This document shows, one piece after another, positions 1 through 64,000 of a DNA stretch of 64,000 bases. The notes below the pieces were generated by a model. That model searched no databases. It was given only the letters and a program-made list of their open reading frames with translations, and was not told the origin of the DNA. The position numbers and the translations under genes were made by a program. Each line of letters starts with the position of its first letter. The stretch's first letter is position 1. Source of the DNA: Candidatus Bathyarchaeota archaeon (GTDB taxonomy: Archaea > Thermoproteota > Bathyarchaeia > 40CM-2-53-6); the NCBI GenBank assembly GCA_963733055.1, contig CAVTBR010000001.1:768001-832000 (forward strand), written 5' to 3'.

Positions 1-1025
1 CTCTACGGCTATTTCATCTCCGTTTCTTGAAATGACCACCTCTCGTGAACTGGTCACATAACCGACTCGTTTCGCGGCCGGCAGTATTGCATTGACTCGT
101 TTCTCCATTTTCCTGGAGCAAACGATTAGGAAGCCTGTTCCCATGTTGAACGTACGGTACATTTCATGATCGGAAACTTTCCCCCGCGCTTGAATCTCCT
201 GGAAGATCCTTTGGGGTTTCGGGAGGCTGTCCAGGTGAAAACCGACTCTGCCTCTTAACCCGATTCGGTTAAGCTTAGTGTATCCCCCTCCCGTTATGTG
301 GGCCAAAGCGTGTACTTGCACACGTAATTTGAGGAGTTTCGAAACATGTTTTACGTAGATTCGAGTTGGCGTCAACAATTCTCTCGCTATCTCATTGCTG
401 GCTCTGTGGGAGAGGAGGAGTTTCCTCGCCAAGGTTACGCCATTACTGTGTATACCGCTACTTCGCAGTCCGAGAACGACGTCCCCTGGTTCGGCTTCCT
501 CTCCCGTGATAATCCTGTCCTTTCTTACGATGCCGATCACAGTTGCTGATAGGTCGAAGTTACGAACCAGGTCTGGGACGATTGCAGTTTCGCCGGAAAC
601 AATTGCCACCTCAGCCTCCAATGCCCCCTTTTGCAAGCCCCTCATGATCTCGGAAACGACTTTAGGTCGTGACTTTTCGAGCGCTAGATAATCCACCAAG
701 GCTAGCGGTTCAGCACCCAGACAGATTATGTCGTTGACGTTCATGGCAACACAGTCGATTCCGATTGTATCGTACTTTCGGCACATTTCGGCTACGAGAG
801 TTTTCGTTCCGACACCATCGGTATGCATGGCTAGCGCGTAGTCTTCACTTATTTCTATCAAACCAGCGTAATGCTGCCTTATGCCTAGAAACGCGGCCCC
901 GTTTACTTTCCCTAGTTCGGAACGTTTTTGAAAGAATCCGTTCGATACTTCCGTGAATCTTTGAAACTTCGGTTATGTCAACGCCCGCTTGAGCATAGGT
1001 ATGAACCGACGGTGCACACCCTCAT
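1..1025 (-). CDS. purM: Phosphoribosylformylglycinamidine cyclo-ligase (AIR synthetase); runs off the window; 1-bp frameshift near 895-900; start uncertain
   Basis: Manual translation: TYAQAGVD..., then after a +1 shift HYAGLIEI...MHTDGVGTK...[26 protein letters not shown]; absent from the ORF track. Confidence 0.9.
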
Positions 1026-1435
1026 TTGGGGACATCAAGAATTCTCTTAGCCAATCGAGCCGCGTTTTCAGCCCCATCGATCCCAACGGCGCATACAGGG
1101 ACTCCGCGAGGCATTTGAACAATCGAGAGAAGCGAATCCAGGCCCCCCAACGCCTTGTTAATTGGAACTCCTATTACAGGGCGCTGGGTACGCGACGCTA
1201 TGTAGCCGGGTAGGTGCGCGGCGAGACCGGCGATGGCTATGAAGACCTTCGCGTTGCAGGATGCAATGTATGCATCTAACTGCTCATGATTCCTATGGGC
1301 TGATAGCACCTGCGTCTCGTGAGTTACGTTGAGTGAGTCAAGCGTTTGCTCGGCCTGTTTTGCGAACTCCAGATCGCTCTTTGAGCCTACTACGATGGAA
1401 ACTGCGGCATCAACCATTGTTAATCTCTCAATCAC
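1022..1435 (-). CDS. purE: AIR carboxylase / N5-CAIR mutase
   Basis: [39 protein letters not shown] motifs. Confidence 0.95.
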
Positions 1436-2187
1436 ACTGACGATTCGAGGAACTGCAGCCTTCTCGCTTGATCGGCCTCATAATCAACAAAGGCTTTCTG
1501 CCTTTCATTCCACTGAAACTCCCAATCTGCCCCACAATCTATGACAACCTTACCGTTCTTGACCTCTGCCCGTCCGTCTACATGCAGTTGAATCGCTTTT
1601 GAGTAAGTTAGGTGTTCGAGATCCAATACTCGACTCGCCAGGATGCCAACAGTATCTCTTGGCTTAATCGCCAATGCAGCTTGAAGGATTACGGGACCAC
1701 CGTCCACGCTCGCATCAACATAATGGACCGTGCACCCTGATTGTTTCTCGCCAGATTGTAGAACTGCTGCGTGCACGCGCTCCCCAAACATTCCGCGTCC
1801 ACCAAACTTTACCAAATCCAAAGCAGGGTGTATGTTCATTATTGCATCGCTGTATGCCTGCACAATCTTTGGCCCAAGAACCTGCATAAACCCAGCAAGC
1901 ACAATGAGATCGATTTCTCGTTCCTTTAGAAGCTCAATGGTGTTGTCGTCGAAATTGTTTCGCGCTTTCTCCTTTTCATGTTTGTCCGCGAACTTCCTCC
2001 CATACACGCCTTCTACGAAGACGGACGCGATCGAGTTGTCTCGAGCAATTCTAGCCGCGGGAGCGGTCTCATCATTCGTGACGAGCAAACCAATCTCGAC
2101 ATTTTTTAGAATACCGAGCCTGGCATGGTCGAGAATGGCTCGGAAGTTTGAGCCTCGGCCAGAAGCGAATACTGCCATGCTTTTCAT
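1432..2187 (-). CDS. purN: Phosphoribosylglycinamide formyltransferase (folate-dependent)
   Basis: [36 protein letters not shown]. Confidence 0.95.
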
Positions 2188-3578
2188 GCCATACCCACCG
2201 ATATAGGCGACGTTGTCAACTTTTCGCCAGAGCGAATTGATTTCATGTGCTCAATCCGCTTCCGAATTAGAGATGTGGTCCCTATATCCGCGCGGTGCCT
2301 CAATGGACCCTTAACTTGGGCGGTAGCTTTCTCCGCGATCCTCTCGGCGACGTCTATTGTGTCCGCGATCCCAGTGACTGCGACCGTTCTTGAGGCGGTC
2401 GTCAAAACATTGCCGCCTCTGAGGTTTACGCTCGCGTAGAAATATCCGGCACCCAGTCGCAGCAAGGCTTCCTCGTCAACAAAAATTGGTTGACCGATTC
2501 TCTCGTCATGAGGGTATCCTTTTGGCACGAGGTATTTGCAGACGGATGCCTTGGGTAGGTAAGGGAGGTATTTCGTCTTCAGCGTACCGGCGGCGATTCG
2601 CTCACAGACTTCCAAGAAATCCACTTCCTCCGAGAGCAAGGAGAGCACATTCAATGCTTCAGGGTCGCCAAACCGGCAGTTGAACTCGATAAGCTTCGGG
2701 CTTGGTTTGTCTTCCTCGAAGCCTTTCGCTATCATGAATTGTCCATAGAGAACGCCTTTGTACTCTTCCCCTGTCTCGACTTTCAATGCGTTAACTACAT
2801 CGTTCATTATTCGGGTGCTTATCTCAAGATCTGCCTCGTACATGAATGGAAGCAAGTGGTCCCGGTCACTGTAACTTCCCATGCCACCGGTGTTTGGCCC
2901 AGAATCATTCTCGTAAGCCCGCTTATGGTCTTGAACGAGGGGCATCGCGTAGACGCCTCGGCCGTCAACGAAAGCTTGAAGTGAGTACTCTTCCCCGTCT
3001 AATCTTTCTTCGACCAGTACTTCATTGCCCCCACCAATCTTGGTCCGAAAGACATCTCTGACATAGGCCAATTCAGATTCCTTGGTTGGAAGGTCTACCC
3101 CCGAGAGTTTGACACCCTTACCTCCCGTCAGACCGGTTGGTTTGATTGCGACAGGCCCAGCGTTCTTCAGGAAATCTTCCGCCGAATTGACATCCGTAAA
3201 CACTCGAAAGATTGGATTTCCAGGAATTTGATATTTGTCTAGAAGCTTTCTGCAGAATACCTTGTCTCCCTCCAAAGAGGCTAGTTTTCGAACTGGCCCA
3301 ACGCATCTCACGCCGAGTTCGCTAAGCTTGTCAACTACCGCATTGACAAGTGATGCTTCGGGGCCTACGACCGCTAACTCTACTCGTACAAGTTTCGCGT
3401 AGTTCGCAACGGCGTAAGGATCGGTAATTTCCATCACCGATGCATTCTCAGCCAGTTTCATTATGCCCGGATTCTTGGAACTCATTGCTGCGTAGAGCTT
3501 AACTTGACCCGTCTTGACGAGCGCGCAAGCTAACGCATGCTCCCTAGCACCGGAGCCTACAAGAAGGACCCGTGTCAA
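2184..3578 (-). CDS. purD: Phosphoribosylamine-glycine ligase
   Basis: GSGAREHAL, VGPE, QDHKRAYENDSGPNTGGMGSYS, EFNCRFGDPE. Confidence 0.97.
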   Translation of the reverse strand: MTRVLLVGSGAREHALACALVKTGQVKLYAAMSSKNPGIMKLAENASVMEITDPYAVANYAKLVRVELAVVGPEASLVNAVVDKLSELGVRCVGPVRKLASLEGDKVFCRKLLDKYQIPGNPIFRVFTDVNSAEDFLKNAGPVAIKPTGLTGGKGVKLSGVDLPTKESELAYVRDVFRTKIGGGNEVLVEERLDGEEYSLQAFVDGRGVYAMPLVQDHKRAYENDSGPNTGGMGSYSDRDHLLPFMYEADLEISTRIMNDVVNALKVETGEEYKGVLYGQFMIAKGFEEDKPSPKLIEFNCRFGDPEALNVLSLLSEEVDFLEVCERIAAGTLKTKYLPYLPKASVCKYLVPKGYPHDERIGQPIFVDEEALLRLGAGYFYASVNLRGGNVLTTASRTVAVTGIADTIDVAERIAEKATAQVKGPLRHRADIGTTSLIRKRIEHMKSIRSGEKLTTSPISVGMA

Positions 3579-3589
3579 TTCACGGCTTC

Positions 3590-5041
3590 CTAATACTTGA
3601 TGTTCTGGTTCTCGGGCTTAGCCCACATCTCATCCGCAATTTTCTGTGCGAGTGGGGTAGGGTACACTCCAGTTAGGCATGCTAAGCACGTCTCTCGCTT
3701 AGGTAGACCGATTGCTTCTAGGAGGCCATCGATGGTCTGGTAGCAGAGCTCGTCGGCCCCCACAGCTCTTCTGATTTGCTCAACGGTTTTTGAAGACGCA
3801 ATGAGTTCCGAGTGAGTAGACATATCGATTCCGTAGAAACAGGCTGATTTCACTGGGGGGCACGTGACCCATACGTCGACGCGGTTTGCTCCGGCTTCTC
3901 TGAGAAGGGTGACAATCTTCTTCATAGTAGTTCCGCGAACAATGCTGTCGTCCACTAACAGCACATTCTTACCCTCGACCACGGCGCGGACGGCGTTTAG
4001 CTTCAGTCGAACTGCGTTATCCCTTCCCTCCTGGTGTGGCATTATGAACGTCCGTCCCACGTACCGATTCTTGATCAGCCCCTCGAAGACTGGTACTCCT
4101 GTCTCTTGTGAGATACCTTCGGCTGCGGGACGGGCTGTATCGGGAACAGGGACAATTACGTCTGCGTGCGTCCTGTATTTGCGTGCTAAATTTCGACCGA
4201 GTTTAACCCTGACCGAGTATACGTCCTTTCCATCAATGATGGAGTCAGGCCGGCTGAAGTACACGTATTCAAACATGCATTTGGCGTGATTGTTTTGTGA
4301 CCTCAGTTGCGTTCGAACCAGTTTCTCATTTTCACGTGCAATGACCATTTCGCCAGGATTCACGTCCCAATACTCGTGTATGCCGTTTATGTCAAGGGCA
4401 ACGCTCTCCGACGCGAACATGAACAAACCATTCTTTTCCCCGAAACAAAGTGGCCGAAAACCGTTGGGGTCTCTAAACGCGACCAGCTCCCCATTCCCCG
4501 TCAAGACGACGACGGAATAGGCACCCTCAAACTTTGCCACGCAATTTCGAACTGCCTTCTCCAGGTCTCCACCATCGGAGAGTTCGTTTGCGAGAGCCTT
4601 GACCATGACCTCAGCGTCGCAAGTGGCAGACAGGAATGTTCCATTTGATCGGAACTCGGTGCAAAGTTGCGGGAAGTTGACTAGGTTGCCGTTGTGGCAC
4701 AGGGCAATGCCTCCTTTCGGACGGTCCGAGAAGTAAGGCTGAGCAAAATCCTCAATCTTCTGCGGATCAGCCAATGTTTCCGCGTTCGCCGGTTGACCAA
4801 CAGTCGAATATCTTACATGTCCTATTCCCAGATTTCCTTTGAGGCCGTCGAATGCGTCGGCGCTATCTATCAGTCCCAGTTGCTTCCGGTGATAGAATCG
4901 AGTCTTATCGAGCGTGTAAATTCCAAAAGCTTCCTGTCCGCGATGCTGCAGTGCAAGGAGTCCAAGCCAAAGGTTACGCGTAACATTTTCTCCGTTGCTA
5001 ACGGCTCCTACAACCCCACAGCTTTCTTTTACTTCTGCCAA
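3590..5041 (-). CDS. purF: Amidophosphoribosyltransferase
   Basis: N-terminal CG, LQHRGQE, GHVRYST, HNGNL, CMFEYVYFSRPDS, VDDSIVRGTT. Confidence 0.97.
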   Translation of the reverse strand: MAEVKESCGVVGAVSNGENVTRNLWLGLLALQHRGQEAFGIYTLDKTRFYHRKQLGLIDSADAFDGLKGNLGIGHVRYSTVGQPANAETLADPQKIEDFAQPYFSDRPKGGIALCHNGNLVNFPQLCTEFRSNGTFLSATCDAEVMVKALANELSDGGDLEKAVRNCVAKFEGAYSVVVLTGNGELVAFRDPNGFRPLCFGEKNGLFMFASESVALDINGIHEYWDVNPGEMVIARENEKLVRTQLRSQNNHAKCMFEYVYFSRPDSIIDGKDVYSVRVKLGRNLARKYRTHADVIVPVPDTARPAAEGISQETGVPVFEGLIKNRYVGRTFIMPHQEGRDNAVRLKLNAVRAVVEGKNVLLVDDSIVRGTTMKKIVTLLREAGANRVDVWVTCPPVKSACFYGIDMSTHSELIASSKTVEQIRRAVGADELCYQTIDGLLEAIGLPKRETCLACLTGVYPTPLAQKIADEMWAKPENQNIKY

Positions 5042-7236
5042 GGCTCCAAGATCTCCTGCAGAGAATTTGAGTACCTAGTTTTCAGCGCATCAACCTGAAA
5101 TTCTAGATTAGTCGACTTGAGATTGATTCTCAGCGAACCGCCTTCCACTGTCCCCACCGCCGCGGCCGGAACTTTCTTGCTTGAAAGCGACTCCAAGACT
5201 TGCTCAGAATTGTTTGAAGTCAGGATGAACCTTGAATTGGATTCGGAGAATAGCAACCCCTCATCACTTAGGCCAAAAACTGCAGGCGCGTTCCCTAGAT
5301 CTAGGGACACGCCCTTGGCACTTTGAATTGCCATTTCTGCTATGCCAATCCCCAATCCTCCCTTCGAGCAGTCATGGCAAGCTGAAACGAGACCTTGTCT
5401 TATACATTCCAAAACCGCTTTCTGCGTCCTGCCTTCAAGTTGAAAATCGAGTGCAGGTGGCACATTTCCCTTGAGCCCACGTGAGTTGTAGTATTCTGAG
5501 CCGCCCAGCTCTTGTTTCGTCTCTCCAATCACGATTATCGTTTCGTGATTGTTCTTGAATCCGGTTCTTGTGACATGTTCAATCCTATCGACCAATCCGA
5601 GCGCTGTTATGACTGGTGAGGAGTTGATTGCCCTCCGGGTTTCTTCGTCCTGGTTGTAGAAACTGACTTTGCCCCCAACGCAAGGTAGGGCTAGAGATCG
5701 GGCAAGGTAGGCTATGCCCTTAACGGCCATCGAAAATGCCCAGAAGATTTCCTCATCGTTCGGATCACCAAACTGGCAATGGTCTAGGAAAGCTATTGGT
5801 TCAGCACCAACAGCAACGATGTTGCGGCAACATTCCGCGAGAACGCTAGCAGCCCCAACGTAGGGGTCTAAGTCGCAGAACCGTGAATTTCCATCCACTT
5901 TGATGGCGGCTAGTTTTCCGTTGGGCAGCTTCAAGACGGCAGCGTCTGCCGTTCCCGGTTTGGCTACGGTTCTGATTCCAACTTCGTGATCGTACTGCTG
6001 GAAAACCCATTCCTTGCTCGCAATGGCTGGAAAAGCTAAGAGATCCCAGAACGCTCTCTCAAGATCCTTAGAGCCTTGAGGTTCTCGTTCCAGCTTTCGC
6101 ACTTGGGGCATTCTGGCCTTTCTGTTAATTGTGGGCGCGTTTGCGAGAAACTTCGTTGGAAGGTTCGCGATCAGTTCTCCGGAGCGGACGATGGCTATGT
6201 TGCCGCCGGTTGTGACTTCGGCAATGCAGGCGCAGGGTACTCCATACTTGCCCATGACTTCGCTAAGGGCTCCCTCCGATCCTTGTTTGGTTACGAGGAG
6301 CATTCGCTCTTGCGATTCTGAGATCATTACCTCCATAGGATCCATATCCAATTCTCTGACGAGTATCTTCTCTAAGTGGACCTCCAACCCCGTCCCACCT
6401 TTGTCGGCTATCTCAGCGAGTCCTGTAGCTAGGCCCCCGCCTCCCAGATCTTTGCACCCTCTGAGAAGTCCCCTACGACTCGCCTCGAGCGTTGCTTCGA
6501 TGATCAGTTTCTTGGTAAATGGGTCCGGGATTTGAACGGCAGACCTTTCCTTTTCCGAATTGATTCCGAGGGTTCTTGACGCAAACGTGGACCCATGGAT
6601 TCCGTCTCGCCCCGTTGAACCACCAACGAGATAGACGCTGTCTCCGGGACGGTTTGCTTTGGCTAGTAGTAGCTCCTCTTTCTTGCCTACGCCGAGACAG
6701 GCAACATCAACGAGGCAGTTACGTTCGAAGCATTCATCGAATTCGAGCTCCCCCGCTACAGTTGGGATGCCTACGCAGTTACCGTAGTCTGCGATACCTC
6801 GAACTACGTTTTTCATAATCCATTTCGAATGTTCACTTCGGATTATGTCACCGAACTTCAAGGCATCAAGGAGAGCAATTGGTGTTGTCCCCATGCAGAG
6901 TATGTCGCGAATGACTCCGCCTATGCCTGTGGCAGCGCCCCCATACGGGTCAACAGCGCTGGGGTGATTGTGACTTTCAATATGCATTGAGAGAACATAG
7001 CCATCCCCAATGTCCACGACGCCTGAGTCGTATCCTGGACCTAACACTACGCGTTGCCCGCTCGTTGGGAGCTGCGAGAGCAGTGGTTTGGATGATTTGT
7101 AGCTGCAGTGCTCACTCCACTCAGCATCAATCATCGCCCACTCAAGCGCATTCGGTTCCCTACCGAGCGTTCTACGCGCGCACACAACCTCATCAGGTGT
7201 GAGTGTATTTTCAACTTCGACTAACACTTGCTCCAC
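5029..7236 (-). CDS. purL: FGAM synthase subunit PurL
   Basis: WSEHCSYKSS, ESHNHPS, GAATGIGG, SESQERM, QQYDHEVG. Confidence 0.97.
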   Translation of the reverse strand: MEQVLVEVENTLTPDEVVCARRTLGREPNALEWAMIDAEWSEHCSYKSSKPLLSQLPTSGQRVVLGPGYDSGVVDIGDGYVLSMHIESHNHPSAVDPYGGAATGIGGVIRDILCMGTTPIALLDALKFGDIIRSEHSKWIMKNVVRGIADYGNCVGIPTVAGELEFDECFERNCLVDVACLGVGKKEELLLAKANRPGDSVYLVGGSTGRDGIHGSTFASRTLGINSEKERSAVQIPDPFTKKLIIEATLEASRRGLLRGCKDLGGGGLATGLAEIADKGGTGLEVHLEKILVRELDMDPMEVMISESQERMLLVTKQGSEGALSEVMGKYGVPCACIAEVTTGGNIAIVRSGELIANLPTKFLANAPTINRKARMPQVRKLEREPQGSKDLERAFWDLLAFPAIASKEWVFQQYDHEVGIRTVAKPGTADAAVLKLPNGKLAAIKVDGNSRFCDLDPYVGAASVLAECCRNIVAVGAEPIAFLDHCQFGDPNDEEIFWAFSMAVKGIAYLARSLALPCVGGKVSFYNQDEETRRAINSSPVITALGLVDRIEHVTRTGFKNNHETIIVIGETKQELGGSEYYNSRGLKGNVPPALDFQLEGRTQKAVLECIRQGLVSACHDCSKGGLGIGIAEMAIQSAKGVSLDLGNAPAVFGLSDEGLLFSESNSRFILTSNNSEQVLESLSSKKVPAAAVGTVEGGSLRINLKSTNLEFQVDALKTRYSNSLQEILEPWQK

Positions 7237-7889
7237 TCCACCATCGATTCGAACACCTTCAACCCATCTGTCCCACCCAACGCTGAGTCACTCGCCCTCT
7301 CGGGGTGGGGCATCATGCCGACAACGTTTCCAACCTCGTTAGAGATGGCAACTATTCCTCGCGCGGTTCCAGTGGGGTTTTCCTCAGCGTAGCTCATTAC
7401 GACCCTACCATCCGCCGTCAAGGTGTCTAGAACTGTATCATCAGCATAGAAGCGCCCTTCATTGTGTGCTATGGGCATGCTGATTCTGGACTCACTTTCG
7501 AACGCGCAACTGAAAGCCGATCGAATGTTCCTCAGTTGTAAGTTCGTCCATTTGCAAACGAATTTCAGTGAAGAATTGCGAAGAAGCACACCTGGAAGGA
7601 GTCCGGCCTCGACAAGAATTTGGAAACCATTACAAATTCCCAGAACAGGTCTCTCATCATGAGCGATCTTTCGTATACCCTCCAGGGCTGAAGAATGCGC
7701 GGCGATCACACCCGCGCGCAGATGATCACCGAAACTAAAGCCGCCAGGGAGAATAACCGCATCATATGACCGACCGTCAAAGTAGTTATGCCAGACAAGC
7801 TCGGTATCAATCCTAAGAGTATCGTTGAGGACGTGGACGGTATCGCGATCACAGTTGCTTCCTGGAAACTGGATGACCGCTACGTGCAA
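7221..7889 (-). CDS. purQ: FGAM synthase glutaminase subunit
   Basis: FPGSNCD, PGGFSFGD, GICNGFQIL, GMMPHPER. Confidence 0.97.
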   Translation of the reverse strand: MHVAVIQFPGSNCDRDTVHVLNDTLRIDTELVWHNYFDGRSYDAVILPGGFSFGDHLRAGVIAAHSSALEGIRKIAHDERPVLGICNGFQILVEAGLLPGVLLRNSSLKFVCKWTNLQLRNIRSAFSCAFESESRISMPIAHNEGRFYADDTVLDTLTADGRVVMSYAEENPTGTARGIVAISNEVGNVVGMMPHPERASDSALGGTDGLKVFESMVEWSKC

Positions 7890-7891
7890 GT

Positions 7892-8152
7892 CTACGCACT
7901 AGACCTGACGGTTATTGAGTGTGCGGCGGGATTGTAAAGCCTGAGATCATTGCACATGCGGAGAGCTTCGTCTCTCGCTTCGGCTTCGCTTGATGCTTCG
8001 ATTCTTACGGTCAACAGTTTTCCGGTTCGGACTTCCTTCACGCGTCGGAGACCCTTCTTGTAAATCAGATCCCTGGTTATGGTTTCTCCCTCTGGATCTC
8101 GGGCCTGCGGCTTGTTCGAGATGATTATTTCAACTGAGAAAGTTGGATCCAC
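7892..8152 (-). CDS. purS: FGAM synthase subunit PurS
   Basis: DPEG, EVRTGK, LYNP motifs; 86 aa; between purC and purQ. Confidence 0.92.
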   Translation of the reverse strand: MDPTFSVEIIISNKPQARDPEGETITRDLIYKKGLRRVKEVRTGKLLTVRIEASSEAEARDEALRMCNDLRLYNPAAHSITVRSSA

Positions 8153-8858
8153 TACAAACCCTCCTTAGCGGCTCGGCATAACCGAGTTCGAAAACTTGGG
8201 AGAGGCCCTTTCGAAACCTGTCTTTATCTAGGATTTCCTTTGTTTCCTTGTCCCAGAGCCTCCAAGAGTCTGGGCTTAGTTCATCACCGATCAACAGATT
8301 TCCGTGAGCGTCGCGGCCGAACTCAAGTTTGAAGTCTACAAGAATCGCATTGCGATCGTCGAAGAACTTCTCCAATAAGGCGGCGGCCTTTACCGCGGTC
8401 TGTTTCATTTGTTCTATCTCTTCGTCGTTGGCGAGCTGTAGAAGCATTAGGTGTTGATCAGTGAGCATTGGGTCGTGCAATGAGTCATCTTTCAAGTAGA
8501 ATTCAACGATAGGAAACGGCAGCTTGTCCCCGTTCTTGAAATGCTTCCCTATCCCAATGAAGTGACCCGCGGCACGGATTCTACAGACAACTTCCACAGG
8601 AATCATTTGTAGCTCCGTGACGAGAAGTCTGTTAGAGTCAACCTGTTTGATGAGGTGGTTTGGAATTTCATGCTTGGTGAAAATTTCGTACAGCTTCGCG
8701 GTGATTGCCGCGTTCACTTTGCCTTTGCCTTGCAGAATGTCGTGCTTTTTTCCGTCGCCTGCGGTGATATCGTCCCTGAAGGTGAGAATAACCTGACCCA
8801 GTTCGCCCGATGCGCTAACGGTCTTTGTCTTGCCCGCGGCAAGCTCCATTATTGCCAT
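8130..8858 (-). CDS. purC: SAICAR synthetase
   Basis: GKTK, DDITAGDG, IPVEVVCR, LVDFKLEFG, DELSPDSWRLWD, DKDRFR. Confidence 0.96.
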   Translation of the reverse strand: MAIMELAAGKTKTVSASGELGQVILTFRDDITAGDGKKHDILQGKGKVNAAITAKLYEIFTKHEIPNHLIKQVDSNRLLVTELQMIPVEVVCRIRAAGHFIGIGKHFKNGDKLPFPIVEFYLKDDSLHDPMLTDQHLMLLQLANDEEIEQMKQTAVKAAALLEKFFDDRNAILVDFKLEFGRDAHGNLLIGDELSPDSWRLWDKETKEILDKDRFRKGLSQVFELGYAEPLRRVCSGSNFLS

Positions 8859-8994
8859 GTTTCGTTAATTAAACGGCATCAGTAAAAATGATTCTTGACT
8901 CATTCGTATCAAGGACGACCCGTCTGTTCCGTTAGAACCTTCCAGATGGCCTTCTTGTTGATAGGCTCCTGTCAATAGTCACTTCCGCTCGGAG

Positions 8995-10590
8995 CTAATG
9001 CGTGAAATGCCTGATCCCGGTGAATTGCATAGCCATCTGGAACTCGTTCGCAGCCTCCACAACCTCTTTGTCGCGGATGGAGCCGCCGGGTTGAATGACC
9101 GCGGTAACTCCAACCTTTGCCATCAAATCAATTGAGTCTCTGAAGGGAAGGAATGCGTCCGAGGCCATGACCGTACCTTTAACATTCAATCCCGCCTCTT
9201 CCGCCTTCATTATCGCGAGTTTACACGAGTCAACCCTGCTCATCTGGCCAGCCCCAACCCCGACAAGCTGCTCAACGGACGCTAGCACAATCGCATTAGA
9301 CTTGACGTACCTGACGAGTTTCCACGCAAAACGAAGCGCTTGACTCTCTTCGCTTGTTGGTTCACGACTGGTCACGGTCTTGAGATTGTGTTCTTCGATC
9401 AAGAGCTCGTCACGATCCTGGTACAAGATGCCTCCATGGATTTTCCTCAACGTTTTTTCCGCTCGCGTACGCGCCTTGTCTAGAGCCTGGATATTCGCAA
9501 TGTCTAGGAGACGGCGATTTTTCTTCGCGGAGAGAACTCTCAAGGCTTCAGGATCGAAACCCGGCGCAAGAACCAATTCGACGAACTTATCGCTGAGTAG
9601 AGTCGCGGTTTGAATGTCCACTGGTCGAGTAAATCCGTATACTCCACCAAACGCCGCGACAGGGTCCGTCTCCAGAGCCCGACGACATGACTCAACGAGT
9701 GTTCCTGCTTTTGCGACGCCGCAAGGGTTTGTGTGTTTGATGATTATCGTTGAGACCGAATCATCCAACGCCCCAATCAGGGCGTAGGCGGCGTCGGCGT
9801 CCAGTATGTTCGTGTAACTCAATTCCTTATCGCCTGTCACCATCCTAGCCGCAGCGATGCAATTCAGAGCTTGTGCGTCTCGATAGACTGCGGCCCTTTG
9901 GTGAGGGTTCTCTCCATATCGCAGGTCTTGGATCTTCTCGAAGCCCATCAGCAACTTGGCAGGTCCAGGCCATTCCGGCCGAATACCCTCCTCGGACGCG
10001 ACCCTCTGAAAGAAGGATGAAATGACCATGTCGTAGGCCGACGTGAGTTCGAATGCTTTCAGCATCAGTCCCAGACGTGTTGCTTCGGAGAGAGACCCCT
10101 CATTATCTTGAAGTTCGGAGAGAATCTTCGCGTAGTCCGTTGGATCGGTAACAACGGCCACGCTGTGGTAATTCTTGGCAGCTGCTCGAATCATCGTCGG
10201 CCCGCCTATGTCGAGATTCTCTAAGGCATGGGGAATGTTCGTCGGTTCTGAGGCCGTTGCTTTTTCAAACGGGTACAGGTTGACCACAACCAGGTCTATA
10301 GGCCGGACACCCAATTTCCGGACGGTTTCCCTGTCCTCTTCAATTCCTCTCCTGTAAAGGAGACCTGCATAGATTTTCGGATGGAGACTCTTAACGCGAC
10401 CATCCAGGATTTCCGGGAACCCAGTATATTCAGCCATCTCCTGAACCGAGATTCCATTTTCGGTGAGTAATTTTGCCGTTCCTCCGGTTGATATCAGTTC
10501 AAAGTCCAAGGCTCGAAGTCCTTTCGCGAATTCCAGAATGTTTGTTTTATCGTAGACACTTAGTACGGCGGTCCTAACTTTCGCGGCCAT
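8995..10590 (-). CDS. purH: Bifunctional AICAR transformylase/IMP cyclohydrolase (bacterial type)
   Basis: LSVYDKT, STGGTA, GRVKSLHP, LRYGENPHQ, KHTNPCG, ASDAFLPF, IQPGGS, RHFTH; start set at ATG of MAAKV. Confidence 0.96.
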   Translation of the reverse strand: MAAKVRTAVLSVYDKTNILEFAKGLRALDFELISTGGTAKLLTENGISVQEMAEYTGFPEILDGRVKSLHPKIYAGLLYRRGIEEDRETVRKLGVRPIDLVVVNLYPFEKATASEPTNIPHALENLDIGGPTMIRAAAKNYHSVAVVTDPTDYAKILSELQDNEGSLSEATRLGLMLKAFELTSAYDMVISSFFQRVASEEGIRPEWPGPAKLLMGFEKIQDLRYGENPHQRAAVYRDAQALNCIAAARMVTGDKELSYTNILDADAAYALIGALDDSVSTIIIKHTNPCGVAKAGTLVESCRRALETDPVAAFGGVYGFTRPVDIQTATLLSDKFVELVLAPGFDPEALRVLSAKKNRRLLDIANIQALDKARTRAEKTLRKIHGGILYQDRDELLIEEHNLKTVTSREPTSEESQALRFAWKLVRYVKSNAIVLASVEQLVGVGAGQMSRVDSCKLAIMKAEEAGLNVKGTVMASDAFLPFRDSIDLMAKVGVTAVIQPGGSIRDKEVVEAANEFQMAMQFTGIRHFTH

Positions 10591-10678
10591 TTCCAATCTC
10601 GACGATGAATTGATTCCTGCGGAACTTAGGTTTTCTTGACGCACCAAATCTGGCTTTAAGATCGCGGATGCTCAGACG

Positions 10679-11308
10679 TCAAGTCACGTGCAAGAGTGAT
10701 CCTAGGTTCTTGGCAATCAGGCCAGCTACGCGTATGGGTTCTGGTAGGCGAGAGATGAGGGCCGATGATGCGATGACTCTCTTAGCGTATGCTGGTGAAC
10801 TTCCCTTTACTTCGTAGTATAACTTGGGTTCATTCAGAAGTGGTTTGAATGAATACAAGGGGCCAGCGTTCCTCACGATGCGCCACCGTCGCTCCCAATC
10901 ATCGAAATGCCCCCTCAACGCTTTCCGCACGGATACGTTGTTCGGCCTTTCTCCAATGACTGCGATAACGGGTTTACCTGTCCCGTGGGATAATCGATCT
11001 ATGTCGATGAGATTGAAGCCACCGAAGGAAATCCCGCTCAGCATAACAGCATCATACGTCATATTCCTGAGTAAGGCTCTGAGTACAGAATTAGCGTCAG
11101 CTCCATCGACCCCTATTCTGCCAAGGCTGACTCTGGAAATTACGAAGCCATGAAGTAGAACTGCCACTATGACTGCGTATCCGCCGATCCCTATTCTGAG
11201 CGGAAGAGGTCCGTCATCTACCCCTACGATTCTAAAACTACGCTGCCTGATGCTTCTGGAGAGACTTCGGGACGTATCCGAAGAGCCTGCCCGCAATATT
11301 GTCCTCAA
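10679..11308 (-). CDS. DUF99-family (endonuclease V-like) protein; start uncertain
   Basis: IVGVDDG, VDGADA, GISFGGFNLID, PEPIRVA motifs. Confidence 0.8.
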   Translation of the reverse strand: MRTILRAGSSDTSRSLSRSIRQRSFRIVGVDDGPLPLRIGIGGYAVIVAVLLHGFVISRVSLGRIGVDGADANSVLRALLRNMTYDAVMLSGISFGGFNLIDIDRLSHGTGKPVIAVIGERPNNVSVRKALRGHFDDWERRWRIVRNAGPLYSFKPLLNEPKLYYEVKGSSPAYAKRVIASSALISRLPEPIRVAGLIAKNLGSLLHVT

Positions 11309-12467
11309 CGTAAGTATCTGAGATAACTCGAGGAGATACTCCGATTCTTATTTTCTTGGTTCTCCCATACCTTCCGAAACTCACCACTCTAGCGTTCAGT
11401 ATTCCCATGACGTCCAGTTCGTTGATTAGGCCACTGACTCTACGCTGTGTCAATGGCTCCAAATCGCTGACTCCGCATAGCTCGTGGTACACCTCGTATA
11501 CATCGCCGGTTATGGCTCCGCTAGAGAGATGATTGCTCAGCAAGTACGCTCCTACGAGTAGGATTTTGGAGTGAGCAGGAAGCGACTTCAAGACTTCAGA
11601 AACGCGGTCGTGTTCTATCTTCTGTTGCGCTTGGCGTACGTGCTGTTCGATCACTCGCCCGGAATCTTCGCGCTCCGCGAGCTCACCTGCCACACGAAGT
11701 AGGTCGAGGGCCCGCCTCGCATCACCGTGTTCGCCGGCGGCCAGGGCAGCGCAGAGTCTCAGGGCGTTTTCATCGAGGGCGCCTTTAAGGAAAGCCAATC
11801 GCGTCCTGTCGTATAGAATATCAAAGAGCTCATCTGCGAGATAGGGCCGAAAAACTACTTCCTCTTCACTGAGCGAGCTCAGGACGCGTGGATCCAGGAA
11901 TTCCTTGAAATGAAGATCGTTTGAGATTCCTACGAGGCTAATCCAAGAAGAGTTAAGCGTTTCATTGATCCTCGTGAGTTCATACAGCAGTGAATCATCT
12001 GCGTTATGTTTTATCAGAGCATCGATCTCGTCCAGAGTGACGAGTAGGGCTGTCCTGTCGGCGCCTATTCCATTTGAGAATCGATCCAAAAGCTCCCCGA
12101 CGGCAATTCCCGTGAAAGGTACCTCCACTCCAACGCTTCTACAGATCTCCGCCAAGACCCGGTAGTTCGTCCCAGCTAGACGGCAATTGATGTAAGCCAT
12201 CTTTACCGGAGCCCCGATCTCGGCAGCTTTCTTCTGCAGTTTGTCGAGCACAAATTTCGTAACTATGGTCTTGCCCGTGCCTGTTTTCCCGTAAACGAAC
12301 ACATTCGATATCTTCGACTGATGAAGAGCGGGAGCAAGAATCCCTGCCAAGCGCTGAATATGCTCATCTCTGTGCGGTAAGTGAGTTGGCATGTAGTCAT
12401 GCCGTAGAACGTCGCGCTCTGCGAATATTTTGGCAGTTGACAAATATTTGTCGAATAAGGTTTCCAT
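11238..12467 (-). CDS. cdc6: Orc1/Cdc6 replication initiator
   Basis: LPHRD, Walker A YGKTGTGKT, Walker B LDEID, GDARRALDLLR, C-terminal wHTH with GRYGRT. Confidence 0.97.
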   Translation of the reverse strand: METLFDKYLSTAKIFAERDVLRHDYMPTHLPHRDEHIQRLAGILAPALHQSKISNVFVYGKTGTGKTIVTKFVLDKLQKKAAEIGAPVKMAYINCRLAGTNYRVLAEICRSVGVEVPFTGIAVGELLDRFSNGIGADRTALLVTLDEIDALIKHNADDSLLYELTRINETLNSSWISLVGISNDLHFKEFLDPRVLSSLSEEEVVFRPYLADELFDILYDRTRLAFLKGALDENALRLCAALAAGEHGDARRALDLLRVAGELAEREDSGRVIEQHVRQAQQKIEHDRVSEVLKSLPAHSKILLVGAYLLSNHLSSGAITGDVYEVYHELCGVSDLEPLTQRRVSGLINELDVMGILNARVVSFGRYGRTKKIRIGVSPRVISDTYVEDNIAGRLFGYVPKSLQKHQAA

Positions 12468-12652
12468 AGCGTCTACAGCTGGTAAGGGAACATGCCTCCA
12501 CCGGTCACACCGGTCTTACATCTTGAAAAGTAGCTAATGGTTGTTGTACAAGAAAATCAACTATCGCCACTGGAATGGGTATGCACAGTTACCACATAAG
12601 ACTCTGAAAAAATGATGTAAACCATGTTGAAAAATGGGTTGTGGACCCCCTC

Positions 12653-12673
12653 ACCCCTCTGGTTCCACTCCAA
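12653..12673 (-). promoter_or_regulatory. ORB-like element
   Basis: Minus strand TTGGAGTGGAACCAGAGGGGT versus ORB consensus TTCCAGTGGAAAC-AAAGGGG. Confidence 0.7.
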
Positions 12674-12842
12674 GTAGTGTGAACTCGGTCGGCTAATTTT
12701 CTTACTGTAAAGAAGAAGTCATTGAGATATTACTTTTTGAAAATAAATGTGATGGCATTTACTAGATTGTAGTTGTTCCTCTAGTTTTCATCGGTTGGCA
12801 AAATTTTGATTTCTTCTACGAGTGTTTGATCAAATGCCTTTG

Positions 12843-12862
12843 TCCAGTCGAAATCAAGGGGT
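12843..12862 (+). promoter_or_regulatory. ORB element
   Basis: TCCAGTCGAAATCAAGGGGT. Confidence 0.8.
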
Positions 12863-12928
12863 TAGGGCGGTTGAGGTGGAGCAAGTTCGTTGTAGTTTAC
12901 ATGTTGTCATCTGTGGACAGTTCCAATA

Positions 12929-12948
12929 ACCCCTTCATTTCCACTGCA
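12929..12948 (-). promoter_or_regulatory. ORB element
   Basis: Minus strand TGCAGTGGAAATGAAGGGGT. Confidence 0.8.
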
Positions 12949-13028
12949 CGGCCTATTTTTCCGGTGAAAGTATATCAGGGGCGTACTCAACAGTGCTAAT
13001 CAACTCATAATCTGTTGACCTGTAGTTT

Positions 13029-13427
13029 GTGCGTCCCATGAAGAAACGCGTCAAGCTCGAATTCTTCGACCGGTCTGGTGCAAAACACAGTCTAACCATT
13101 GAGGGAGAGTTTACGGTCGAGAAAGTTAATCGATTGTTAGAATACGCGGAAATCGTGGCAGGCCCCAACCAGTCTACTGCTTCTCTTGAGGGGTCGGAGA
13201 GCAAAATGAATCGGTTAACGGATGTAATCAACACGCAGTTAGCTGATCGCAGTTTCGATTCTCGCGAGATCTACCAATCTTACCGCGAAATCTGGGGGGA
13301 AGGCTTCACCCTTGGTGCGGTTTCGACGTATCTATCGCGGCTTGCAGATCGTGGTATGTTGGAGAGGACAGGGTCTGCTGCTCATTGGTTTTATAGACTC
13401 AAAACGTCTCCGACGGTTTCGCCCTGA
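13029..13427 (+). CDS. Origin-adjacent protein with small N-terminal domain and C-terminal winged helix
   Basis: C-terminal FDSREI...TLGAVSTYLSRLADRGMLER...FYRL wHTH pattern; ATG at 13038 also possible. Confidence 0.75.
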   Translation: MRPMKKRVKLEFFDRSGAKHSLTIEGEFTVEKVNRLLEYAEIVAGPNQSTASLEGSESKMNRLTDVINTQLADRSFDSREIYQSYREIWGEGFTLGAVSTYLSRLADRGMLERTGSAAHWFYRLKTSPTVSP

Positions 13428-14121
13428 CCGGGTCATTGGAGCTTTCGAATGTTGAGCGTAACGCCTCGTTCAGTTTGTACCTAAACGGAGCATGGTTCGT
13501 TTCACGGTCCACATACCCTTCCAAATACAACTTTTTCATCAGTCTCGATGTGTGTTCTCTGGATTTGTTCAGGCGCTTTCCAATTTCTGGAGCTGCTTTC
13601 GCGCCTTCATCCCTTAGAATTTCCAGCGTGAGACGTTCGGTCGGTGTGAGAGAGGCCAAGAAATCTCCGTCAGAAACCATGGTCGCCAAATTCTCCCGTT
13701 TCGGTAGGGCGTCCGAAGTTGGGCTTTTTTGGTGAATGGAATTGAGTTTGGTTTTTATTTGCTCGAATTCCACGATGAGCTTCTTGTCGCTAGCTAAAAT
13801 CTCCTGCAAATGATTCAACGTCTCCTGATGCGATGCGCGTAGGTTCACTTGTTCTCCTGCTAGAGCGTCGCTACGCTGCGTCGTTGCCTCCATGTCTGAC
13901 CGTAGCTGAATCATCACAGATTCAGAGCGTTGAATGCGTGAAGAAAGAGCGTCCACGATGACGTTGACCAGTGATGCTGATTCGACTAACGCTTGCTTGC
14001 TTTGCTGAAAGGCGCGAATCGTCCTCCTCCCAAAGATGCCCACCAATGCCAGACAGAGCACCGAAATCAGATCGACCGATAACGCAAAGGCATCCATCGT
14101 TACGGGAAAGGAGAGATTCAA
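13399..14121 (-). CDS. Membrane-anchored coiled-coil protein with C-terminal MarR-like winged helix
   Basis: One N-terminal TM (LISVLCLALVGIFG followed by RR), long helical middle, LTPTERLTLEIL...APEIGKRLNKSREHTSRLMKKLYLEGYVDR. Confidence 0.8.
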   Translation of the reverse strand: MNLSFPVTMDAFALSVDLISVLCLALVGIFGRRTIRAFQQSKQALVESASLVNVIVDALSSRIQRSESVMIQLRSDMEATTQRSDALAGEQVNLRASHQETLNHLQEILASDKKLIVEFEQIKTKLNSIHQKSPTSDALPKRENLATMVSDGDFLASLTPTERLTLEILRDEGAKAAPEIGKRLNKSREHTSRLMKKLYLEGYVDRETNHAPFRYKLNEALRSTFESSNDPVRAKPSETF

Positions 14122-14141
14122 GGATGTTTACCTCTTCCACC

Positions 14142-14351
14142 CTGTGATGTCACAGCCGTTTTATGATGTCACAATGATTTGAACGTGACGATGACGTGAC
14201 ATCCACCCAGCTCACAATGACATCACGCAATCGGCTCATATTATGGCCGTAGCGGGTAGAGTTGCCCTATTTGCTCCGTTTCCTTTTCATCAAAACGGTT
14301 CTTTCTTTGAATAGATTCACAATAGATTCTTAGCATATCACGTGATATCAC
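14142..14351. repeat. Cluster of palindromic RTGAYRTCAC sites
   Basis: GTGATGTCAC 14144, ATGATGTCAC 14163, GTGACATCCAC 14196, ATGACATCAC 14217, GTGATATCAC 14342, plus palindrome ATATCACGTGATAT 14335-14348. Confidence 0.8.
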
Positions 14352-14359
14352 ACGACTAG

Positions 14360-14857
14360 TCATAGAGTATCTTTGAAGCTTTGACGGTAAGCCAATGCGG
14401 AGATAGTCTCGGAGAGCCTTTGTTTCAAGTCTCGAATAGCATCGGAGTTGCCGGGGGAGGATTGGTTTTCTTGGATGTAGCCTTGAAGTGTGTCCGAGAG
14501 TTCAACGAATGGTTGCAACGCTGAAGTATCGAATAATCCGACGTATCCCAATAGTAGAATCGTGTAAATTGAACGAATAATATTGTTCTGGGCTTGGATT
14601 AGGCTTCGATTGTACGATCCGCGGCTAATCCGCTTCGTGGAGGGCCTGAAAAGGCGTCTGTAACCTTTTCTCATGGTTTTCTCATGGGAAACGGAGTCAG
14701 CGAGTAGTGTTTCCAGTTGAGGCAGGGTTAGATGGCTGCTGCCTAGGAGAAGTTTCGTGACCGGATCGTTTACGGTGTCGTGAATTGAGTTGCGTGCGTC
14801 TGACGTGTCGGGTTGTTCTGCCAAGGAACTCCCGTGTGGATACGGTTTCGTATTCAC
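14360..14857 (-). CDS. Hypothetical protein, possibly HTH-like
   Basis: 165-aa ORF; basic helical segment ISRGSYNRSLIQA followed by hydrophobic SIYTILLLGYVGL. Confidence 0.65.
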   Translation of the reverse strand: MNTKPYPHGSSLAEQPDTSDARNSIHDTVNDPVTKLLLGSSHLTLPQLETLLADSVSHEKTMRKGYRRLFRPSTKRISRGSYNRSLIQAQNNIIRSIYTILLLGYVGLFDTSALQPFVELSDTLQGYIQENQSSPGNSDAIRDLKQRLSETISALAYRQSFKDTL

Positions 14858-15187
14858 TTAAGTCTTTGAGAATGTTCCCGCAAACGAGATTGGAGTGGTG
14901 ACGAATCCAAGCTTACGCCGAGTTGTGTCGGAGGGTCGCGAGATTGCTCGGTTCGTAGACCCGGAGTAAGACAGTCGAGGGGAACGTTTGACACCCTCGG
15001 CACGTGTTTTCTGAGATCGGATTACGAACCGATTTTCATCATTCGATCCCATAACCCGTCATTGTTCTAATTGTTGCGCGAGGATGGGTCGCGCTTCAAA
15101 GAGGTCAAGTCTAAATTAGTTTTGGCTAGGGTGGAACGTTGAAATAACTCGTGGTAGTCTCTGCCCGTGAATTGGAGAGGAGTCAGG

Positions 15188-15472
15188 TTGGGCAGACGTA
15201 GAAGACGGGTAATCAAAGTTGTGAAAAAGAAATTGCCCTCTGTCTTCACCTGTCCTGTCTGTGGCGAGGAAGCAATACGCGTGAAACTCCCACAGGGAGC
15301 TGGCCCCGCTATCGTGCAATGCGGTTCGTGCGGACTCAAACGAGAATTCGAAGCGACTCCATCAAGCCAAATCGTTGACATATACTGCGTGTTCATGGAC
15401 AGCTTCTACGTCAAAGACAAGGCCCAAGCTCAGCAGCAGACTCAGCAATCGGCTCAATCTGCCCCGGTTTGA
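15188..15472 (+). CDS. elf1: Transcription elongation factor Elf1
   Basis: MGRRRRR...KLPSVFTCPVC...CGSCG...VDIYCVFMD zinc ribbon; TTG start. Confidence 0.9.
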   Translation: MGRRRRRVIKVVKKKLPSVFTCPVCGEEAIRVKLPQGAGPAIVQCGSCGLKREFEATPSSQIVDIYCVFMDSFYVKDKAQAQQQTQQSAQSAPV

Positions 15473-15542
15473 ACCGAACGGGTACTAGCGTCTCCTAGTC
15501 TTAATGAAGAGGAAGGCCAGTCTGTAGTTTAGGCCTGTACCT

Positions 15543-18500
15543 TTGGACGCAACAGCTCTAAGTCGTCACGACCTATATTTTCAAGGTCTGAAGAATCAGG
15601 TCGACCAGATCTATGATCTGGCTAGACAGGCAAGGGCGAAGGGATTGGATCCATCACGGGATCCAGAGTCTGTGGTCACCCAGGATGTTGCGGAACGAGT
15701 CGAGAAGGCTGTAGGTCCCCCTAATGTAGCTTCAAGAATCCGCGAACTTTCGCTTCTGATGCAACGCGAACTTGTAGCGCTCAAGATAGCAGAAGAGATC
15801 TCGCTTTCAAAGTATGGAGTGGATGGCGAGCGCGCAGCAGAACAGGCGGTTCGAACTGCATCGGCCATTCTAGACGAAGGCGTTACTGCAGCGCCGATTG
15901 AGGGGATCTCAAGCGTCAGGATAAGAACAAATCAGGATGGATCCAAGTATCTGGCTGTTTACTTTGCAGGTCCCATTCGGTCGGCTGGGGGCACCGATAT
16001 GGCATTGATCCTTGTCATAGCTGATTATGTGAGACACCAGCTGGGGTTGGGCCGATACAAAGCTACGGAACTTGAGGCGAAAAGGTTCGTAGAAGAACTG
16101 CGTTTGTATGAGAGAGAGGTGGCCCGATTTCAGTTTAAGGTTTCAGATGAAGAGCTGTTCAACGCGGTCATGCGACTGCCAGTCGAAGTCAACGGGGTTG
16201 AAACGGATCCCGTCGAGGTTTCAGCGTACAGAAACGTTCCACGGGTGGACACGAACCGGGTGAGAGGCGGGGCACTGAGGGTTGTTCACGATGGGCTGAT
16301 TGGTAGAAGCCACAAGGTCCTGAAGATAATCGACAGCTTAGGTATAGAGGGATGGAGTTGGCTGAAGGAAATTAAGCCTCCCGTGGCTGAGGCGGAAGAG
16401 GCGCGTGAGTTCATGTTCATGGAGGATGTTCTGGCGGGACGGCCAATCTTCTCCTTTCCACAGTTCACGGGAGGCTTTAGGCTGAGATATGGAAGAGCGA
16501 GAAATACCGGCTTGGCCGCAATTGGCCTTCATCCGTCTACAATGATTGTTCTAGGCAAGTTCATCGCCGTTGGAACACAGCTCAGGTTAGAGAAGCCTGG
16601 CAAGGCAGGCATCGCGGCGACCGTTGATTCAATCGAACCCCCCATAGTTCGATTGAAGGATGGTTCCGTTGTGAGGCTATCAGACGCAAAGCGAACGGAA
16701 GAGCTCCTCGATTCGGTGGACGAGATTCTGTTCTTAGGGGACATACTGATAGGGTTCGGAGAATTTCTCGAGAACAATCGCCCCCTCCTCCCGTCAGGTT
16801 TTGTTGAGGAGTGGTGGAGTCAGCTAATGGAACTTGAAGCTACGAAGCACTCTGGTATACGCGGGTTCGCGGATCACATAAGTGTTGATGAATCTAGAAT
16901 TCTCGCCTATCTGAATGACTCAAGTGGAGAATATCCTACCGCTGAGGAAGCGATTCGCATCGCAAAACGATCAAACGTCCCTCTACATCCCAAATACACA
17001 TGTTTCTGGGAGAACATCGCCCCACAAGACTTTGACTACTTACGCTCAAAACTAATCGATCGCAACCAAACAACCCTATCCCCTAATCGAATATCGACTA
17101 AGAATGACACAATGACCAAGGCTATACTAGAGAACCTCTGCGTCCCCCACAGGGTTGAGCAAGATCTGCTAATAGTGGAAGAGGATGCGACGGTCTTGCA
17201 CGAATGCCTTGGGTTGGCTTCTCAGGGGGGGGCAGTGGAGGGGAAGGATGTGTTTGAGAAACTCTTTCACGCTTCGGGGATGCGAGTGATGAGAAAGGCG
17301 CCAGTCTATGTTGGCGCGCGAATGGGTCGGCCGGAAAAGGCGGCGAGGCGCGAAATGCGGCCTATGGTTCATTGTTTGTTTCCAATTGGGCTAGCCGGCG
17401 GATCTAGGAGGAATATTGTTGAGACTGTGGCAGAACACACCATAATCTCAGTTGATTTGGCGTACCGAAAATGCCAGAATTGCGGTAACGTCACTCACTT
17501 TGGCAAATGCGAGAAATGTGGCACTGATACAGTTGGCGCGTTTGCCTGCCAAAGGTGCGGTATCGACACCCCCGATAAAGTCTGCCCCTCATGCAAAGGC
17601 AAGGCCGAGGCGTTTACCCGAAGGAATGTACCCATACGTGACTTATTCAATGCGGCGCAAAGAAGACTCTCTCTCACCGTCACCCCCGAGAGCGTAAAAG
17701 GCGTGCGCGGGCTGACCAATCAGACGAAGACGCCGGAGCCTCTTGAGAAAGGACTTCTGAGAGCGAAGTATGACGTGTCCGTCTTCAAAGATGGAACCGT
17801 GCGATTCGATGCGACGAATGCACCGCTTACACACTTCAAACCTGTTGAGATCGGCGTTGGAGTCGACAAACTAATCGGGTTGGGGTACGAAGTCGACGTA
17901 GCGGGCAATCCACTTACATCGAATCAGTGTTGCAGCCTCAGAGTACACGACATCATCGTGCCGGAAACATGTGGAGACTACTTCGTCAGAGTCGCAAAAT
18001 TCATCGATGACCTCCTCCAACGCCTGTACGGCTTGCCACCATTCTACAATGCGAAGAACAAAGAGGACTTAGTTGGTCAATTGGTTATCGGCCTCTCTCC
18101 ACACACCTCAGTGGGTGTCATTGGACGTATTATCGGCTTTACAAAAGCCAGCGTCACCCTAGCACACCCATTCTGGCACGCCGCTAAGCGTAGGGATTGC
18201 GATGGTGACGAGGACTCCGTCAGCCTTGCTTTAGACATCCTTCTGAATTTCTCGAAACTGTTTCTTCCCTCAAGAATTGGGGGAATAATGGATGCCCCAA
18301 TTCTGTTAACGATCGGAATCAAACCACGGGAGGTTGCCCGCCAGGCTTTCAACATCGAATCGGTTAACCGTCTACCCTTACAGTTCTTCGATGCAACGCA
18401 AAAACGCTCTGACCCCAAATCCCAAGCCGCCATCATTGAAACAGTCCAAAACCGGCTTGGTTCGCAGGCAGTGTTGGAGTCCCTAGGTTTCACTCAAAGT

Positions 18501-18956
18501 ACTGATGATGTAGACGCGGGAAACTTGGAGAGCGTTTACAAGAAACTGGGGTCGATGATTGAAAAGGTGGGCCTGCAACTGAAATTGGCCGAGTCGATCA
18601 AAGCAGTGGAAGCAGGAGAGGTCGCGAAGAGAGTGTTATCGACTCATTTCATGCGAGACCTTACTGGAAACCTGAAGGCCTTCGCCGGCCAAAGGTTCCG
18701 GTGCACGAAATGCAATTCGAAATTCCGGCGTCTACCATTGAAAGGAGCTTGTCCAAGATGCGGGGGCAAGCTCTCACTAACCGTTTACAAGGGAGGTGTA
18801 GAAAAATACTTGACCGTAGCCCAGGATTTGGTCAAGCGATACGATTTGGGTCAATACCACGAACAGCGATTGTTACTTCTCCGTGAAGAGATCAACTCCC
18901 TGTTTAACGAACATGAGGAGAAAAAGAAACAGCCTACACTAGCGCAATTCGTTTGA
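15543..18956 (+). CDS. polC: DNA polymerase D large subunit DP2, no intein
   Basis: EGVTAAPIEG, YFAGPIRSAGGT, FRLRYGRARNTG, HAAKRRDCDGDED, C-terminal CTKC...CPRC. Confidence 0.97.
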   Translation: MDATALSRHDLYFQGLKNQVDQIYDLARQARAKGLDPSRDPESVVTQDVAERVEKAVGPPNVASRIRELSLLMQRELVALKIAEEISLSKYGVDGERAAEQAVRTASAILDEGVTAAPIEGISSVRIRTNQDGSKYLAVYFAGPIRSAGGTDMALILVIADYVRHQLGLGRYKATELEAKRFVEELRLYEREVARFQFKVSDEELFNAVMRLPVEVNGVETDPVEVSAYRNVPRVDTNRVRGGALRVVHDGLIGRSHKVLKIIDSLGIEGWSWLKEIKPPVAEAEEAREFMFMEDVLAGRPIFSFPQFTGGFRLRYGRARNTGLAAIGLHPSTMIVLGKFIAVGTQLRLEKPGKAGIAATVDSIEPPIVRLKDGSVVRLSDAKRTEELLDSVDEILFLGDILIGFGEFLENNRPLLPSGFVEEWWSQLMELEATKHSGIRGFADHISVDESRILAYLNDSSGEYPTAEEAIRIAKRSNVPLHPKYTCFWENIAPQDFDYLRSKLIDRNQTTLSPNRISTKNDTMTKAILENLCVPHRVEQDLLIVEEDATVLHECLGLASQGGAVEGKDVFEKLFHASGMRVMRKAPVYVGARMGRPEKAARREMRPMVHCLFPIGLAGGSRRNIVETVAEHTIISVDLAYRKCQNCGNVTHFGKCEKCGTDTVGAFACQRCGIDTPDKVCPSCKGKAEAFTRRNVPIRDLFNAAQRRLSLTVTPESVKGVRGLTNQTKTPEPLEKGLLRAKYDVSVFKDGTVRFDATNAPLTHFKPVEIGVGVDKLIGLGYEVDVAGNPLTSNQCCSLRVHDIIVPETCGDYFVRVAKFIDDLLQRLYGLPPFYNAKNKEDLVGQLVIGLSPHTSVGVIGRIIGFTKASVTLAHPFWHAAKRRDCDGDEDSVSLALDILLNFSKLFLPSRIGGIMDAPILLTIGIKPREVARQAFNIESVNRLPLQFFDATQKRSDPKSQAAIIETVQNRLGSQAVLESLGFTQSTDDVDAGNLESVYKKLGSMIEKVGLQLKLAESIKAVEAGEVAKRVLSTHFMRDLTGNLKAFAGQRFRCTKCNSKFRRLPLKGACPRCGGKLSLTVYKGGVEKYLTVAQDLVKRYDLGQYHEQRLLLLREEINSLFNEHEEKKKQPTLAQFV

Positions 18957-18965
18957 GATGATAAT

Positions 18966-19241
18966 ATGGCAAAGCGCGGAGCGCTTCATCCCAAAGCCTA
19001 CCTTACCTCGAAACGTAACGTCAAGGCAGGATTAGTCGCACGAACTCGGATCCTCATAGTTCTTGAGAAAGACCGAAGGAGTGCACCACAGATAGCAAAA
19101 GAGGCCGGGCTTTCTTACGCATGCGTAACTTATCACCTCAAAGCACTTAGAAAGGACCGTTTGGTGGACCGACTGAGCAAGGCGAAACCTTTCGCATGGG
19201 GGCTAACCCCATTTGGGCAACAGAAACTGCCCTCTCAATAG
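18966..19241 (+). CDS. Small winged-helix (ArsR-like) protein
   Basis: RTRIL...SAPQIAKEAGLSYACVTYHLKALRKDRLV. Confidence 0.75.
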   Translation: MAKRGALHPKAYLTSKRNVKAGLVARTRILIVLEKDRRSAPQIAKEAGLSYACVTYHLKALRKDRLVDRLSKAKPFAWGLTPFGQQKLPSQ

Positions 19242-19340
19242 CCAACAACAGTCGCTAATAGGGCATTGTTCACAAGCATGCTAATTACCGGCCACTCACA
19301 TAGATTCCATACCAATACTTACGATCCCTCGGGAATCACG

Positions 19341-20106
19341 ATGCAAACAGAAGTGCGGTATACGCAACAACCCGAACTCCGAGACGCCGTAATGGTATGC
19401 GGCCTTCCAGGCATCGGCTCAGTTGCATGGTTAGCGGTCAACCATCTCCAGAAAGAGCTGAAAGCTCAACTGTTCGCGGAGGTCTACTCTCCGATGTTTT
19501 CCCCCAAAGTTTGGTTAAGTGAGGATGGAGTGGTTGACATGATGAAGGGCGAATTCCACTACTGGAAGAACAAGGATGGAGGATCAGATCTTCTTCTCTT
19601 CACAGCTAACGAGCAGCCCTATTCACCAGAAGGGCAATACGAACTCGCGGAGGTTGTCTTAGACTTAGCCGCGAAGTTCGCTACGAAAAAAGTGATCACG
19701 ATGGGTGGAATGGCTACGGACAGGTTTGCAGAGGAACCGAAGGTATACGCCGGTGCAACAGATGTCGAATCGGTGAAGGAGCTTGAATCCCTGGGCGCAG
19801 TGAAACTAGCCGGAGGCGCGATAACGGGAACCAACGGCCTCATATTCGGGCTCGCCAAACCAAAGAAAATACCGGCCATCTGCCTCCTAGCCGAAACCCC
19901 AGGCTACTTATCCTTAGATGCTAACGCAGCAAAAGCGGCTTTGCAGCTTGCGTCTAGAATGTTGAACATCTCGATAGATCTAACAGCGCTTGAGAAACAG
20001 GCCAAAGAGAAACGCGGAGGTTGTGCAAAAGGCCAAGGATCTCTCACATTCCTTTCCCCGCGAAGGCCGTAAGGGCGGCGAAAGGGAGCTGCCTTATGTC
20101 AGCTAG
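19341..20106 (+). CDS. PAC2-family proteasome assembly chaperone; 1-bp frameshift near 20010
   Basis: GLPGIGSVA, ITMGG, GAITGTNGLI, CLLAETPGY; removing one A gives a C-terminus ending ...ELPYVS*. Confidence 0.85.
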
Positions 20107-20125
20107 GAGATTCTAGGTCAAGAAA

Positions 20126-20287
20126 ATGAAAGTCATGTGCAACGAGTGTGGGAAGGTATCTGACCTCATGGCCTCAACGTCCTTGGCGATTGGTGAAGAG
20201 GGGCAAATGAGCACGTATCATTTCTGCTCTGAGGAGCATATGGCTGAGTTTGCGCGTAGGAAAGGAATCGCACTTGACAAGCATTAA
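20126..20287 (+). CDS. Small TRASH/YHS-like metal-binding protein (53 aa)
   Basis: Manual translation MKVMCNECGK...TYHFCSEEHMAEF; below the ORF-track cutoff. Confidence 0.7.
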   Translation: MKVMCNECGKVSDLMASTSLAIGEEGQMSTYHFCSEEHMAEFARRKGIALDKH

Positions 20288-20333
20288 CTCCCAGCCACGG
20301 CGATAGCTATCTAACACAGGAAGGTTGATCACA

Positions 20334-20630
20334 ATGTCTGCCGCCGAAGAACTTCGATCAGCCTCCGCAACGTTCTCGGCATTAGGAAATGGTGTCAGGC
20401 TCCGCATTCTGCTGATGCTCATGGACAGCAAGAAACCGCTACACATTACTGCAGTAGCCAGTAACTTGAAAATGGATTACGGAGGAGTGTACAGACACGT
20501 CGAAATACTCAGAAGGGCAGGCCTCCTTCAAGTTTACGAGGTCGGCAGATCCAGAGTTCTCTCTCCCCTAAACATTGAGCAAGTACGCGACTTCATAACA
20601 AAAGCTAAAGAGTTCAACAAACGCAGATAA
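20334..20630 (+). CDS. ArsR-family transcriptional regulator
   Basis: FSALGNGVRLRIL...VYRHVEILRRAGLL. Confidence 0.8.
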   Translation: MSAAEELRSASATFSALGNGVRLRILLMLMDSKKPLHITAVASNLKMDYGGVYRHVEILRRAGLLQVYEVGRSRVLSPLNIEQVRDFITKAKEFNKRR

Positions 20631-20732
20631 CAGCTTAGCTAACTCAACATAATAATATGTTCATTTCGTGAGATTGTCATAAAATAACAGTTAAGTAGTT
20701 GTGACTTTCTGTGCGCAGCGTTGGTGGTTTGA

Positions 20733-21422
20733 ATGGCGGAGAGTTTGTTTGCGAGGCGAAGCGTGAGTTTAACGGGGGCAGCAGTGATGGGTGCGCTCGC
20801 GGCTCTGATTACCGTCATACTCCCGGCTCGGATTCAACCGTCATTTCCAATATTGCCATTTCTAAGATTTGATCCGGCCGAGTTGTTCTCTGTCTTAGCC
20901 TTCCTTATCTTTGGCCCGATTCCCGCACTTGTAACTGCTACTGTTCATTGGATATTTCTCACGGCCACCGGAACTGATACTCCATTAGGTCCTGCGGTGA
21001 AGTTCGCTTCGGTGCTTTCGACGCTCCTCGGTTTGTGGTTAGGAAGCATAATGTACCGACGGCTAGCTGTGAACTATAATCGCATATCTTTCGCTCTTGG
21101 GACGATGCTTGCGTTTGCAATCATGGCTCGAGTCTTGATCCTTCTGGTAATCAACTACTTCGTTTTCACGTATGTCGGTCCAGTGATTTTTGGGATTGAC
21201 TATCTCGGTTTTAGTCAACAAACGCTCCAGGGCACGCTACACATGCAATTCGCAGGGCCATGGCAGGTTCTTACGACTATGTTGTTCTTTACGAGCGTCT
21301 TCAATGCTCTGCACGCAGTCTTCTCGGTGGCGGTGCCCTATGCAGTTTTCACGTCGCTTTACTCTAAGGTTCCCCAAATCGCTTCAGGTCATCCTTGGAT
21401 AAGCAGGTTTAGCAAGGCTTAG
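20733..21422 (+). CDS. ECF transporter S-component-like membrane protein
   Basis: PILPFLRFDPAE...LIFGP motif, several TM segments. Confidence 0.7.
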   Translation: MAESLFARRSVSLTGAAVMGALAALITVILPARIQPSFPILPFLRFDPAELFSVLAFLIFGPIPALVTATVHWIFLTATGTDTPLGPAVKFASVLSTLLGLWLGSIMYRRLAVNYNRISFALGTMLAFAIMARVLILLVINYFVFTYVGPVIFGIDYLGFSQQTLQGTLHMQFAGPWQVLTTMLFFTSVFNALHAVFSVAVPYAVFTSLYSKVPQIASGHPWISRFSKA

Positions 21423-21431
21423 CTGTCCCGA

Positions 21432-22370
21432 TTGGTTCGGCCATTGATCGTCGCATTAGCCGGAGGAGTTGGAGCTGCGAGATTTCTTGAAGGACTTATT
21501 CGAGTCGTGCCACAAAGACGTACCACAATAATCGGGAATGTTGGAGACGACATAGAATTCTACGGCCTTCATGTATCCCCTGACTTGGACATTGTCAGTT
21601 ACACTCTCGCCGGTTTGGTCGATCCAGTAAGAGGGTGGGGAATCAAAGGAGACACCTTCCACTGCCAAAAGCTGCTCCAAAGGTACGGTTACAAACCTTG
21701 GTTCAATATCGGTGATCGCGATCTGGCAACTCATCTCTACCGAACTGAACAAATGCGTAGAGGTAGAGAGCTGTCGGCCGTTACGGCGAGTATAGTTTCG
21801 CGTTTGGGGCTTGATGTGACTCTTCTTCCTTCAACTGACGATTTGCTTCAGACCTATGTTTCATCGGGCGGGAGTCGCATGCACTTTCAAGAATACATGG
21901 TCAGACTACAGACGAGGCCTAAGGTTAGGAGTGTTCTCTTCAAGGGTTCCGAGTCCGCTAGGCCTGGGCCCCATGTCATTCAGTCGATAAGTGAGGCAAG
22001 TGGGATCATAATTTGTCCGAGCAACCCTATCGTGAGCATAGGAGCCATTTTGGCCGTAAAGGGTATCCGCGCAGCACTTAGAAAGACAAAGGCGTCAATC
22101 GTAGGCGTCAGTCCAATTGTGGGCGGTAAGACTGTAAAAGGCCCGGCTGACAAATTGATGAAATCCTCGGGTATAGAGGCAAGCGCGTTCGGCGTGGCAA
22201 GTTGGTATAAGGACTTCTTAGATGTGTTAATCATTGACAAGGTTGACGCGCAGCTTGCGCCGGAAATAAGATCTCTCGGCATCAAACCGATCGTGGCTCA
22301 GACTCTCATGAAAACCATGGCAGACAAGGTTCACCTAGCACGGAAAGCGATAAGTGAATTCAGGCGTTGA
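21432..22370 (+). CDS. cofD: 2-phospho-L-lactate transferase (F420 biosynthesis)
   Basis: LAGGVGAARF, NVGDD, SPDLD, IGDRDLATH, PSNPIVSIG, KGPADK. Confidence 0.95.
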   Translation: MVRPLIVALAGGVGAARFLEGLIRVVPQRRTTIIGNVGDDIEFYGLHVSPDLDIVSYTLAGLVDPVRGWGIKGDTFHCQKLLQRYGYKPWFNIGDRDLATHLYRTEQMRRGRELSAVTASIVSRLGLDVTLLPSTDDLLQTYVSSGGSRMHFQEYMVRLQTRPKVRSVLFKGSESARPGPHVIQSISEASGIIICPSNPIVSIGAILAVKGIRAALRKTKASIVGVSPIVGGKTVKGPADKLMKSSGIEASAFGVASWYKDFLDVLIIDKVDAQLAPEIRSLGIKPIVAQTLMKTMADKVHLARKAISEFRR

Positions 22371-23035
22371 GAAACTATCGGGAAGGACTTGTCGAAGTCC
22401 ATGCGATCGTTCCCGTGAAGACGCTGACGCTGGCAAAGACTAGGTTAGCGCCTGTACTGGACCCTACGGAAAGGGCCCGATTTTCGGTTGCAATGTTGGT
22501 AGATGTTCTCGAAGCCTTGAGAAAAGTCAAGAAGCTTCATAGCGTAACTGTCGTTAGCGCCGATCGTTCTGTTAGGAAAATCGCATGGTTGCATGGTGCC
22601 ACGTTGCTGTGGGAGGGCAAGAGTCGTGGTTTGAATACGGCAGTTCGACTGGCTATTCGAGATTCGAAATTCAAAGGCGCATCAGCGGCACTGATAATGC
22701 CTGCCGACATTCCGTTAGTCACATCCCGTGAAATCCTCAACTTTCTCGACCATGCCGCAGGTTACGCCGTGGCGCTTAACCCTTCGAAGGATGGGACCGG
22801 GACAAATGCTCTACTAATGCATCCGCCCGGAATAATTCGGCCGGTCTTCGGAAGAAACAGTTTTCAGAAGCACTTGGCTCTCGCGAATCGGCAAGGTCTC
22901 CCGCGCCGAGTAATAAGGGCGGGAGGTATCAGCTTTGATATCGACGAACCGAAAGACCTGAAACGGCTCATGAACCAGCGCGTGCGTAACGAGACTGGTC
23001 GTTTTCTAAGTGAGATGAGTCACCGATCTCAATAG
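22367..23035 (+). CDS. cofC: 2-phospho-L-lactate/PEP guanylyltransferase (F420 biosynthesis)
   Basis: IVPVK...AKTRL, GLN, PADIP, GTGTNAL, DIDEPKDL. Confidence 0.93.
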   Translation: MRNYREGLVEVHAIVPVKTLTLAKTRLAPVLDPTERARFSVAMLVDVLEALRKVKKLHSVTVVSADRSVRKIAWLHGATLLWEGKSRGLNTAVRLAIRDSKFKGASAALIMPADIPLVTSREILNFLDHAAGYAVALNPSKDGTGTNALLMHPPGIIRPVFGRNSFQKHLALANRQGLPRRVIRAGGISFDIDEPKDLKRLMNQRVRNETGRFLSEMSHRSQ

Positions 23036-23095
23036 TTGGTAGAAAGGCAGATAGCACCACCATACAAAGCCTAATCGCATCGCGGTGAGGCATGG

Positions 23096-23989
23096 TTGAT
23101 CGAAATAACCTTCGGCTTCTTGGTACTCTGCTTCTTGGCCGCGGTGTTTGCGGGTTTCTTTGGGGGCCTTTTCGGGATCGGGGGCGGAGCCATCATCGTT
23201 CCATTTCTAACTGTGTACATGGGTGTGCCGATTCATCAAGCCATAGCGATAAGCCTCGTTGCAGTAATCGCGACCTCGAATGCCGGCGGGTCGTCATATC
23301 TGGAACAGAAGATCACGAACATCAAGCTCGCTATGTATCTGGAGGTCGCCACTACCATTGGGGCTCTAGTAGGTAGCGTTATCGCGTTGCTTCTTCAGAG
23401 CTGGATACTCTTTGCGATCTTCGGCATATTGTTGTGCTACGTAGCAATCTCTAACTTCAAGTCAAGAACACTGGAAGAGAGTAGGATTGCTAAGAATTCA
23501 TTTGCCAGCGTGAAACAGGATCGCATATCGAAATACCTCGGCCTCGCAGGCACCTATTATGACGCTTCACAGAAGAAGCGTGTAGACTACCAAGTCAATG
23601 GCTCCGCAGTTGGAGCTGCAGTCTCAAGCTTCGCCGGAGTCACAGCAGGGCTCCTCGGTGTCGGCGGTGGAATCATCAAAGTGGCAGCGATGAATCTCCT
23701 CATGAATGTGCCGTTGAAAGCCTCGGTTGCAACAAGCAAATTCATGATAGGCGTAACAGCCGCCGTCGGCGCGTTGATCTTCTTTGTTACAGGATTAGTG
23801 AACGTGTACGTCCTCGCACCTGTAGCGCTGGGAATCACGCTAGGCGCCACGTTTGGCACTTCGATTATGAACAGGATTCGTAGCTACGCTCTCAAGGTCG
23901 CGTTCGCCGTCTTAGTTACATACCTGGCGTACACCATGTTCGCGCAGGCACTCGCATCATTTGGAATCATCGTGCCGATGTTAGGGTGA
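23096..23989 (+). CDS. TauE/SafE-family membrane exporter
   Basis: Duplicated GLFGIGGG / GLLGVGGG motifs, ATSKFMIG. Confidence 0.88.
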   Translation: MIEITFGFLVLCFLAAVFAGFFGGLFGIGGGAIIVPFLTVYMGVPIHQAIAISLVAVIATSNAGGSSYLEQKITNIKLAMYLEVATTIGALVGSVIALLLQSWILFAIFGILLCYVAISNFKSRTLEESRIAKNSFASVKQDRISKYLGLAGTYYDASQKKRVDYQVNGSAVGAAVSSFAGVTAGLLGVGGGIIKVAAMNLLMNVPLKASVATSKFMIGVTAAVGALIFFVTGLVNVYVLAPVALGITLGATFGTSIMNRIRSYALKVAFAVLVTYLAYTMFAQALASFGIIVPMLG

Positions 23990-23995
23990 GCCGTC

Positions 23996-24358
23996 GTGGC
24001 GGATTTGAATAAGGCAATGTATACTGTCCTTGTTGTAGGAATGATTTCAAGTACAGCAATTTACATACTCGGGTTAATCCTGTTCATCTTACAGAACCCT
24101 AACCCGATGCAGGCGACGTTGGTAACATACGGTAGCGTGAACGATTTTCTTCAGCAAATAATCGCCTTGCGTGCTTCAGCAATTCTAATGGTTGGGACAA
24201 TCGTGTTGATCGCGACTCCCATTACGCGAGTTTTCCTGTCGGTCCTGGTCTTCGCCGCGAATCGTGATCGGAAGTTCGTTCTCGTTACGGGTTCCGTGAT
24301 GCTGATTATGATTGTCAGCCTCATTTTGGGTTACTTCTGGCACCTAAGTATAGGTTAA
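23996..24358 (+). CDS. DUF1634-like membrane protein
   Basis: LIATPITRV motif; follows the TauE gene. Confidence 0.75.
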   Translation: MADLNKAMYTVLVVGMISSTAIYILGLILFILQNPNPMQATLVTYGSVNDFLQQIIALRASAILMVGTIVLIATPITRVFLSVLVFAANRDRKFVLVTGSVMLIMIVSLILGYFWHLSIG

Positions 24359-24446
24359 TGAAATCAAGAAACCAGAGAGACTTCGGCGTAACAGTGAGGT
24401 ATTCAGGGCAAAGGAATTTAGAGGTCTATGGGTCCCGTTGAATGGG

Positions 24447-25805
24447 GTGTTTGATTTACAGAAACCAAAGGAGTCCCACGACAAGGTGCTGGAACTGCTA
24501 GAGCAGCACCATAAGTGGTTCTCCGAGTCGATACCATTGATCGCATCTGAGAACGTTCCCAGCCCGGCGGTGCGCGAAGCAATCGTTTCAGACTTCGCTA
24601 ATCGTTACGCGGAATAGACCTGGACATCTGTCAGATCTACGCAGGGATGGGTCGGGGAACGAGTATACGCCGGATGCGTATACATAGATCAAGTTGAACG
24701 AATCTGCATTGACCTAGCCAAAGATTTGTTCAAAGCGGAATTCGTCGATGTGAGGCCTGTCTCCGGAGTTTGTGCAAACCTAGTCGTGTACACTACTTTC
24801 ACGAATCCAGGTGATCGCATGTTGGCGATGGCCATACCCAACGGCGGACACATTTCCACTGGGAGAAAGGAGTTTAACGGAACCGCGGGCTCCGTTCATG
24901 GCCTTGACGTGGAGTATTTCGCGTTCGACAAGGAGGAGATGAATATTGACATTGACAAGACGAAGGAGAAGATACGGAAAATGGCTGAGGAGGAGCATAA
25001 GCCCCCGAAACTTGCGATGTTTGGTTGCAGCCTCTTCCTTTTCCCGCAACCCATTCGCGAACTCGCTGATACGTTGCATTCGGTTGGGGCAAAAATAGCG
25101 TACGATGCTGCACACGTTGCAGGCCTCATTGCGGGAGGACGTTTTCAGGATCCGCTGAGGGAAGGAGTCGACGCCGTATGCTTGAGTACCCACAAAACCC
25201 TCTTCGGACCTCAAGGTGGCGCCGTACTGTCGTTCGACAAATACGGAGATCAGATAAAGAAAGCGACATTTCCATCGAACACGAGTAACCACCACCTCCA
25301 TAATTTGGCCGGCAAGGCTGTCGCTTTTGCGGAGATGCTGGAATTCGGGAAGCAATACGTTGGACAGGTTATCGACAACGCGAAAGCTCTAGGCCAGGCA
25401 TTACATGAGGCGGGGTTCACTCTGCTGGGGGAGAGTAAGGGATTCACGGAATCGCACCAAATCGCAGTTGATGTAACGAAATTTACACTCGGAGGCGACG
25501 CCGAGAGGGCACTCGAAGCTGCTAACATCATCGTGAACCGTCAGCTACTCCCCGGCGACATCAAGGCCGGAAGGCACTATCAGAATCCGGGCGGCATACG
25601 CATCGGAACCTCGGAAATAACTCGGACAGGGATGGGGAAGAACGACATGAGTGAGGTCGCAAGCCTCATCAAAAGGGTAGTAATCAACAAGGAAGACCCA
25701 AAGAAGGTCAAACAGGACGTTGCTGAATTGCGTAAGAACTTCCAGGACGTCCACTACTGCTTCGAAAGCGCGAAGAATGCATACGAATACATCAAAATCC
25801 GATAA
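24447..25805 (+). CDS. glyA: Serine hydroxymethyltransferase, interrupted by a 30-nt insert at 24615-24644
   Basis: Part 1 IPLIASEN...SDFANRYAE; part 2 GWVGERVYAGC...YDAAHVAGLIAG...STHKTLFGPQG...GIRIGT; same frame; 442 aa once the insert is removed. Confidence 0.95.
24615..24644 (+). other. Candidate bulge-helix-bulge intron in glyA
   Basis: TAGACCTGGACATCTGTCAGATCTACGCAG; starts with an in-frame TAG; internal hairpin; junctions fall at BHB cut positions. Confidence 0.75.
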
Positions 25806-25884
25806 CCATCCGGTTCCTGATCCGATGAGAATGAAAGTTTAATTGGGCGTCGTCCAAAACCAGCAAGCAGGTATCTAGCAAGCA

Positions 25885-26064
25885 ATGTCAACCGCACGAG
25901 AGAAAAGGCGCAAACGAGAATCGCCAATGCCCGCCGCCAGCGCAGGCTTACTTCGGTTCTTCGAAGAGGAAACCCCGGGAGTAAAGGTAAGGCCCGAGGT
26001 CGTAGTCATGGGGTCAATCGGCCTTGTCGCCGTGAGCCTCTTCATGTATCTGACTTTCAAGTAG
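25885..26064 (+). CDS. secG: Preprotein translocase subunit Sec61-beta (59 aa)
   Basis: Manual translation ...MPAASAGLLRFFEEETPGVKVRPEVVV plus C-terminal TM. Confidence 0.9.
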   Translation: MSTAREKRRKRESPMPAASAGLLRFFEEETPGVKVRPEVVVMGSIGLVAVSLFMYLTFK

Positions 26065-27082
26065 CCCTTCGCGCGAAGTCGGCTAACTTCGTCTGCGCGA
26101 GTACAGGTAGCGGCCCAGCCTTAATGCCTAGCTTCCTTTCTATCTGGGCTGACAGCAGATCTATGTATCCTGTGAAGATGAACACTGCTTTCGGGTTGAC
26201 GGCCGCGATAAATTGCATGAGCTGATTATAGTCCGCGTGACTACTCAGAGGGAATGCAGTGAAACTGCGAAAAGCTTCGCGTAGGGCCCAACCGGTCGCA
26301 ACTGCTCTTGAGGCATTGTGCGGCACTTGGTTTCGTCGAGTGGTCGTGACGTAGACACATCCTCTCGATTTCAACGCGTGCTTTCCCTCATCGGTCGAAG
26401 AATCTAGATAGTCAAGTTGAACGCCGTTTTCATTGTGAACAAGGTTTGCTGCCGCTATCCCAGGCGCGCATACGACTGGGATTTTGGTGTAGATGTTGAA
26501 GAGGCGGACGATGTCTTGTGGTTTGCCGGATGAGTAGACTTGGAAAGTCGGTAACTTGCCGTCATTAATCTCCGTCATCGTCCATCGTATGATGTCCGCG
26601 TATATGGTGTCTCTTTTGGGGAAGACGTATGACGGATGCCCATAGGTCGCTTCTATAATCAGAAAATCGCAACGTTCAGCTTTGGCTGCTTTGGTAGTCA
26701 GTGTATCCACACAATTGATGTCGCCCGTATAGAGTGCTGTAAATTCGGGGGTGATCAATTGGAACTGACATGAACCAAGCATGTGACCGGCATCGAGGAC
26801 CCTGATTTCGGTGTCATCAAATTGCATTTTCTCACCGATCCGTATGGTCTGATCATTCTTGACCGTGCGTTTTGAAAGTGATTCGTAGATACGAAGGGTC
26901 TCGGGTGTGGAGTGTTTTTTCGCGGAAGTTCCAAAGCCATAGGTATGGTCTGAATGAGCGTGAGTGATGAAGACGTTCCAATCCTCGCCCAACCGCCTGC
27001 CTAGAGTCGGATCGAAAAGGAGGCGGGACGAGCCCGTAGTCATTATTATCCCATTGCTCCACCCGATCGGCTGTTCCTGCAA
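26057..27082 (-). CDS. Metallo-beta-lactamase/beta-CASP nuclease
   Basis: THAHSDH, AGHMLGS, YTGD, EATYG, LSSHAD. Confidence 0.88.
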   Translation of the reverse strand: MQEQPIGWSNGIIMTTGSSRLLFDPTLGRRLGEDWNVFITHAHSDHTYGFGTSAKKHSTPETLRIYESLSKRTVKNDQTIRIGEKMQFDDTEIRVLDAGHMLGSCQFQLITPEFTALYTGDINCVDTLTTKAAKAERCDFLIIEATYGHPSYVFPKRDTIYADIIRWTMTEINDGKLPTFQVYSSGKPQDIVRLFNIYTKIPVVCAPGIAAANLVHNENGVQLDYLDSSTDEGKHALKSRGCVYVTTTRRNQVPHNASRAVATGWALREAFRSFTAFPLSSHADYNQLMQFIAAVNPKAVFIFTGYIDLLSAQIERKLGIKAGPLPVLAQTKLADFARRAT

Positions 27083-27114
27083 GTTGATTGCCCCTCAGTT
27101 TTGTATCCAAGTTC

Positions 27115-27702
27115 TCAGTGTTGAGTTACCTCTTGCAACCCCGCATACTGGCCAAACTTAACTGTCCGTAGTTCTCGACTTGTCAACTTGCGCTTTCTAA
27201 CTCTCCGCGGGCTTGGTGACACGATCGCGCTGTTACCGAGGGGATCCTTGATGACAAGTGTGAATCGGGGTTTCGAATCGCGTGCAGTTCGCATTTTCCT
27301 CAGCATTGTCTCCCCCTTTCTCAAGCGTTTACCTTTCGCCGTGCTGAGCATGAATGTTAGGGCGTCTTCTATTTTCGTGAGGAGGCCTTCTACGTTTGAG
27401 ATGTAACCCTCGCTGTATGGTCCTGGCGTAATGGTCGCTCCGAATTCCGGGATGCTGATCGTTGCGGTCCCGGACTTGATTACCCGCATGTTCAGGTCGT
27501 CGAGAGAATTTATCTTCGCAGTCAAAGCTATGGCCTCATGATTAGCGAGCGAGATCACATCTGAGCGTCGATAGCCGCATCTTTGGCATATTGCTACACT
27601 TAGCAACACAGTCCCGAAATGCTCTACCTCATATTCTGTTTGGCTAGTGAGCACAGAGGAATTGTCGCAGCTGGGACATTGCTGCGCGTAGTTCGCATTC
27701 AT
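27115..27702 (-). CDS. ZPR1 zinc-finger protein
   Basis: CPSC...HFG...CQRCGYRRSD, IPEFG...PGPYSEGYISNVEG, DPLGNS. Confidence 0.9.
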   Translation of the reverse strand: MNANYAQQCPSCDNSSVLTSQTEYEVEHFGTVLLSVAICQRCGYRRSDVISLANHEAIALTAKINSLDDLNMRVIKSGTATISIPEFGATITPGPYSEGYISNVEGLLTKIEDALTFMLSTAKGKRLRKGETMLRKMRTARDSKPRFTLVIKDPLGNSAIVSPSPRRVRKRKLTSRELRTVKFGQYAGLQEVTQH

Positions 27703-27871
27703 TAACGAAGCCAATCGAGGTACATATTCGCTCCATATGAAGCTTGAAGGAAGTTGAATCATGTGAGTAGATTGGAGAAGAACGATTTAGAAGTCAAATG
27801 CCAAATGTTAAAATTAGGTTCTTGGGCTATCTTCCACACGTAACTAGTCGATTTCTCAGTGGGTGAATTGA

Positions 27872-29722
27872 TTGCAAAAGTTGGGCATTGCAAAGTTACA
27901 AGCGGTCGCTATAATTGTGGTCTTGATAGTCGCAGTCGTGGGCGTAGTCTACTACTATTCCGTGATCAACTCGCCGGGTACAACAACCGGTGCGTCAACT
28001 AGTCAACTGCCAACGTCAATGGTAGTCGAGGAGGAGAGCCAGCCCGATTCGATGGACCCCGCGGTTACCTACACCACGCCTGGATGGGAAATCGTTGAAC
28101 AAGTCTATCAAGCGTTGTTAGCGCCGGACGGCACTAGCTACACTACATACATCGGAGTTCTCGCTCAGAATTGGACGGTTTCATCTGACGGAATGACATA
28201 CACATTCCTTCTCAGACCGGGAGTGACCTTTAGCAACGGGGACCCATTCAACGCTTATGTCATGTGGTTCTCGATCTACAGGACTCTCCTCATGAATCAG
28301 GCACCTGCATTCATTCTTGGCCAAAATCTGGGTACGACCAACGGTGCGGGTTTCAACATAACCGACAGCGTGCTCAATTCGATAAATTACACTAACCCTT
28401 CGCCAAAAGACCTTACCTACTTGAGTTATGCTAACCAATCGGTTCAAGCCGTTTCACCCAATCAACTTGTAATACACCTCGGATACGGTTACAATGGTAA
28501 CGTACCGTATTCATCATTTCTCGCCACCCTGATTACACCAATGGCCATGGCTGTCGACCCCAACGTTGTGGAAGCGAATGGGGACGTGGTTGCAGGCCAG
28601 CCGAACAATTACATGGAAACTCACGCCTTAGGAACAAGCTTCTACGAGCTACAATCTTGGGTCCAAGGGCAAAGCGTCACCCTGGTCAAGAATCAGAATT
28701 ATTGGGGAGCGAATGTCCCAGCGTCTGACAGCAACTATGCAACCCAGCCAGCGATACTCAGCACGATCAGTTTCTACTACAAAGCCGCATCCGCAATGAT
28801 TGCGGACTTACAATCTAACACGGCTCAAATGATAATCGCGCCTTCAACCCAATACAATGTTCTGAAGCAGTCCACCGGAATTACCACGACGGTACTGCCC
28901 ACCATTTTCGGCTCGTCCGCAAGCGTCCTCGCCGTTTACATGGACAAGTACGCGTTTCCGCCATTTCAAGACGTGCGAGTTAGAGAAGCAGTTTCCTATG
29001 CGATTGATTACAAATCCATAATCCATTCGGCCTACAATGATTTGGCAACTCAATGGATTGGTCCCGTTCCCCCGGGATTTCCCGAGTACAACCAATCCGT
29101 AGCGGGATTACAACCTTACCAGTACGACCCAATCATGGCAGCGTCGTTGCTAGCGCAAGCCGGTTACAGATCCACCCTCCCCAACGGCACAACTCTCAAC
29201 CCCAGTGGGAAGGCCTTTCCCTCCGTTAACTTCCTATACGACGCCGACAATACGCCTCAAACTCAAACCGCACAAATCATAGCGTCCGAACTGCAGGCAG
29301 TCGGCATCACAGTCAACCTTAGCCCGCTCACATTCAAGCAGTATGCCAACGTAATTTACTCCACCACCGCAAACAGTACCGCCTACCCATTCGGCATAAG
29401 CTACTATAGCGAAGACTACACCGCCGCCATCGACTACGTGACCGACATAACCACATCTGGCCAAGTAGGTTTTTCCGGATTCACCAACGCGACTGTGGCT
29501 GGCTGGACCCTATCTGCAGCAACTGCCCCCGACGAACCGACGATAATTCGAAACTTCCAACAAATAACTCAAGCAATGTATTACGATTACACGGACGTCT
29601 GGTTGTTCGTGCCTTACTTCATTACCGCTAACAGGAGCAACATCGTTGGGATGATTCCGAACCCTGCCGGTTCGGGCATGAGCTACTTCATGTTTTACAA
29701 CGGCATACATTACAGCTCATAG
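27872..29722 (+). CDS. Peptide/nickel ABC transporter substrate-binding protein (family 5)
   Basis: N-terminal TM and S/T linker, DSMDPA, LAQNWTVSSDGMTYTFLLRPGVTFSNG, VREAVSYAID. Confidence 0.9.
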   Translation: MQKLGIAKLQAVAIIVVLIVAVVGVVYYYSVINSPGTTTGASTSQLPTSMVVEEESQPDSMDPAVTYTTPGWEIVEQVYQALLAPDGTSYTTYIGVLAQNWTVSSDGMTYTFLLRPGVTFSNGDPFNAYVMWFSIYRTLLMNQAPAFILGQNLGTTNGAGFNITDSVLNSINYTNPSPKDLTYLSYANQSVQAVSPNQLVIHLGYGYNGNVPYSSFLATLITPMAMAVDPNVVEANGDVVAGQPNNYMETHALGTSFYELQSWVQGQSVTLVKNQNYWGANVPASDSNYATQPAILSTISFYYKAASAMIADLQSNTAQMIIAPSTQYNVLKQSTGITTTVLPTIFGSSASVLAVYMDKYAFPPFQDVRVREAVSYAIDYKSIIHSAYNDLATQWIGPVPPGFPEYNQSVAGLQPYQYDPIMAASLLAQAGYRSTLPNGTTLNPSGKAFPSVNFLYDADNTPQTQTAQIIASELQAVGITVNLSPLTFKQYANVIYSTTANSTAYPFGISYYSEDYTAAIDYVTDITTSGQVGFSGFTNATVAGWTLSAATAPDEPTIIRNFQQITQAMYYDYTDVWLFVPYFITANRSNIVGMIPNPAGSGMSYFMFYNGIHYSS

Positions 29723-29735
29723 ATGACTGGTTCCG

Positions 29736-30779
29736 GTGTACTTCAAAGATTTTCTTCCTGTTCTTGGAAGAAGAATAGTAGGCTCCATACTCGTCTCCAT
29801 AGGAACAGTAACGATCATTTTCTTCATCTCGCACATACTCAACCCAGACCCAGCACGGCTATGGGCAGGACCGAGGGCCCGTCCGTCCACGATCCTAGCC
29901 GTGACAATGAGATATCACTTGAATGAGCCACTGTATTCGCAGTATTACTACTTCATGAGAGACCTATTTACCGGAAACTTCGGCATCGACCCATTAACGG
30001 GCCAAACGATTCTCTCTGAAATCCGATTCTACCTACCAAACACGCTTGAACTGGTGCTATGCTCGTTCATACTCCTCGTAATAGTTGGGGTAGTCTTAGG
30101 GTACTTCGCGGGAATGCACTTCAGCACTCTCGGGGATTCGGTTGCGAGAGTGATCTACCTAGTGTCTTGGTCGACGCCAATGTACTTGGCTGCCATCGTT
30201 GCCATCCTTATCTTCGCAAACTACATCCCGATATTTCCATCAGGCGGCATGTATTCATTATCCATCACGCCACCTCAACCCGTTACGGGCATATTCCTAA
30301 TCGACGCACTTCTTGGACTTAACATAGCCGCGTTCCTTTCGGGGCTTCAACATTTGATTCTTCCAGCCGCGGCTCTTGCTTTCGTGAATTTTGGTCTAAT
30401 CTCCAGAGCCGTTCGATCCTCCATTCTAAACGTCAGATGGTCAACGCACGTAAAGACTGCGCGAGCAAAAGGGTTGAGTGAAACCGATGTTAGGCGCAAA
30501 CACATCCTACGAAATGCTTTGATCGACGCCACAAGCCTTAGCGCTGTCATTTTCGGTTGGGTCTTAACCAGCACCTTAGTTGTTGAGGAGTTGTTCTCGT
30601 GGCCTGGTTTAGGACAATTCGCTTACCAGGCAATTTTCAGCAGCGATTATCCTGTCCTCATTCCAATCGTTGTAGTATTCACTCTCGGTGTAATTGTGGC
30701 TAACTTCGTCGCGGACGTAGCCTACTCACTTCTGGATCCTAGAATCGGAATCGGTGGTCACAACGGCGCAGTCATTTAA
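29736..30779 (+). CDS. Peptide ABC permease (DppB-like)
   Basis: LPNTLEL, HLILPA, TARAKGL, HILRNA. Confidence 0.92.
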   Translation: MYFKDFLPVLGRRIVGSILVSIGTVTIIFFISHILNPDPARLWAGPRARPSTILAVTMRYHLNEPLYSQYYYFMRDLFTGNFGIDPLTGQTILSEIRFYLPNTLELVLCSFILLVIVGVVLGYFAGMHFSTLGDSVARVIYLVSWSTPMYLAAIVAILIFANYIPIFPSGGMYSLSITPPQPVTGIFLIDALLGLNIAAFLSGLQHLILPAAALAFVNFGLISRAVRSSILNVRWSTHVKTARAKGLSETDVRRKHILRNALIDATSLSAVIFGWVLTSTLVVEELFSWPGLGQFAYQAIFSSDYPVLIPIVVVFTLGVIVANFVADVAYSLLDPRIGIGGHNGAVI

Positions 30780-31710
30780 GTTCAGGCAACTAGTCCTATC
30801 AAACCACCTCTCAACGTTTGGATTAGTTATCGTAATCGTATCTGTGAGCTTGGCTGCGTCTTTCGTGATTTTTGGCGGGCGAATTACTCCTTACAGCCCA
30901 TATGCGTTGAATCTTCAGGAATCTAATTTGCCGCCGAGTTTTGCCCATTTCTTTGGGACAGACTTTCAGGGTAGAGATATCTTCTCCCGAGTCATCGCTG
31001 CCTTGCCCATCGACTTGGGTTTGCCAATCGCCATCGTTCTACTCTCCTCTATACTAGGAATTTTCCTCGGTATGGCCGCGGGCTACCTTGGAGGCGTTGT
31101 GGACGAGGTCATCATGCGCGTAACCGATCTCTTCTTGGCATTTCCGACGATCATAATGGTGTTAGCGGTCGCCGCGACATTAGGAGCGGGCTTAGTTAAC
31201 GCGATGCTGGCGTTCGTGTTCGTTTGGTGGCCACCCTACGTTAGGCTAGTGAGGGGAGGCGTGCTGGAGGTGGTTGCAGAAGATTACATCTCCATCTCGA
31301 AAGCCTTGAACTCATCGTTCGCCCACATCATTCTGAAGGGGATTCTACCAAACATATTGCCTTCCGTCTTAACGTACGCAACCCTCGATATCGGAACTGC
31401 TCTGCTCGAAGTATCCATACTGGGATTCTTGGGAATTGGAATCCCACCAAACACTCCTGAGCTTGGCATAATGGTCGGCTCCATCAGTTACGGTCTTTAC
31501 ACTTATCCGTGGCAGGCCCTTTTCCCAGCTTTCGTGACAATGCTTCTCGTTGTTGGCTTCAGCTTCCTAGGCGAAGGGGCAAGAGAGGCTTCCGACGTGA
31601 AAGTCAGACCCTACATTCTCTTCGAAGGAAGAGTATTCGGAAAAGCGCCCCAAATCCTCAAAGAGGAACTAGCAAAGCAAGGGACACCCCAACAGCATGC
31701 CTCAGGCTGA
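30754..31710 (+). CDS. Peptide ABC permease (DppC-like)
   Basis: FGTDFQGRDIFSR, DLFLAFP, ILPN, LGFLGIG. Confidence 0.92.
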   Translation: MVTTAQSFKFRQLVLSNHLSTFGLVIVIVSVSLAASFVIFGGRITPYSPYALNLQESNLPPSFAHFFGTDFQGRDIFSRVIAALPIDLGLPIAIVLLSSILGIFLGMAAGYLGGVVDEVIMRVTDLFLAFPTIIMVLAVAATLGAGLVNAMLAFVFVWWPPYVRLVRGGVLEVVAEDYISISKALNSSFAHIILKGILPNILPSVLTYATLDIGTALLEVSILGFLGIGIPPNTPELGIMVGSISYGLYTYPWQALFPAFVTMLLVVGFSFLGEGAREASDVKVRPYILFEGRVFGKAPQILKEELAKQGTPQQHASG

Positions 31711-31726
31711 TCCCAGCGTCTACGCG

Positions 31727-32695
31727 TTAACTGCTCTTATCGAGAAGGAAGCAAGAGGCCAAGTGTTCTGGACCCGAAGCGAACATCGGTGGAGAATTAC
31801 TGCATCTCTCGAAGACGTGTGGGCAAACCTTGCTGTACACGCATCCAGTCGGCGATGATCCACGCTCTCCCCCATCTTCTATCTGCCGAAGTTCAGCTCG
31901 CCTGACTCCTGGGACGTTCGACATCAGCCTCACCGTGAACGGATGTTTAGGATTGGTTACAACGTCGTAGGTCGGTCCCACTTCGAGGAGCTTCCCATAA
32001 TAGAGGATTCCAAGCGAGTCGCTCATGTACTTCATGACGTTGATGTCATGAGTTATGAAGAAGTAGGAGAGATGCAACTTTGACTTCAACTCCTTTAATG
32101 TGTTCAAGACTTGTGCCTGTACCGAGACGTCCAATGAACTCGTGGGTTCGTCGAGCACCAACATTTTTCTTGGTATGGCAATCGCTCTAGCAAGACTTAC
32201 TCTCTGTTTCTCACCACCACTGAGCTCCTTCGGATATGCATCCAGGCAGCTCTTTCTCAGACCTACCAAGTCGATGGTCTCTTCGATTCTGCTATCGTAA
32301 TCTCGTCGGTCGAAGGTTTTCGCGGCCACTAGGGCCTCCTTTATGATATCTTTCACGCGTAAACGCGGGTTTAGCGAGCCGACCGGATCTTGAAAGACAA
32401 TTCCGACATTTCGTCTGAGGTAGGTCACGTCCGCTTTCTTACGGAAGTTTATCTCCTTACCCAGTAACCTTACGGACCCTGCCCTAGGCTTGAACAGGCC
32501 AACGAGAACCCAGGCGATTATGGATTTGCCGGAACCGGTCTCACCGGCGAGACCAAAGGTTTCGCCCTCCCTTACATTGAAAGTGACATCGTTAACAACG
32601 TTCATCATTCCGGATCCTCTCTCGAACAACAGTAGGCTTCCTCCCCTGAGGATGAAGGAAACGGTGAGGTTGTTTACTTCGACAATGTTGTTCAT
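31727..32695 (-). CDS. Peptide ABC ATPase (DppF-like)
   Basis: GETGSGKS, LSGGEKQR, LDEPTSSLD, C-terminal Cys cluster. Confidence 0.92.
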   Translation of the reverse strand: MNNIVEVNNLTVSFILRGGSLLLFERGSGMMNVVNDVTFNVREGETFGLAGETGSGKSIIAWVLVGLFKPRAGSVRLLGKEINFRKKADVTYLRRNVGIVFQDPVGSLNPRLRVKDIIKEALVAAKTFDRRDYDSRIEETIDLVGLRKSCLDAYPKELSGGEKQRVSLARAIAIPRKMLVLDEPTSSLDVSVQAQVLNTLKELKSKLHLSYFFITHDINVMKYMSDSLGILYYGKLLEVGPTYDVVTNPKHPFTVRLMSNVPGVRRAELRQIEDGGERGSSPTGCVYSKVCPHVFERCSNSPPMFASGPEHLASCFLLDKSS

Positions 32696-33708
32696 TTTTT
32701 CTCTAGCAACCAGCATAAGACGCCGCGGCCATCGTCGGTTTCAAAAACGGGTGGTTCATTCTCTTTGCATTTCTCCATCACCAATGGGCATCGGGGATGG
32801 AATTTGCAGCCTGTGGGCAGTTTCCTGAGGTCGGGGGCTTCACCCGTGGGAGCGGGTAGCGGTGGAGAATCAACAAAGCCGTGAGGTATTGCAGCGAAGA
32901 GTTTCTGAGTGTAAGGATGCGCGGGTGCGTTCAATATTCGCTCCGTACTGCCCTCCTCCATAACCCTCCCCGCGTACATCACGTATAATCTATCACAAAT
33001 CTGTGAAGCGACCATCAAGTCGTGAGTGATGAACATCATAGCTGTTCCCGTTCGCCGATTCAAATCCTTCAGAATGTTCAATATCCTATTCTGAACATAC
33101 ACGTCCAGCCCAGTGGTCACCTCATCCAATATCAGAAGCTTCGGTTTCTCCACAATGGCCATGGCTATCGAGACCCGTTGCCTCATCCCGCCCGAAAGTT
33201 CGTGGGGATATTTCTTCAGGACCCACTCAGGTTTGTCGAGGCGCAAATCGTTGAGGATCTCCACCATCATTTTCCATTCTTCTTTCGCTGAGAGATTCAA
33301 TTTCTGAGCTCGTTGAAGAACTTCAATCGATTCCTTAAGTTGTGAATCGGTTCTGTAGACCGGATTCAGGGCTGCCAGGGATTCTTGGAACACCATTCCT
33401 ATCCCCGGCCCCCTAAATTGTGAGAGTTCGATATCGTTCAGTTTGAGCAAGTCTTTGTCTTCGAAAGTTACGGAACCGCCAATGATGTCCGCCGGGGGCG
33501 AGTCTAAAAGGCCGATTATCGACAACCCGAGCGTTGTCTTCCCTGACCCGCTTTCGCCCACAACGCCTAGAATCTCCCCCTTCTTCACACGCAAAGAGAC
33601 GTTCTGAAGTACGCGTACTCTTCGGTCGACAGTTGCATAGTCTAGAGTTAGATCGTTAACCTTCAGAAGATCAGGATCGGCAACGTCACCCGACTGCGTC
33701 AACCCCAT
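32692..33708 (-). CDS. Peptide ABC ATPase (DppD-like)
   Basis: GESGSGKT, YPHELSGGMRQR, GCKFHPRC. Confidence 0.92.
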   Translation of the reverse strand: MGLTQSGDVADPDLLKVNDLTLDYATVDRRVRVLQNVSLRVKKGEILGVVGESGSGKTTLGLSIIGLLDSPPADIIGGSVTFEDKDLLKLNDIELSQFRGPGIGMVFQESLAALNPVYRTDSQLKESIEVLQRAQKLNLSAKEEWKMMVEILNDLRLDKPEWVLKKYPHELSGGMRQRVSIAMAIVEKPKLLILDEVTTGLDVYVQNRILNILKDLNRRTGTAMMFITHDLMVASQICDRLYVMYAGRVMEEGSTERILNAPAHPYTQKLFAAIPHGFVDSPPLPAPTGEAPDLRKLPTGCKFHPRCPLVMEKCKENEPPVFETDDGRGVLCWLLEKK

Positions 33709-34350
33709 AGAGGATTGAGGGCTGATACTAATATGACATCCGCAAAATCAGGAAACTTCGCTAGACTCCAGAATCATCGACCGCAAGAAGGTCCTTTTGG
33801 GTTCAACATTCTTAGGGGCAGTTGTTTCGAGTAGTCAATTGCCGATCATCTTGATTTGTGCGAGCGGGAACGCACTGTGGTACAGTCCAGCCGCTATGTG
33901 AAAGCTCCAAGGATTTGGGTTAAGTCGCGTCTTACTGGTGGACCTCGCAGACCCTGGCGCTCAGTATTCTGGCGCGCACGCTTGGCGGGACCGAGGGGCT
34001 AGTTTTCTGGGGCTCATAGGTTGTGCGTGATTTTTTTTCGGCAACGTTTCATGCCGGAATATGTACCTATTCGCGCGCGGTCATGGTCATATCCCGCTGC
34101 GACTCGACGTGTCTGCCTTGTTTTCGGTGTGATCTGGCGGGGTTTCATGGCAATTGAGTTAAAGTATGTGTTTAATGGTTCAAGAAGTGGTTGATTTTGG
34201 TTTGTCGCTGTTTTCCTGCCCGGTTTTGACTCGAAAATCGCAGTTTTTCGTCAAGAAAACCCAGAAAACGAACAAGAATGCCGTAGTCTTGACTTATATG
34301 GTGGAATAAGGTAGAGAATGGTAGAGGAAGTATTTGGAGGAAGATTGGTC

Positions 34351-35592
34351 ATGCGAGTTCTAATAGTTGGTGCAGGCGCGATCGGATCCGTCATCGGTAA
34401 AATCCTACAAGCGCGTCCTGAATTCGAAGAAATCATCCTCGCCGACCTGAAGCAGGAAACCGCACAACGCATGATTGGAAATCTGAATGGTCCTGCCAAG
34501 CTGACCGCTATCGCCATGAATGCTAACAACATTGCCGACATGAAGAAAGTCATGAAGGACGTTCACGCCGATCTAGTAATCAACGCCACACTCCCACGCT
34601 TCTTCCTCAAAATCATGAGAGCAACCCTGGAGAGCGGCGCGAACTACATGGACATGGCAACCGACATAGGCGTAGCAAACTCAAGAGCCGGCCACAGAGT
34701 CCACAAAGTACCCATCGATTACCAGCTGGAACAGGACGCCGCCTGGAAGAACGCTGGGTTAGCCGCGATGGTCTGCTGGGGCGCTGACCCAGGAGCGGTA
34801 AACGTATTCGCGCGTTACGCCGCTGATCAACTGGATTCGGTAGACCGCATCCTAATCAGGGACGGAGACAACGCCAGCACCGGAGGCTTCGACGGACTAG
34901 TCTCCCTATGGTCTCCCGACACGTTCATAGAAGAAGTCGCCTACGCCGACGCCCTCGTCTGGACCAACGGCCACTACGAGAGGGTACCTTCGCTCTCAAG
35001 AAGCGAGGTATGGGACTTCCCGCAGCCAATTGGAAAGTTACGAGTTTGGGCGGTTGATCACGAGGAACCGCAAACATTAGGCCGGTACATCAAATGCAAC
35101 GAATGCAACTTCATGATATCCCTCAGCACCGAAACAGTCGAGACGATGAGAGTACTCAAGAAACTAGGCCTCGTCAACCCAGCCCCAATCAATGTTAAAG
35201 GGATCGAAGTCGCACCCCGCGACGTTGTAACCGCCTGTATGCCATCACCAAACGATCATCGACTTCAAAGCGGAACCAACGGCTACACATGCATAGGCAG
35301 CATGGTCATCGGCGAAAAAGCTGGAAAACGATACGGCCACTACATATACAACATGATGAGCCACGCCGAAGCCTACGCGAAATACGGCGTTACCGCAACA
35401 GCTTTGCAGACCGCCCTCCCGCCAGCCACCGCAGCAACCCTACTGGCCCGCGGGGAGATTAAGGAAAAAGGAGTATTCCCACCAGAAGCATTAGCCCCCA
35501 GCCCAATCATGAACGCCTTCACCGAACTCGGATTTCAATGGAAAGAAATTAGGAGAGAAGAAAAACCCCTTCTCCTTCCACTACTCGCCTAA
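34351..35592 (+). CDS. Saccharopine dehydrogenase family (carboxynorspermidine dehydrogenase-like)
   Basis: Rossmann GAGAIG, NYMDMA, GADPG, WSPDT, HEE, GVFPPE. Confidence 0.85.
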   Translation: MRVLIVGAGAIGSVIGKILQARPEFEEIILADLKQETAQRMIGNLNGPAKLTAIAMNANNIADMKKVMKDVHADLVINATLPRFFLKIMRATLESGANYMDMATDIGVANSRAGHRVHKVPIDYQLEQDAAWKNAGLAAMVCWGADPGAVNVFARYAADQLDSVDRILIRDGDNASTGGFDGLVSLWSPDTFIEEVAYADALVWTNGHYERVPSLSRSEVWDFPQPIGKLRVWAVDHEEPQTLGRYIKCNECNFMISLSTETVETMRVLKKLGLVNPAPINVKGIEVAPRDVVTACMPSPNDHRLQSGTNGYTCIGSMVIGEKAGKRYGHYIYNMMSHAEAYAKYGVTATALQTALPPATAATLLARGEIKEKGVFPPEALAPSPIMNAFTELGFQWKEIRREEKPLLLPLLA

Positions 35593-35666
35593 GATAAGAG
35601 ACCGGGAAAGACCGTTAACGCTAACCCGCACGTTTCTTCATCGCGACCTCTAAGACGCAATGCGGG

Positions 35667-36053
35667 ATGGGATACTCATTGAGAGGCGAAGTTTGGACCG
35701 TAGAGAGACATCTTCGCGAAAAGCCCGAGTCCGTCGTTCGGTTGTATCATATTTTCGCGGCGCTTGTTGAATCCTGCGGACCAGTCAAGTATTCTGTTTC
35801 GAAAACAGCAATCACCTTCAAGGGCGCGCGGAGAGGATTCGCAGGTGCCAAGCCGAGGATGCACTCCTTGGACGGCTACCTTGACCTACAAGATCGAATA
35901 GAGGACCCTCGGATTCTCCGCTCATCACCCTATACCAAGAAGCTGTACGTCCATCAGTTCAGAGTCACGAATGTCGACCAGCTCGACGAGGAATTCACTT
36001 CGTGGGTCAGGAAGGCATACGAAGTGGGTGAAGGCAAACACTTGAACACCTAA
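35667..36053 (+). CDS. DUF5655-like protein
   Basis: SKTAITFK...RGFAG...HQFRV...QLDEEFTSWVRKAY. Confidence 0.65.
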   Translation: MGYSLRGEVWTVERHLREKPESVVRLYHIFAALVESCGPVKYSVSKTAITFKGARRGFAGAKPRMHSLDGYLDLQDRIEDPRILRSSPYTKKLYVHQFRVTNVDQLDEEFTSWVRKAYEVGEGKHLNT

Positions 36054-36059
36054 GGAGTA

Positions 36060-36079
36060 TGCGGGGTTGGGATTCGAAC
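36060..36079 (-). repeat. tRNA 3'-end fragment (Leu-like), att-like scar
   Basis: Minus strand GTTCGAATCCCAACCCCGCA; no 5' half found. Confidence 0.6.
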
Positions 36080-36313
36080 GCGAAAAAGGACATTAGCGCT
36101 ATTTCATGCCCCTGTTTATCGGAGTTCGAAGAGCTACACAGACCCGTTTCGTGCGCGACTAACTCAACCGTAGTCTGAATTTGTGAAATGAACTCTATCC
36201 AGAGTTTTTCACCCCTCGAAAGGGGAGAGAAAAGGTCGGTTTATGGCTGATTATTGTTATTTTCAGTCATCTCTCATGCCTATATGGACGTGTATGTGTA
36301 AACATCTTGGTTA

Positions 36314-36478
36314 ATGATGGATAAGGTCGAAGGTGACGTCTGCCCAAGATGCGGGCAAAAGGCGTTGGACGTTTACTACGAGGAGGGTTCCGACCTTCAG
36401 CTGGGAGCCCATTGCGAGGAATGTGGGCTCAAAGGCTTCTTCACGAACGGTAAACTCGTACAGCTCGCCACAATGTAA
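36314..36478 (+). CDS. CPxCG-type zinc-ribbon microprotein (54 aa)
   Basis: MMDKVEGDVCPRCGQK...HCEECGLKGFF. Confidence 0.7.
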   Translation: MMDKVEGDVCPRCGQKALDVYYEEGSDLQLGAHCEECGLKGFFTNGKLVQLATM

Positions 36479-36595
36479 TACACCCAATTCCTCACTGAAA
36501 CCTCTCCTTCGGAGAGGATTTTTTCGATGAACGAATAGTCCACAACGCTGAAAAGTACCCGAAATCTGGTAAAGCTCAGTCGGATCTGAGCGCTA

Positions 36596-37219
36596 TTGGT
36601 TGGTCCTTCCTGGTTCTTTGGTTTCGACTCCTTGATGGAGTTCATTGCGTTCGTGATTGCGATCGCTGTCGCATACCAGGCCTTGAAGGGCTACAAGCTA
36701 TCGAAGGAGAAGACTCTTCTCTACCTTAATCTGAGCTTCGTTCTAATCGGGGCTGGGTTGCTGATCGACGGGCTCTCCAGCTTAATGGTTCTTCTCGCTC
36801 GTCTTCGCGGAGGGTCTCTGTATCTTTTTGGTGTCGGCTACTCGATCAACTTCCTCGCACAACTCCTTGCATACGGACTACTAGTGTACGCGTATATTCA
36901 CCAGGCTAGGAACGTAGCCGCTTCGACAGCTGCGATGGCAGCTGTCCCGATACTGTTCTTCGAACGCAACGCCGTAACGGAACTTATCCTAGTCTTTCTC
37001 CTCGTCTACATCGCAATTCAAACCGCGATTAACTATAGCATAAACAAGAACACGAACTCAATGCTGGTCTTCGGCGCATTTGCCTCACTCTCAGTAGCCC
37101 ACGTATTCTTTCTAATTTTCACCGTAGCCCCTATCTTCTTCCCGTTCGCTCAGATCGCGCAATTGTTTGGTTTCCTTCTATTGTTGGCCATGTTGCTTAG
37201 GGTGAATCAACCCGTATGA
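36596..37219 (+). CDS. Multi-pass (~7 TM) membrane protein
   Basis: 207 aa, almost entirely hydrophobic helices; its stop overlaps the next ATG. Confidence 0.8.
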   Translation: MVGPSWFFGFDSLMEFIAFVIAIAVAYQALKGYKLSKEKTLLYLNLSFVLIGAGLLIDGLSSLMVLLARLRGGSLYLFGVGYSINFLAQLLAYGLLVYAYIHQARNVAASTAAMAAVPILFFERNAVTELILVFLLVYIAIQTAINYSINKNTNSMLVFGAFASLSVAHVFFLIFTVAPIFFPFAQIAQLFGFLLLLAMLLRVNQPV

Positions 37220-37528
37220 TCCCGGACTGCGCAGAGCCAGGCCGCAAAGCCCACTGCAAAGTATCGATCCCAGTTCCGTATATACGTGGACATCATGTTA
37301 GTAATTCAACGCGAGAACAATCAAGCCAAACCCACCCGAATCCTTTACGGGGCAAATCTTTCACATGACAGGCTGATCAAATATCTTGAAGAGCTCAAGG
37401 CGCTCGGTGTCATTCAGGAGACGGGAACCGACGATAAAATCTACAGCCTAACACAGAAAGGAATTGAATTCATGAACAACTTCAGAAGAGTCGAGTCTTT
37501 CGCTTCAGCGTTCGGGTTCAAGATCTAG
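37216..37528 (+). CDS. Winged-helix transcriptional regulator; probable 1-bp error near 37221
   Basis: YRSQFRIYVDIM...PTRILYGANLSHDRLIKYLEEL...YSLTQKG; ATG 37216 is in frame if one C of CCC is removed. Confidence 0.8.
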
Positions 37529-38817
37529 ACAGTGCGTTTCGTCAAGTAAATGTATCCCGCCGCTACAACGACTACTACGAGACTCGGGACAATCGCGAGA
37601 CCGATGAATGGAAGAACGATTAGCGAAATGGCCAAGGACGCTAATGGAAGGAAGAAGTTCATTCCACCCCGCTTCGGTCGACCAAGCAACTTCACTCCCG
37701 CAGCAGACCCCACCACGTAAAGAAGAATGAACGACCCGCTCGGGACCAAGATTGCCGTCGCCAAATCCATGTGCGAAAAATAGTATACGACAAGTACCAT
37801 AACAAATGTGCCGACTAGTGCAATCAGAATCCTGTCCGGGACTCCAGTCTTGGGATTAATGTGAGCTAACTCTCGCGGGAGTCCACCATCCCTTGCCACC
37901 GCAAACAACAGCCTTGACACGCCGGTCGTGTAAGCATTCACGGTCCCGAAAATTATGAAGACCGCAGCTAACGCCGTTCCCTCCCCAGCATACCTGCCCA
38001 GCACGTTTGACAAAATCGCAGCGAACGGCGCCACGCTCCCACCCGCCTCATAAGCGCGAGTTCCAATCGTGACAAAGGCGACGGCTATCTGGAGAAAACT
38101 GACCAACAATACGCTTAGTACAATGCTGCGATGAAAATCCTTCTTCGGATTCTCAAACTCCTCAGCCACGTTCGAAGTGTTCTCATACCCTATGTACGAC
38201 CAGAAAATCAACGCCGCGGCCGTTCCCACCGCCAGAGGACCAGCAGAAAAAAATGGTTCAAAGTTTTGCGCCTTGACTAAGAAGGCAGACGACGCGATTG
38301 TCGCGACGAGTAACGCAACTATGGAGACTACAATTGCTAATTGAATCCTAGTGCTGATCACAATTCCCCTGTAATTTATCGCGAAAGCTGAAGCAACAAT
38401 TCCGAACGCTATCAGGTAAGTCTCAGCACGGCTGAGGGGGAACGCGTAGCCGATGTAGGACGCCGCGATGAGGGTGACGGCAGGGGCGCCTGTAATTACG
38501 CAGAAAGCAAACAGCCACCCAACCACCGCGCCCACTCGAAATCCGAAACCTTCCCTTGTGAATGCATAGATTCCTCCAGACTCAGGACGGCGCGCCGATA
38601 GGGACGCAAAGGTGTAGGCGAAGGGATAACTGGCAACTGAGAGAAGCACCCAGGCCAGCAGGGAGGCAGGGCCCGCGATTTTTGCCGTGAGCCCCGGGAG
38701 AACTAGTATGCCGGACCCTAGGACAGAAGTTGCGTACAGCGCCACAGCGTGCCTTAATCGAATCGCCTTTCGTAGGTGGGCGTTCTGACTTGCATTCTGT
38801 GGTGTGCTCTCAGTCAA
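37525..38817 (-). CDS. APC-family amino acid permease
   Basis: LGSGILVLPG, PESGGIY, WSYIGYE, AEEFENP, ARDGGLP. Confidence 0.9.
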   Translation of the reverse strand: MTESTPQNASQNAHLRKAIRLRHAVALYATSVLGSGILVLPGLTAKIAGPASLLAWVLLSVASYPFAYTFASLSARRPESGGIYAFTREGFGFRVGAVVGWLFAFCVITGAPAVTLIAASYIGYAFPLSRAETYLIAFGIVASAFAINYRGIVISTRIQLAIVVSIVALLVATIASSAFLVKAQNFEPFFSAGPLAVGTAAALIFWSYIGYENTSNVAEEFENPKKDFHRSIVLSVLLVSFLQIAVAFVTIGTRAYEAGGSVAPFAAILSNVLGRYAGEGTALAAVFIIFGTVNAYTTGVSRLLFAVARDGGLPRELAHINPKTGVPDRILIALVGTFVMVLVVYYFSHMDLATAILVPSGSFILLYVVGSAAGVKLLGRPKRGGMNFFLPLASLAISLIVLPFIGLAIVPSLVVVVVAAGYIYLTKRTV

Positions 38818-38943
38818 TCGCTGACAAACCCCAGACTTTCCGATTAGCCAAGTAGCCCTCCCTTATTACGTCGAAGGCGTGGCACCATGGGTCTTCATCG
38901 ACACAGCCCTGCCATTTTCGTAGCGACAGGACCACGCTTTGCT

Positions 38944-38969
38944 GAATGTATCACCCGGGTGATACATTC
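38944..38969. repeat. Perfect 26-bp palindrome
   Basis: GAATGTATCACCCGGGTGATACATTC. Confidence 0.9.
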
Positions 38970-38986
38970 GCTCGTCAGCGCACGAA

Positions 38987-39026
38987 AGGGTGGGCCACAC
39001 CCCCTCCAAAAGGGTGAGCCACACCC
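38987..39026. repeat. Direct repeat copy 1 (tandem GGGTGRGCCACACCC hairpin units)
   Basis: AGGGTGGGCCACACCCCCTCCAAAAGGGTGAGCCACACCC. Confidence 0.85.
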
Positions 39027-39089
39027 ATTTCGGAAGGATTAGCGACGACGCTGTGGGCAAGTAGCGGAGCTGCCCAACCTGTTAAGTTG

Positions 39090-39126
39090 AAAGCGGCACC
39101 GCCTCTCCGGAAAAAGGTGCCGTTTT
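39090..39126 (+). terminator. GC-rich stem-loop ending in a T tract
   Basis: AAAGCGGCACC-N15-GGTGCCGTTTT. Confidence 0.35.
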
Positions 39127-39151
39127 GCGCTCCTTTCAAGCTCAGAACGCA

Positions 39152-39173
39152 TGAGAGGGTGGAATTTGAACCC
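39152..39173 (-). repeat. Degenerate tRNA 3'-end fragment (Leu-like)
   Basis: Minus strand GGGTTCAAATTCCACCCTCTCA. Confidence 0.5.
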
Positions 39174-39208
39174 TAATGATACACCCAGTTTTCGGATGCC
39201 ATTTACCT

Positions 39209-39469
39209 CTATGGACCGTAGACTCGGCTTCGGTGGTCTATCTTTTCAACGAGCACTAGCCTGTCGCTGGTGAAAACTTCATACAGTATCCTATAATCGC
39301 CGACCCTTACTCTACAGACGCCCTCTCTGCCCTGAAGTTTCACTAGGCCTCTTGGAAAGGGGTCTTCGCCGAGTTCCTCTAACTTTGAGATGATTCTTCT
39401 CTTCATCGCGGATCCAAGTGAGTCTAGCTCACGGTCTGCCCTCTTTGAGAGCCTAACTTCATAAATCAA
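39209..39469 (-). CDS. relE: RelE/ParE-family toxin
   Basis: YEVRLSKRA...DPFPRGLVKLQG...RVRVGDYRILY...IDHRSRVY. Confidence 0.9.
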   Translation of the reverse strand: MIYEVRLSKRADRELDSLGSAMKRRIISKLEELGEDPFPRGLVKLQGREGVCRVRVGDYRILYEVFTSDRLVLVEKIDHRSRVYGP

Positions 39470-39654
39470 CGGGAGTTTTTAGCTCGAGCGAGGGGTACGG
39501 TCTTTCCTTCCTTCAGGTCTTGGTGTGCTTCCTCGAGTGCTAGAAGGTCGTCTCTGGAGGCGATTGCGTCGTACGCCTTTTCGAGAGCGCTGATTCGCCT
39601 CTTCATTTCGTGCATCTCCTCCTTCAATTCCCCATAGCTTGCTTTCATAGTCAA
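39466..39654 (-). CDS. Putative antitoxin
   Basis: 62 aa, overlaps the toxin start, C-terminal LEEAHQDLKEGKTVPL. Confidence 0.75.
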   Translation of the reverse strand: MTMKASYGELKEEMHEMKRRISALEKAYDAIASRDDLLALEEAHQDLKEGKTVPLARAKNSR

Positions 39655-39954
39655 GGCATTCGTTCCTTGTCTCCTTTAACTCCTCCTTCGAATCTCCTGC
39701 ACAAAGAAGGTCGAAAATCCCGAAAGTCGCCGAGCTCCTTGGCCTCAAATGCTTCGGTAATGCCAACTCGCACGTAGTCTCAGCCTGCTGATCTAGCCTA
39801 GATCGAATATTTTGACAAGTCGTGTTGCTCGCCTTGTTTCTGCATCCATACTCCGAAGTTCATGATTTTCCCAAGGAATGAGGATTCGACTTCTTAGGAC
39901 CAAAACCAGTAGGGTTGAACTGAAAGCGCCGGGGTGGACCCCACCTCCCGTCGC

Positions 39955-39995
39955 AGGGTGGGCCACACCCCCTTTCAAAGGATGAGCCACATCCC
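39955..39995. repeat. Direct repeat copy 2
   Basis: AGGGTGGGCCACACCCCCTTTCAAAGGATGAGCCACATCCC; a degenerate unit GGGGTGGACCCCACC at 39931. Confidence 0.85.
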
Positions 39996-40089
39996 CAACG
40001 GCTGAAAGCAAACCGTGGTACTCAGAGTTACCTAAGCAAAAGGTACAATTCGGAGCACTGACGATTTGAGCTGGTCAGGTCCAGCGCGC

Positions 40090-41022
40090 ATGCCTAGATA
40101 CTCGCACGTTATCCAAATTCAAGAGGCTGAGCCAAAAGGGAAACCGGATTGGCTGCGTGTGAGGGCTCCGTCGGGCGACAATTACGCGAAAATCAAAGAC
40201 CTCCTACGAAATCATAACCTCCACACCGTCTGTGAGGAAGCTCACTGCCCGAACGTGGCTGAATGTTGGGGCGGAGGAACGGCCACATTCATGCTCATGG
40301 GCGACACATGTACCCGCGGCTGCCGGTTCTGCATGGTCAAGACAGGAAACCCTCATGGTACCCTGGATGCCCTTGAACCTGTGAAGGTTGCGGAAGCGAT
40401 AGCGGACTTGGGCTTAAGGTATGTCGTGATAACTTCGGTTGATAGAGATGACATTCCAGACGGCGGGGCCGACCACTTCGCATCTACCATCAAAGCCATC
40501 AAACAGAGAGACCCCGAGGTAATCACCGAGGTCCTCATTCCTGATTTCCAAGGCGACTTCGCAAGCGTGGACAAGGTGATCGAGGCGGGACCCGAAGTCA
40601 TTGCGCATAACATCGAAACCACCGAACCATTAACGCCAAAAGTGCGAGACCCAAGGGCAACCTACGAACAGTCGCTTCGAGTTCTCAAGCACATCAAGGA
40701 GGTAGGCTCGTCAGTGTACTCGAAATCATCCATTATGCTCGGCTTGGGCGAGATCGAGAGCGATGTCGTCAAGACGATGGAGGACTTGCGGCGAGTAGAT
40801 GTCGACATCCTAACCCTCGGACAGTACCTTCGACCATCGAAGGGCCACATTCCAGTAAGCGAATACGTCAGCCCAGAGAGGTTCGAACACTACAAACATC
40901 TCGCCGACGACCTAGGATTCTTGTACGTCGCCTCCGGCCCGTTCGTCAGGAGCTCATACAGAGCCGGGGAGTTCTTCGTCGAGGCGCTAATTCGTAAGAA
41001 GAAAATGGAAGTTGTCAGCTGA
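40090..41022 (+). CDS. lipA: Lipoyl synthase
   Basis: KPDWLR, CEEAHCPNVAEC, CTRGCRFC, VRSSY. Confidence 0.97.
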   Translation: MPRYSHVIQIQEAEPKGKPDWLRVRAPSGDNYAKIKDLLRNHNLHTVCEEAHCPNVAECWGGGTATFMLMGDTCTRGCRFCMVKTGNPHGTLDALEPVKVAEAIADLGLRYVVITSVDRDDIPDGGADHFASTIKAIKQRDPEVITEVLIPDFQGDFASVDKVIEAGPEVIAHNIETTEPLTPKVRDPRATYEQSLRVLKHIKEVGSSVYSKSSIMLGLGEIESDVVKTMEDLRRVDVDILTLGQYLRPSKGHIPVSEYVSPERFEHYKHLADDLGFLYVASGPFVRSSYRAGEFFVEALIRKKKMEVVS

Positions 41023-41137
41023 GCTTTAACAAGCTTGACGCAAGCATCGTGTGAAACAGTCTAGTGTAAGAGCAAGCTTTACAAGCCCTAGTTCGGCTCT
41101 GCCTTCCGTTTCACGCAGCCTCAATAGGGGTTAAGGT

Positions 41138-42226
41138 TTGACTCTCGAGTTACTGCAGGTTATCAAGCCTAGCGGTGAGCCAATCGCGAATATGGAGCCA
41201 GACATCTCCAAAGACGAGTTGAGGCGGCTCTACCGTGTAATGGTTCTGACGAGAAACCTGGATACTCGCGGATTACAATTACAACGACAGGGGCGTATAG
41301 GGTTCTACATCGGGTGTTTAGGGCAGGAAGCAGCGCACATTGGAAGCGCCTATGCTTTGAAACCGGAGGACTGGGTTTTCCCCGCATACAGAGAAATAGG
41401 TTCAATGCTCCTGCGTGGCATTACACTCAATCAACTTCTCGACCAATACTTTGCGAACGCGGAAGATGTTCAGAAAGGTCGGCAGTTAACCAATCTCTTA
41501 GGCGTCAAGACCCTAAACTACGTTACAGGATCGGCACCTATAGCCACACAAATTCCACACGCCGTTGGCGCCGCCCTCGCAGCTAAGCTGAGAGGAGATC
41601 CGATCGTGACGCTAACCTATTTTGGAGATGGGGGGACATCTGAAAATGATTTCCACGCAGGAATGAATTTCGCCGGTGTATACAAGACCCCAACCGTATT
41701 CTTCTGCCTAAACAATCATTGGGCAATTTCCCTTCCGGTTGAGCGACAAACCGCCTCTGAAACTATAGCAATCAAGGCCCAGGCTTACGGTTTCGAAGGT
41801 GTTCGCGTCGACGGAAATGATATTCTCGCTGTCTATCGCACCACGAAAGAAGCGGTTGAAAAAGCCCGGAAGGGAGAAGGCCCAACTCTCATTGAAGCCG
41901 TCACCTACCGCATGGGCGCACACTCATCTTCGGATGATCCAAAACGCTACAGATCAGAACAAGAGCTCGAGGAATGGCAGAAACGGGATCCGCTTGTGCG
42001 ATTCCGAAAGTATCTGGAGAGGAAGGGAATTTGGAGCGAGGCAGACGAAAAGAAGACACAGGATGAGGCAAATCGCGAGATAGATCAAGCGGTTCAGCAC
42101 GCTGAGAAATTACCGAAACCCGCCCTCGAAACTCTATTCACCGACGTGTACGCCGAAATGCCGTGGCATCTCGAAGAACAATTGAAAGGGCTGCGGGAAG
42201 AGAAGCAGCAGAGGGACAATAGTTGA
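41138..42226 (+). CDS. pdhA: 2-oxoacid dehydrogenase E1 alpha (pyruvate or branched-chain)
   Basis: RQGRIGFY, GDGGTSE...NN TPP motif, HSSSDDP. Confidence 0.9.
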   Translation: MTLELLQVIKPSGEPIANMEPDISKDELRRLYRVMVLTRNLDTRGLQLQRQGRIGFYIGCLGQEAAHIGSAYALKPEDWVFPAYREIGSMLLRGITLNQLLDQYFANAEDVQKGRQLTNLLGVKTLNYVTGSAPIATQIPHAVGAALAAKLRGDPIVTLTYFGDGGTSENDFHAGMNFAGVYKTPTVFFCLNNHWAISLPVERQTASETIAIKAQAYGFEGVRVDGNDILAVYRTTKEAVEKARKGEGPTLIEAVTYRMGAHSSSDDPKRYRSEQELEEWQKRDPLVRFRKYLERKGIWSEADEKKTQDEANREIDQAVQHAEKLPKPALETLFTDVYAEMPWHLEEQLKGLREEKQQRDNS

Positions 42227-43197
42227 CTGTTCTGAACGTGGTTCAAGCCGTCAACCACGCGTTACGGGAAGAGATGGCGCGAAATGACAAGGTCATAGTT
42301 CTCGGGGAAGACGTTGGCATCGACGGCGGTGTCTTTCGAGCAACTGAAGGATTAATCAAAGAATTTGGCCCAAACCGAGTCATCGACACCCCCCTCTCCG
42401 AGTCAGGAATCATAGGAGTCTCCATCGGGATGGCTCTCTTTGGATTGAGACCTGTATCAGAGATTCAGTTCATGGACTTCATTTATCCAGGGTTCGACCA
42501 AATCCAAAGCGAACTTTCAAAGTTCAGATACAGATCCGGAGGCCAATTCACAACCCCCGTCGTGATCAGAACTCCCTACGGGGGAGGTATCAGAGGCAGC
42601 CACTACCACTCTCAAAGCACTGAAGCATTCTTCGCCCACACGCCCGGGCTTAAAGTTGTGATTCCGGCAACACCCTACGACGCAAAAGGCCTCCTTACAT
42701 CCGCCATGCGCGATCCGGATCCTGTCATATTCCTTGAACCCAAGAAAATCTATCGGACAGTCCGCGGAGAGGTTCCCGATGAGGAATATACGGTCCCAAT
42801 AGGTAAGGCCAACATCGCCCGCGAGGGTAATGATGTAGTCGTGTTCGCGTATGGTGCTATGCTTCACGTGGCTATGGAAGCCGCGGAACTTGCGGCAGCA
42901 AAAGGCGTCAATGTAGAAGTGGTTGACATTAGAACCATCGCACCCTTCGACATTGAAACAATCATCAATTCGGCTAAGAAAACGGGAAGGGTAGTGATTC
43001 TGCACGAGGCATGCAAGACCGGCGGGTTCGGCGCTGAGATAGCGGCGCAGATTGCGGAACGTTGCATTCTAAGTTTGAAGGCGCCTATCCTACGGGTAGC
43101 AGGCTTCGACGTCCCATTCCCATACGTTCTCGAAGACGAATACATGCCCAACGCCAACCGCGTCCTAACAGCAATCGAAAAAGTCCACAACTTCTAA
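42223..43197 (+). CDS. pdhB: 2-oxoacid dehydrogenase E1 beta
   Basis: GEDVG...GGVFRAT, DTPLSE, EIQF, HSQS. Confidence 0.9.
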   Translation: MTVLNVVQAVNHALREEMARNDKVIVLGEDVGIDGGVFRATEGLIKEFGPNRVIDTPLSESGIIGVSIGMALFGLRPVSEIQFMDFIYPGFDQIQSELSKFRYRSGGQFTTPVVIRTPYGGGIRGSHYHSQSTEAFFAHTPGLKVVIPATPYDAKGLLTSAMRDPDPVIFLEPKKIYRTVRGEVPDEEYTVPIGKANIAREGNDVVVFAYGAMLHVAMEAAELAAAKGVNVEVVDIRTIAPFDIETIINSAKKTGRVVILHEACKTGGFGAEIAAQIAERCILSLKAPILRVAGFDVPFPYVLEDEYMPNANRVLTAIEKVHNF

Positions 43198-43217
43198 CCA
43201 GGAAATAGTGATACTGA

Positions 43218-44474
43218 TTGGTCTACGAGTTCCGCCTTCCAGACATAGGTGAAGGCGTAGCTGAAGGCGAAGTTGTAAAATGGCTGGTAAAGGAAGGAGA
43301 CTCGGTAAAGGAGAACCAGCCCCTCGTCGAAATCATGACCGATAAGGTCAACGTAGAAATCCCCTCCCCCAAGCAAGGAATAATCCAGAAACTCATGGCC
43401 AAAGAGGGCGAAGTCGTCAAGGTAGGACAAGCTCTCCTCGCAATAGAAGAAAAAGGTGGACAACCAAGCGCTCCGGGATCAGAAAAAGCACCCGCTCCCA
43501 CGAAAGCAGCTCCCACTATATCTGCGAAAACACCCACGGTTTCTAGGCCACAAGAAATCCAAACAACAACTCCCCCTCAAGTTTCACGAAAACCCTCAGA
43601 AGTCTTGGCGACGCCTGCGACTCGAAAGCTTGCGAGAGATCTTGGTGTAGACCTATCTGTTGTTCAGGGAAGTGGCCGCGGCGGCCGAATTACAGACGAA
43701 GATGTGCAACGCTTCAAACAGCTAGGGGGAGCGGTCGCCGCTATAGCTGTGACCACTTCTGGGCCGCGCGGCGTTGAGGAGCGAGTTCCGTTACGAGGAA
43801 TTCGACGAAAAGTTGCGGAACACATGCTCAAATCCAAGAATGCGGCGGCACAAGTAACCCATGTGGACGAAGTTGACATGACCGAAGTCGTCCATCTGAG
43901 AGAGAGGGCGAAAGCTTCAGCTGAGAAGCGTGGAGTAAAGTTGACTTACCTGCCTTTCGTCATGAAGGCCCTAATTCCGGCACTGAAGCAGTACCCGTAC
44001 CTTAACTCCAGCTTGGATGACGAGAAACAGGAGATAGTGCTCAAGAAATACTACAACATCGGTATAGCGACCGACACTGAGCAGGGGTTAATGGTTCCTG
44101 TGGTCAAGGACGCCGACCACAGATCGATAACGCAACTCGCCACAGAAATCGCGACCCTTAGCGAGAAAGCCCACACAGGACAGCTGGCTTTAAATGAAGT
44201 TCAGGGAAGCACCTTTACAATAACCAACGTAGGCGGAATCGGCGGAGTGTTCGCTACTCCAATAATCAATTACCCAGAAGTCGCCATACTCGGACTCCAT
44301 AAAATCACCAAACGCCCTATCGTCAAGGACAACCAAATCACAATCCGTGAGATGACCTACCTCTCCCTATCCTTCGACCATAGAGTACTAGACGGCGCAA
44401 TGGCAGCCCGGTTCGTAAACGCAATCAAACAATACCTAGAGGATCCGAAACTCCTTCTGCTCGAAACCGACTAA
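43218..44474 (+). CDS. pdhC: Dihydrolipoamide acyltransferase E2
   Basis: Lipoyl domain MTDKV, E3-binding ATPATRKLA...GRGGRI, SFDHRVLDG. Confidence 0.92.
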   Translation: MVYEFRLPDIGEGVAEGEVVKWLVKEGDSVKENQPLVEIMTDKVNVEIPSPKQGIIQKLMAKEGEVVKVGQALLAIEEKGGQPSAPGSEKAPAPTKAAPTISAKTPTVSRPQEIQTTTPPQVSRKPSEVLATPATRKLARDLGVDLSVVQGSGRGGRITDEDVQRFKQLGGAVAAIAVTTSGPRGVEERVPLRGIRRKVAEHMLKSKNAAAQVTHVDEVDMTEVVHLRERAKASAEKRGVKLTYLPFVMKALIPALKQYPYLNSSLDDEKQEIVLKKYYNIGIATDTEQGLMVPVVKDADHRSITQLATEIATLSEKAHTGQLALNEVQGSTFTITNVGGIGGVFATPIINYPEVAILGLHKITKRPIVKDNQITIREMTYLSLSFDHRVLDGAMAARFVNAIKQYLEDPKLLLLETD

Positions 44475-44537
44475 ACGACAGTTGTACGTGCGAGTTTCGT
44501 CTTCTCATCACGATTATATAGTGCTCATCTCGGAGCG

Positions 44538-44798
44538 GTGGACAGCGAAGTGAGCGTCTTGTCAAGGAGACCTGAGGGGATGGGTTGGAGAGTGGCAGTG
44601 TCTATCGTCGCCTTCTTCGGCTCAATAATAGCTGTTATACTGTGGCTATTCTTCTACGCAGGGAGCTTCAACGTGTATCAGAACCTCGCTGTCGTTGTTG
44701 TGATCTTCCTAGCCTTCATCGCAGTGATGGGCGCAACATGGGCCCCCTGGGGCATGAAGCAAGCAGCCTGGTGGACCGACAGAACCAACACTCCGTAA
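44538..44798 (+). CDS. Small 2-TM membrane protein
   Basis: 86 aa with two hydrophobic helices. Confidence 0.65.
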   Translation: MDSEVSVLSRRPEGMGWRVAVSIVAFFGSIIAVILWLFFYAGSFNVYQNLAVVVVIFLAFIAVMGATWAPWGMKQAAWWTDRTNTP

Positions 44799-45017
44799 AG
44801 ACAGAAACGACTGTCCAACCCAGATAACCACTAGCTCGTTCCAGCGAAGGCAGTAGCATACTTGTTGCTTGCAATGGTTGCTTAATCGAGAACACGATGA
44901 GGAACGAACGCCTCGCGTGTGGGGGTCTAGTGGTGCGCACACACACAAAACTCCACCTACAATTACCGTGGCCCAACAGGCCAATAGATTTGTTAGTCGC
45001 ATAGATTCGACGAAAAC

Positions 45018-45443
45018 ATGGAAGATATCATCAAGAGATTTAACGAGTGTTCATGGACATATGCAACCGCAACTCTGCACAGAATACATTTTTCGCCGCC
45101 TTCAGAAACATTTACGAGTCACCAATCGTGCCTGGTTATGGAGAGAGTGGATGGAGGGAAAGAAATGGTGCTCCCCCGCTATATTGGACGCGACGTCAAT
45201 CTCAAAGAAGTTCGCGCCGTTGCAGATCTGGCAAGGTTCGAGAATTGGGATGACATATTGCATTTCGTGTTACCGAGACTCCAAGACGAAACTCCACGTC
45301 ATGAAGCTGCCTCTAAAGAAAGCATGAGGCGCATCGTATCAAGAAAGTTAGCCAAACTGTCACCTTGCCTAGCATTGATCGGATTAGTCAGCGTCGTTTT
45401 AGCAGCTGTTGCGTTTAGACGCCGAAAGTCTAGTCGACAATAG
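45018..45443 (+). CDS. Hypothetical protein with C-terminal membrane anchor
   Basis: 141 aa; LALIGLVSVVLAAVAF followed by RRRK. Confidence 0.4.
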   Translation: MEDIIKRFNECSWTYATATLHRIHFSPPSETFTSHQSCLVMERVDGGKEMVLPRYIGRDVNLKEVRAVADLARFENWDDILHFVLPRLQDETPRHEAASKESMRRIVSRKLAKLSPCLALIGLVSVVLAAVAFRRRKSSRQ

Positions 45444-45686
45444 TCTGCTTTTTCGATTTTGATACGACTGCTTGCCTAACTCCTTCTAGAGGAGACGAGA
45501 GAAGATCTCGATGAACGAAACCGTGGAATTACCAGCAATACAGCGTCAATGAAATTCAAGAGCAAACTAAGCAATGAAATCTTATCATTCACGTATCGCG
45601 TCACACAGTCGTGTATCGTTCTGCTAGGTATATTTGCGGGTGGGTAATACGCAGAATCTGTTTTCTGGGGGGGGGGGTGGTATTAG

Positions 45687-45711
45687 TGGTGCGAGCACCG
45701 CAATTTGAACC
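45687..45711 (-). repeat. Degenerate tRNA 3'-end fragment (Gly-like) with CCA
   Basis: Minus strand GGTTCAAATTGCGGTGCTCGCACCA. Confidence 0.55.
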
Positions 45712-45751
45712 ATCGTTTTTCACGCATAAAGGTCAAATCGAAAGCCTTAGG

Positions 45752-46522
45752 TTGTTGAATACAGGATTCCCCATAGAGCAAGAAGAGTTGTCCAGTCCTC
45801 TAGCTGTGCCAATCATAGAGCAGCTCGTCCCAGGCGGATTTGGTTATGGCATGAACATGCTAATCGAATTTGATCCTAAATCCATATGGTACGAAACATC
45901 GCTAACGATCGCGGCCCATGCATTGCGTAGCGGCATAAGGACCGACTACCATACCTTTCAGCATTACCCGACCGAGGTTCTGGAAAGCCTAACCAAGTTT
46001 GGGGTAGACATTGAGAAATTGCAGAAAGAGGGTACACTGAGCATAATTGACAGCTACACAATCCAGCTTGGATTGGGAGCACCCAAGACCCCCACGGGCC
46101 GAGTCCAATTCCCTACTCAATCAGTAAAACTGTCGGATTGGAGTATTTCGCTCTCACAAGAAATGAAAACTGGAGCCCCTGAGGCTGAGAAGAGACGGTT
46201 GCATATTGATGATAATACTTCCGTTCTGCTTCAATATAACGATGAGAAACAATTCATAGATGTGTGGCGAACCCGCGCCGTTCCCATGGCTAGAGGTCGC
46301 CAACTTGCATTGTTGCATTCCTTGGTAACTGGAGTTTACTCGGAAGCATTCTCTCGCCAGTTCGAATCCATCGCGGACGGAATCATTGAACTAAAGAGCG
46401 AAGATAAGGGCGGCGAAATCGAACATTCCATTAGAGTTAGGGCGGTTCGTGGCAAGAATTACGATTCGCGATGGCATAAGCTCCAACGACTGGATAACGG
46501 CGAAGTCACATTAGCCAAATAG
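45752..46522 (+). CDS. KaiC/RAD55-like RecA-fold protein with degenerate Walker A; start uncertain
   Basis: IEQLVPGG...LIEFDPKS, IIDSYT, ESIADGIIEL, IRVRAVRG. Confidence 0.75.
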   Translation: MLNTGFPIEQEELSSPLAVPIIEQLVPGGFGYGMNMLIEFDPKSIWYETSLTIAAHALRSGIRTDYHTFQHYPTEVLESLTKFGVDIEKLQKEGTLSIIDSYTIQLGLGAPKTPTGRVQFPTQSVKLSDWSISLSQEMKTGAPEAEKRRLHIDDNTSVLLQYNDEKQFIDVWRTRAVPMARGRQLALLHSLVTGVYSEAFSRQFESIADGIIELKSEDKGGEIEHSIRVRAVRGKNYDSRWHKLQRLDNGEVTLAK

Positions 46523-46603
46523 GTTTCTAGAAGTAACCTAGATGGTGCGGTGCGGCAAGCAAATTCGATCTGGACTGGTTTTCGCGTGTGTGTGTGGGTC
46601 TAG

Positions 46604-46627
46604 TGGTGCGGGCGACTGAATTTGAAC
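46604..46627 (-). repeat. Degenerate tRNA 3'-end fragment (Gly-like) with CCA
   Basis: Minus strand GTTCAAATTCAGTCGCCCGCACCA. Confidence 0.55.
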
Positions 46628-46816
46628 TCGTCTTCTTAAGACTGCAATTAAACTAAGTGGACCAGAGTAACGTAGCTTTGTCATCCGTCGATATTTCTGC
46701 GTGCAATCGAGTAGGTTGAAGGTAGTCCATAGTACGGGCGATTCTATCTCCTATCTTCAGGAACATTAATTTTAATCCATGATTTCGCTTCATAAATCTG
46801 AATTTAGGGGTTAAGA

Positions 46817-48208
46817 ATGGCACAGAAGTCCGAAGCGGTTGTGCTTGGGAGTGGGCCAGGAGGCTACGTTGCGGCCATTAGACTTGGGCAGCTCGGAAAG
46901 GAAACGGTTCTCATAGAGAGAGAGAAACTAGGCGGGGTATGCCTAAACATCGGATGCATACCCTCGAAGGCACTGATCCGCATCGCGAAGTTAAAACAGC
47001 GGGTAGAGGCTGCGAAACAGATTGGCTTAGAGGCAACTGGAGTCCATGTAGATTTTCCTAAAGTGCAAGCGTGGAAACAGGGGGTAGTAGATCGACTAGT
47101 ATCCGGTATCGATTACCTACTCAAAGGAAACAATGTCAAGCTCGTGAAAGGAACCGGGAAATTCATTGACGCTCACCAGCTCGAAATCAAGAGCGAGAGT
47201 GGGACAGAAGTCATTGAAGCGAAGGACATAATCATAGCAACGGGTTCGCGTTACTTCGATCTTCCCGCTTTCAAGTTCAACGGAACCAGCATAATCAGCT
47301 CAACCGAAGCGCTTTCGCTTCAAGAAGTCCCCAAGAAGTTGGCCATAATCGGAGGGGGCGTGTCTGGGTTGGAGATGGGAACTATGTACGCCCAACTTGG
47401 GACGAAGGTAACCGTAATTGAAATGTTAGACCAACTCCTCCCCGGAACCGACATCGACCTAGTCAGGATCGTCGAAAGGTCACTTCGAAAACTTGGCATC
47501 GAATACCACGTCAAATCCAAGGCCAAGGAGTTCCACGACGGGAAGATCTACGCAACCCTAGAGGACGGAAAGGAAGGCGCATTTGACGCTGACAAGGTCT
47601 TGGTCACCGTGGGCAGACGCCCAAACAGCGACGATATCGGTTTGGAGAAGGTTGGGGTCCAGCTTGATTCGCACGGGTTCATTCAAGTCAACAAGAAAAT
47701 GCAAACCAACGTACCGGGGGTCTACGCGATAGGGGACGTGGTAGGTCCTCCCATGCTCGCGCACAAAGCCTCCAAAGAAGGAATAGTGGCCGCGGAGGTT
47801 ATTGCGGGAATGAGCAGTGAAGCTGACTTTCACGCAATCCCAGGAGTCATATTCACCGATCCCGAAATCGCAACCGTCGGCCTCACCGAGTCACAAGCGA
47901 AAGAAAAAGGGTACGATCCAATCGTTGGAAAGTTTCCATTCACAGCCCTGGGACGCGCACTCCTAGCTGGCGAAACTGAAGGATTCGCCAAGATAGTGGC
48001 GGACAAGAGCTCTGATCTGGTTCTCGGCGTCCACATAGTTGGCTCGGAAGCCTCAGACCTAATCAGCGAAGCAGCTCTCGCTATAGAAATGGGAGCAACA
48101 CTAGAAGACATTGGACTCACAGTTCACCCCCACCCCACTTTACCGGAAGGCGTGATGGAGGCGGCGGAAGCAGCAAAAGGAAAAGCGATTCACATCCTAC
48201 AAAAATGA
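46817..48208 (+). CDS. lpdA: Dihydrolipoamide dehydrogenase E3
   Basis: GSGPGGY, GGVCLNIGCIPSK, LAHKA, HPHPTLPE. Confidence 0.97.
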   Translation: MAQKSEAVVLGSGPGGYVAAIRLGQLGKETVLIEREKLGGVCLNIGCIPSKALIRIAKLKQRVEAAKQIGLEATGVHVDFPKVQAWKQGVVDRLVSGIDYLLKGNNVKLVKGTGKFIDAHQLEIKSESGTEVIEAKDIIIATGSRYFDLPAFKFNGTSIISSTEALSLQEVPKKLAIIGGGVSGLEMGTMYAQLGTKVTVIEMLDQLLPGTDIDLVRIVERSLRKLGIEYHVKSKAKEFHDGKIYATLEDGKEGAFDADKVLVTVGRRPNSDDIGLEKVGVQLDSHGFIQVNKKMQTNVPGVYAIGDVVGPPMLAHKASKEGIVAAEVIAGMSSEADFHAIPGVIFTDPEIATVGLTESQAKEKGYDPIVGKFPFTALGRALLAGETEGFAKIVADKSSDLVLGVHIVGSEASDLISEAALAIEMGATLEDIGLTVHPHPTLPEGVMEAAEAAKGKAIHILQK

Positions 48209-48869
48209 CAACGAAAGGAAACCTACTCGACCTCGGCCAACGAGAGTACAATGAAGTATGGAAACTCCAGCGCAAGCTCGTTGATCTCCGCCGAGGAAAC
48301 TGATCCCAGACAGCCTAATCCTTGTGGAGCACCCACACGTCTTCACAGTAGGCAAAGCCGTGTCTGGCGATATTCCTCCACAAATCGATGGCGTCCCAGT
48401 AATCCGAGTAGAGCGGGGTGGTCAGTGGACATATCACGGTTTGGGACAGATCGTGGGCTACCCAATTCTCGACTTGAATGAGAGAGAGCGAGACATTCAT
48501 AGATTCCTGAGAAACATCGAACAAACACTGATTCTGACAATTGGCGAGTTCGGCATAGCCGGGGGGCGAGGGGAGCAGACTGGTGTGTGGGTTGGTAGCA
48601 AGAAGATTGCTTCGATTGGGGCGGCGATTAGAAACTGGGTAAGCTTCCATGGCTTCGCGCTCAACGTGAACACGGACTTGAGTTACTTCTACAAGATTAA
48701 CCCGTGCGGGTTCTCTGGTTCAACCATGACCTCGATGAAAGCCCTGCTTGGCAGAGAACTGAAGCTCCGTGAGGTAAAAGAACAAGTTCGAAGAAGGTTT
48801 GAGGAAATCTTCCATCTTGACCTAGATGAAGCGAGTGTCGATACCCTAGAACAAACTGTGGTTACGTAG
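48205..48869 (+). CDS. lipB: Octanoyltransferase; 1-bp frameshift near 48298
   Basis: MTTKGNLLDLG..YNEVWKLQ / IPDSLILVEHPHVFTVG, RGGQWTYHG, KIASIG, HGFALNV, PCG. Confidence 0.92.
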
Positions 48870-48888
48870 CTCTCCTATTGAATTACAA

Positions 48889-49140
48889 TTACGCTACGTG
48901 ACCGAACTTGTAACTCGCGATTGCCCTACAGTTACCGCATGTCGCGTAACCAAACTTATCAACGGTGAATTTCGTGCGAGATCCACAGGCCTGGCAGATC
49001 CCAGTAAATCCTTTTAGCTTTCCCGAATCCGGGTCCTTTGGCTCCAGCTTCTTTTCCGCGGCTTTCTCCGCGAAAACTTTGGATCGTTTCTGTTCTTCGT
49101 TCAATTTCCGCAGGTATGAGGACGGAAGCTTTCTAGGCAT
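48889..49140 (-). CDS. Small zinc-ribbon protein
   Basis: CQACG...CGNC with a basic N-terminus. Confidence 0.6.
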   Translation of the reverse strand: MPRKLPSSYLRKLNEEQKRSKVFAEKAAEKKLEPKDPDSGKLKGFTGICQACGSRTKFTVDKFGYATCGNCRAIASYKFGHVA

Positions 49141-49212
49141 GGTTATATCATCACCATAACCGTGCCAATATATTGTTTCGATTGCTCCGTCAAACTAAGC
49201 TGAGATCCACGG

Positions 49213-49644
49213 CTAAGCGTGGGCATCTAGTCGACTCAATATGCTGGTATTTGCAGGGAACTTATTGAGAAGTTCCTTGTCCTCGGTAACGAGTCTTGTG
49301 CTTAGCCTTTTGGCGAGAGCCACATAGCAAGCGTCATAGACGGTTATGTCTTCTCTGAGGCTCAGTTGGGCCGACAGCTCAAGTAGTTTCCCTCTAGGCC
49401 TCCATATTTCGAAACGGTACTTACTTAGAGACTTGGCCGCCAACGCGAGATCTGTTTCGTTGAATACGCCGCTGAATCGTAAAGCGTTCGTTACTTCATA
49501 GAATAGGAGCGTTGGGACGGCCAGTCTGAGGCGCCCTGTAGCGAATTCATCTCTCAACCTGATGGCTTGATTGGAGTTCGCTTCAACTAGGAACCATTTG
49601 GTGACGACAGATGAGTCGACTACGTACTCGTCCTTCTTCGCCAC
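49213..49644 (-). CDS. vapC: VapC PIN-domain toxin
   Basis: VVDSSVVTKW, YEVTNAL, TVYDACYVALA, LVTED. Confidence 0.92.
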   Translation of the reverse strand: MAKKDEYVVDSSVVTKWFLVEANSNQAIRLRDEFATGRLRLAVPTLLFYEVTNALRFSGVFNETDLALAAKSLSKYRFEIWRPRGKLLELSAQLSLREDITVYDACYVALAKRLSTRLVTEDKELLNKFPANTSILSRLDAHA

Positions 49645-49865
49645 TGCTTTATCACTCGCAAGCTGTTCCAGTCCTTGGGCGCCGCGCGTTTCACCCTTTC
49701 ATTCAGAATGATCGCTTCCGCCATGTCGCTCTGACCTTCCTCCTCAATCCTCTGACGTATCATCTCCCTGATTACTTGGCTCCAGTTCTCCTCGGACTTG
49801 GTCATCTTTTCCTTTAACGCCGAAGGGAGAGTTATCGTAGTTCTGACGAGTTTTTCAGTTCCCAT
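49620..49865 (-). CDS. RHH/CopG-like antitoxin
   Basis: RTTITLP..LKEKM...NWSQVIREMI; overlaps vapC. Confidence 0.8.
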   Translation of the reverse strand: MGTEKLVRTTITLPSALKEKMTKSEENWSQVIREMIRQRIEEEGQSDMAEAIILNERVKRAAPKDWNSLRVIKQWRRRTST

Positions 49866-49870
49866 TATCA

Positions 49871-49900
49871 TACCAGTAATACTAGTAATATTATTTGGTA
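49871..49900. promoter_or_regulatory. AT-rich inverted repeat upstream of the antitoxin (possible operator)
   Basis: TACCAGTAATA...TATTATTTGGTA. Confidence 0.45.
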
Positions 49901-49911
49901 CTTAAGCAACT

Positions 49912-49931
49912 CGGCCGGGGGATTCGAACCC
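49912..49931 (-). repeat. tRNA T-arm/3' fragment
   Basis: Minus strand GGGTTCGAATCCCCCGGCCG. Confidence 0.55.
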
Positions 49932-49971
49932 ACCAATATCTTAGGTACAATCACTTTTCGGGCATGAGAAA

Positions 49972-51021
49972 TCATCCGAAGATGAATTCTTCCTTCCGGG
50001 GGAGTTTTTCAAGTACTTCACGGGGGAGGGAGAGATTGGTTTCTAGCAACTGTGTAGGGTTTGAAGAAAGCCAGCCGCTTAGGCTGATCTCTTGGTATTC
50101 GCCGTTGTTGAAGACGAGTAGAACGCGACTTTTCTCTTTACCATTGTTTTGAAGCGAGTGGCCGTAACCCATAGGTGCGAAGCCTACATCCTCCTCGCCC
50201 AGTTCCACAGCTGTTGCTCTTCCAGAGGATGCGAATACCGTTGTGCGCATCTTGCCGGACAGAACGAATTGCCATTCGTCAGCGTTAGGATGCCAATGAA
50301 GCTCGCGCAGAGCGCCGGGCTCAAGCTCAAGCAATGCCCCAGTCATGGTAGTGGAGATGGGAAACTCGCTGGATGAAGCCATCCAGAGCGAGCTACCGCG
50401 ATAACGTCTAGGTTCTTGGCTTAGCAGCTCGTACTTGTGGGTAAGCGGTGGAGAATGTAAAGTATCCACCGGCGTCTCAGGAGTTGCGGGAGGGGTCGGA
50501 CCGACGACGATGTAAACCTCTTTCTTGGGGAGGCTCCTGAGGTCTTCTGAGCTAACACGTAGGTTCTGTGCTAGGAGGTCTTTCGGTGTGTGTCCCAACC
50601 AGTCGGTTAGGCTAAACGTGGCGAATTCAGAAAAATATCCATTATCAAAGACAAGAAGGAACTTAGTCTCCTTATTCCCGATACCTTGAATCGAATGCCC
50701 GTGGCCTCGTGGGAAATACCAGACATCCCCGGGCCCAAAGTCATTGATCTCCGAGCAGCCTTGAGGGTCAAAAATGGTCGTACGTACGTTGCCATCTATT
50801 ACGTAACCCCATTCGGCGGCGTTAGCATGCCAATGCAACTCTCGCAAACCGCCCGGCTTAAGCGTCATCAACACCCCTGCAATGCTCTTTGATGTTGGAA
50901 ATCGGACTGCAGTGGCTTCCTTGGCCGTGCCGCCCGGGAGTGTGCGGGGTTTCTGCCGTCCCATCGGGAACCGAAACTCTTCTGGCTTCAATTTGTCGGT
51001 TTTCTTGCGGGATGCCTTCAT
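49972..51021 (-). CDS. Oxalate decarboxylase-family bicupin
   Basis: Two cupin motifs LRELHWHANAAEW and LRELHWHPNADEW; GDVWYFPRGHGHSIQG; FSEFATF lid. Confidence 0.9.
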   Translation of the reverse strand: MKASRKKTDKLKPEEFRFPMGRQKPRTLPGGTAKEATAVRFPTSKSIAGVLMTLKPGGLRELHWHANAAEWGYVIDGNVRTTIFDPQGCSEINDFGPGDVWYFPRGHGHSIQGIGNKETKFLLVFDNGYFSEFATFSLTDWLGHTPKDLLAQNLRVSSEDLRSLPKKEVYIVVGPTPPATPETPVDTLHSPPLTHKYELLSQEPRRYRGSSLWMASSSEFPISTTMTGALLELEPGALRELHWHPNADEWQFVLSGKMRTTVFASSGRATAVELGEEDVGFAPMGYGHSLQNNGKEKSRVLLVFNNGEYQEISLSGWLSSNPTQLLETNLSLPREVLEKLPRKEEFIFG

Positions 51022-51097
51022 GCTTTCACTTGCCCTTTAGTAAGGAAAATTAGCCTTTAAATGATGCATTTTCTGCATGCTACATAGTCGGCTTTAG

Positions 51098-51298
51098 GTC
51101 TGGTTACCGCATAGCGAGATTCTCAGCTATGAGGAGATTCGGCGTGTCGCATCCCTCTGCGTAGATATGGGCATAGAGAACATTTGACTCAGTGGCGGCG
51201 AACCCCTGAACATTTCATTCGTCCTCGGGGAAAAGGACGGACCTAAAGCCGTTCGAGCGATTCACGACGAATTTGGACTTGACAAGGATGGGAGTTGA
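51098..51298 (+). pseudogene. Chimeric remnant: moaA fragment joined to an aspartokinase C-terminus
   Basis: VWLPHSEILSYEEIRRVASLCVDMGIENI*LSGGEPL then NISFVLGEKDGPKAVRAIHDEFGL*. Confidence 0.7.
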
Positions 51299-51398
51299 GG
51301 CATACCGAGCCCCTCAAATAACTGGTCTTTGAAGTTCCAAACGTTTGCTTAATCCTTTGAAACTCCGGTCCAATTAGATTGAAAATGGTGCATGAAGT

Positions 51399-52232
51399 CT
51401 AGGCCGCTTGAGGATATGACCCTAGGACTCTTAGGAAGGTTGCCGACTTGGCTAGGGCTTCGAGCGCCTCAAAACAAGCAGGATCTGTCTTATGGCCCTC
51501 AATGTCTACGAAGAAATGGTACTCCCAAGGCGTCCCTCTGATCGGTCGCGACTCTATTTTCGTGAGATTGATTCCACGCTTCGCTAGTTCGCTAAGCGTC
51601 GTGTAAAGCGAACCTGGAACGTGTTTCGTGCCAAAGACGATCGACGTTTTGTCCTTCCCGGTTCTTGATTTTTCCTCCCTTCCGATCACGAAGAATCGGG
51701 TGAAGTTTTCGGGGGAATCTTCAATGTGTCTACTCAATATCTTCAATGCGTAAAGGGTCCCTGCCTTTTCGCTTGCTATGGCGGCTGCATCGCGGATGTT
51801 ATTCTCTTTTATCAGCTTAGCACTGCCAGCCGTGTCATACGTTGGTTGAAGTAGCACCGAAAGACGTTCGAGAAAAGCAGAACACTGGGCGAGCGCCTGT
51901 GGATGTGAATACACTGTGCGAATTTCATCAATTTGGACTCCAGGCAGCGCCAGTAGGCAATGGCTGACCCTGATTTTCACTTCGCCATTGATCTTTAGAG
52001 GTGACTGAAGTAAGAGATCATACGTCTGATTGACGCTACCCTCAATGGAGTTTTCGGCGGGAACAACCCCATGATCAGCAGACCCATCTTCAACCATCTT
52101 GAAAACCTGTTTGAGGGTATTGTTGGGTGTTGTTATGACCGATGCTCCGAAGAAGGATTGAGCTGCTTGCTCGCTGTACGCCCCGTGTTCGCCCTGAAAG
52201 GACACGCTAGGGCGACCGGCCTTGTTGCTCAA
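51399..52232 (-). CDS. pheA: Prephenate dehydratase
   Basis: FQGEHGAYSE, PAENSIEGSV, SHPQALAQC, NFTRF, NLTKIESRP, LGSYP. Confidence 0.96.
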   Translation of the reverse strand: MSNKAGRPSVSFQGEHGAYSEQAAQSFFGASVITTPNNTLKQVFKMVEDGSADHGVVPAENSIEGSVNQTYDLLLQSPLKINGEVKIRVSHCLLALPGVQIDEIRTVYSHPQALAQCSAFLERLSVLLQPTYDTAGSAKLIKENNIRDAAAIASEKAGTLYALKILSRHIEDSPENFTRFFVIGREEKSRTGKDKTSIVFGTKHVPGSLYTTLSELAKRGINLTKIESRPIRGTPWEYHFFVDIEGHKTDPACFEALEALAKSATFLRVLGSYPQAA

Positions 52233-52265
52233 TTTGTCAACCTCATGAAACCGGCGGGCAACTCC

Positions 52266-53060
52266 CTAGAGTTCTTGGCAATGAATGCTATGAAAGTCGT
52301 TTGATTGTTTCAAAACTGGTAGTTTTTTCCTCGCTTCATCGACACGGCTGTCCTCAACGTCATAGAATCCGATGCGTTGTCCGGATCCCAAATCGAGAAC
52401 TTTCACTCCCAACGGATCAATCACCATGCTACGACCAACGAATGTATCATTTGCGTTGTCCACACCAATCACGTAACTTGTGATCTCCTGCGCCCGCGCC
52501 ATCAGAAGAGTCTGCCACTGTTCCTCTTTAAGAGGCCCGCGATACCAAGCTGACGGCACGATAATCACCCGCACTCCAGACATTACTTCACTCTTTGTCA
52601 ATTCAGGAAAGCGGATGTCGTAGCAGATGACGACACCCAACGATGTGTCACCTATCTTGAACAGAACCGGACTCGATCCCGCACGGAAGTATTCCGATTC
52701 CTTGTAGCCCAAAGCATCGAAGAGATGGATCTTGCGATAACCACCCTTAACCTCACCACGATCAATGATTACGGCGGTGTCGAAAATTCCGTCGTCGGCT
52801 TTCTCGAAGATCGGTACTACAGTGGCTACTTCCTTTTCCTTGCTCTTCTCTGCAACGAGAGTGATGAACTCGCCGTCTAGCGGTTCAGCCATCTCTTCCA
52901 CATAATTCCTGGATAGTCCTTCGTGCGGGTATCCCATACAGTATTCAGGGAATACAAGAAGGTCGGAGGTTTCCCCTGCCGATTCAATAACATCAACTGT
53001 GCGTTGTAGGTTTTCCTTCTTGGACGAAGTAACGTCCAGTTGAACCAGACCGATTCTCAT
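52266..53060 (-). CDS. Carbon-nitrogen hydrolase (nitrilase family)
   Basis: FPE, YRKIHLFD, ICYDIRFPE catalytic triad. Confidence 0.92.
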   Translation of the reverse strand: MRIGLVQLDVTSSKKENLQRTVDVIESAGETSDLLVFPEYCMGYPHEGLSRNYVEEMAEPLDGEFITLVAEKSKEKEVATVVPIFEKADDGIFDTAVIIDRGEVKGGYRKIHLFDALGYKESEYFRAGSSPVLFKIGDTSLGVVICYDIRFPELTKSEVMSGVRVIIVPSAWYRGPLKEEQWQTLLMARAQEITSYVIGVDNANDTFVGRSMVIDPLGVKVLDLGSGQRIGFYDVEDSRVDEARKKLPVLKQSNDFHSIHCQEL

Positions 53061-53257
53061 TACTCCTTGCTTCAAAACAAATTCACGTGCCGGCAAACCT
53101 CTTCACAACTGGCCTTGTACATCTACCTAGCTTTTGGAATACTACCAGTATAATCAATTTACCTTCACGAGAGCCACTGAGAATTGCTATCAGGTACACA
53201 CCTAGCAAGAACCTTAGATTGAGGAAGTGTAACTTACACAACAGGAAACTTTCGAAA

Positions 53258-54088
53258 TTGTTGGACTCGATTTCATTCATCGGTGGCGGAGTTATGGGGG
53301 AAGCAATGATCCAAGGACTGCTGTCTAGGAAGACCGTGAAACCTAATGGAATAATCGCCAGCGAACCAAGGAAGGAACGCCGCGAGGAACTGAAACGAAA
53401 GTATGGCGTCAAAGTCACTTCGGATAATCGTGAAGCTATCAAGTCCTGTGAGGTCGTTGTACTCGCACTCAAACCTCAAGACTTAGAGGCAGCCATCACC
53501 GAGTTGAAAGGTTCCTTGCTGCCGAACCAAATGGTCATGTCGATCGTCGCGGGTGCGCGCCTCAAGACGATCAGTAAGGGATTAGCACATGAGGTTGTTG
53601 TACGAGTGATGCCTAATACGCCGGCTCAGATTGGCGAGGGGATGAGCGTATGGACAGCGACACACGGCGTGAGCCATGGGCAGCTTGACCAAGCAAAAAC
53701 AATCTTGCAAGCCTTAGGTAAGGAGCGTTACATGAATGACGAGAAGTTCCTGGATATGGCGACAGCGGTCAGTGGCACGGGTCCCACATACGTCTTTCTA
53801 GTTATGGAGGCCATGATCGATGCAGCAGTCCATCTCGGGTTTCCTAGACACATAGCTTACGAGTTAGTTACAGAGACTATGAGAGGCTCCATCAACTTCG
53901 CTATGAAATCGACCAAGCACCCGGCAGAGCTACGTAACATGGTCACATCCCCGGGAGGCACCAGCGCCGCGGCCCTTTACCAGTTGGAGAAAGGAAGTCT
54001 GCGCACGGTCCTTTCAAAAGCCATCATGGCCGCCTACGAGCAAAGCAAGTCGCTAGGAGGAGAAAGTGGCTCTTCGGTTAAGGCTTAG
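53258..54088 (+). CDS. proC: Pyrroline-5-carboxylate reductase
   Basis: FIGGGVMG, LALKPQ, RVMPNTP, SGTGP, VTSPGGT. Confidence 0.95.
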   Translation: MLDSISFIGGGVMGEAMIQGLLSRKTVKPNGIIASEPRKERREELKRKYGVKVTSDNREAIKSCEVVVLALKPQDLEAAITELKGSLLPNQMVMSIVAGARLKTISKGLAHEVVVRVMPNTPAQIGEGMSVWTATHGVSHGQLDQAKTILQALGKERYMNDEKFLDMATAVSGTGPTYVFLVMEAMIDAAVHLGFPRHIAYELVTETMRGSINFAMKSTKHPAELRNMVTSPGGTSAAALYQLEKGSLRTVLSKAIMAAYEQSKSLGGESGSSVKA

Positions 54089-54152
54089 AAAAGAAACTCA
54101 GCTAGGTAAAAGCTAGACTTTACGTGTTGAGATCATACATGAAAGTAAAGAG

Positions 54153-55137
54153 TCAGGGTTTCTGCGGCTGGTGAACGTGCGTCGCAGGAATATCGTACTG
54201 AAGGACGCCATAAACGGGCGTCAAATACTTGCGATACTTATCGTTGGCACCGATTACGACTCGGTCGTACTCTTCGCCCAATCGTAGTGTTATTCGGCCT
54301 GGCCTTCCATTTCCTACTGGTTTGCGATCAATGTTCAGAATCGGAGCTACTTCAGCAGCGGTGCCAGTGAAAAAGGCCTCCTCACAGGTGTACAGTTCAG
54401 CTCGGGCGATTGTACGTTCCTTGAAAGGCACGTCATCGTCCTTGATTAGATCTATGACGGTTTGACGTGTTATACCGTTCAGGATGCCAGAGGAGGAAGT
54501 TGGCGTAGAAATGATCCCATCTTTAATTATGAAGATGTTTTCTCCCGTGCCTTCAGAAACGTCCCCTTTATTGTCGAGGAACAATGCCTCGTCGAAACCT
54601 GCCTCAGCTGCTTCAGTTCTAGCGAGGACAGAATTGATGTAATGGCCACAAGCCTTAGCCATGCCGGGCACGGCTGGTTCGCCAATACGGCGCCACGTTG
54701 AGACACAAATATCCAGTCCTGGTTTGTTTTCGTCGAAATATTTCTCATATGGAAAAGCGATGATGCTGACCGAGGTTGGTGTCGCTCTTGCGTCAAGGTT
54801 TATTCCTCCAACACCCTTGAAGGCGATAGGCCTGATGTACAAAGATGAATGGAAATCATTCTTCTCTATAAGACCCGAAACCGCTTCACAAATTTCTTCT
54901 TCACTATAAGGTAGGTCGAAGCTGTATATCTTCGCAGGATTCGGCCATGCGTCTAATGTGGTCCCTAAGTCTGAATACGAGAACCTCGTCCCCCGATTTG
55001 TACGCTCTTATACCTTCGAAGACCCCCGTCCCATAGTGTAGGGCATGTGTAAACACGTGCACGGTGGCCTTCTCCCAAGGAACAATTTCCCCATCTAGCC
55101 AAACGAATTTCGCTGGAGGCTTGAACAAAGTCTTCAA
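54153..55137 (-). CDS. ilvE: Branched-chain amino acid aminotransferase; 1-bp frameshift at 54937-54938
   Basis: [16 protein letters not shown] / YIRP...AKACGHY...EGTGEN...GITR...GTAAEV. Confidence 0.93.
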
Positions 55138-55757
55138 CTCCTCGCAACATCAACTAATTGAAACGGACGCAGGCTGCGTTCATACGAACGAATCTCTTGT
55201 TCATGTAGTAGCGTCAGGGATATCTCATCGAGACCTTCCAAGAGACATTTTTTCCTGAATGCGTCCACATCGAAACGTAGGTCGTGTCCGTCAGGTTTTC
55301 CGATTGTCTGCGTTTCTAAGTCTACCCGCAAGGAGTAACCCTCATGTTTTGAGGTCTCCTCGAAGAGTTGACTTACCGTTGTTTCGTCGAGGGTGATCGG
55401 AAGAATTCCGTTCTTGAAGCAGTTGTTGTAGAATATGTCGGCGTACGATGGTGCGATTAAGACCTTGAACCCGTAGTCCGAGAGAGCCCACACAGCGTGT
55501 TCGCGGGAGCTTCCGCAGCCGAAATTTGCTCGCGTCAGCAGGATTTTGCCATCTTTGTAACGTGGATGGTTCAAGATGAAATCCGTCGTTAGGGTCCCGT
55601 CTGGATGAAAACGCCAGTCGTAGAATAGATAGTGACCAAACCCTGTTCTCTCCGTTAGTTTGAGGAATTGTTTGGGAATGATCTGGTCTGTGTCAACGTT
55701 TACTCGATCTAACGGTACGACAACTCCAGTCTGTGGTTTGAAGGGATCCATAATCAA
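55134..55757 (-). CDS. leuD: 3-isopropylmalate dehydratase small subunit
   Basis: [29 protein letters not shown]. Confidence 0.96.
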
Positions 55758-57170
55758 TCAGCTTGCTACGTCCCACTCACGTACATCTACAAAATGACCA
55801 GCAACTGCGGCTGCCGCAGCCATAATCGGACTCACCAAATGTGTTCGTCCTCCCCGACCCTGCCTTCCCTCGAAATTTCGGTTCGAGGTACTCGCGCACC
55901 GATCGCCCGACGCGAGTATGTCAGGATTCATTCCCAAGCACATGCTGCATCCAGACTCCCTCCATTCGAAGCCCGCTTCTTTGAAGTCGCGATCTAATCC
56001 CTGCTTCTCCGCTTGATACTTGACTAGCTGGGAACCTGGCACAACCATAGCGCGCAGTCCCGGAGCCACTTTCTTTCCCTTGATCATCTTCGAAGCCGCA
56101 ACGAGATCCGTGAGGCGAGAATTGGTGCAGGAGCCGATGAACACTCTATCGAGTTTGATTGACTGTATGGCTGTACCCGGTTGTAGGTCCATATACTCCA
56201 AAGCACGAGTGGCAGCCTCTCTCATCTGTGAATTTTCGAATTCTTCTGGGTGTGGGACAGAACCTGTAACGTCGGTAACCATCGCTGGGGTAGTTCCCCA
56301 AGTCACCTGAGGCTTCATCCTACCTGCGTCCAATTCCACACTCTTATCAAACGAGGCGCCCGAATCCGTTCGGAGTTCGCGCCATTGTTTCTCCGCCTCT
56401 TCGAAAACTTCCCCTCCTGGCGCGTACTTCCGGCCCCGAACGTAACGAAACGTGGTTTCATCGGGGGCGATCAGGCCAGCTCTCGCCCCACCCTCTATGG
56501 TCATGTTGCATATCGTCATGCGTTCTTCCATAGACAATGATGTAATTGCTTCGCCTCGGTACTCGATGATCGAACCTGTTCCACCAGCGGTCCCAATGCG
56601 GCCAATTATCGAGAGGATTATGTCCTTGGCCGTGACTCCGTTAGGAGGATTGCCATCAACACGAACTTCGAAGGATTCTGGTTTCTCGAGCGAAAGACAC
56701 TGCGTAGCTAAGACATGCTCAACTTCACTCGTCCCGATTCCTAAGGCTAAAGCCCCAAATGCTCCGTGAGTCGATGTGTGACTGTCACCACAGACGATTG
56801 TTAGTCCGGGAAGCGTTATTCCGAGTTCTGGTCCAATTACGTGAACGATTCCTTGGTTTGGGCTTGCCAAATCAAAGAACGTGATTCCGAAATCCACACA
56901 ATTTCGAGCCAACGCTTCAATTTGTTTTTTGGAGACTGGGTCTTGTATTGGGATCGAACGATCGGTGGTTGGAACGTTATGATCAACGGTCGCGAATGTC
57001 AGGTCTGGTCTCCTAGCACGCCTTCCTGCTGATCGTAGTCCCTCGAAAGCTTGCGGTGAGGTTACCTCGTGGACTAGGTGTCTGTCAATCCAAATTAGGC
57101 TTGGCCGACCTTCCTCCTCGTATACGAGGTGGTCTTCCCAGATTTTTTCAAAAAGTGTTCGAGGAGGCAT
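55758..57170 (-). CDS. leuC: 3-isopropylmalate dehydratase large subunit (bacterial type)
   Basis: [44 protein letters not shown]. Confidence 0.97.
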
Positions 57171-57195
57171 TGTTCATCAACTTTGGATTATTGGG

Positions 57196-58876
57196 TCACT
57201 CACAAACCGCACCTTCGGCCGCGGAATGCACCAGTTTCGCGTACCTGAACAAAACACCTCGCTTGTACTTGGGTTCGGGTTGCTTCCATTGTTTTCAATC
57301 GTGCCGCGAATTCTTCGTCGCTTACGTCCGCTTCAAGGTGACGAAGTTTCGCGTCAACCGTGACCACATCGTCGTCCCTCAGAAGAGCCAGTGGTCCGCC
57401 AACCTGAGCCTCAGGTGAAACATGACCTATCATCAATCCGCGGGTGGCACCAGAGAACCTTCCGTCCGTCACTAACGCTACCTCTTCCCCAAGTCCTTGA
57501 CCTACGATTGCAGCAGTAATCGAAAGCATCTCACGCATGCCCGGTCCCCCTTTGGGACCCTCGTAGCGTATGACGACCACATCGCCAGCTTTGATTCCTC
57601 CTTCGCTCACAGCTCGGAAGGCCTCCTCCTCAGAATCGAAAAGTCTTGCTGGGCCACGATGCGTAAGCCTAGATGAACTCGAAATTTTTGCAACTGCACC
57701 GTCTGGCGCCAAATTTCCCTTGAGGACCACTAGGCCGCCCTCTTGCGAGAATGGGTTGGAAACGTCTCTCACAACGTCCTGTTGTCCGTCGTCGAAATGG
57801 ATTTCTTCAATATTCTGGCGAATGGTTTTACCCGTGACCGTAAGTGTTTCTCCGTTCAATGCCCCCTTCTCTAGCAGTTTTTTCATTATGAGAGGAACCC
57901 CGCCGGCGCGGTCTAGGTCATACATCACATACCTGCCACCCGGTCTCAGATCCGCGATCTTGGGAGTCCTTCGGCCTACGCGTTCGAAATCGTCTAAGGT
58001 GACCTTGATTCCTGCCTCATACGCGATGGCCGGGATGTGCAGAAAAGCATTCGTTGAACCTCCCATCGCTTGAACGACAGCAATGGCGTTTTCGAATGCT
58101 TCGAAAGTTAGGATGTCGCTCGGGCGAATCCCATTCTCAATGAGTCGCATGACGGCTAGACCGCTTAGATATGATGCTTGGTAACGTCGCTGATCAATTG
58201 CTGGGGGTGAAGCTGTACCCGGGAGAGACAGACCTAAGGCCTCCATGGCTGAGGCCATCGTGTTAGCCGTGTAGAGCCCTCCGCACGAGCCTTCACCTGG
58301 ACAGGCTGAGCACTCAAGGTTGTTGAGCTGCTCCGAAGTCATTTTGCCCGCAGCATATGACCCCACGGCCTCGAAGACGTCTTGAATTGTCACATCGCGG
58401 CCTTCGAACCTTCCGGGCATTATTGTTCCTCCGTACAAGAAGACTGATGGAATATTCAGTCTCGCTGACGCCATCGCTGATCCTGGAAGACTTTTGTCGC
58501 AACCTGCTACGGTAACGAGACCATCTAGGCTTTGCCCAATTGCCATAACCTCAATTGAATCGGCGATGATCTCTCGACTTACGAGTGATGCTTTCATGCC
58601 TTCGGTTCCCATTGAAACGCCATCGCTGACTGCGATAGTTCCAAACTCAAATGGAGTTCCTTTCGCACTCCGTACACCTTCTTTGACTTTCTTCGTGAGT
58701 TTGTTCAAGTGAAAATTGCATGGCGTGACCTCGTTCCATGTGCTTGCAACACCCACGAATGGTTGACCGAAGTCCTCAGTTGTGTAGCCGATGGCTCGGA
58801 GCATTGAGCGATTTGGGGCCCGCTGGGGACCTTCGGTTATGTCCCTGCTTCTCAGGCGGGAGTCTTTGGAAACCAT
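57196..58876 (-). CDS. ilvD: Dihydroxy-acid dehydratase; 1-bp frameshift near 57293
   Basis: [40 protein letters not shown]; corrected tail [27 protein letters not shown]. Confidence 0.96.
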
Positions 58877-58938
58877 CCATCAAATCCTTCTTGTGTGTTC
58901 TGATTGCTTGACTTTTGAGAGTATCATCTTGGCCTCAT

Positions 58939-60474
58939 CTATCCCTCTTTCAAGAGAGGGGCACTTGGGACTTCTGAGAGCCGTCGTCGGAGCAAGATTT
59001 TGTTTATTGCTTCAATCATGGCTTCGACGCTCGCGACGACCACGTCTTCCCTTGCAGCACTTGCCGAAACCGTCGTCCCATTCGAGTCTTCGACCTTAAC
59101 CAGAGCTTCGGCTAGAGCGTCCGATCCTCCGGTAATTGCTTTGAGGCGATATTCTTTCAAGGTGACCTGCACAGACGGGTCGGTAATCTTCTGAACCGCG
59201 CGAATTGCTGCATCAACGGGGCCGAGGCCTGTCTCTGCAGAGGTGTATTCTTTCTTGTTTAATCGTAAGCGTACTGAGGCCGTTGGAACTAATCCCTTCC
59301 CGGTTACAACGGCGAGATCGACTAAGTCTAGGATGCGTTCTGCTCCTTTTGTTTTCCCTAATACTGCCTCGGCAATTGCGCCTAGGTCGGCATCAGTTAC
59401 GGTCTTCCCTTTGTCACCGACGTCTTTGACTCTCGTAACTATCTCGGCGAGTTGATTTTTGTCAGGGAAAAGACCTTCTTCCGCCAGCTGAGCTGCGATT
59501 CCATGTGCTCCAGCGTGCTTGCCTGCTTGGAACCAGCGGCGGCGGCCGACCAGGCTAGGGTCGTACGGTTCGTATGTAAGCGGCATTTCGGTTATGCCGT
59601 GGGTGTGAATTCCGGATTCATGCCCGAAAGCATTCTCGCCCACAACGGCTTTGTTGGGTTGAACTCGGATCCCAGTTAGTGTTGCGACCAGTTTCGATGT
59701 TTCAGTCAAGAGCTCCGTTTTGATGTTCGTTTTTTGATTGTATAGCCTATGAAGCGACATCACCAATTCTTCCAAAGAAGTGTTTCCTGCTCTTTCCCCG
59801 AGTCCATTTACAGTCACGTGCGCTTGAACCGCTCCCACCTCAATAGCGGCGAGGCTGTTCGCTACCGCAAGGCCAAAGTCATCGTGACAGTGAATACTAA
59901 CGGGGACGCTGGTTGACGAGACAAGTTCTCTCGTAATCATGGCGATATTTTGCGGTGAAGAAATCCCGACCGTGTCCGGGATGTTTATGCGGTCCGCGCC
60001 GGACTGTTCCGCGGTTTTGTAGGCTTCCTTCAGGAAGCCAATTTCAGTTCGCGTTGCGTCTTCAGCGGAGAACTCGACGATTTGAGCGTGTTGTTTGGCG
60101 TAAGAAACAGAATCGGCTATGCGACTGAGCACTTGGTCTCTGTTCAGTTTGAGTTTGTATTTTAGGTGAAGGTCTGAGGTAGCTATGAATACGTGCACGG
60201 ACCTCACACCCGTGCTTAACGCGGTGTCGATGTCGTTCTTGTTCGCCCGGGCTAAAGCTACGACTTCGCATGATAGACCTGCTTTCGCAACTGCCCCAAC
60301 CGATTCGCATTCACCTGCTGAGCTTATTGGAAAACCTGCTTCGATCGCGTCGACACCGAGTTTATCGAGCTGTCGGGCGATTCTGACTTTCTCGTCTGGC
60401 GTTAGGGATACGCCCGGTGTTTGTTCTCCATCCCTAAGAGTAGTGTCGAAAATCCGAACATGGTTTGAGTTCAT
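58939..60474 (-). CDS. leuA: 2-isopropylmalate synthase (citramalate synthase not excluded)
   Basis: [30 protein letters not shown], regulatory domain GPVDA. Confidence 0.88.
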
Positions 60475-61509
60475 TCGAAGATCACCTCACCTAATTCCGT
60501 CTTGATCGCTCTGCCCATTTCGAGAGTGCTGAGTCTCCCTCCGAGATCCGGAGTAACTGCTCCTCTGGCCAAGCAGCTTTCTACAGCTCTTTGGATCGCT
60601 CTTGAAGAACGCCTGGCGTCGTCGTCATGTTTCTGTAGTCCGAGCCAGTCCAACATCATGGCTGCGGAGAGAATAAGGGACGTGGGATTTGCAATGTTTT
60701 TGCCTGCGATATCGGGTGCGCAACCGTGTACCGGTTCAAAGATAGCGAAATCTTGACCGATGTTTGCCGATGGAGCTAGGCCGAGACCGCCTACTACTTG
60801 AGCTGCTTCGTCAGAGAGAATGTCGCCGAACATGTTTGTTGTCACTATGACGTCGAATTGTTGTGGATTTCTGATCAGGTTCATCGCGGCAGCGTCCACT
60901 AGCATGTCGGAGAAATGAATGTCAGGGTAGTTCGAAGCTACCTCTCTGCAAATAGATAGGAACAAGCCGTCAGTTTTCTTCATGACATTGGCTTTGTGTA
61001 CTCCAGTAACTGAGTTCCTTCGCTCTCGGGCGAGTTTGAACGCATACCTAGCGATGCGCTCGCACGCCTTCCGTGTGATCACGCGCGTTGCGGTGGCCCT
61101 TTCGTTATCCCCGGCCTCCAAACCCGAGTACAGATCCTCCGTGTTCTCCCTGACGATGACTAAGTCCGTCAATGGATTCAGGCATGGAACGTTCGGAAAT
61201 GATTTTGCGGGTCGTATGTTCGCGTAAAGATCGCATAGCTGTCGCAGACGGATAATGACTTCGTAGGCGGACTGCCCAATGGGGCCCTTAAGACAACAGT
61301 CGCTCTTCCTGATTGCGTCAACAGTCCCTTCTGGCAACGCTTGTCCATGTTTCTCCAAAGCTCGATCACCGGCTTCGACTGAAACAAGGTCCAGTGAGAC
61401 GCCGAAAGCGTTCTCAACCTCAGCAAGGACTTCCTTTGTCGCAGCAGATTGCTCCGGACCTATACCATCTCCCTCTACGAGGGTTACTGTGTAAGTCGTA
61501 TCGCTTCAC
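60471..61509 (-). CDS. leuB: 3-isopropylmalate/isocitrate dehydrogenase family; 5' end needs a 1-bp correction or an ACG start
   Basis: [14 protein letters not shown] (in frame, upstream of the ORF-track start), [27 protein letters not shown]. Confidence 0.88.
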
Positions 61510-61521
61510 CAGCCATTGGTT

Positions 61522-62511
61522 CTAATTCTCGAGGCCCGAGAGCTTTCGAATGTCCTTACCCACTTTTTCGATGGAGTGGTTCGATAACTCCGTTAACATC
61601 TCGTCTAGCTCCTGGGCGCTTTTTTCTCGGTCCCCGGTCCATGTCTTGGCGAAAGCTCCCGATCGAATTTCCTTCAGAATCGCTGTCATGTTGTCTCGAA
61701 CTTTTTTGTCTACGACTTTGGGTCCTACCGTCAGGCCTCCGAATTTGGCAGTGTCCGATATTCGTCGGAGCATTCCTACGAAGCCGTACTGGTAGACTAG
61801 ATCCATTATGAGTTTCATTTCATTGCAGGTTTCGTAATAGGCGAGTTCTGGGGCGTACCCAGCGCCGACCAGGGTTTCGTATCCGTTGATGATAAGTCGC
61901 ATTAATCCTCCCACGAGGACTGCTTGCTCACCGAAGAGGTCGGTTTCGGTTTCATCCTTGAATGTTGTTTCGATCACGCCCGCCCTAGACGCACCGATCC
62001 CTTTACACATCGCGAGAACAAAATCACGGGCCCGTCCTGATGGGTTCTGGTAAACAGCGAAAAGAGCGGGTACACCAAAGCCGGTTACGTAGAGTTCACG
62101 TAATCTCTGGCCAGGGCTTTTGGGAGCGACCATTATTACGTCTACATTCTTGGGGGGGACAATGTCGCCAAAGTGAATGTTGTAGCCATGTGAGAAACTG
62201 AGTGTTTTGCCAGCTTTTAGATTCGGCTCAATTTCTGCTTTGAAAACAGCTGGCTGCTGTGGGTCAGGAATCAAGACCAAGATGGTGTCGGCTTTGGCAG
62301 ATGCATCCGTGACGGTTACCGGTTGGAAGCCGTCACTCTCTGCCAACTTCCATGATTTGCCGTCCTTGCGTAGACCCAAAAAGACTTCGGCACCCGAATC
62401 CCGCAGGTTTAGTGCCTGGGCTCGGCCTTGGCTCCCGTAGCCGATAACGCCGATCTTCGCTCCAACTATAGGGGAAACGTCGATTTCTTTATCGTAGTAT
62501 ACTTTCACCAT
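61522..62511 (-). CDS. ilvC: Ketol-acid reductoisomerase
   Basis: GYGSQGRAQALNLRDSG, APKSPG, ETDLFGEQ, SDTAKFG. Confidence 0.97.
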   Translation of the reverse strand: MVKVYYDKEIDVSPIVGAKIGVIGYGSQGRAQALNLRDSGAEVFLGLRKDGKSWKLAESDGFQPVTVTDASAKADTILVLIPDPQQPAVFKAEIEPNLKAGKTLSFSHGYNIHFGDIVPPKNVDVIMVAPKSPGQRLRELYVTGFGVPALFAVYQNPSGRARDFVLAMCKGIGASRAGVIETTFKDETETDLFGEQAVLVGGLMRLIINGYETLVGAGYAPELAYYETCNEMKLIMDLVYQYGFVGMLRRISDTAKFGGLTVGPKVVDKKVRDNMTAILKEIRSGAFAKTWTGDREKSAQELDEMLTELSNHSIEKVGKDIRKLSGLEN

Positions 62512-62512
62512 T

Positions 62513-63025
62513 TCAAGTCACTCTCTGAGTTATCATTTCGCGAGCGAGCGCTGCTGCACCTGTCCGGGCCACTTTCTTGAGTCCGAAGTTTCGGGCAAGG
62601 TTTACGAAAGCGTTGACCTTGTCGGAGTCACCTGAAACCTCAACCGTCAAAGTGTCTGAGGAAATATCGACGATATCCCCCCGGAAAGTTTCAATAAAGT
62701 TCATGACCTCGGGCCTTGTCACCGGTGCCCCAGGCGAGAATTTGACGAGCGCCAGTTCACGAACAGTCGCATTTCTCTCCTCGAGGGTTTCGACGTTTCT
62801 AACATCGATAAGGCCGTCAATGGTCTTCATCACCTGGTCGAATCTGGCGTAGTCTGAGAACATCGTGAAGGTCATTCTTGCCACTCCAGGTATCTCGGCT
62901 GGGCCCACGGCTATGCTTTCAATGTTGAATGACTTTCTGCGAATCAGGTTGGAGATACGGTAGAGAACGCCTGGCCTGTTCTCAACTAAGGCTGATATGA
63001 TTCGTAGTTGCGAATCGTTATTCAT
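62513..63025 (-). CDS. ilvH: Acetolactate synthase small subunit
   Basis: LVENRPGVL.RI..L...FNIESI, RELALVK, VARTG. Confidence 0.93.
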   Translation of the reverse strand: MNNDSQLRIISALVENRPGVLYRISNLIRRKSFNIESIAVGPAEIPGVARMTFTMFSDYARFDQVMKTIDGLIDVRNVETLEERNATVRELALVKFSPGAPVTRPEVMNFIETFRGDIVDISSDTLTVEVSGDSDKVNAFVNLARNFGLKKVARTGAAALAREMITQRVT

Positions 63026-64000
63026 CCTACAATCATCTCTTTGATTCCAGCTCCGGGCGGCAGCATTGGCAGAACGTTCTCCTCCGGTGAGATTGGGACA
63101 TCGATAACAGTCGTAACTGGAGACCGCATTGCCGTATCGATGGCAGTTTCAAGATCCAGCAGGGTTTCTACTCGAATCCCTTCAGCCCCGTATGATTGAG
63201 CTAGTTTCACGAAGTCCGGTGACTTGCCGAGGTTGGTAGCTGAATATCGTCGATTGTAAAAGAACCGTTGCCACTGAGCCACCATACCAAGCATACGATT
63301 ATTCAGAATAATCACCGTGACAGGAATTTGCTCCTCGATACTCGTAGCGAGCGAGTTTTCCGTCATCTGGAAACTTCCGTCACCGGCAATGTCGAAGACA
63401 GGAAGATCCGGCCTAGCAACCTTGGCGCCTAGCGCTGCGGGAAACCCAAAACCCATTGTGCCCAGTCCACCTGAGCTGAAGAACGTTCTCGGTTCGATCA
63501 CTTGAAAATACTGCTCGCACCACATCTGATGTTGGCCGACCTCGGTCGTTACAATAGCTTCCTTTGGGAGAAATCTGCGTAACATCCTAATTGTTTCGGC
63601 TCCGCTTAGGCACGAGCCGTTTCCATCAAGCTCGGTCTTCGCCATCACCACCACTTCTTGAGCGCGTTTGACCCAAGCATCGCGCTCCCCGCGCAGTGCC
63701 CCCGCTTCGATTTCGCGGATCAGAGCCTGCAAAGCCTTCTTCGCGTCAGCGACCAAGCTGATTACTGTAAGCTTGTGATTCTTTCCGACCTCGGACTTGT
63801 CTGCGTCAATGTGAATGACCTTGGTGTTCGGTGCGAATTTCTCGATCTTACCGGTTGTCCTGTCGGAGAGCCGCGAGCCTATCACTAACAACACATCGCA
63901 TTCGGGGATGAGTTTGTTCGTGCGCTCGGACCCATGCATACCCATGCAGCCGAGTGAGAGAGGATGGTTCTCTGGAAACGCCCCCTTTCCCATGAAAGAG
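63022..64000 (-). CDS. ilvB: Acetolactate synthase large subunit (5' part outside the window)
   Basis: MGKG, GMHG, SDRTTG, VGQHQMW, SGGLGTMGFG, GDGSFQM, GMVAQWQ. Confidence 0.96.
   Translation of the reverse strand, partial: SFMGKGAFPENHPLSLGCMGMHGSERTNKLIPECDVLLVIGSRLSDRTTGKIEKFAPNTKVIHIDADKSEVGKNHKLTVISLVADAKKALQALIREIEAGALRGERDAWVKRAQEVVVMAKTELDGNGSCLSGAETIRMLRRFLPKEAIVTTEVGQHQMWCEQYFQVIEPRTFFSSGGLGTMGFGFPAALGAKVARPDLPVFDIAGDGSFQMTENSLATSIEEQIPVTVIILNNRMLGMVAQWQRFFYNRRYSATNLGKSPDFVKLAQSYGAEGIRVETLLDLETAIDTAMRSPVTTVIDVPISPEENVLPMLPPGAGIKEMIVG

Follow-up and report, generated by a model that had tools for sequence, protein, structure and literature searches.

The glyA gene of the source genome, which encodes serine hydroxymethyltransferase (SHMT), lies in two pieces on the forward strand of the window (the whole stretch of 64,000 nt that was analysed). 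Its frame reads ...SDFANRYAE and then meets an in-frame TAG at 24615-24617, the first codon of a 30-nt insert at 24615-24644 (TAGACC...ACGCAG), after which the same frame resumes as GWVGERVYAGC and ends in a stop at 25803-25805. The insert sits at the codon boundary between the Glu of YAE and the Gly of GW, which would make it a phase 0 intron. The features are listed below, with a slash marking the predicted cut within each bulge.

24438..24614, plus strand: glyA exon 1, starting at TTG 24438 or GTG 24447 and ending ...NRYAE
24615..24644, plus strand: predicted bulge-helix-bulge (BHB) intron of 30 nt, opening with the in-frame TAG; homologous inserts in 19 other genomes and a covariance-model match
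24645..25805, plus strand: glyA exon 2, 386 codons and a stop, beginning GWVGERVY and containing STHKT
24608..24608, plus strand: helix h, an exonic C that closes the motif with G24646; C-G in 19/19 sequences
24609..24612, plus strand: 5' strand of helix H, GCGG, exonic (Ala codon and first Glu-codon base), pairing with 24639-24642
24613..24615, plus strand: 5' bulge AA/U, 3 nt, predicted cut after 24614
24616..24638, plus strand: intron hairpin, helix h'; both sides vary in 10/10 modelled pairs, with 85.7% of cells paired
24639..24642, plus strand: 3' strand of helix H, ACGC, intronic, with A24639 opposite G24612 as a G.A mismatch
24643..24645, plus strand: 3' bulge AG/G, 3 nt, predicted cut after 24644

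The Pfam profile for SHMT (PF00464) runs across both pieces in order: the upstream one takes up positions 4-50, and the downstream one picks up at 51 and continues to 399. With 24615-24644 left out the join is thus seamless, and no part of the profile is lost or added. Exon 1 alone reaches 24.4 bits, under the 27-bit cut-off, and exon 2 scores 207 bits (E 4.6e-61) and carries STHKT, which we take to be the PLP-lysine motif of SHMT; with the insert taken out the match to the family is full-length. An initial annotation, made from the letters of the window, had described a 30-nt insert with an in-frame TAG between YAE and GW whose removal restores SHMT, and both the sequence and the Pfam positions agree with it. 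The 442-aa product and 56-aa unspliced stub it gave are right if translation starts at GTG 24447 and wrong if it starts at TTG 24438, where the lengths become 445 aa and 59 aa. Only one glyA match was found in the source genome (a 2.88-Mb assembly of 3 contigs, 96% complete). Pfam annotation of the 57 ORFs in the window revealed no other split genes, and no homing endonuclease lies beside glyA among the Pfam matches of window ORFs (E <= 1e-7); the ORF at 26060-27094 has no Pfam match at that threshold. A look-up of public RNA runs containing positions 24300-25300 of the window listed none.

The predicted motif in the source genome

The exonic and intronic strands of helix H pair through G24609-C24642, C24610-G24641 and G24611-C24640, and with the G24612.A24639 mismatch three of the four pairs form. 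These pairings, the 3-nt bulges and the closing pair C24608-G24646 had all been named in the initial annotation and are all present in the sequence. For validated cbf5 introns the available text of Yokobori 2009 (PMC2738675) places the cut between the second and third bulge bases. Cuts predicted by this rule fall after 24614 and 24644, which are the boundaries defined by homology, and the same is seen in all aligned sequences; the earlier statement that the archaeal splicing endonuclease (EndA) rule excises exactly these 30 nt was therefore correct as a prediction. Since helix H carries a mismatch in the source genome and helix h is a single base pair, the motif is relaxed and not canonical. 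It appears to be an HBh'-like form, in which h' covaries at 10/10 pairs and h is one conserved C-G pair.

The structure on its own proves nothing. The minimum free energy fold of 24596-24660 from the source genome alone is not a BHB and is no more stable than shuffles (z +0.55, with 138 of 200 shuffles folding equally well). The structural filter is also loose: out of about 5.5e8 (position, length) pairs genome-wide, 590,004 pass it as the glyA site does, or roughly 1 in 1000; candidates combining a BHB with an open reading frame fusion are, moreover, not enriched over decoys, as described below. Because the single-sequence fold is no better than shuffles and the filter is loose, the weight of the evidence comes from relatives.

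Recurrence, covariation and selection in relatives

Exon 2 was searched in 41 genomes of the same order, and 29 orthologous loci were read. Sixteen of the 29 carry an insert at precisely the same place, after the Glu codon of YAE and before the Gly codon of GW, and the other 13 carry none. A class-wide sample of 301 genomes, 129 of them with an orthologue, added four further interrupted genes that were fetched and confirmed, bringing the intron-bearing glyA genes to 20 genomes of one Bathyarchaeia order, the source genome included. The 20 inserts measure 25 nt (three), 30 nt (four), 31 nt (two), 32 nt (six), 33 nt (two) and 34 nt (three), and in each of them the reading frame runs into a stop by the fifth codon at the latest. 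Fourteen have lengths that are not a multiple of three and would shift the frame, yet the exons on both sides remain 63-90% identical at the protein level. Recurrent inserts that mostly shift the frame between conserved exons exclude read-through, a tolerated peptide insertion and assembly error. Beyond the order, 65 orthologues of the same class include no shortened open frame, contig-end-cut matches aside, with open-frame length used as a proxy for interruption. Among 80 loci from contigs representing one genome per species, 10 carry the insert, all of them close Bathyarchaeia-type relatives (one with a bacterial label), and the insert is absent from every locus labelled Nitrososphaeria, Asgard or other. 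A glyA paralogue of relatives had been flagged with one TAA/TAG inside; in locus L030 this was the natural stop of the paralogue, and the others are assumed to be alike.

We considered that the insert could be an artefact of long-read assembly or sequencing, as indel-type frameshifts are found in other genes of the source genome. This reading has next to no chance of being right, given that the insert appears in 20 assemblies, from several different projects where record titles show this, and that it is structured and 25-34 nt long, unlike a homopolymer slip. The initial annotation had already argued against homopolymer error on the grounds of structure; recurrence in other assemblies refutes an artefact. 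Another possibility is translational recoding, where the stop is read through or the insert is skipped by the ribosome in the manner of T4 gene 60, with no splicing of the RNA. Here a stop codon directly follows the last exon 1 codon and a hairpin comes next, an arrangement that we take to resemble the T4 gene 60 take-off site. Read-through, however, cannot work with 14 of 20 inserts shifting the frame, and for bypass there is no codon matching the take-off GAA at the 3' ends of the inserts (CCGTAG, CCGCAC, CGGTTG etc., before GGA/GGT). Bypass also does not predict a conserved 4-bp helix and two 3-nt bulges with cut sites that yield the junction, and we regard recoding as extremely unlikely.

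The conserved features of the presumptive intron were examined in an alignment of 19 distinct sequences that included 7 exon bases upstream and 2 downstream. All 19 share one architecture: a C (helix h), four nucleotides of helix H, a bulge of AA and one further base, the hairpin, the other four nucleotides of helix H, a bulge of two bases and G, and a closing G (helix h). Standard pairs fill 89.9% of 277 cells, as opposed to 31-47% in controls that shift the 3' partners by 1-3 columns. Changes on both sides are seen in 11 of 15 pairs, and the covariation score was reached by 0 of 500 shuffles, a statistic that overstates independence given the kinship of the sequences. An earlier count, made on 15 sequences, agreed with this. 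In helix H (columns 2-5 and 36-39) 97.4% of cells pair, both bulges are 3 nt long in 19/19 sequences and the AA of the 5' bulge is invariant (19/19). The four helix H positions are, in turn, GU in 13 sequences and GC in 6; CG in 19; GC in 15, CG in 3 and AU in 1; and GC in 17 with a mismatch in 2. The third of these links the Ala wobble base, in the exon, with its partner in the intron (G-C 15, C-G 3, A-U 1). Natural variants of the helix include GCCG with CGGU, GCAG with CUGC, and G.A in place of G-C, the G.A mismatch being common to the source genome and its relative G013. The recurrence of the insert in relatives and its compensatory changes, including those between exon wobble base and intron, bear out the intron reading of the initial annotation.

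The exon side of the motif was also compared between intron-bearing (n = 20) and intron-less (n = 13) genes, with the following codon counts.

Tyr codon: TAC 20 in intron-bearing genes; TAC 5, TAT 8 in intron-less genes
Ala codon: GCG 16, GCC 3, GCA 1 in intron-bearing genes; GCT 8, GCG 2, GCA 2, GCC 1 in intron-less genes
Glu codon: GAA 20 in intron-bearing genes; GAA 7, GAG 6 in intron-less genes

In the intron-bearing genes the Ala wobble position is always paired with its partner in the intron, and the synonymous sites of the motif are frozen only where the intron is present.

Selection on the protein points the same way on both sides of the insert. Exon 1 compared with seven orthologues gave pN 0.07-0.11 and pS 0.28-0.65, and exon 2 compared with five of those gave pN 0.10-0.11 and pS 0.78-0.83 (saturated), for a pN/pS of about 0.1-0.2 in both exons. 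Between the source glyA and its closest relative, that of G013, pN is 0.023 and pS 0.556 over 253 codons, and since this is the pair that carries G.A, the mismatch variant is compatible with function. These ratios show strong purifying selection on both exons, with the piece upstream of the stop constrained like the piece downstream, which is unlike a pseudogene.

A pseudogene, inactivated by the insert and its stop in the source genome or in the whole clade, could be argued for from the in-frame TAG that opens the insert, from other broken genes in the assembly and from an extra 1-nt indel in the G013 glyA. Against this, the purifying selection on both exons extends across insert-carrying species, glyA is single-copy, and the precise structure of the insert is kept with compensatory changes in 19 sequences; nor would 445 codons stay open to either side of the insert across 20 genomes if the gene were dead. 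We consider it exceedingly improbable that glyA is a pseudogene. The relaxed selection and intact second copy that would weaken the intron reading were likewise not seen in this 96% complete assembly, where the gene is single and constrained.

Splicing enzymes, cbf5 and further candidates

The source genome has two PF01974 (EndA) genes:

C3:228596-229153, minus strand: EndA paralogue gene
C1:1338729-1339295, minus strand: EndA paralogue gene

EndA alpha has 185 aa, and its matches include the catalytic subunits from A. pernix, S. tokodaii and P. aerophilum, at E values of 1e-28 to 1e-39, including 3.6e-39 against A. pernix 3P1Z_B. The key residues of the A. pernix enzyme given in the available text of Hirata et al. 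2011 (PMC3241643) are Y125/H133/K164, R157, W183 and the loop K44/R46, and their counterparts by alignment to 3P1Z chain B are Y123, H131, K162, R155, W182 and loop K39/K41. On this alignment, EndA alpha is a crenarchaeal-type catalytic subunit with the broad-specificity loop. The second paralogue (188 aa) has a divergent EndA fold and, by eye, is without the catalytic His; it may be the structural beta subunit, in which case a heterotetramer would assemble. RtcB is covered by a single unbroken PF01139 match over positions 1-426 (576.8 bits). Of the 33 tRNA genes called by ARAGORN, 29 were predicted to contain introns, several of implausible length, which is a rough sign that the tRNA genes may be intron-rich.

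The initial annotation had suggested that micro-introns of this kind may be hidden as apparent pseudogenes in the lineage. That is only partly borne out: cbf5 is also split in the source genome, but four scans found no convincing third mRNA intron there, and its mtnA gene runs without interruption. Scan (a) combined a BHB filter, ORF fusion and a compact hairpin (L <= 70) and was set against eight decoy geometries, returning 26 candidates versus 13-16 in decoys with H = 4 bp and 108 versus 119-130 with H = 3 bp. Scan (b), for short introns (L 12-45), gave 204 candidates versus 160-196 in decoys, and scan (c), for seamlessness against paralogues, gave 2 of 14 spanning candidates versus 0-2. In scan (d) the covariance model R1 of the glyA intron matched itself (E 3.5e-7) and nothing else in the source genome, so the intron is not a repeated element. 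True-geometry candidates are at most slightly commoner than decoys, and the combination of BHB and ORF fusion is not enriched genome-wide. The absence of further cases in scan (a) is weak evidence because the scan misses the cbf5 intron, whose h' is only 3 bp, and its sensitivity is therefore limited.

The 26 candidates with H = 4 bp were tested as half-proteins against Pfam, and three had a split domain. All three were rejected as introns. In POR_N (positions 1-52 and 63-229) there is a frameshift, and the skipped 28 nt encode the expected stretch in another frame. N6_Mtase (2-68 and 84-311) and the ADH_N and ADH_zinc_N pair are frameshifts as well, with a profile gap of about one third of the 'intron' length; the POR_N gap is likewise about a third of its 'intron' length. 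The most glyA-like candidate, C2:353022-353053, turned out to be two genes overlapping in ATGA and was also rejected.

The cbf5 gene is interrupted by a 19-nt insert at C2:202833-202851 on the minus strand. Its exon 1 ends ...GHGGTL plus a G, and exon 2 starts AT CCA AAG (D-P-K). The insert shows a 4-bp helix of CCCU with GGGG, bulges AG/A and CA/A and a hairpin stem of 3 bp. It falls at the catalytic Asp codon, which is the published crenarchaeal position in the available text of Yokobori 2009 (PMC2738675). The intron is found in 30 of 30 relatives' loci at lengths of 17-21 nt, with compensatory helix changes visible by eye.

It could be argued that the glyA insert is removed from the RNA without EndA and RtcB, by another nuclease and ligase or by self-cleavage, and that its likeness to a BHB is incidental. 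The motif is indeed relaxed, with one h pair and one H mismatch in the source genome. Its geometry nevertheless fits the EndA rule base for base in 19/19 sequences, the host has the broad-specificity EndA alpha, an intron of the experimentally validated cbf5 type is present in the same genome, and Rfam at E <= 1 on 24300-24900 matched no family. We know of no self-splicing intron class as short as 25-34 nt. Removal by such a route seems very unlikely.

Proposed splicing and known systems

With every sequence-level prediction that was tested having held (recurrence, covariation, selection and splicing enzymes), we conclude that 24615-24644 is very probably a genuine BHB intron in the single glyA, and we infer its cleavage and ligation. 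In the pre-mRNA, the exonic GCGG would pair with bases at the 3' end of the intron to form the 4-bp central helix, flanked on either side by the 3-nt bulges AA/U and AG/G; the rest of the intron would form a hairpin and an exon-exon C-G pair would close the motif. A heteromeric EndA, made of the catalytic alpha subunit and the non-catalytic paralogue, would cut after the second base of each bulge, and RtcB would ligate GAA to GGA so that ...NRYAE runs directly into GWVGER... in a full-length SHMT. The junction in the spliced mRNA would read ...TACGCGGAA followed at once by GGATGGGT..., whereas translation of unspliced mRNA would stop at the TAG that opens the intron. A more speculative idea, which we hold to be unlikely, is that there is a class of micro-introns that are site-specific in ultra-conserved motifs (YAE and G in SHMT, the codon of the catalytic Asp in Cbf5) and that the glyA intron is not a passive relic and may be kept for gating SHMT production; because unspliced glyA stops within five codons in 20/20 genomes, SHMT output, and hence one-carbon flux, would then track the EndA/RtcB splicing capacity of the cell.

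The pre-mRNA intron of crenarchaeal cbf5 has reportedly been known since 2002, from work said to be by Watanabe (2002) and Yoshinari (2006). As described in the available text of Yokobori 2009 (PMC2738675), it is a BHB intron of 16-44 bp in a very conserved peptide motif, handled by a hetero-oligomeric endonuclease; its presence differs between related species, its internal sequence varies while the motif is kept, and introns in further protein genes were predicted and unconfirmed. The glyA intron is alike in being a short BHB intron in a coding sequence, at a conserved motif, with the same predicted cut rule, presence and absence among relatives and a variable interior within a maintained motif. 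Unlike cbf5, glyA encodes a metabolic PLP enzyme and not an RNA-modifying one, and the lineage is Bathyarchaeia; the glyA intron is also phase 0 where that of cbf5 lies within a codon, has an early in-frame stop and is known here from sequence alone. It would thus work like the cbf5 intron but outside the cbf5 locus family, to which the source genome's own cbf5 belongs.

Two other systems are worth comparing. The available text of Schwarz et al. 2020 (PMC7714728) treats cbf5 as the only coding-sequence example besides one 5'-UTR case, the BHB intron in the mRNA 5' UTR of Haloferax volcanii HVO_1309. As with HVO_1309, the predicted target of the archaeal splicing endonuclease in glyA is an mRNA and not a tRNA or rRNA, but the HVO_1309 intron lies in an untranslated leader and splits no reading frame, and its enzyme is the euryarchaeal homodimer. 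According to the available text of Hirata et al. 2011 (PMC3241643), an (alpha-beta)2 EndA with a crenarchaea-specific loop cuts non-canonical tRNA introns in Thermoproteota. These share with glyA the relaxed hBHBh'/HBh' motif outside an anticodon loop, and the enzyme shares with EndA alpha the catalytic triad and loop lysine; the glyA substrate differs in being a protein-coding mRNA, for which failed splicing would give a truncated 59-aa peptide. In the searchable full-text literature, with subscription-only papers outside the search, cbf5 was the only other coding sequence found to be interrupted by a BHB intron, and no paper brought SHMT, BHB, intron and archaea together. On the comparative evidence, the glyA insert is very probably a genuine and conserved BHB intron, one more case of a kind that is known yet extremely rare, with its splicing predicted.

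What would be new is a core metabolic gene split in the manner of cbf5 and conserved across 20 genomes, which suggests that mRNA splicing by the tRNA machinery is not peculiar to one gene. In Bathyarchaeia, both glyA and cbf5 will be recorded as missing or as pseudogenes by gene callers and in metabolic reconstructions. The covariation between exon and intron would also offer a natural series of substrates for asking which features the heteromeric endonuclease requires when its substrate is not a tRNA.

The glyA intron is furthermore well suited to following how introns are gained and lost in prokaryotic coding genes, and its distribution could reflect either a single gain followed by several losses or repeated gain at the same site. 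It is present in most of the window's genus, with genomes G016 and G019 lacking it, in 1 of 6 genomes of the sister genus and in all sampled members of two other families (3/3 each). A quick maximum-likelihood tree of exon 2 proteins was built from 24 orthologues and 3 outgroups, excluding the partial or frameshifted loci L018, L025, L027, L028 and L029. The intron label needs at least three changes on this tree, and no fewer than three separate clades carry the intron, all with it at the same phosphodiester bond.

The cbf5 insert, tRNA genes and an EndA paralogue

Outside the window, cbf5 of G000 (the genome that holds the window) carries an insert, and elsewhere in the same genome a non-catalytic paralogue of EndA was located together with a neighbouring gene:

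C2:202833-202851 (L140:2259-2277), minus strand: insert in cbf5
C1:1338729-1340462 (L032:1474-3207): non-catalytic EndA paralogue and mtnA, head-to-head

The cbf5 insert sits at the classical crenarchaeal position, and in an order-wide sample of relatives inserts of 17-21 nt were found at one identical place in all 30 of 30 loci. ARAGORN called only 33 tRNA genes in the whole of G000. For 29 of these it predicted an intron, in some cases with a length of thousands of bases, so that G000 probably has many intron-bearing tRNA genes that this program captures poorly. The head-to-head neighbour of the EndA paralogue, mtnA, looks from its sequence like a member of the methylthioribose-1-phosphate isomerase family, and it reads as a single frame of 349 codons with no interruption.

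SHMT genes of relatives

The glyA of the closest relative, G013 (locus L025), has the same intron variant as G000, ACGC. A single extra C shifts the frame of this gene near codon 250 of exon 2, which is either an assembly error or a real lesion. Many relatives (G005, G020, G011, G037, G018, G021, G015, G014 and G006) have a further SHMT-like gene, with an identity of about 44%, which is absent from G000, and this gene was flagged automatically as having one TAA/TAG inside. At locus L030, the flagged stop is the paralogue's own, appearing internal because the paralogue is shorter at its C-terminus.

Genes with a domain split over two frames

Three other genes of G000 have a Pfam domain lying over two frames:

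C1:1549994-1550021 (locus L127): POR_N gene
C3:539188-539222 (locus L139): N6_Mtase/HsdM gene
C1:1162575-1162639 (locus L116): zinc ADH gene

In each case the gap in the Pfam profile roughly matches the skipped stretch in length, and in the POR gene the conserved residues expected there are encoded by the skipped 28 nt in another frame. The breaks look like 1-nt indels, whether assembly errors or true frameshifts, rather than introns.

Gene context in the window

Gene context was assigned by Pfam (regions 1-10671, 15528-18953, 40036-48866 and 54156-63999). The window encodes a cluster for purine biosynthesis (purM/E/N/D/F/L/Q/S/C/H-type domains) and the PolD large subunit DP2. Lipoyl synthase occurs with a 2-oxoacid dehydrogenase complex (E1 alpha, E1 beta, E2 and E3) and a lipoate ligase, and another cluster, for branched-chain amino acids, has ilvE-, leuCD-, ilvD-, leuA-, leuB-, ilvC- and ilvN/B-type domains. 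Near glyA, the Pfam hits included no homing-endonuclease domain. Two ORFs were noted:

25885-26064: Sec61-beta-like small ORF
26060-27094, minus strand: 341-aa ORF

The larger ORF has no Pfam match at E ≤ 1e-7; by eye, it contains an HxHxDH-type metallo-beta-lactamase motif, and it is situated just downstream of glyA and the small ORF.
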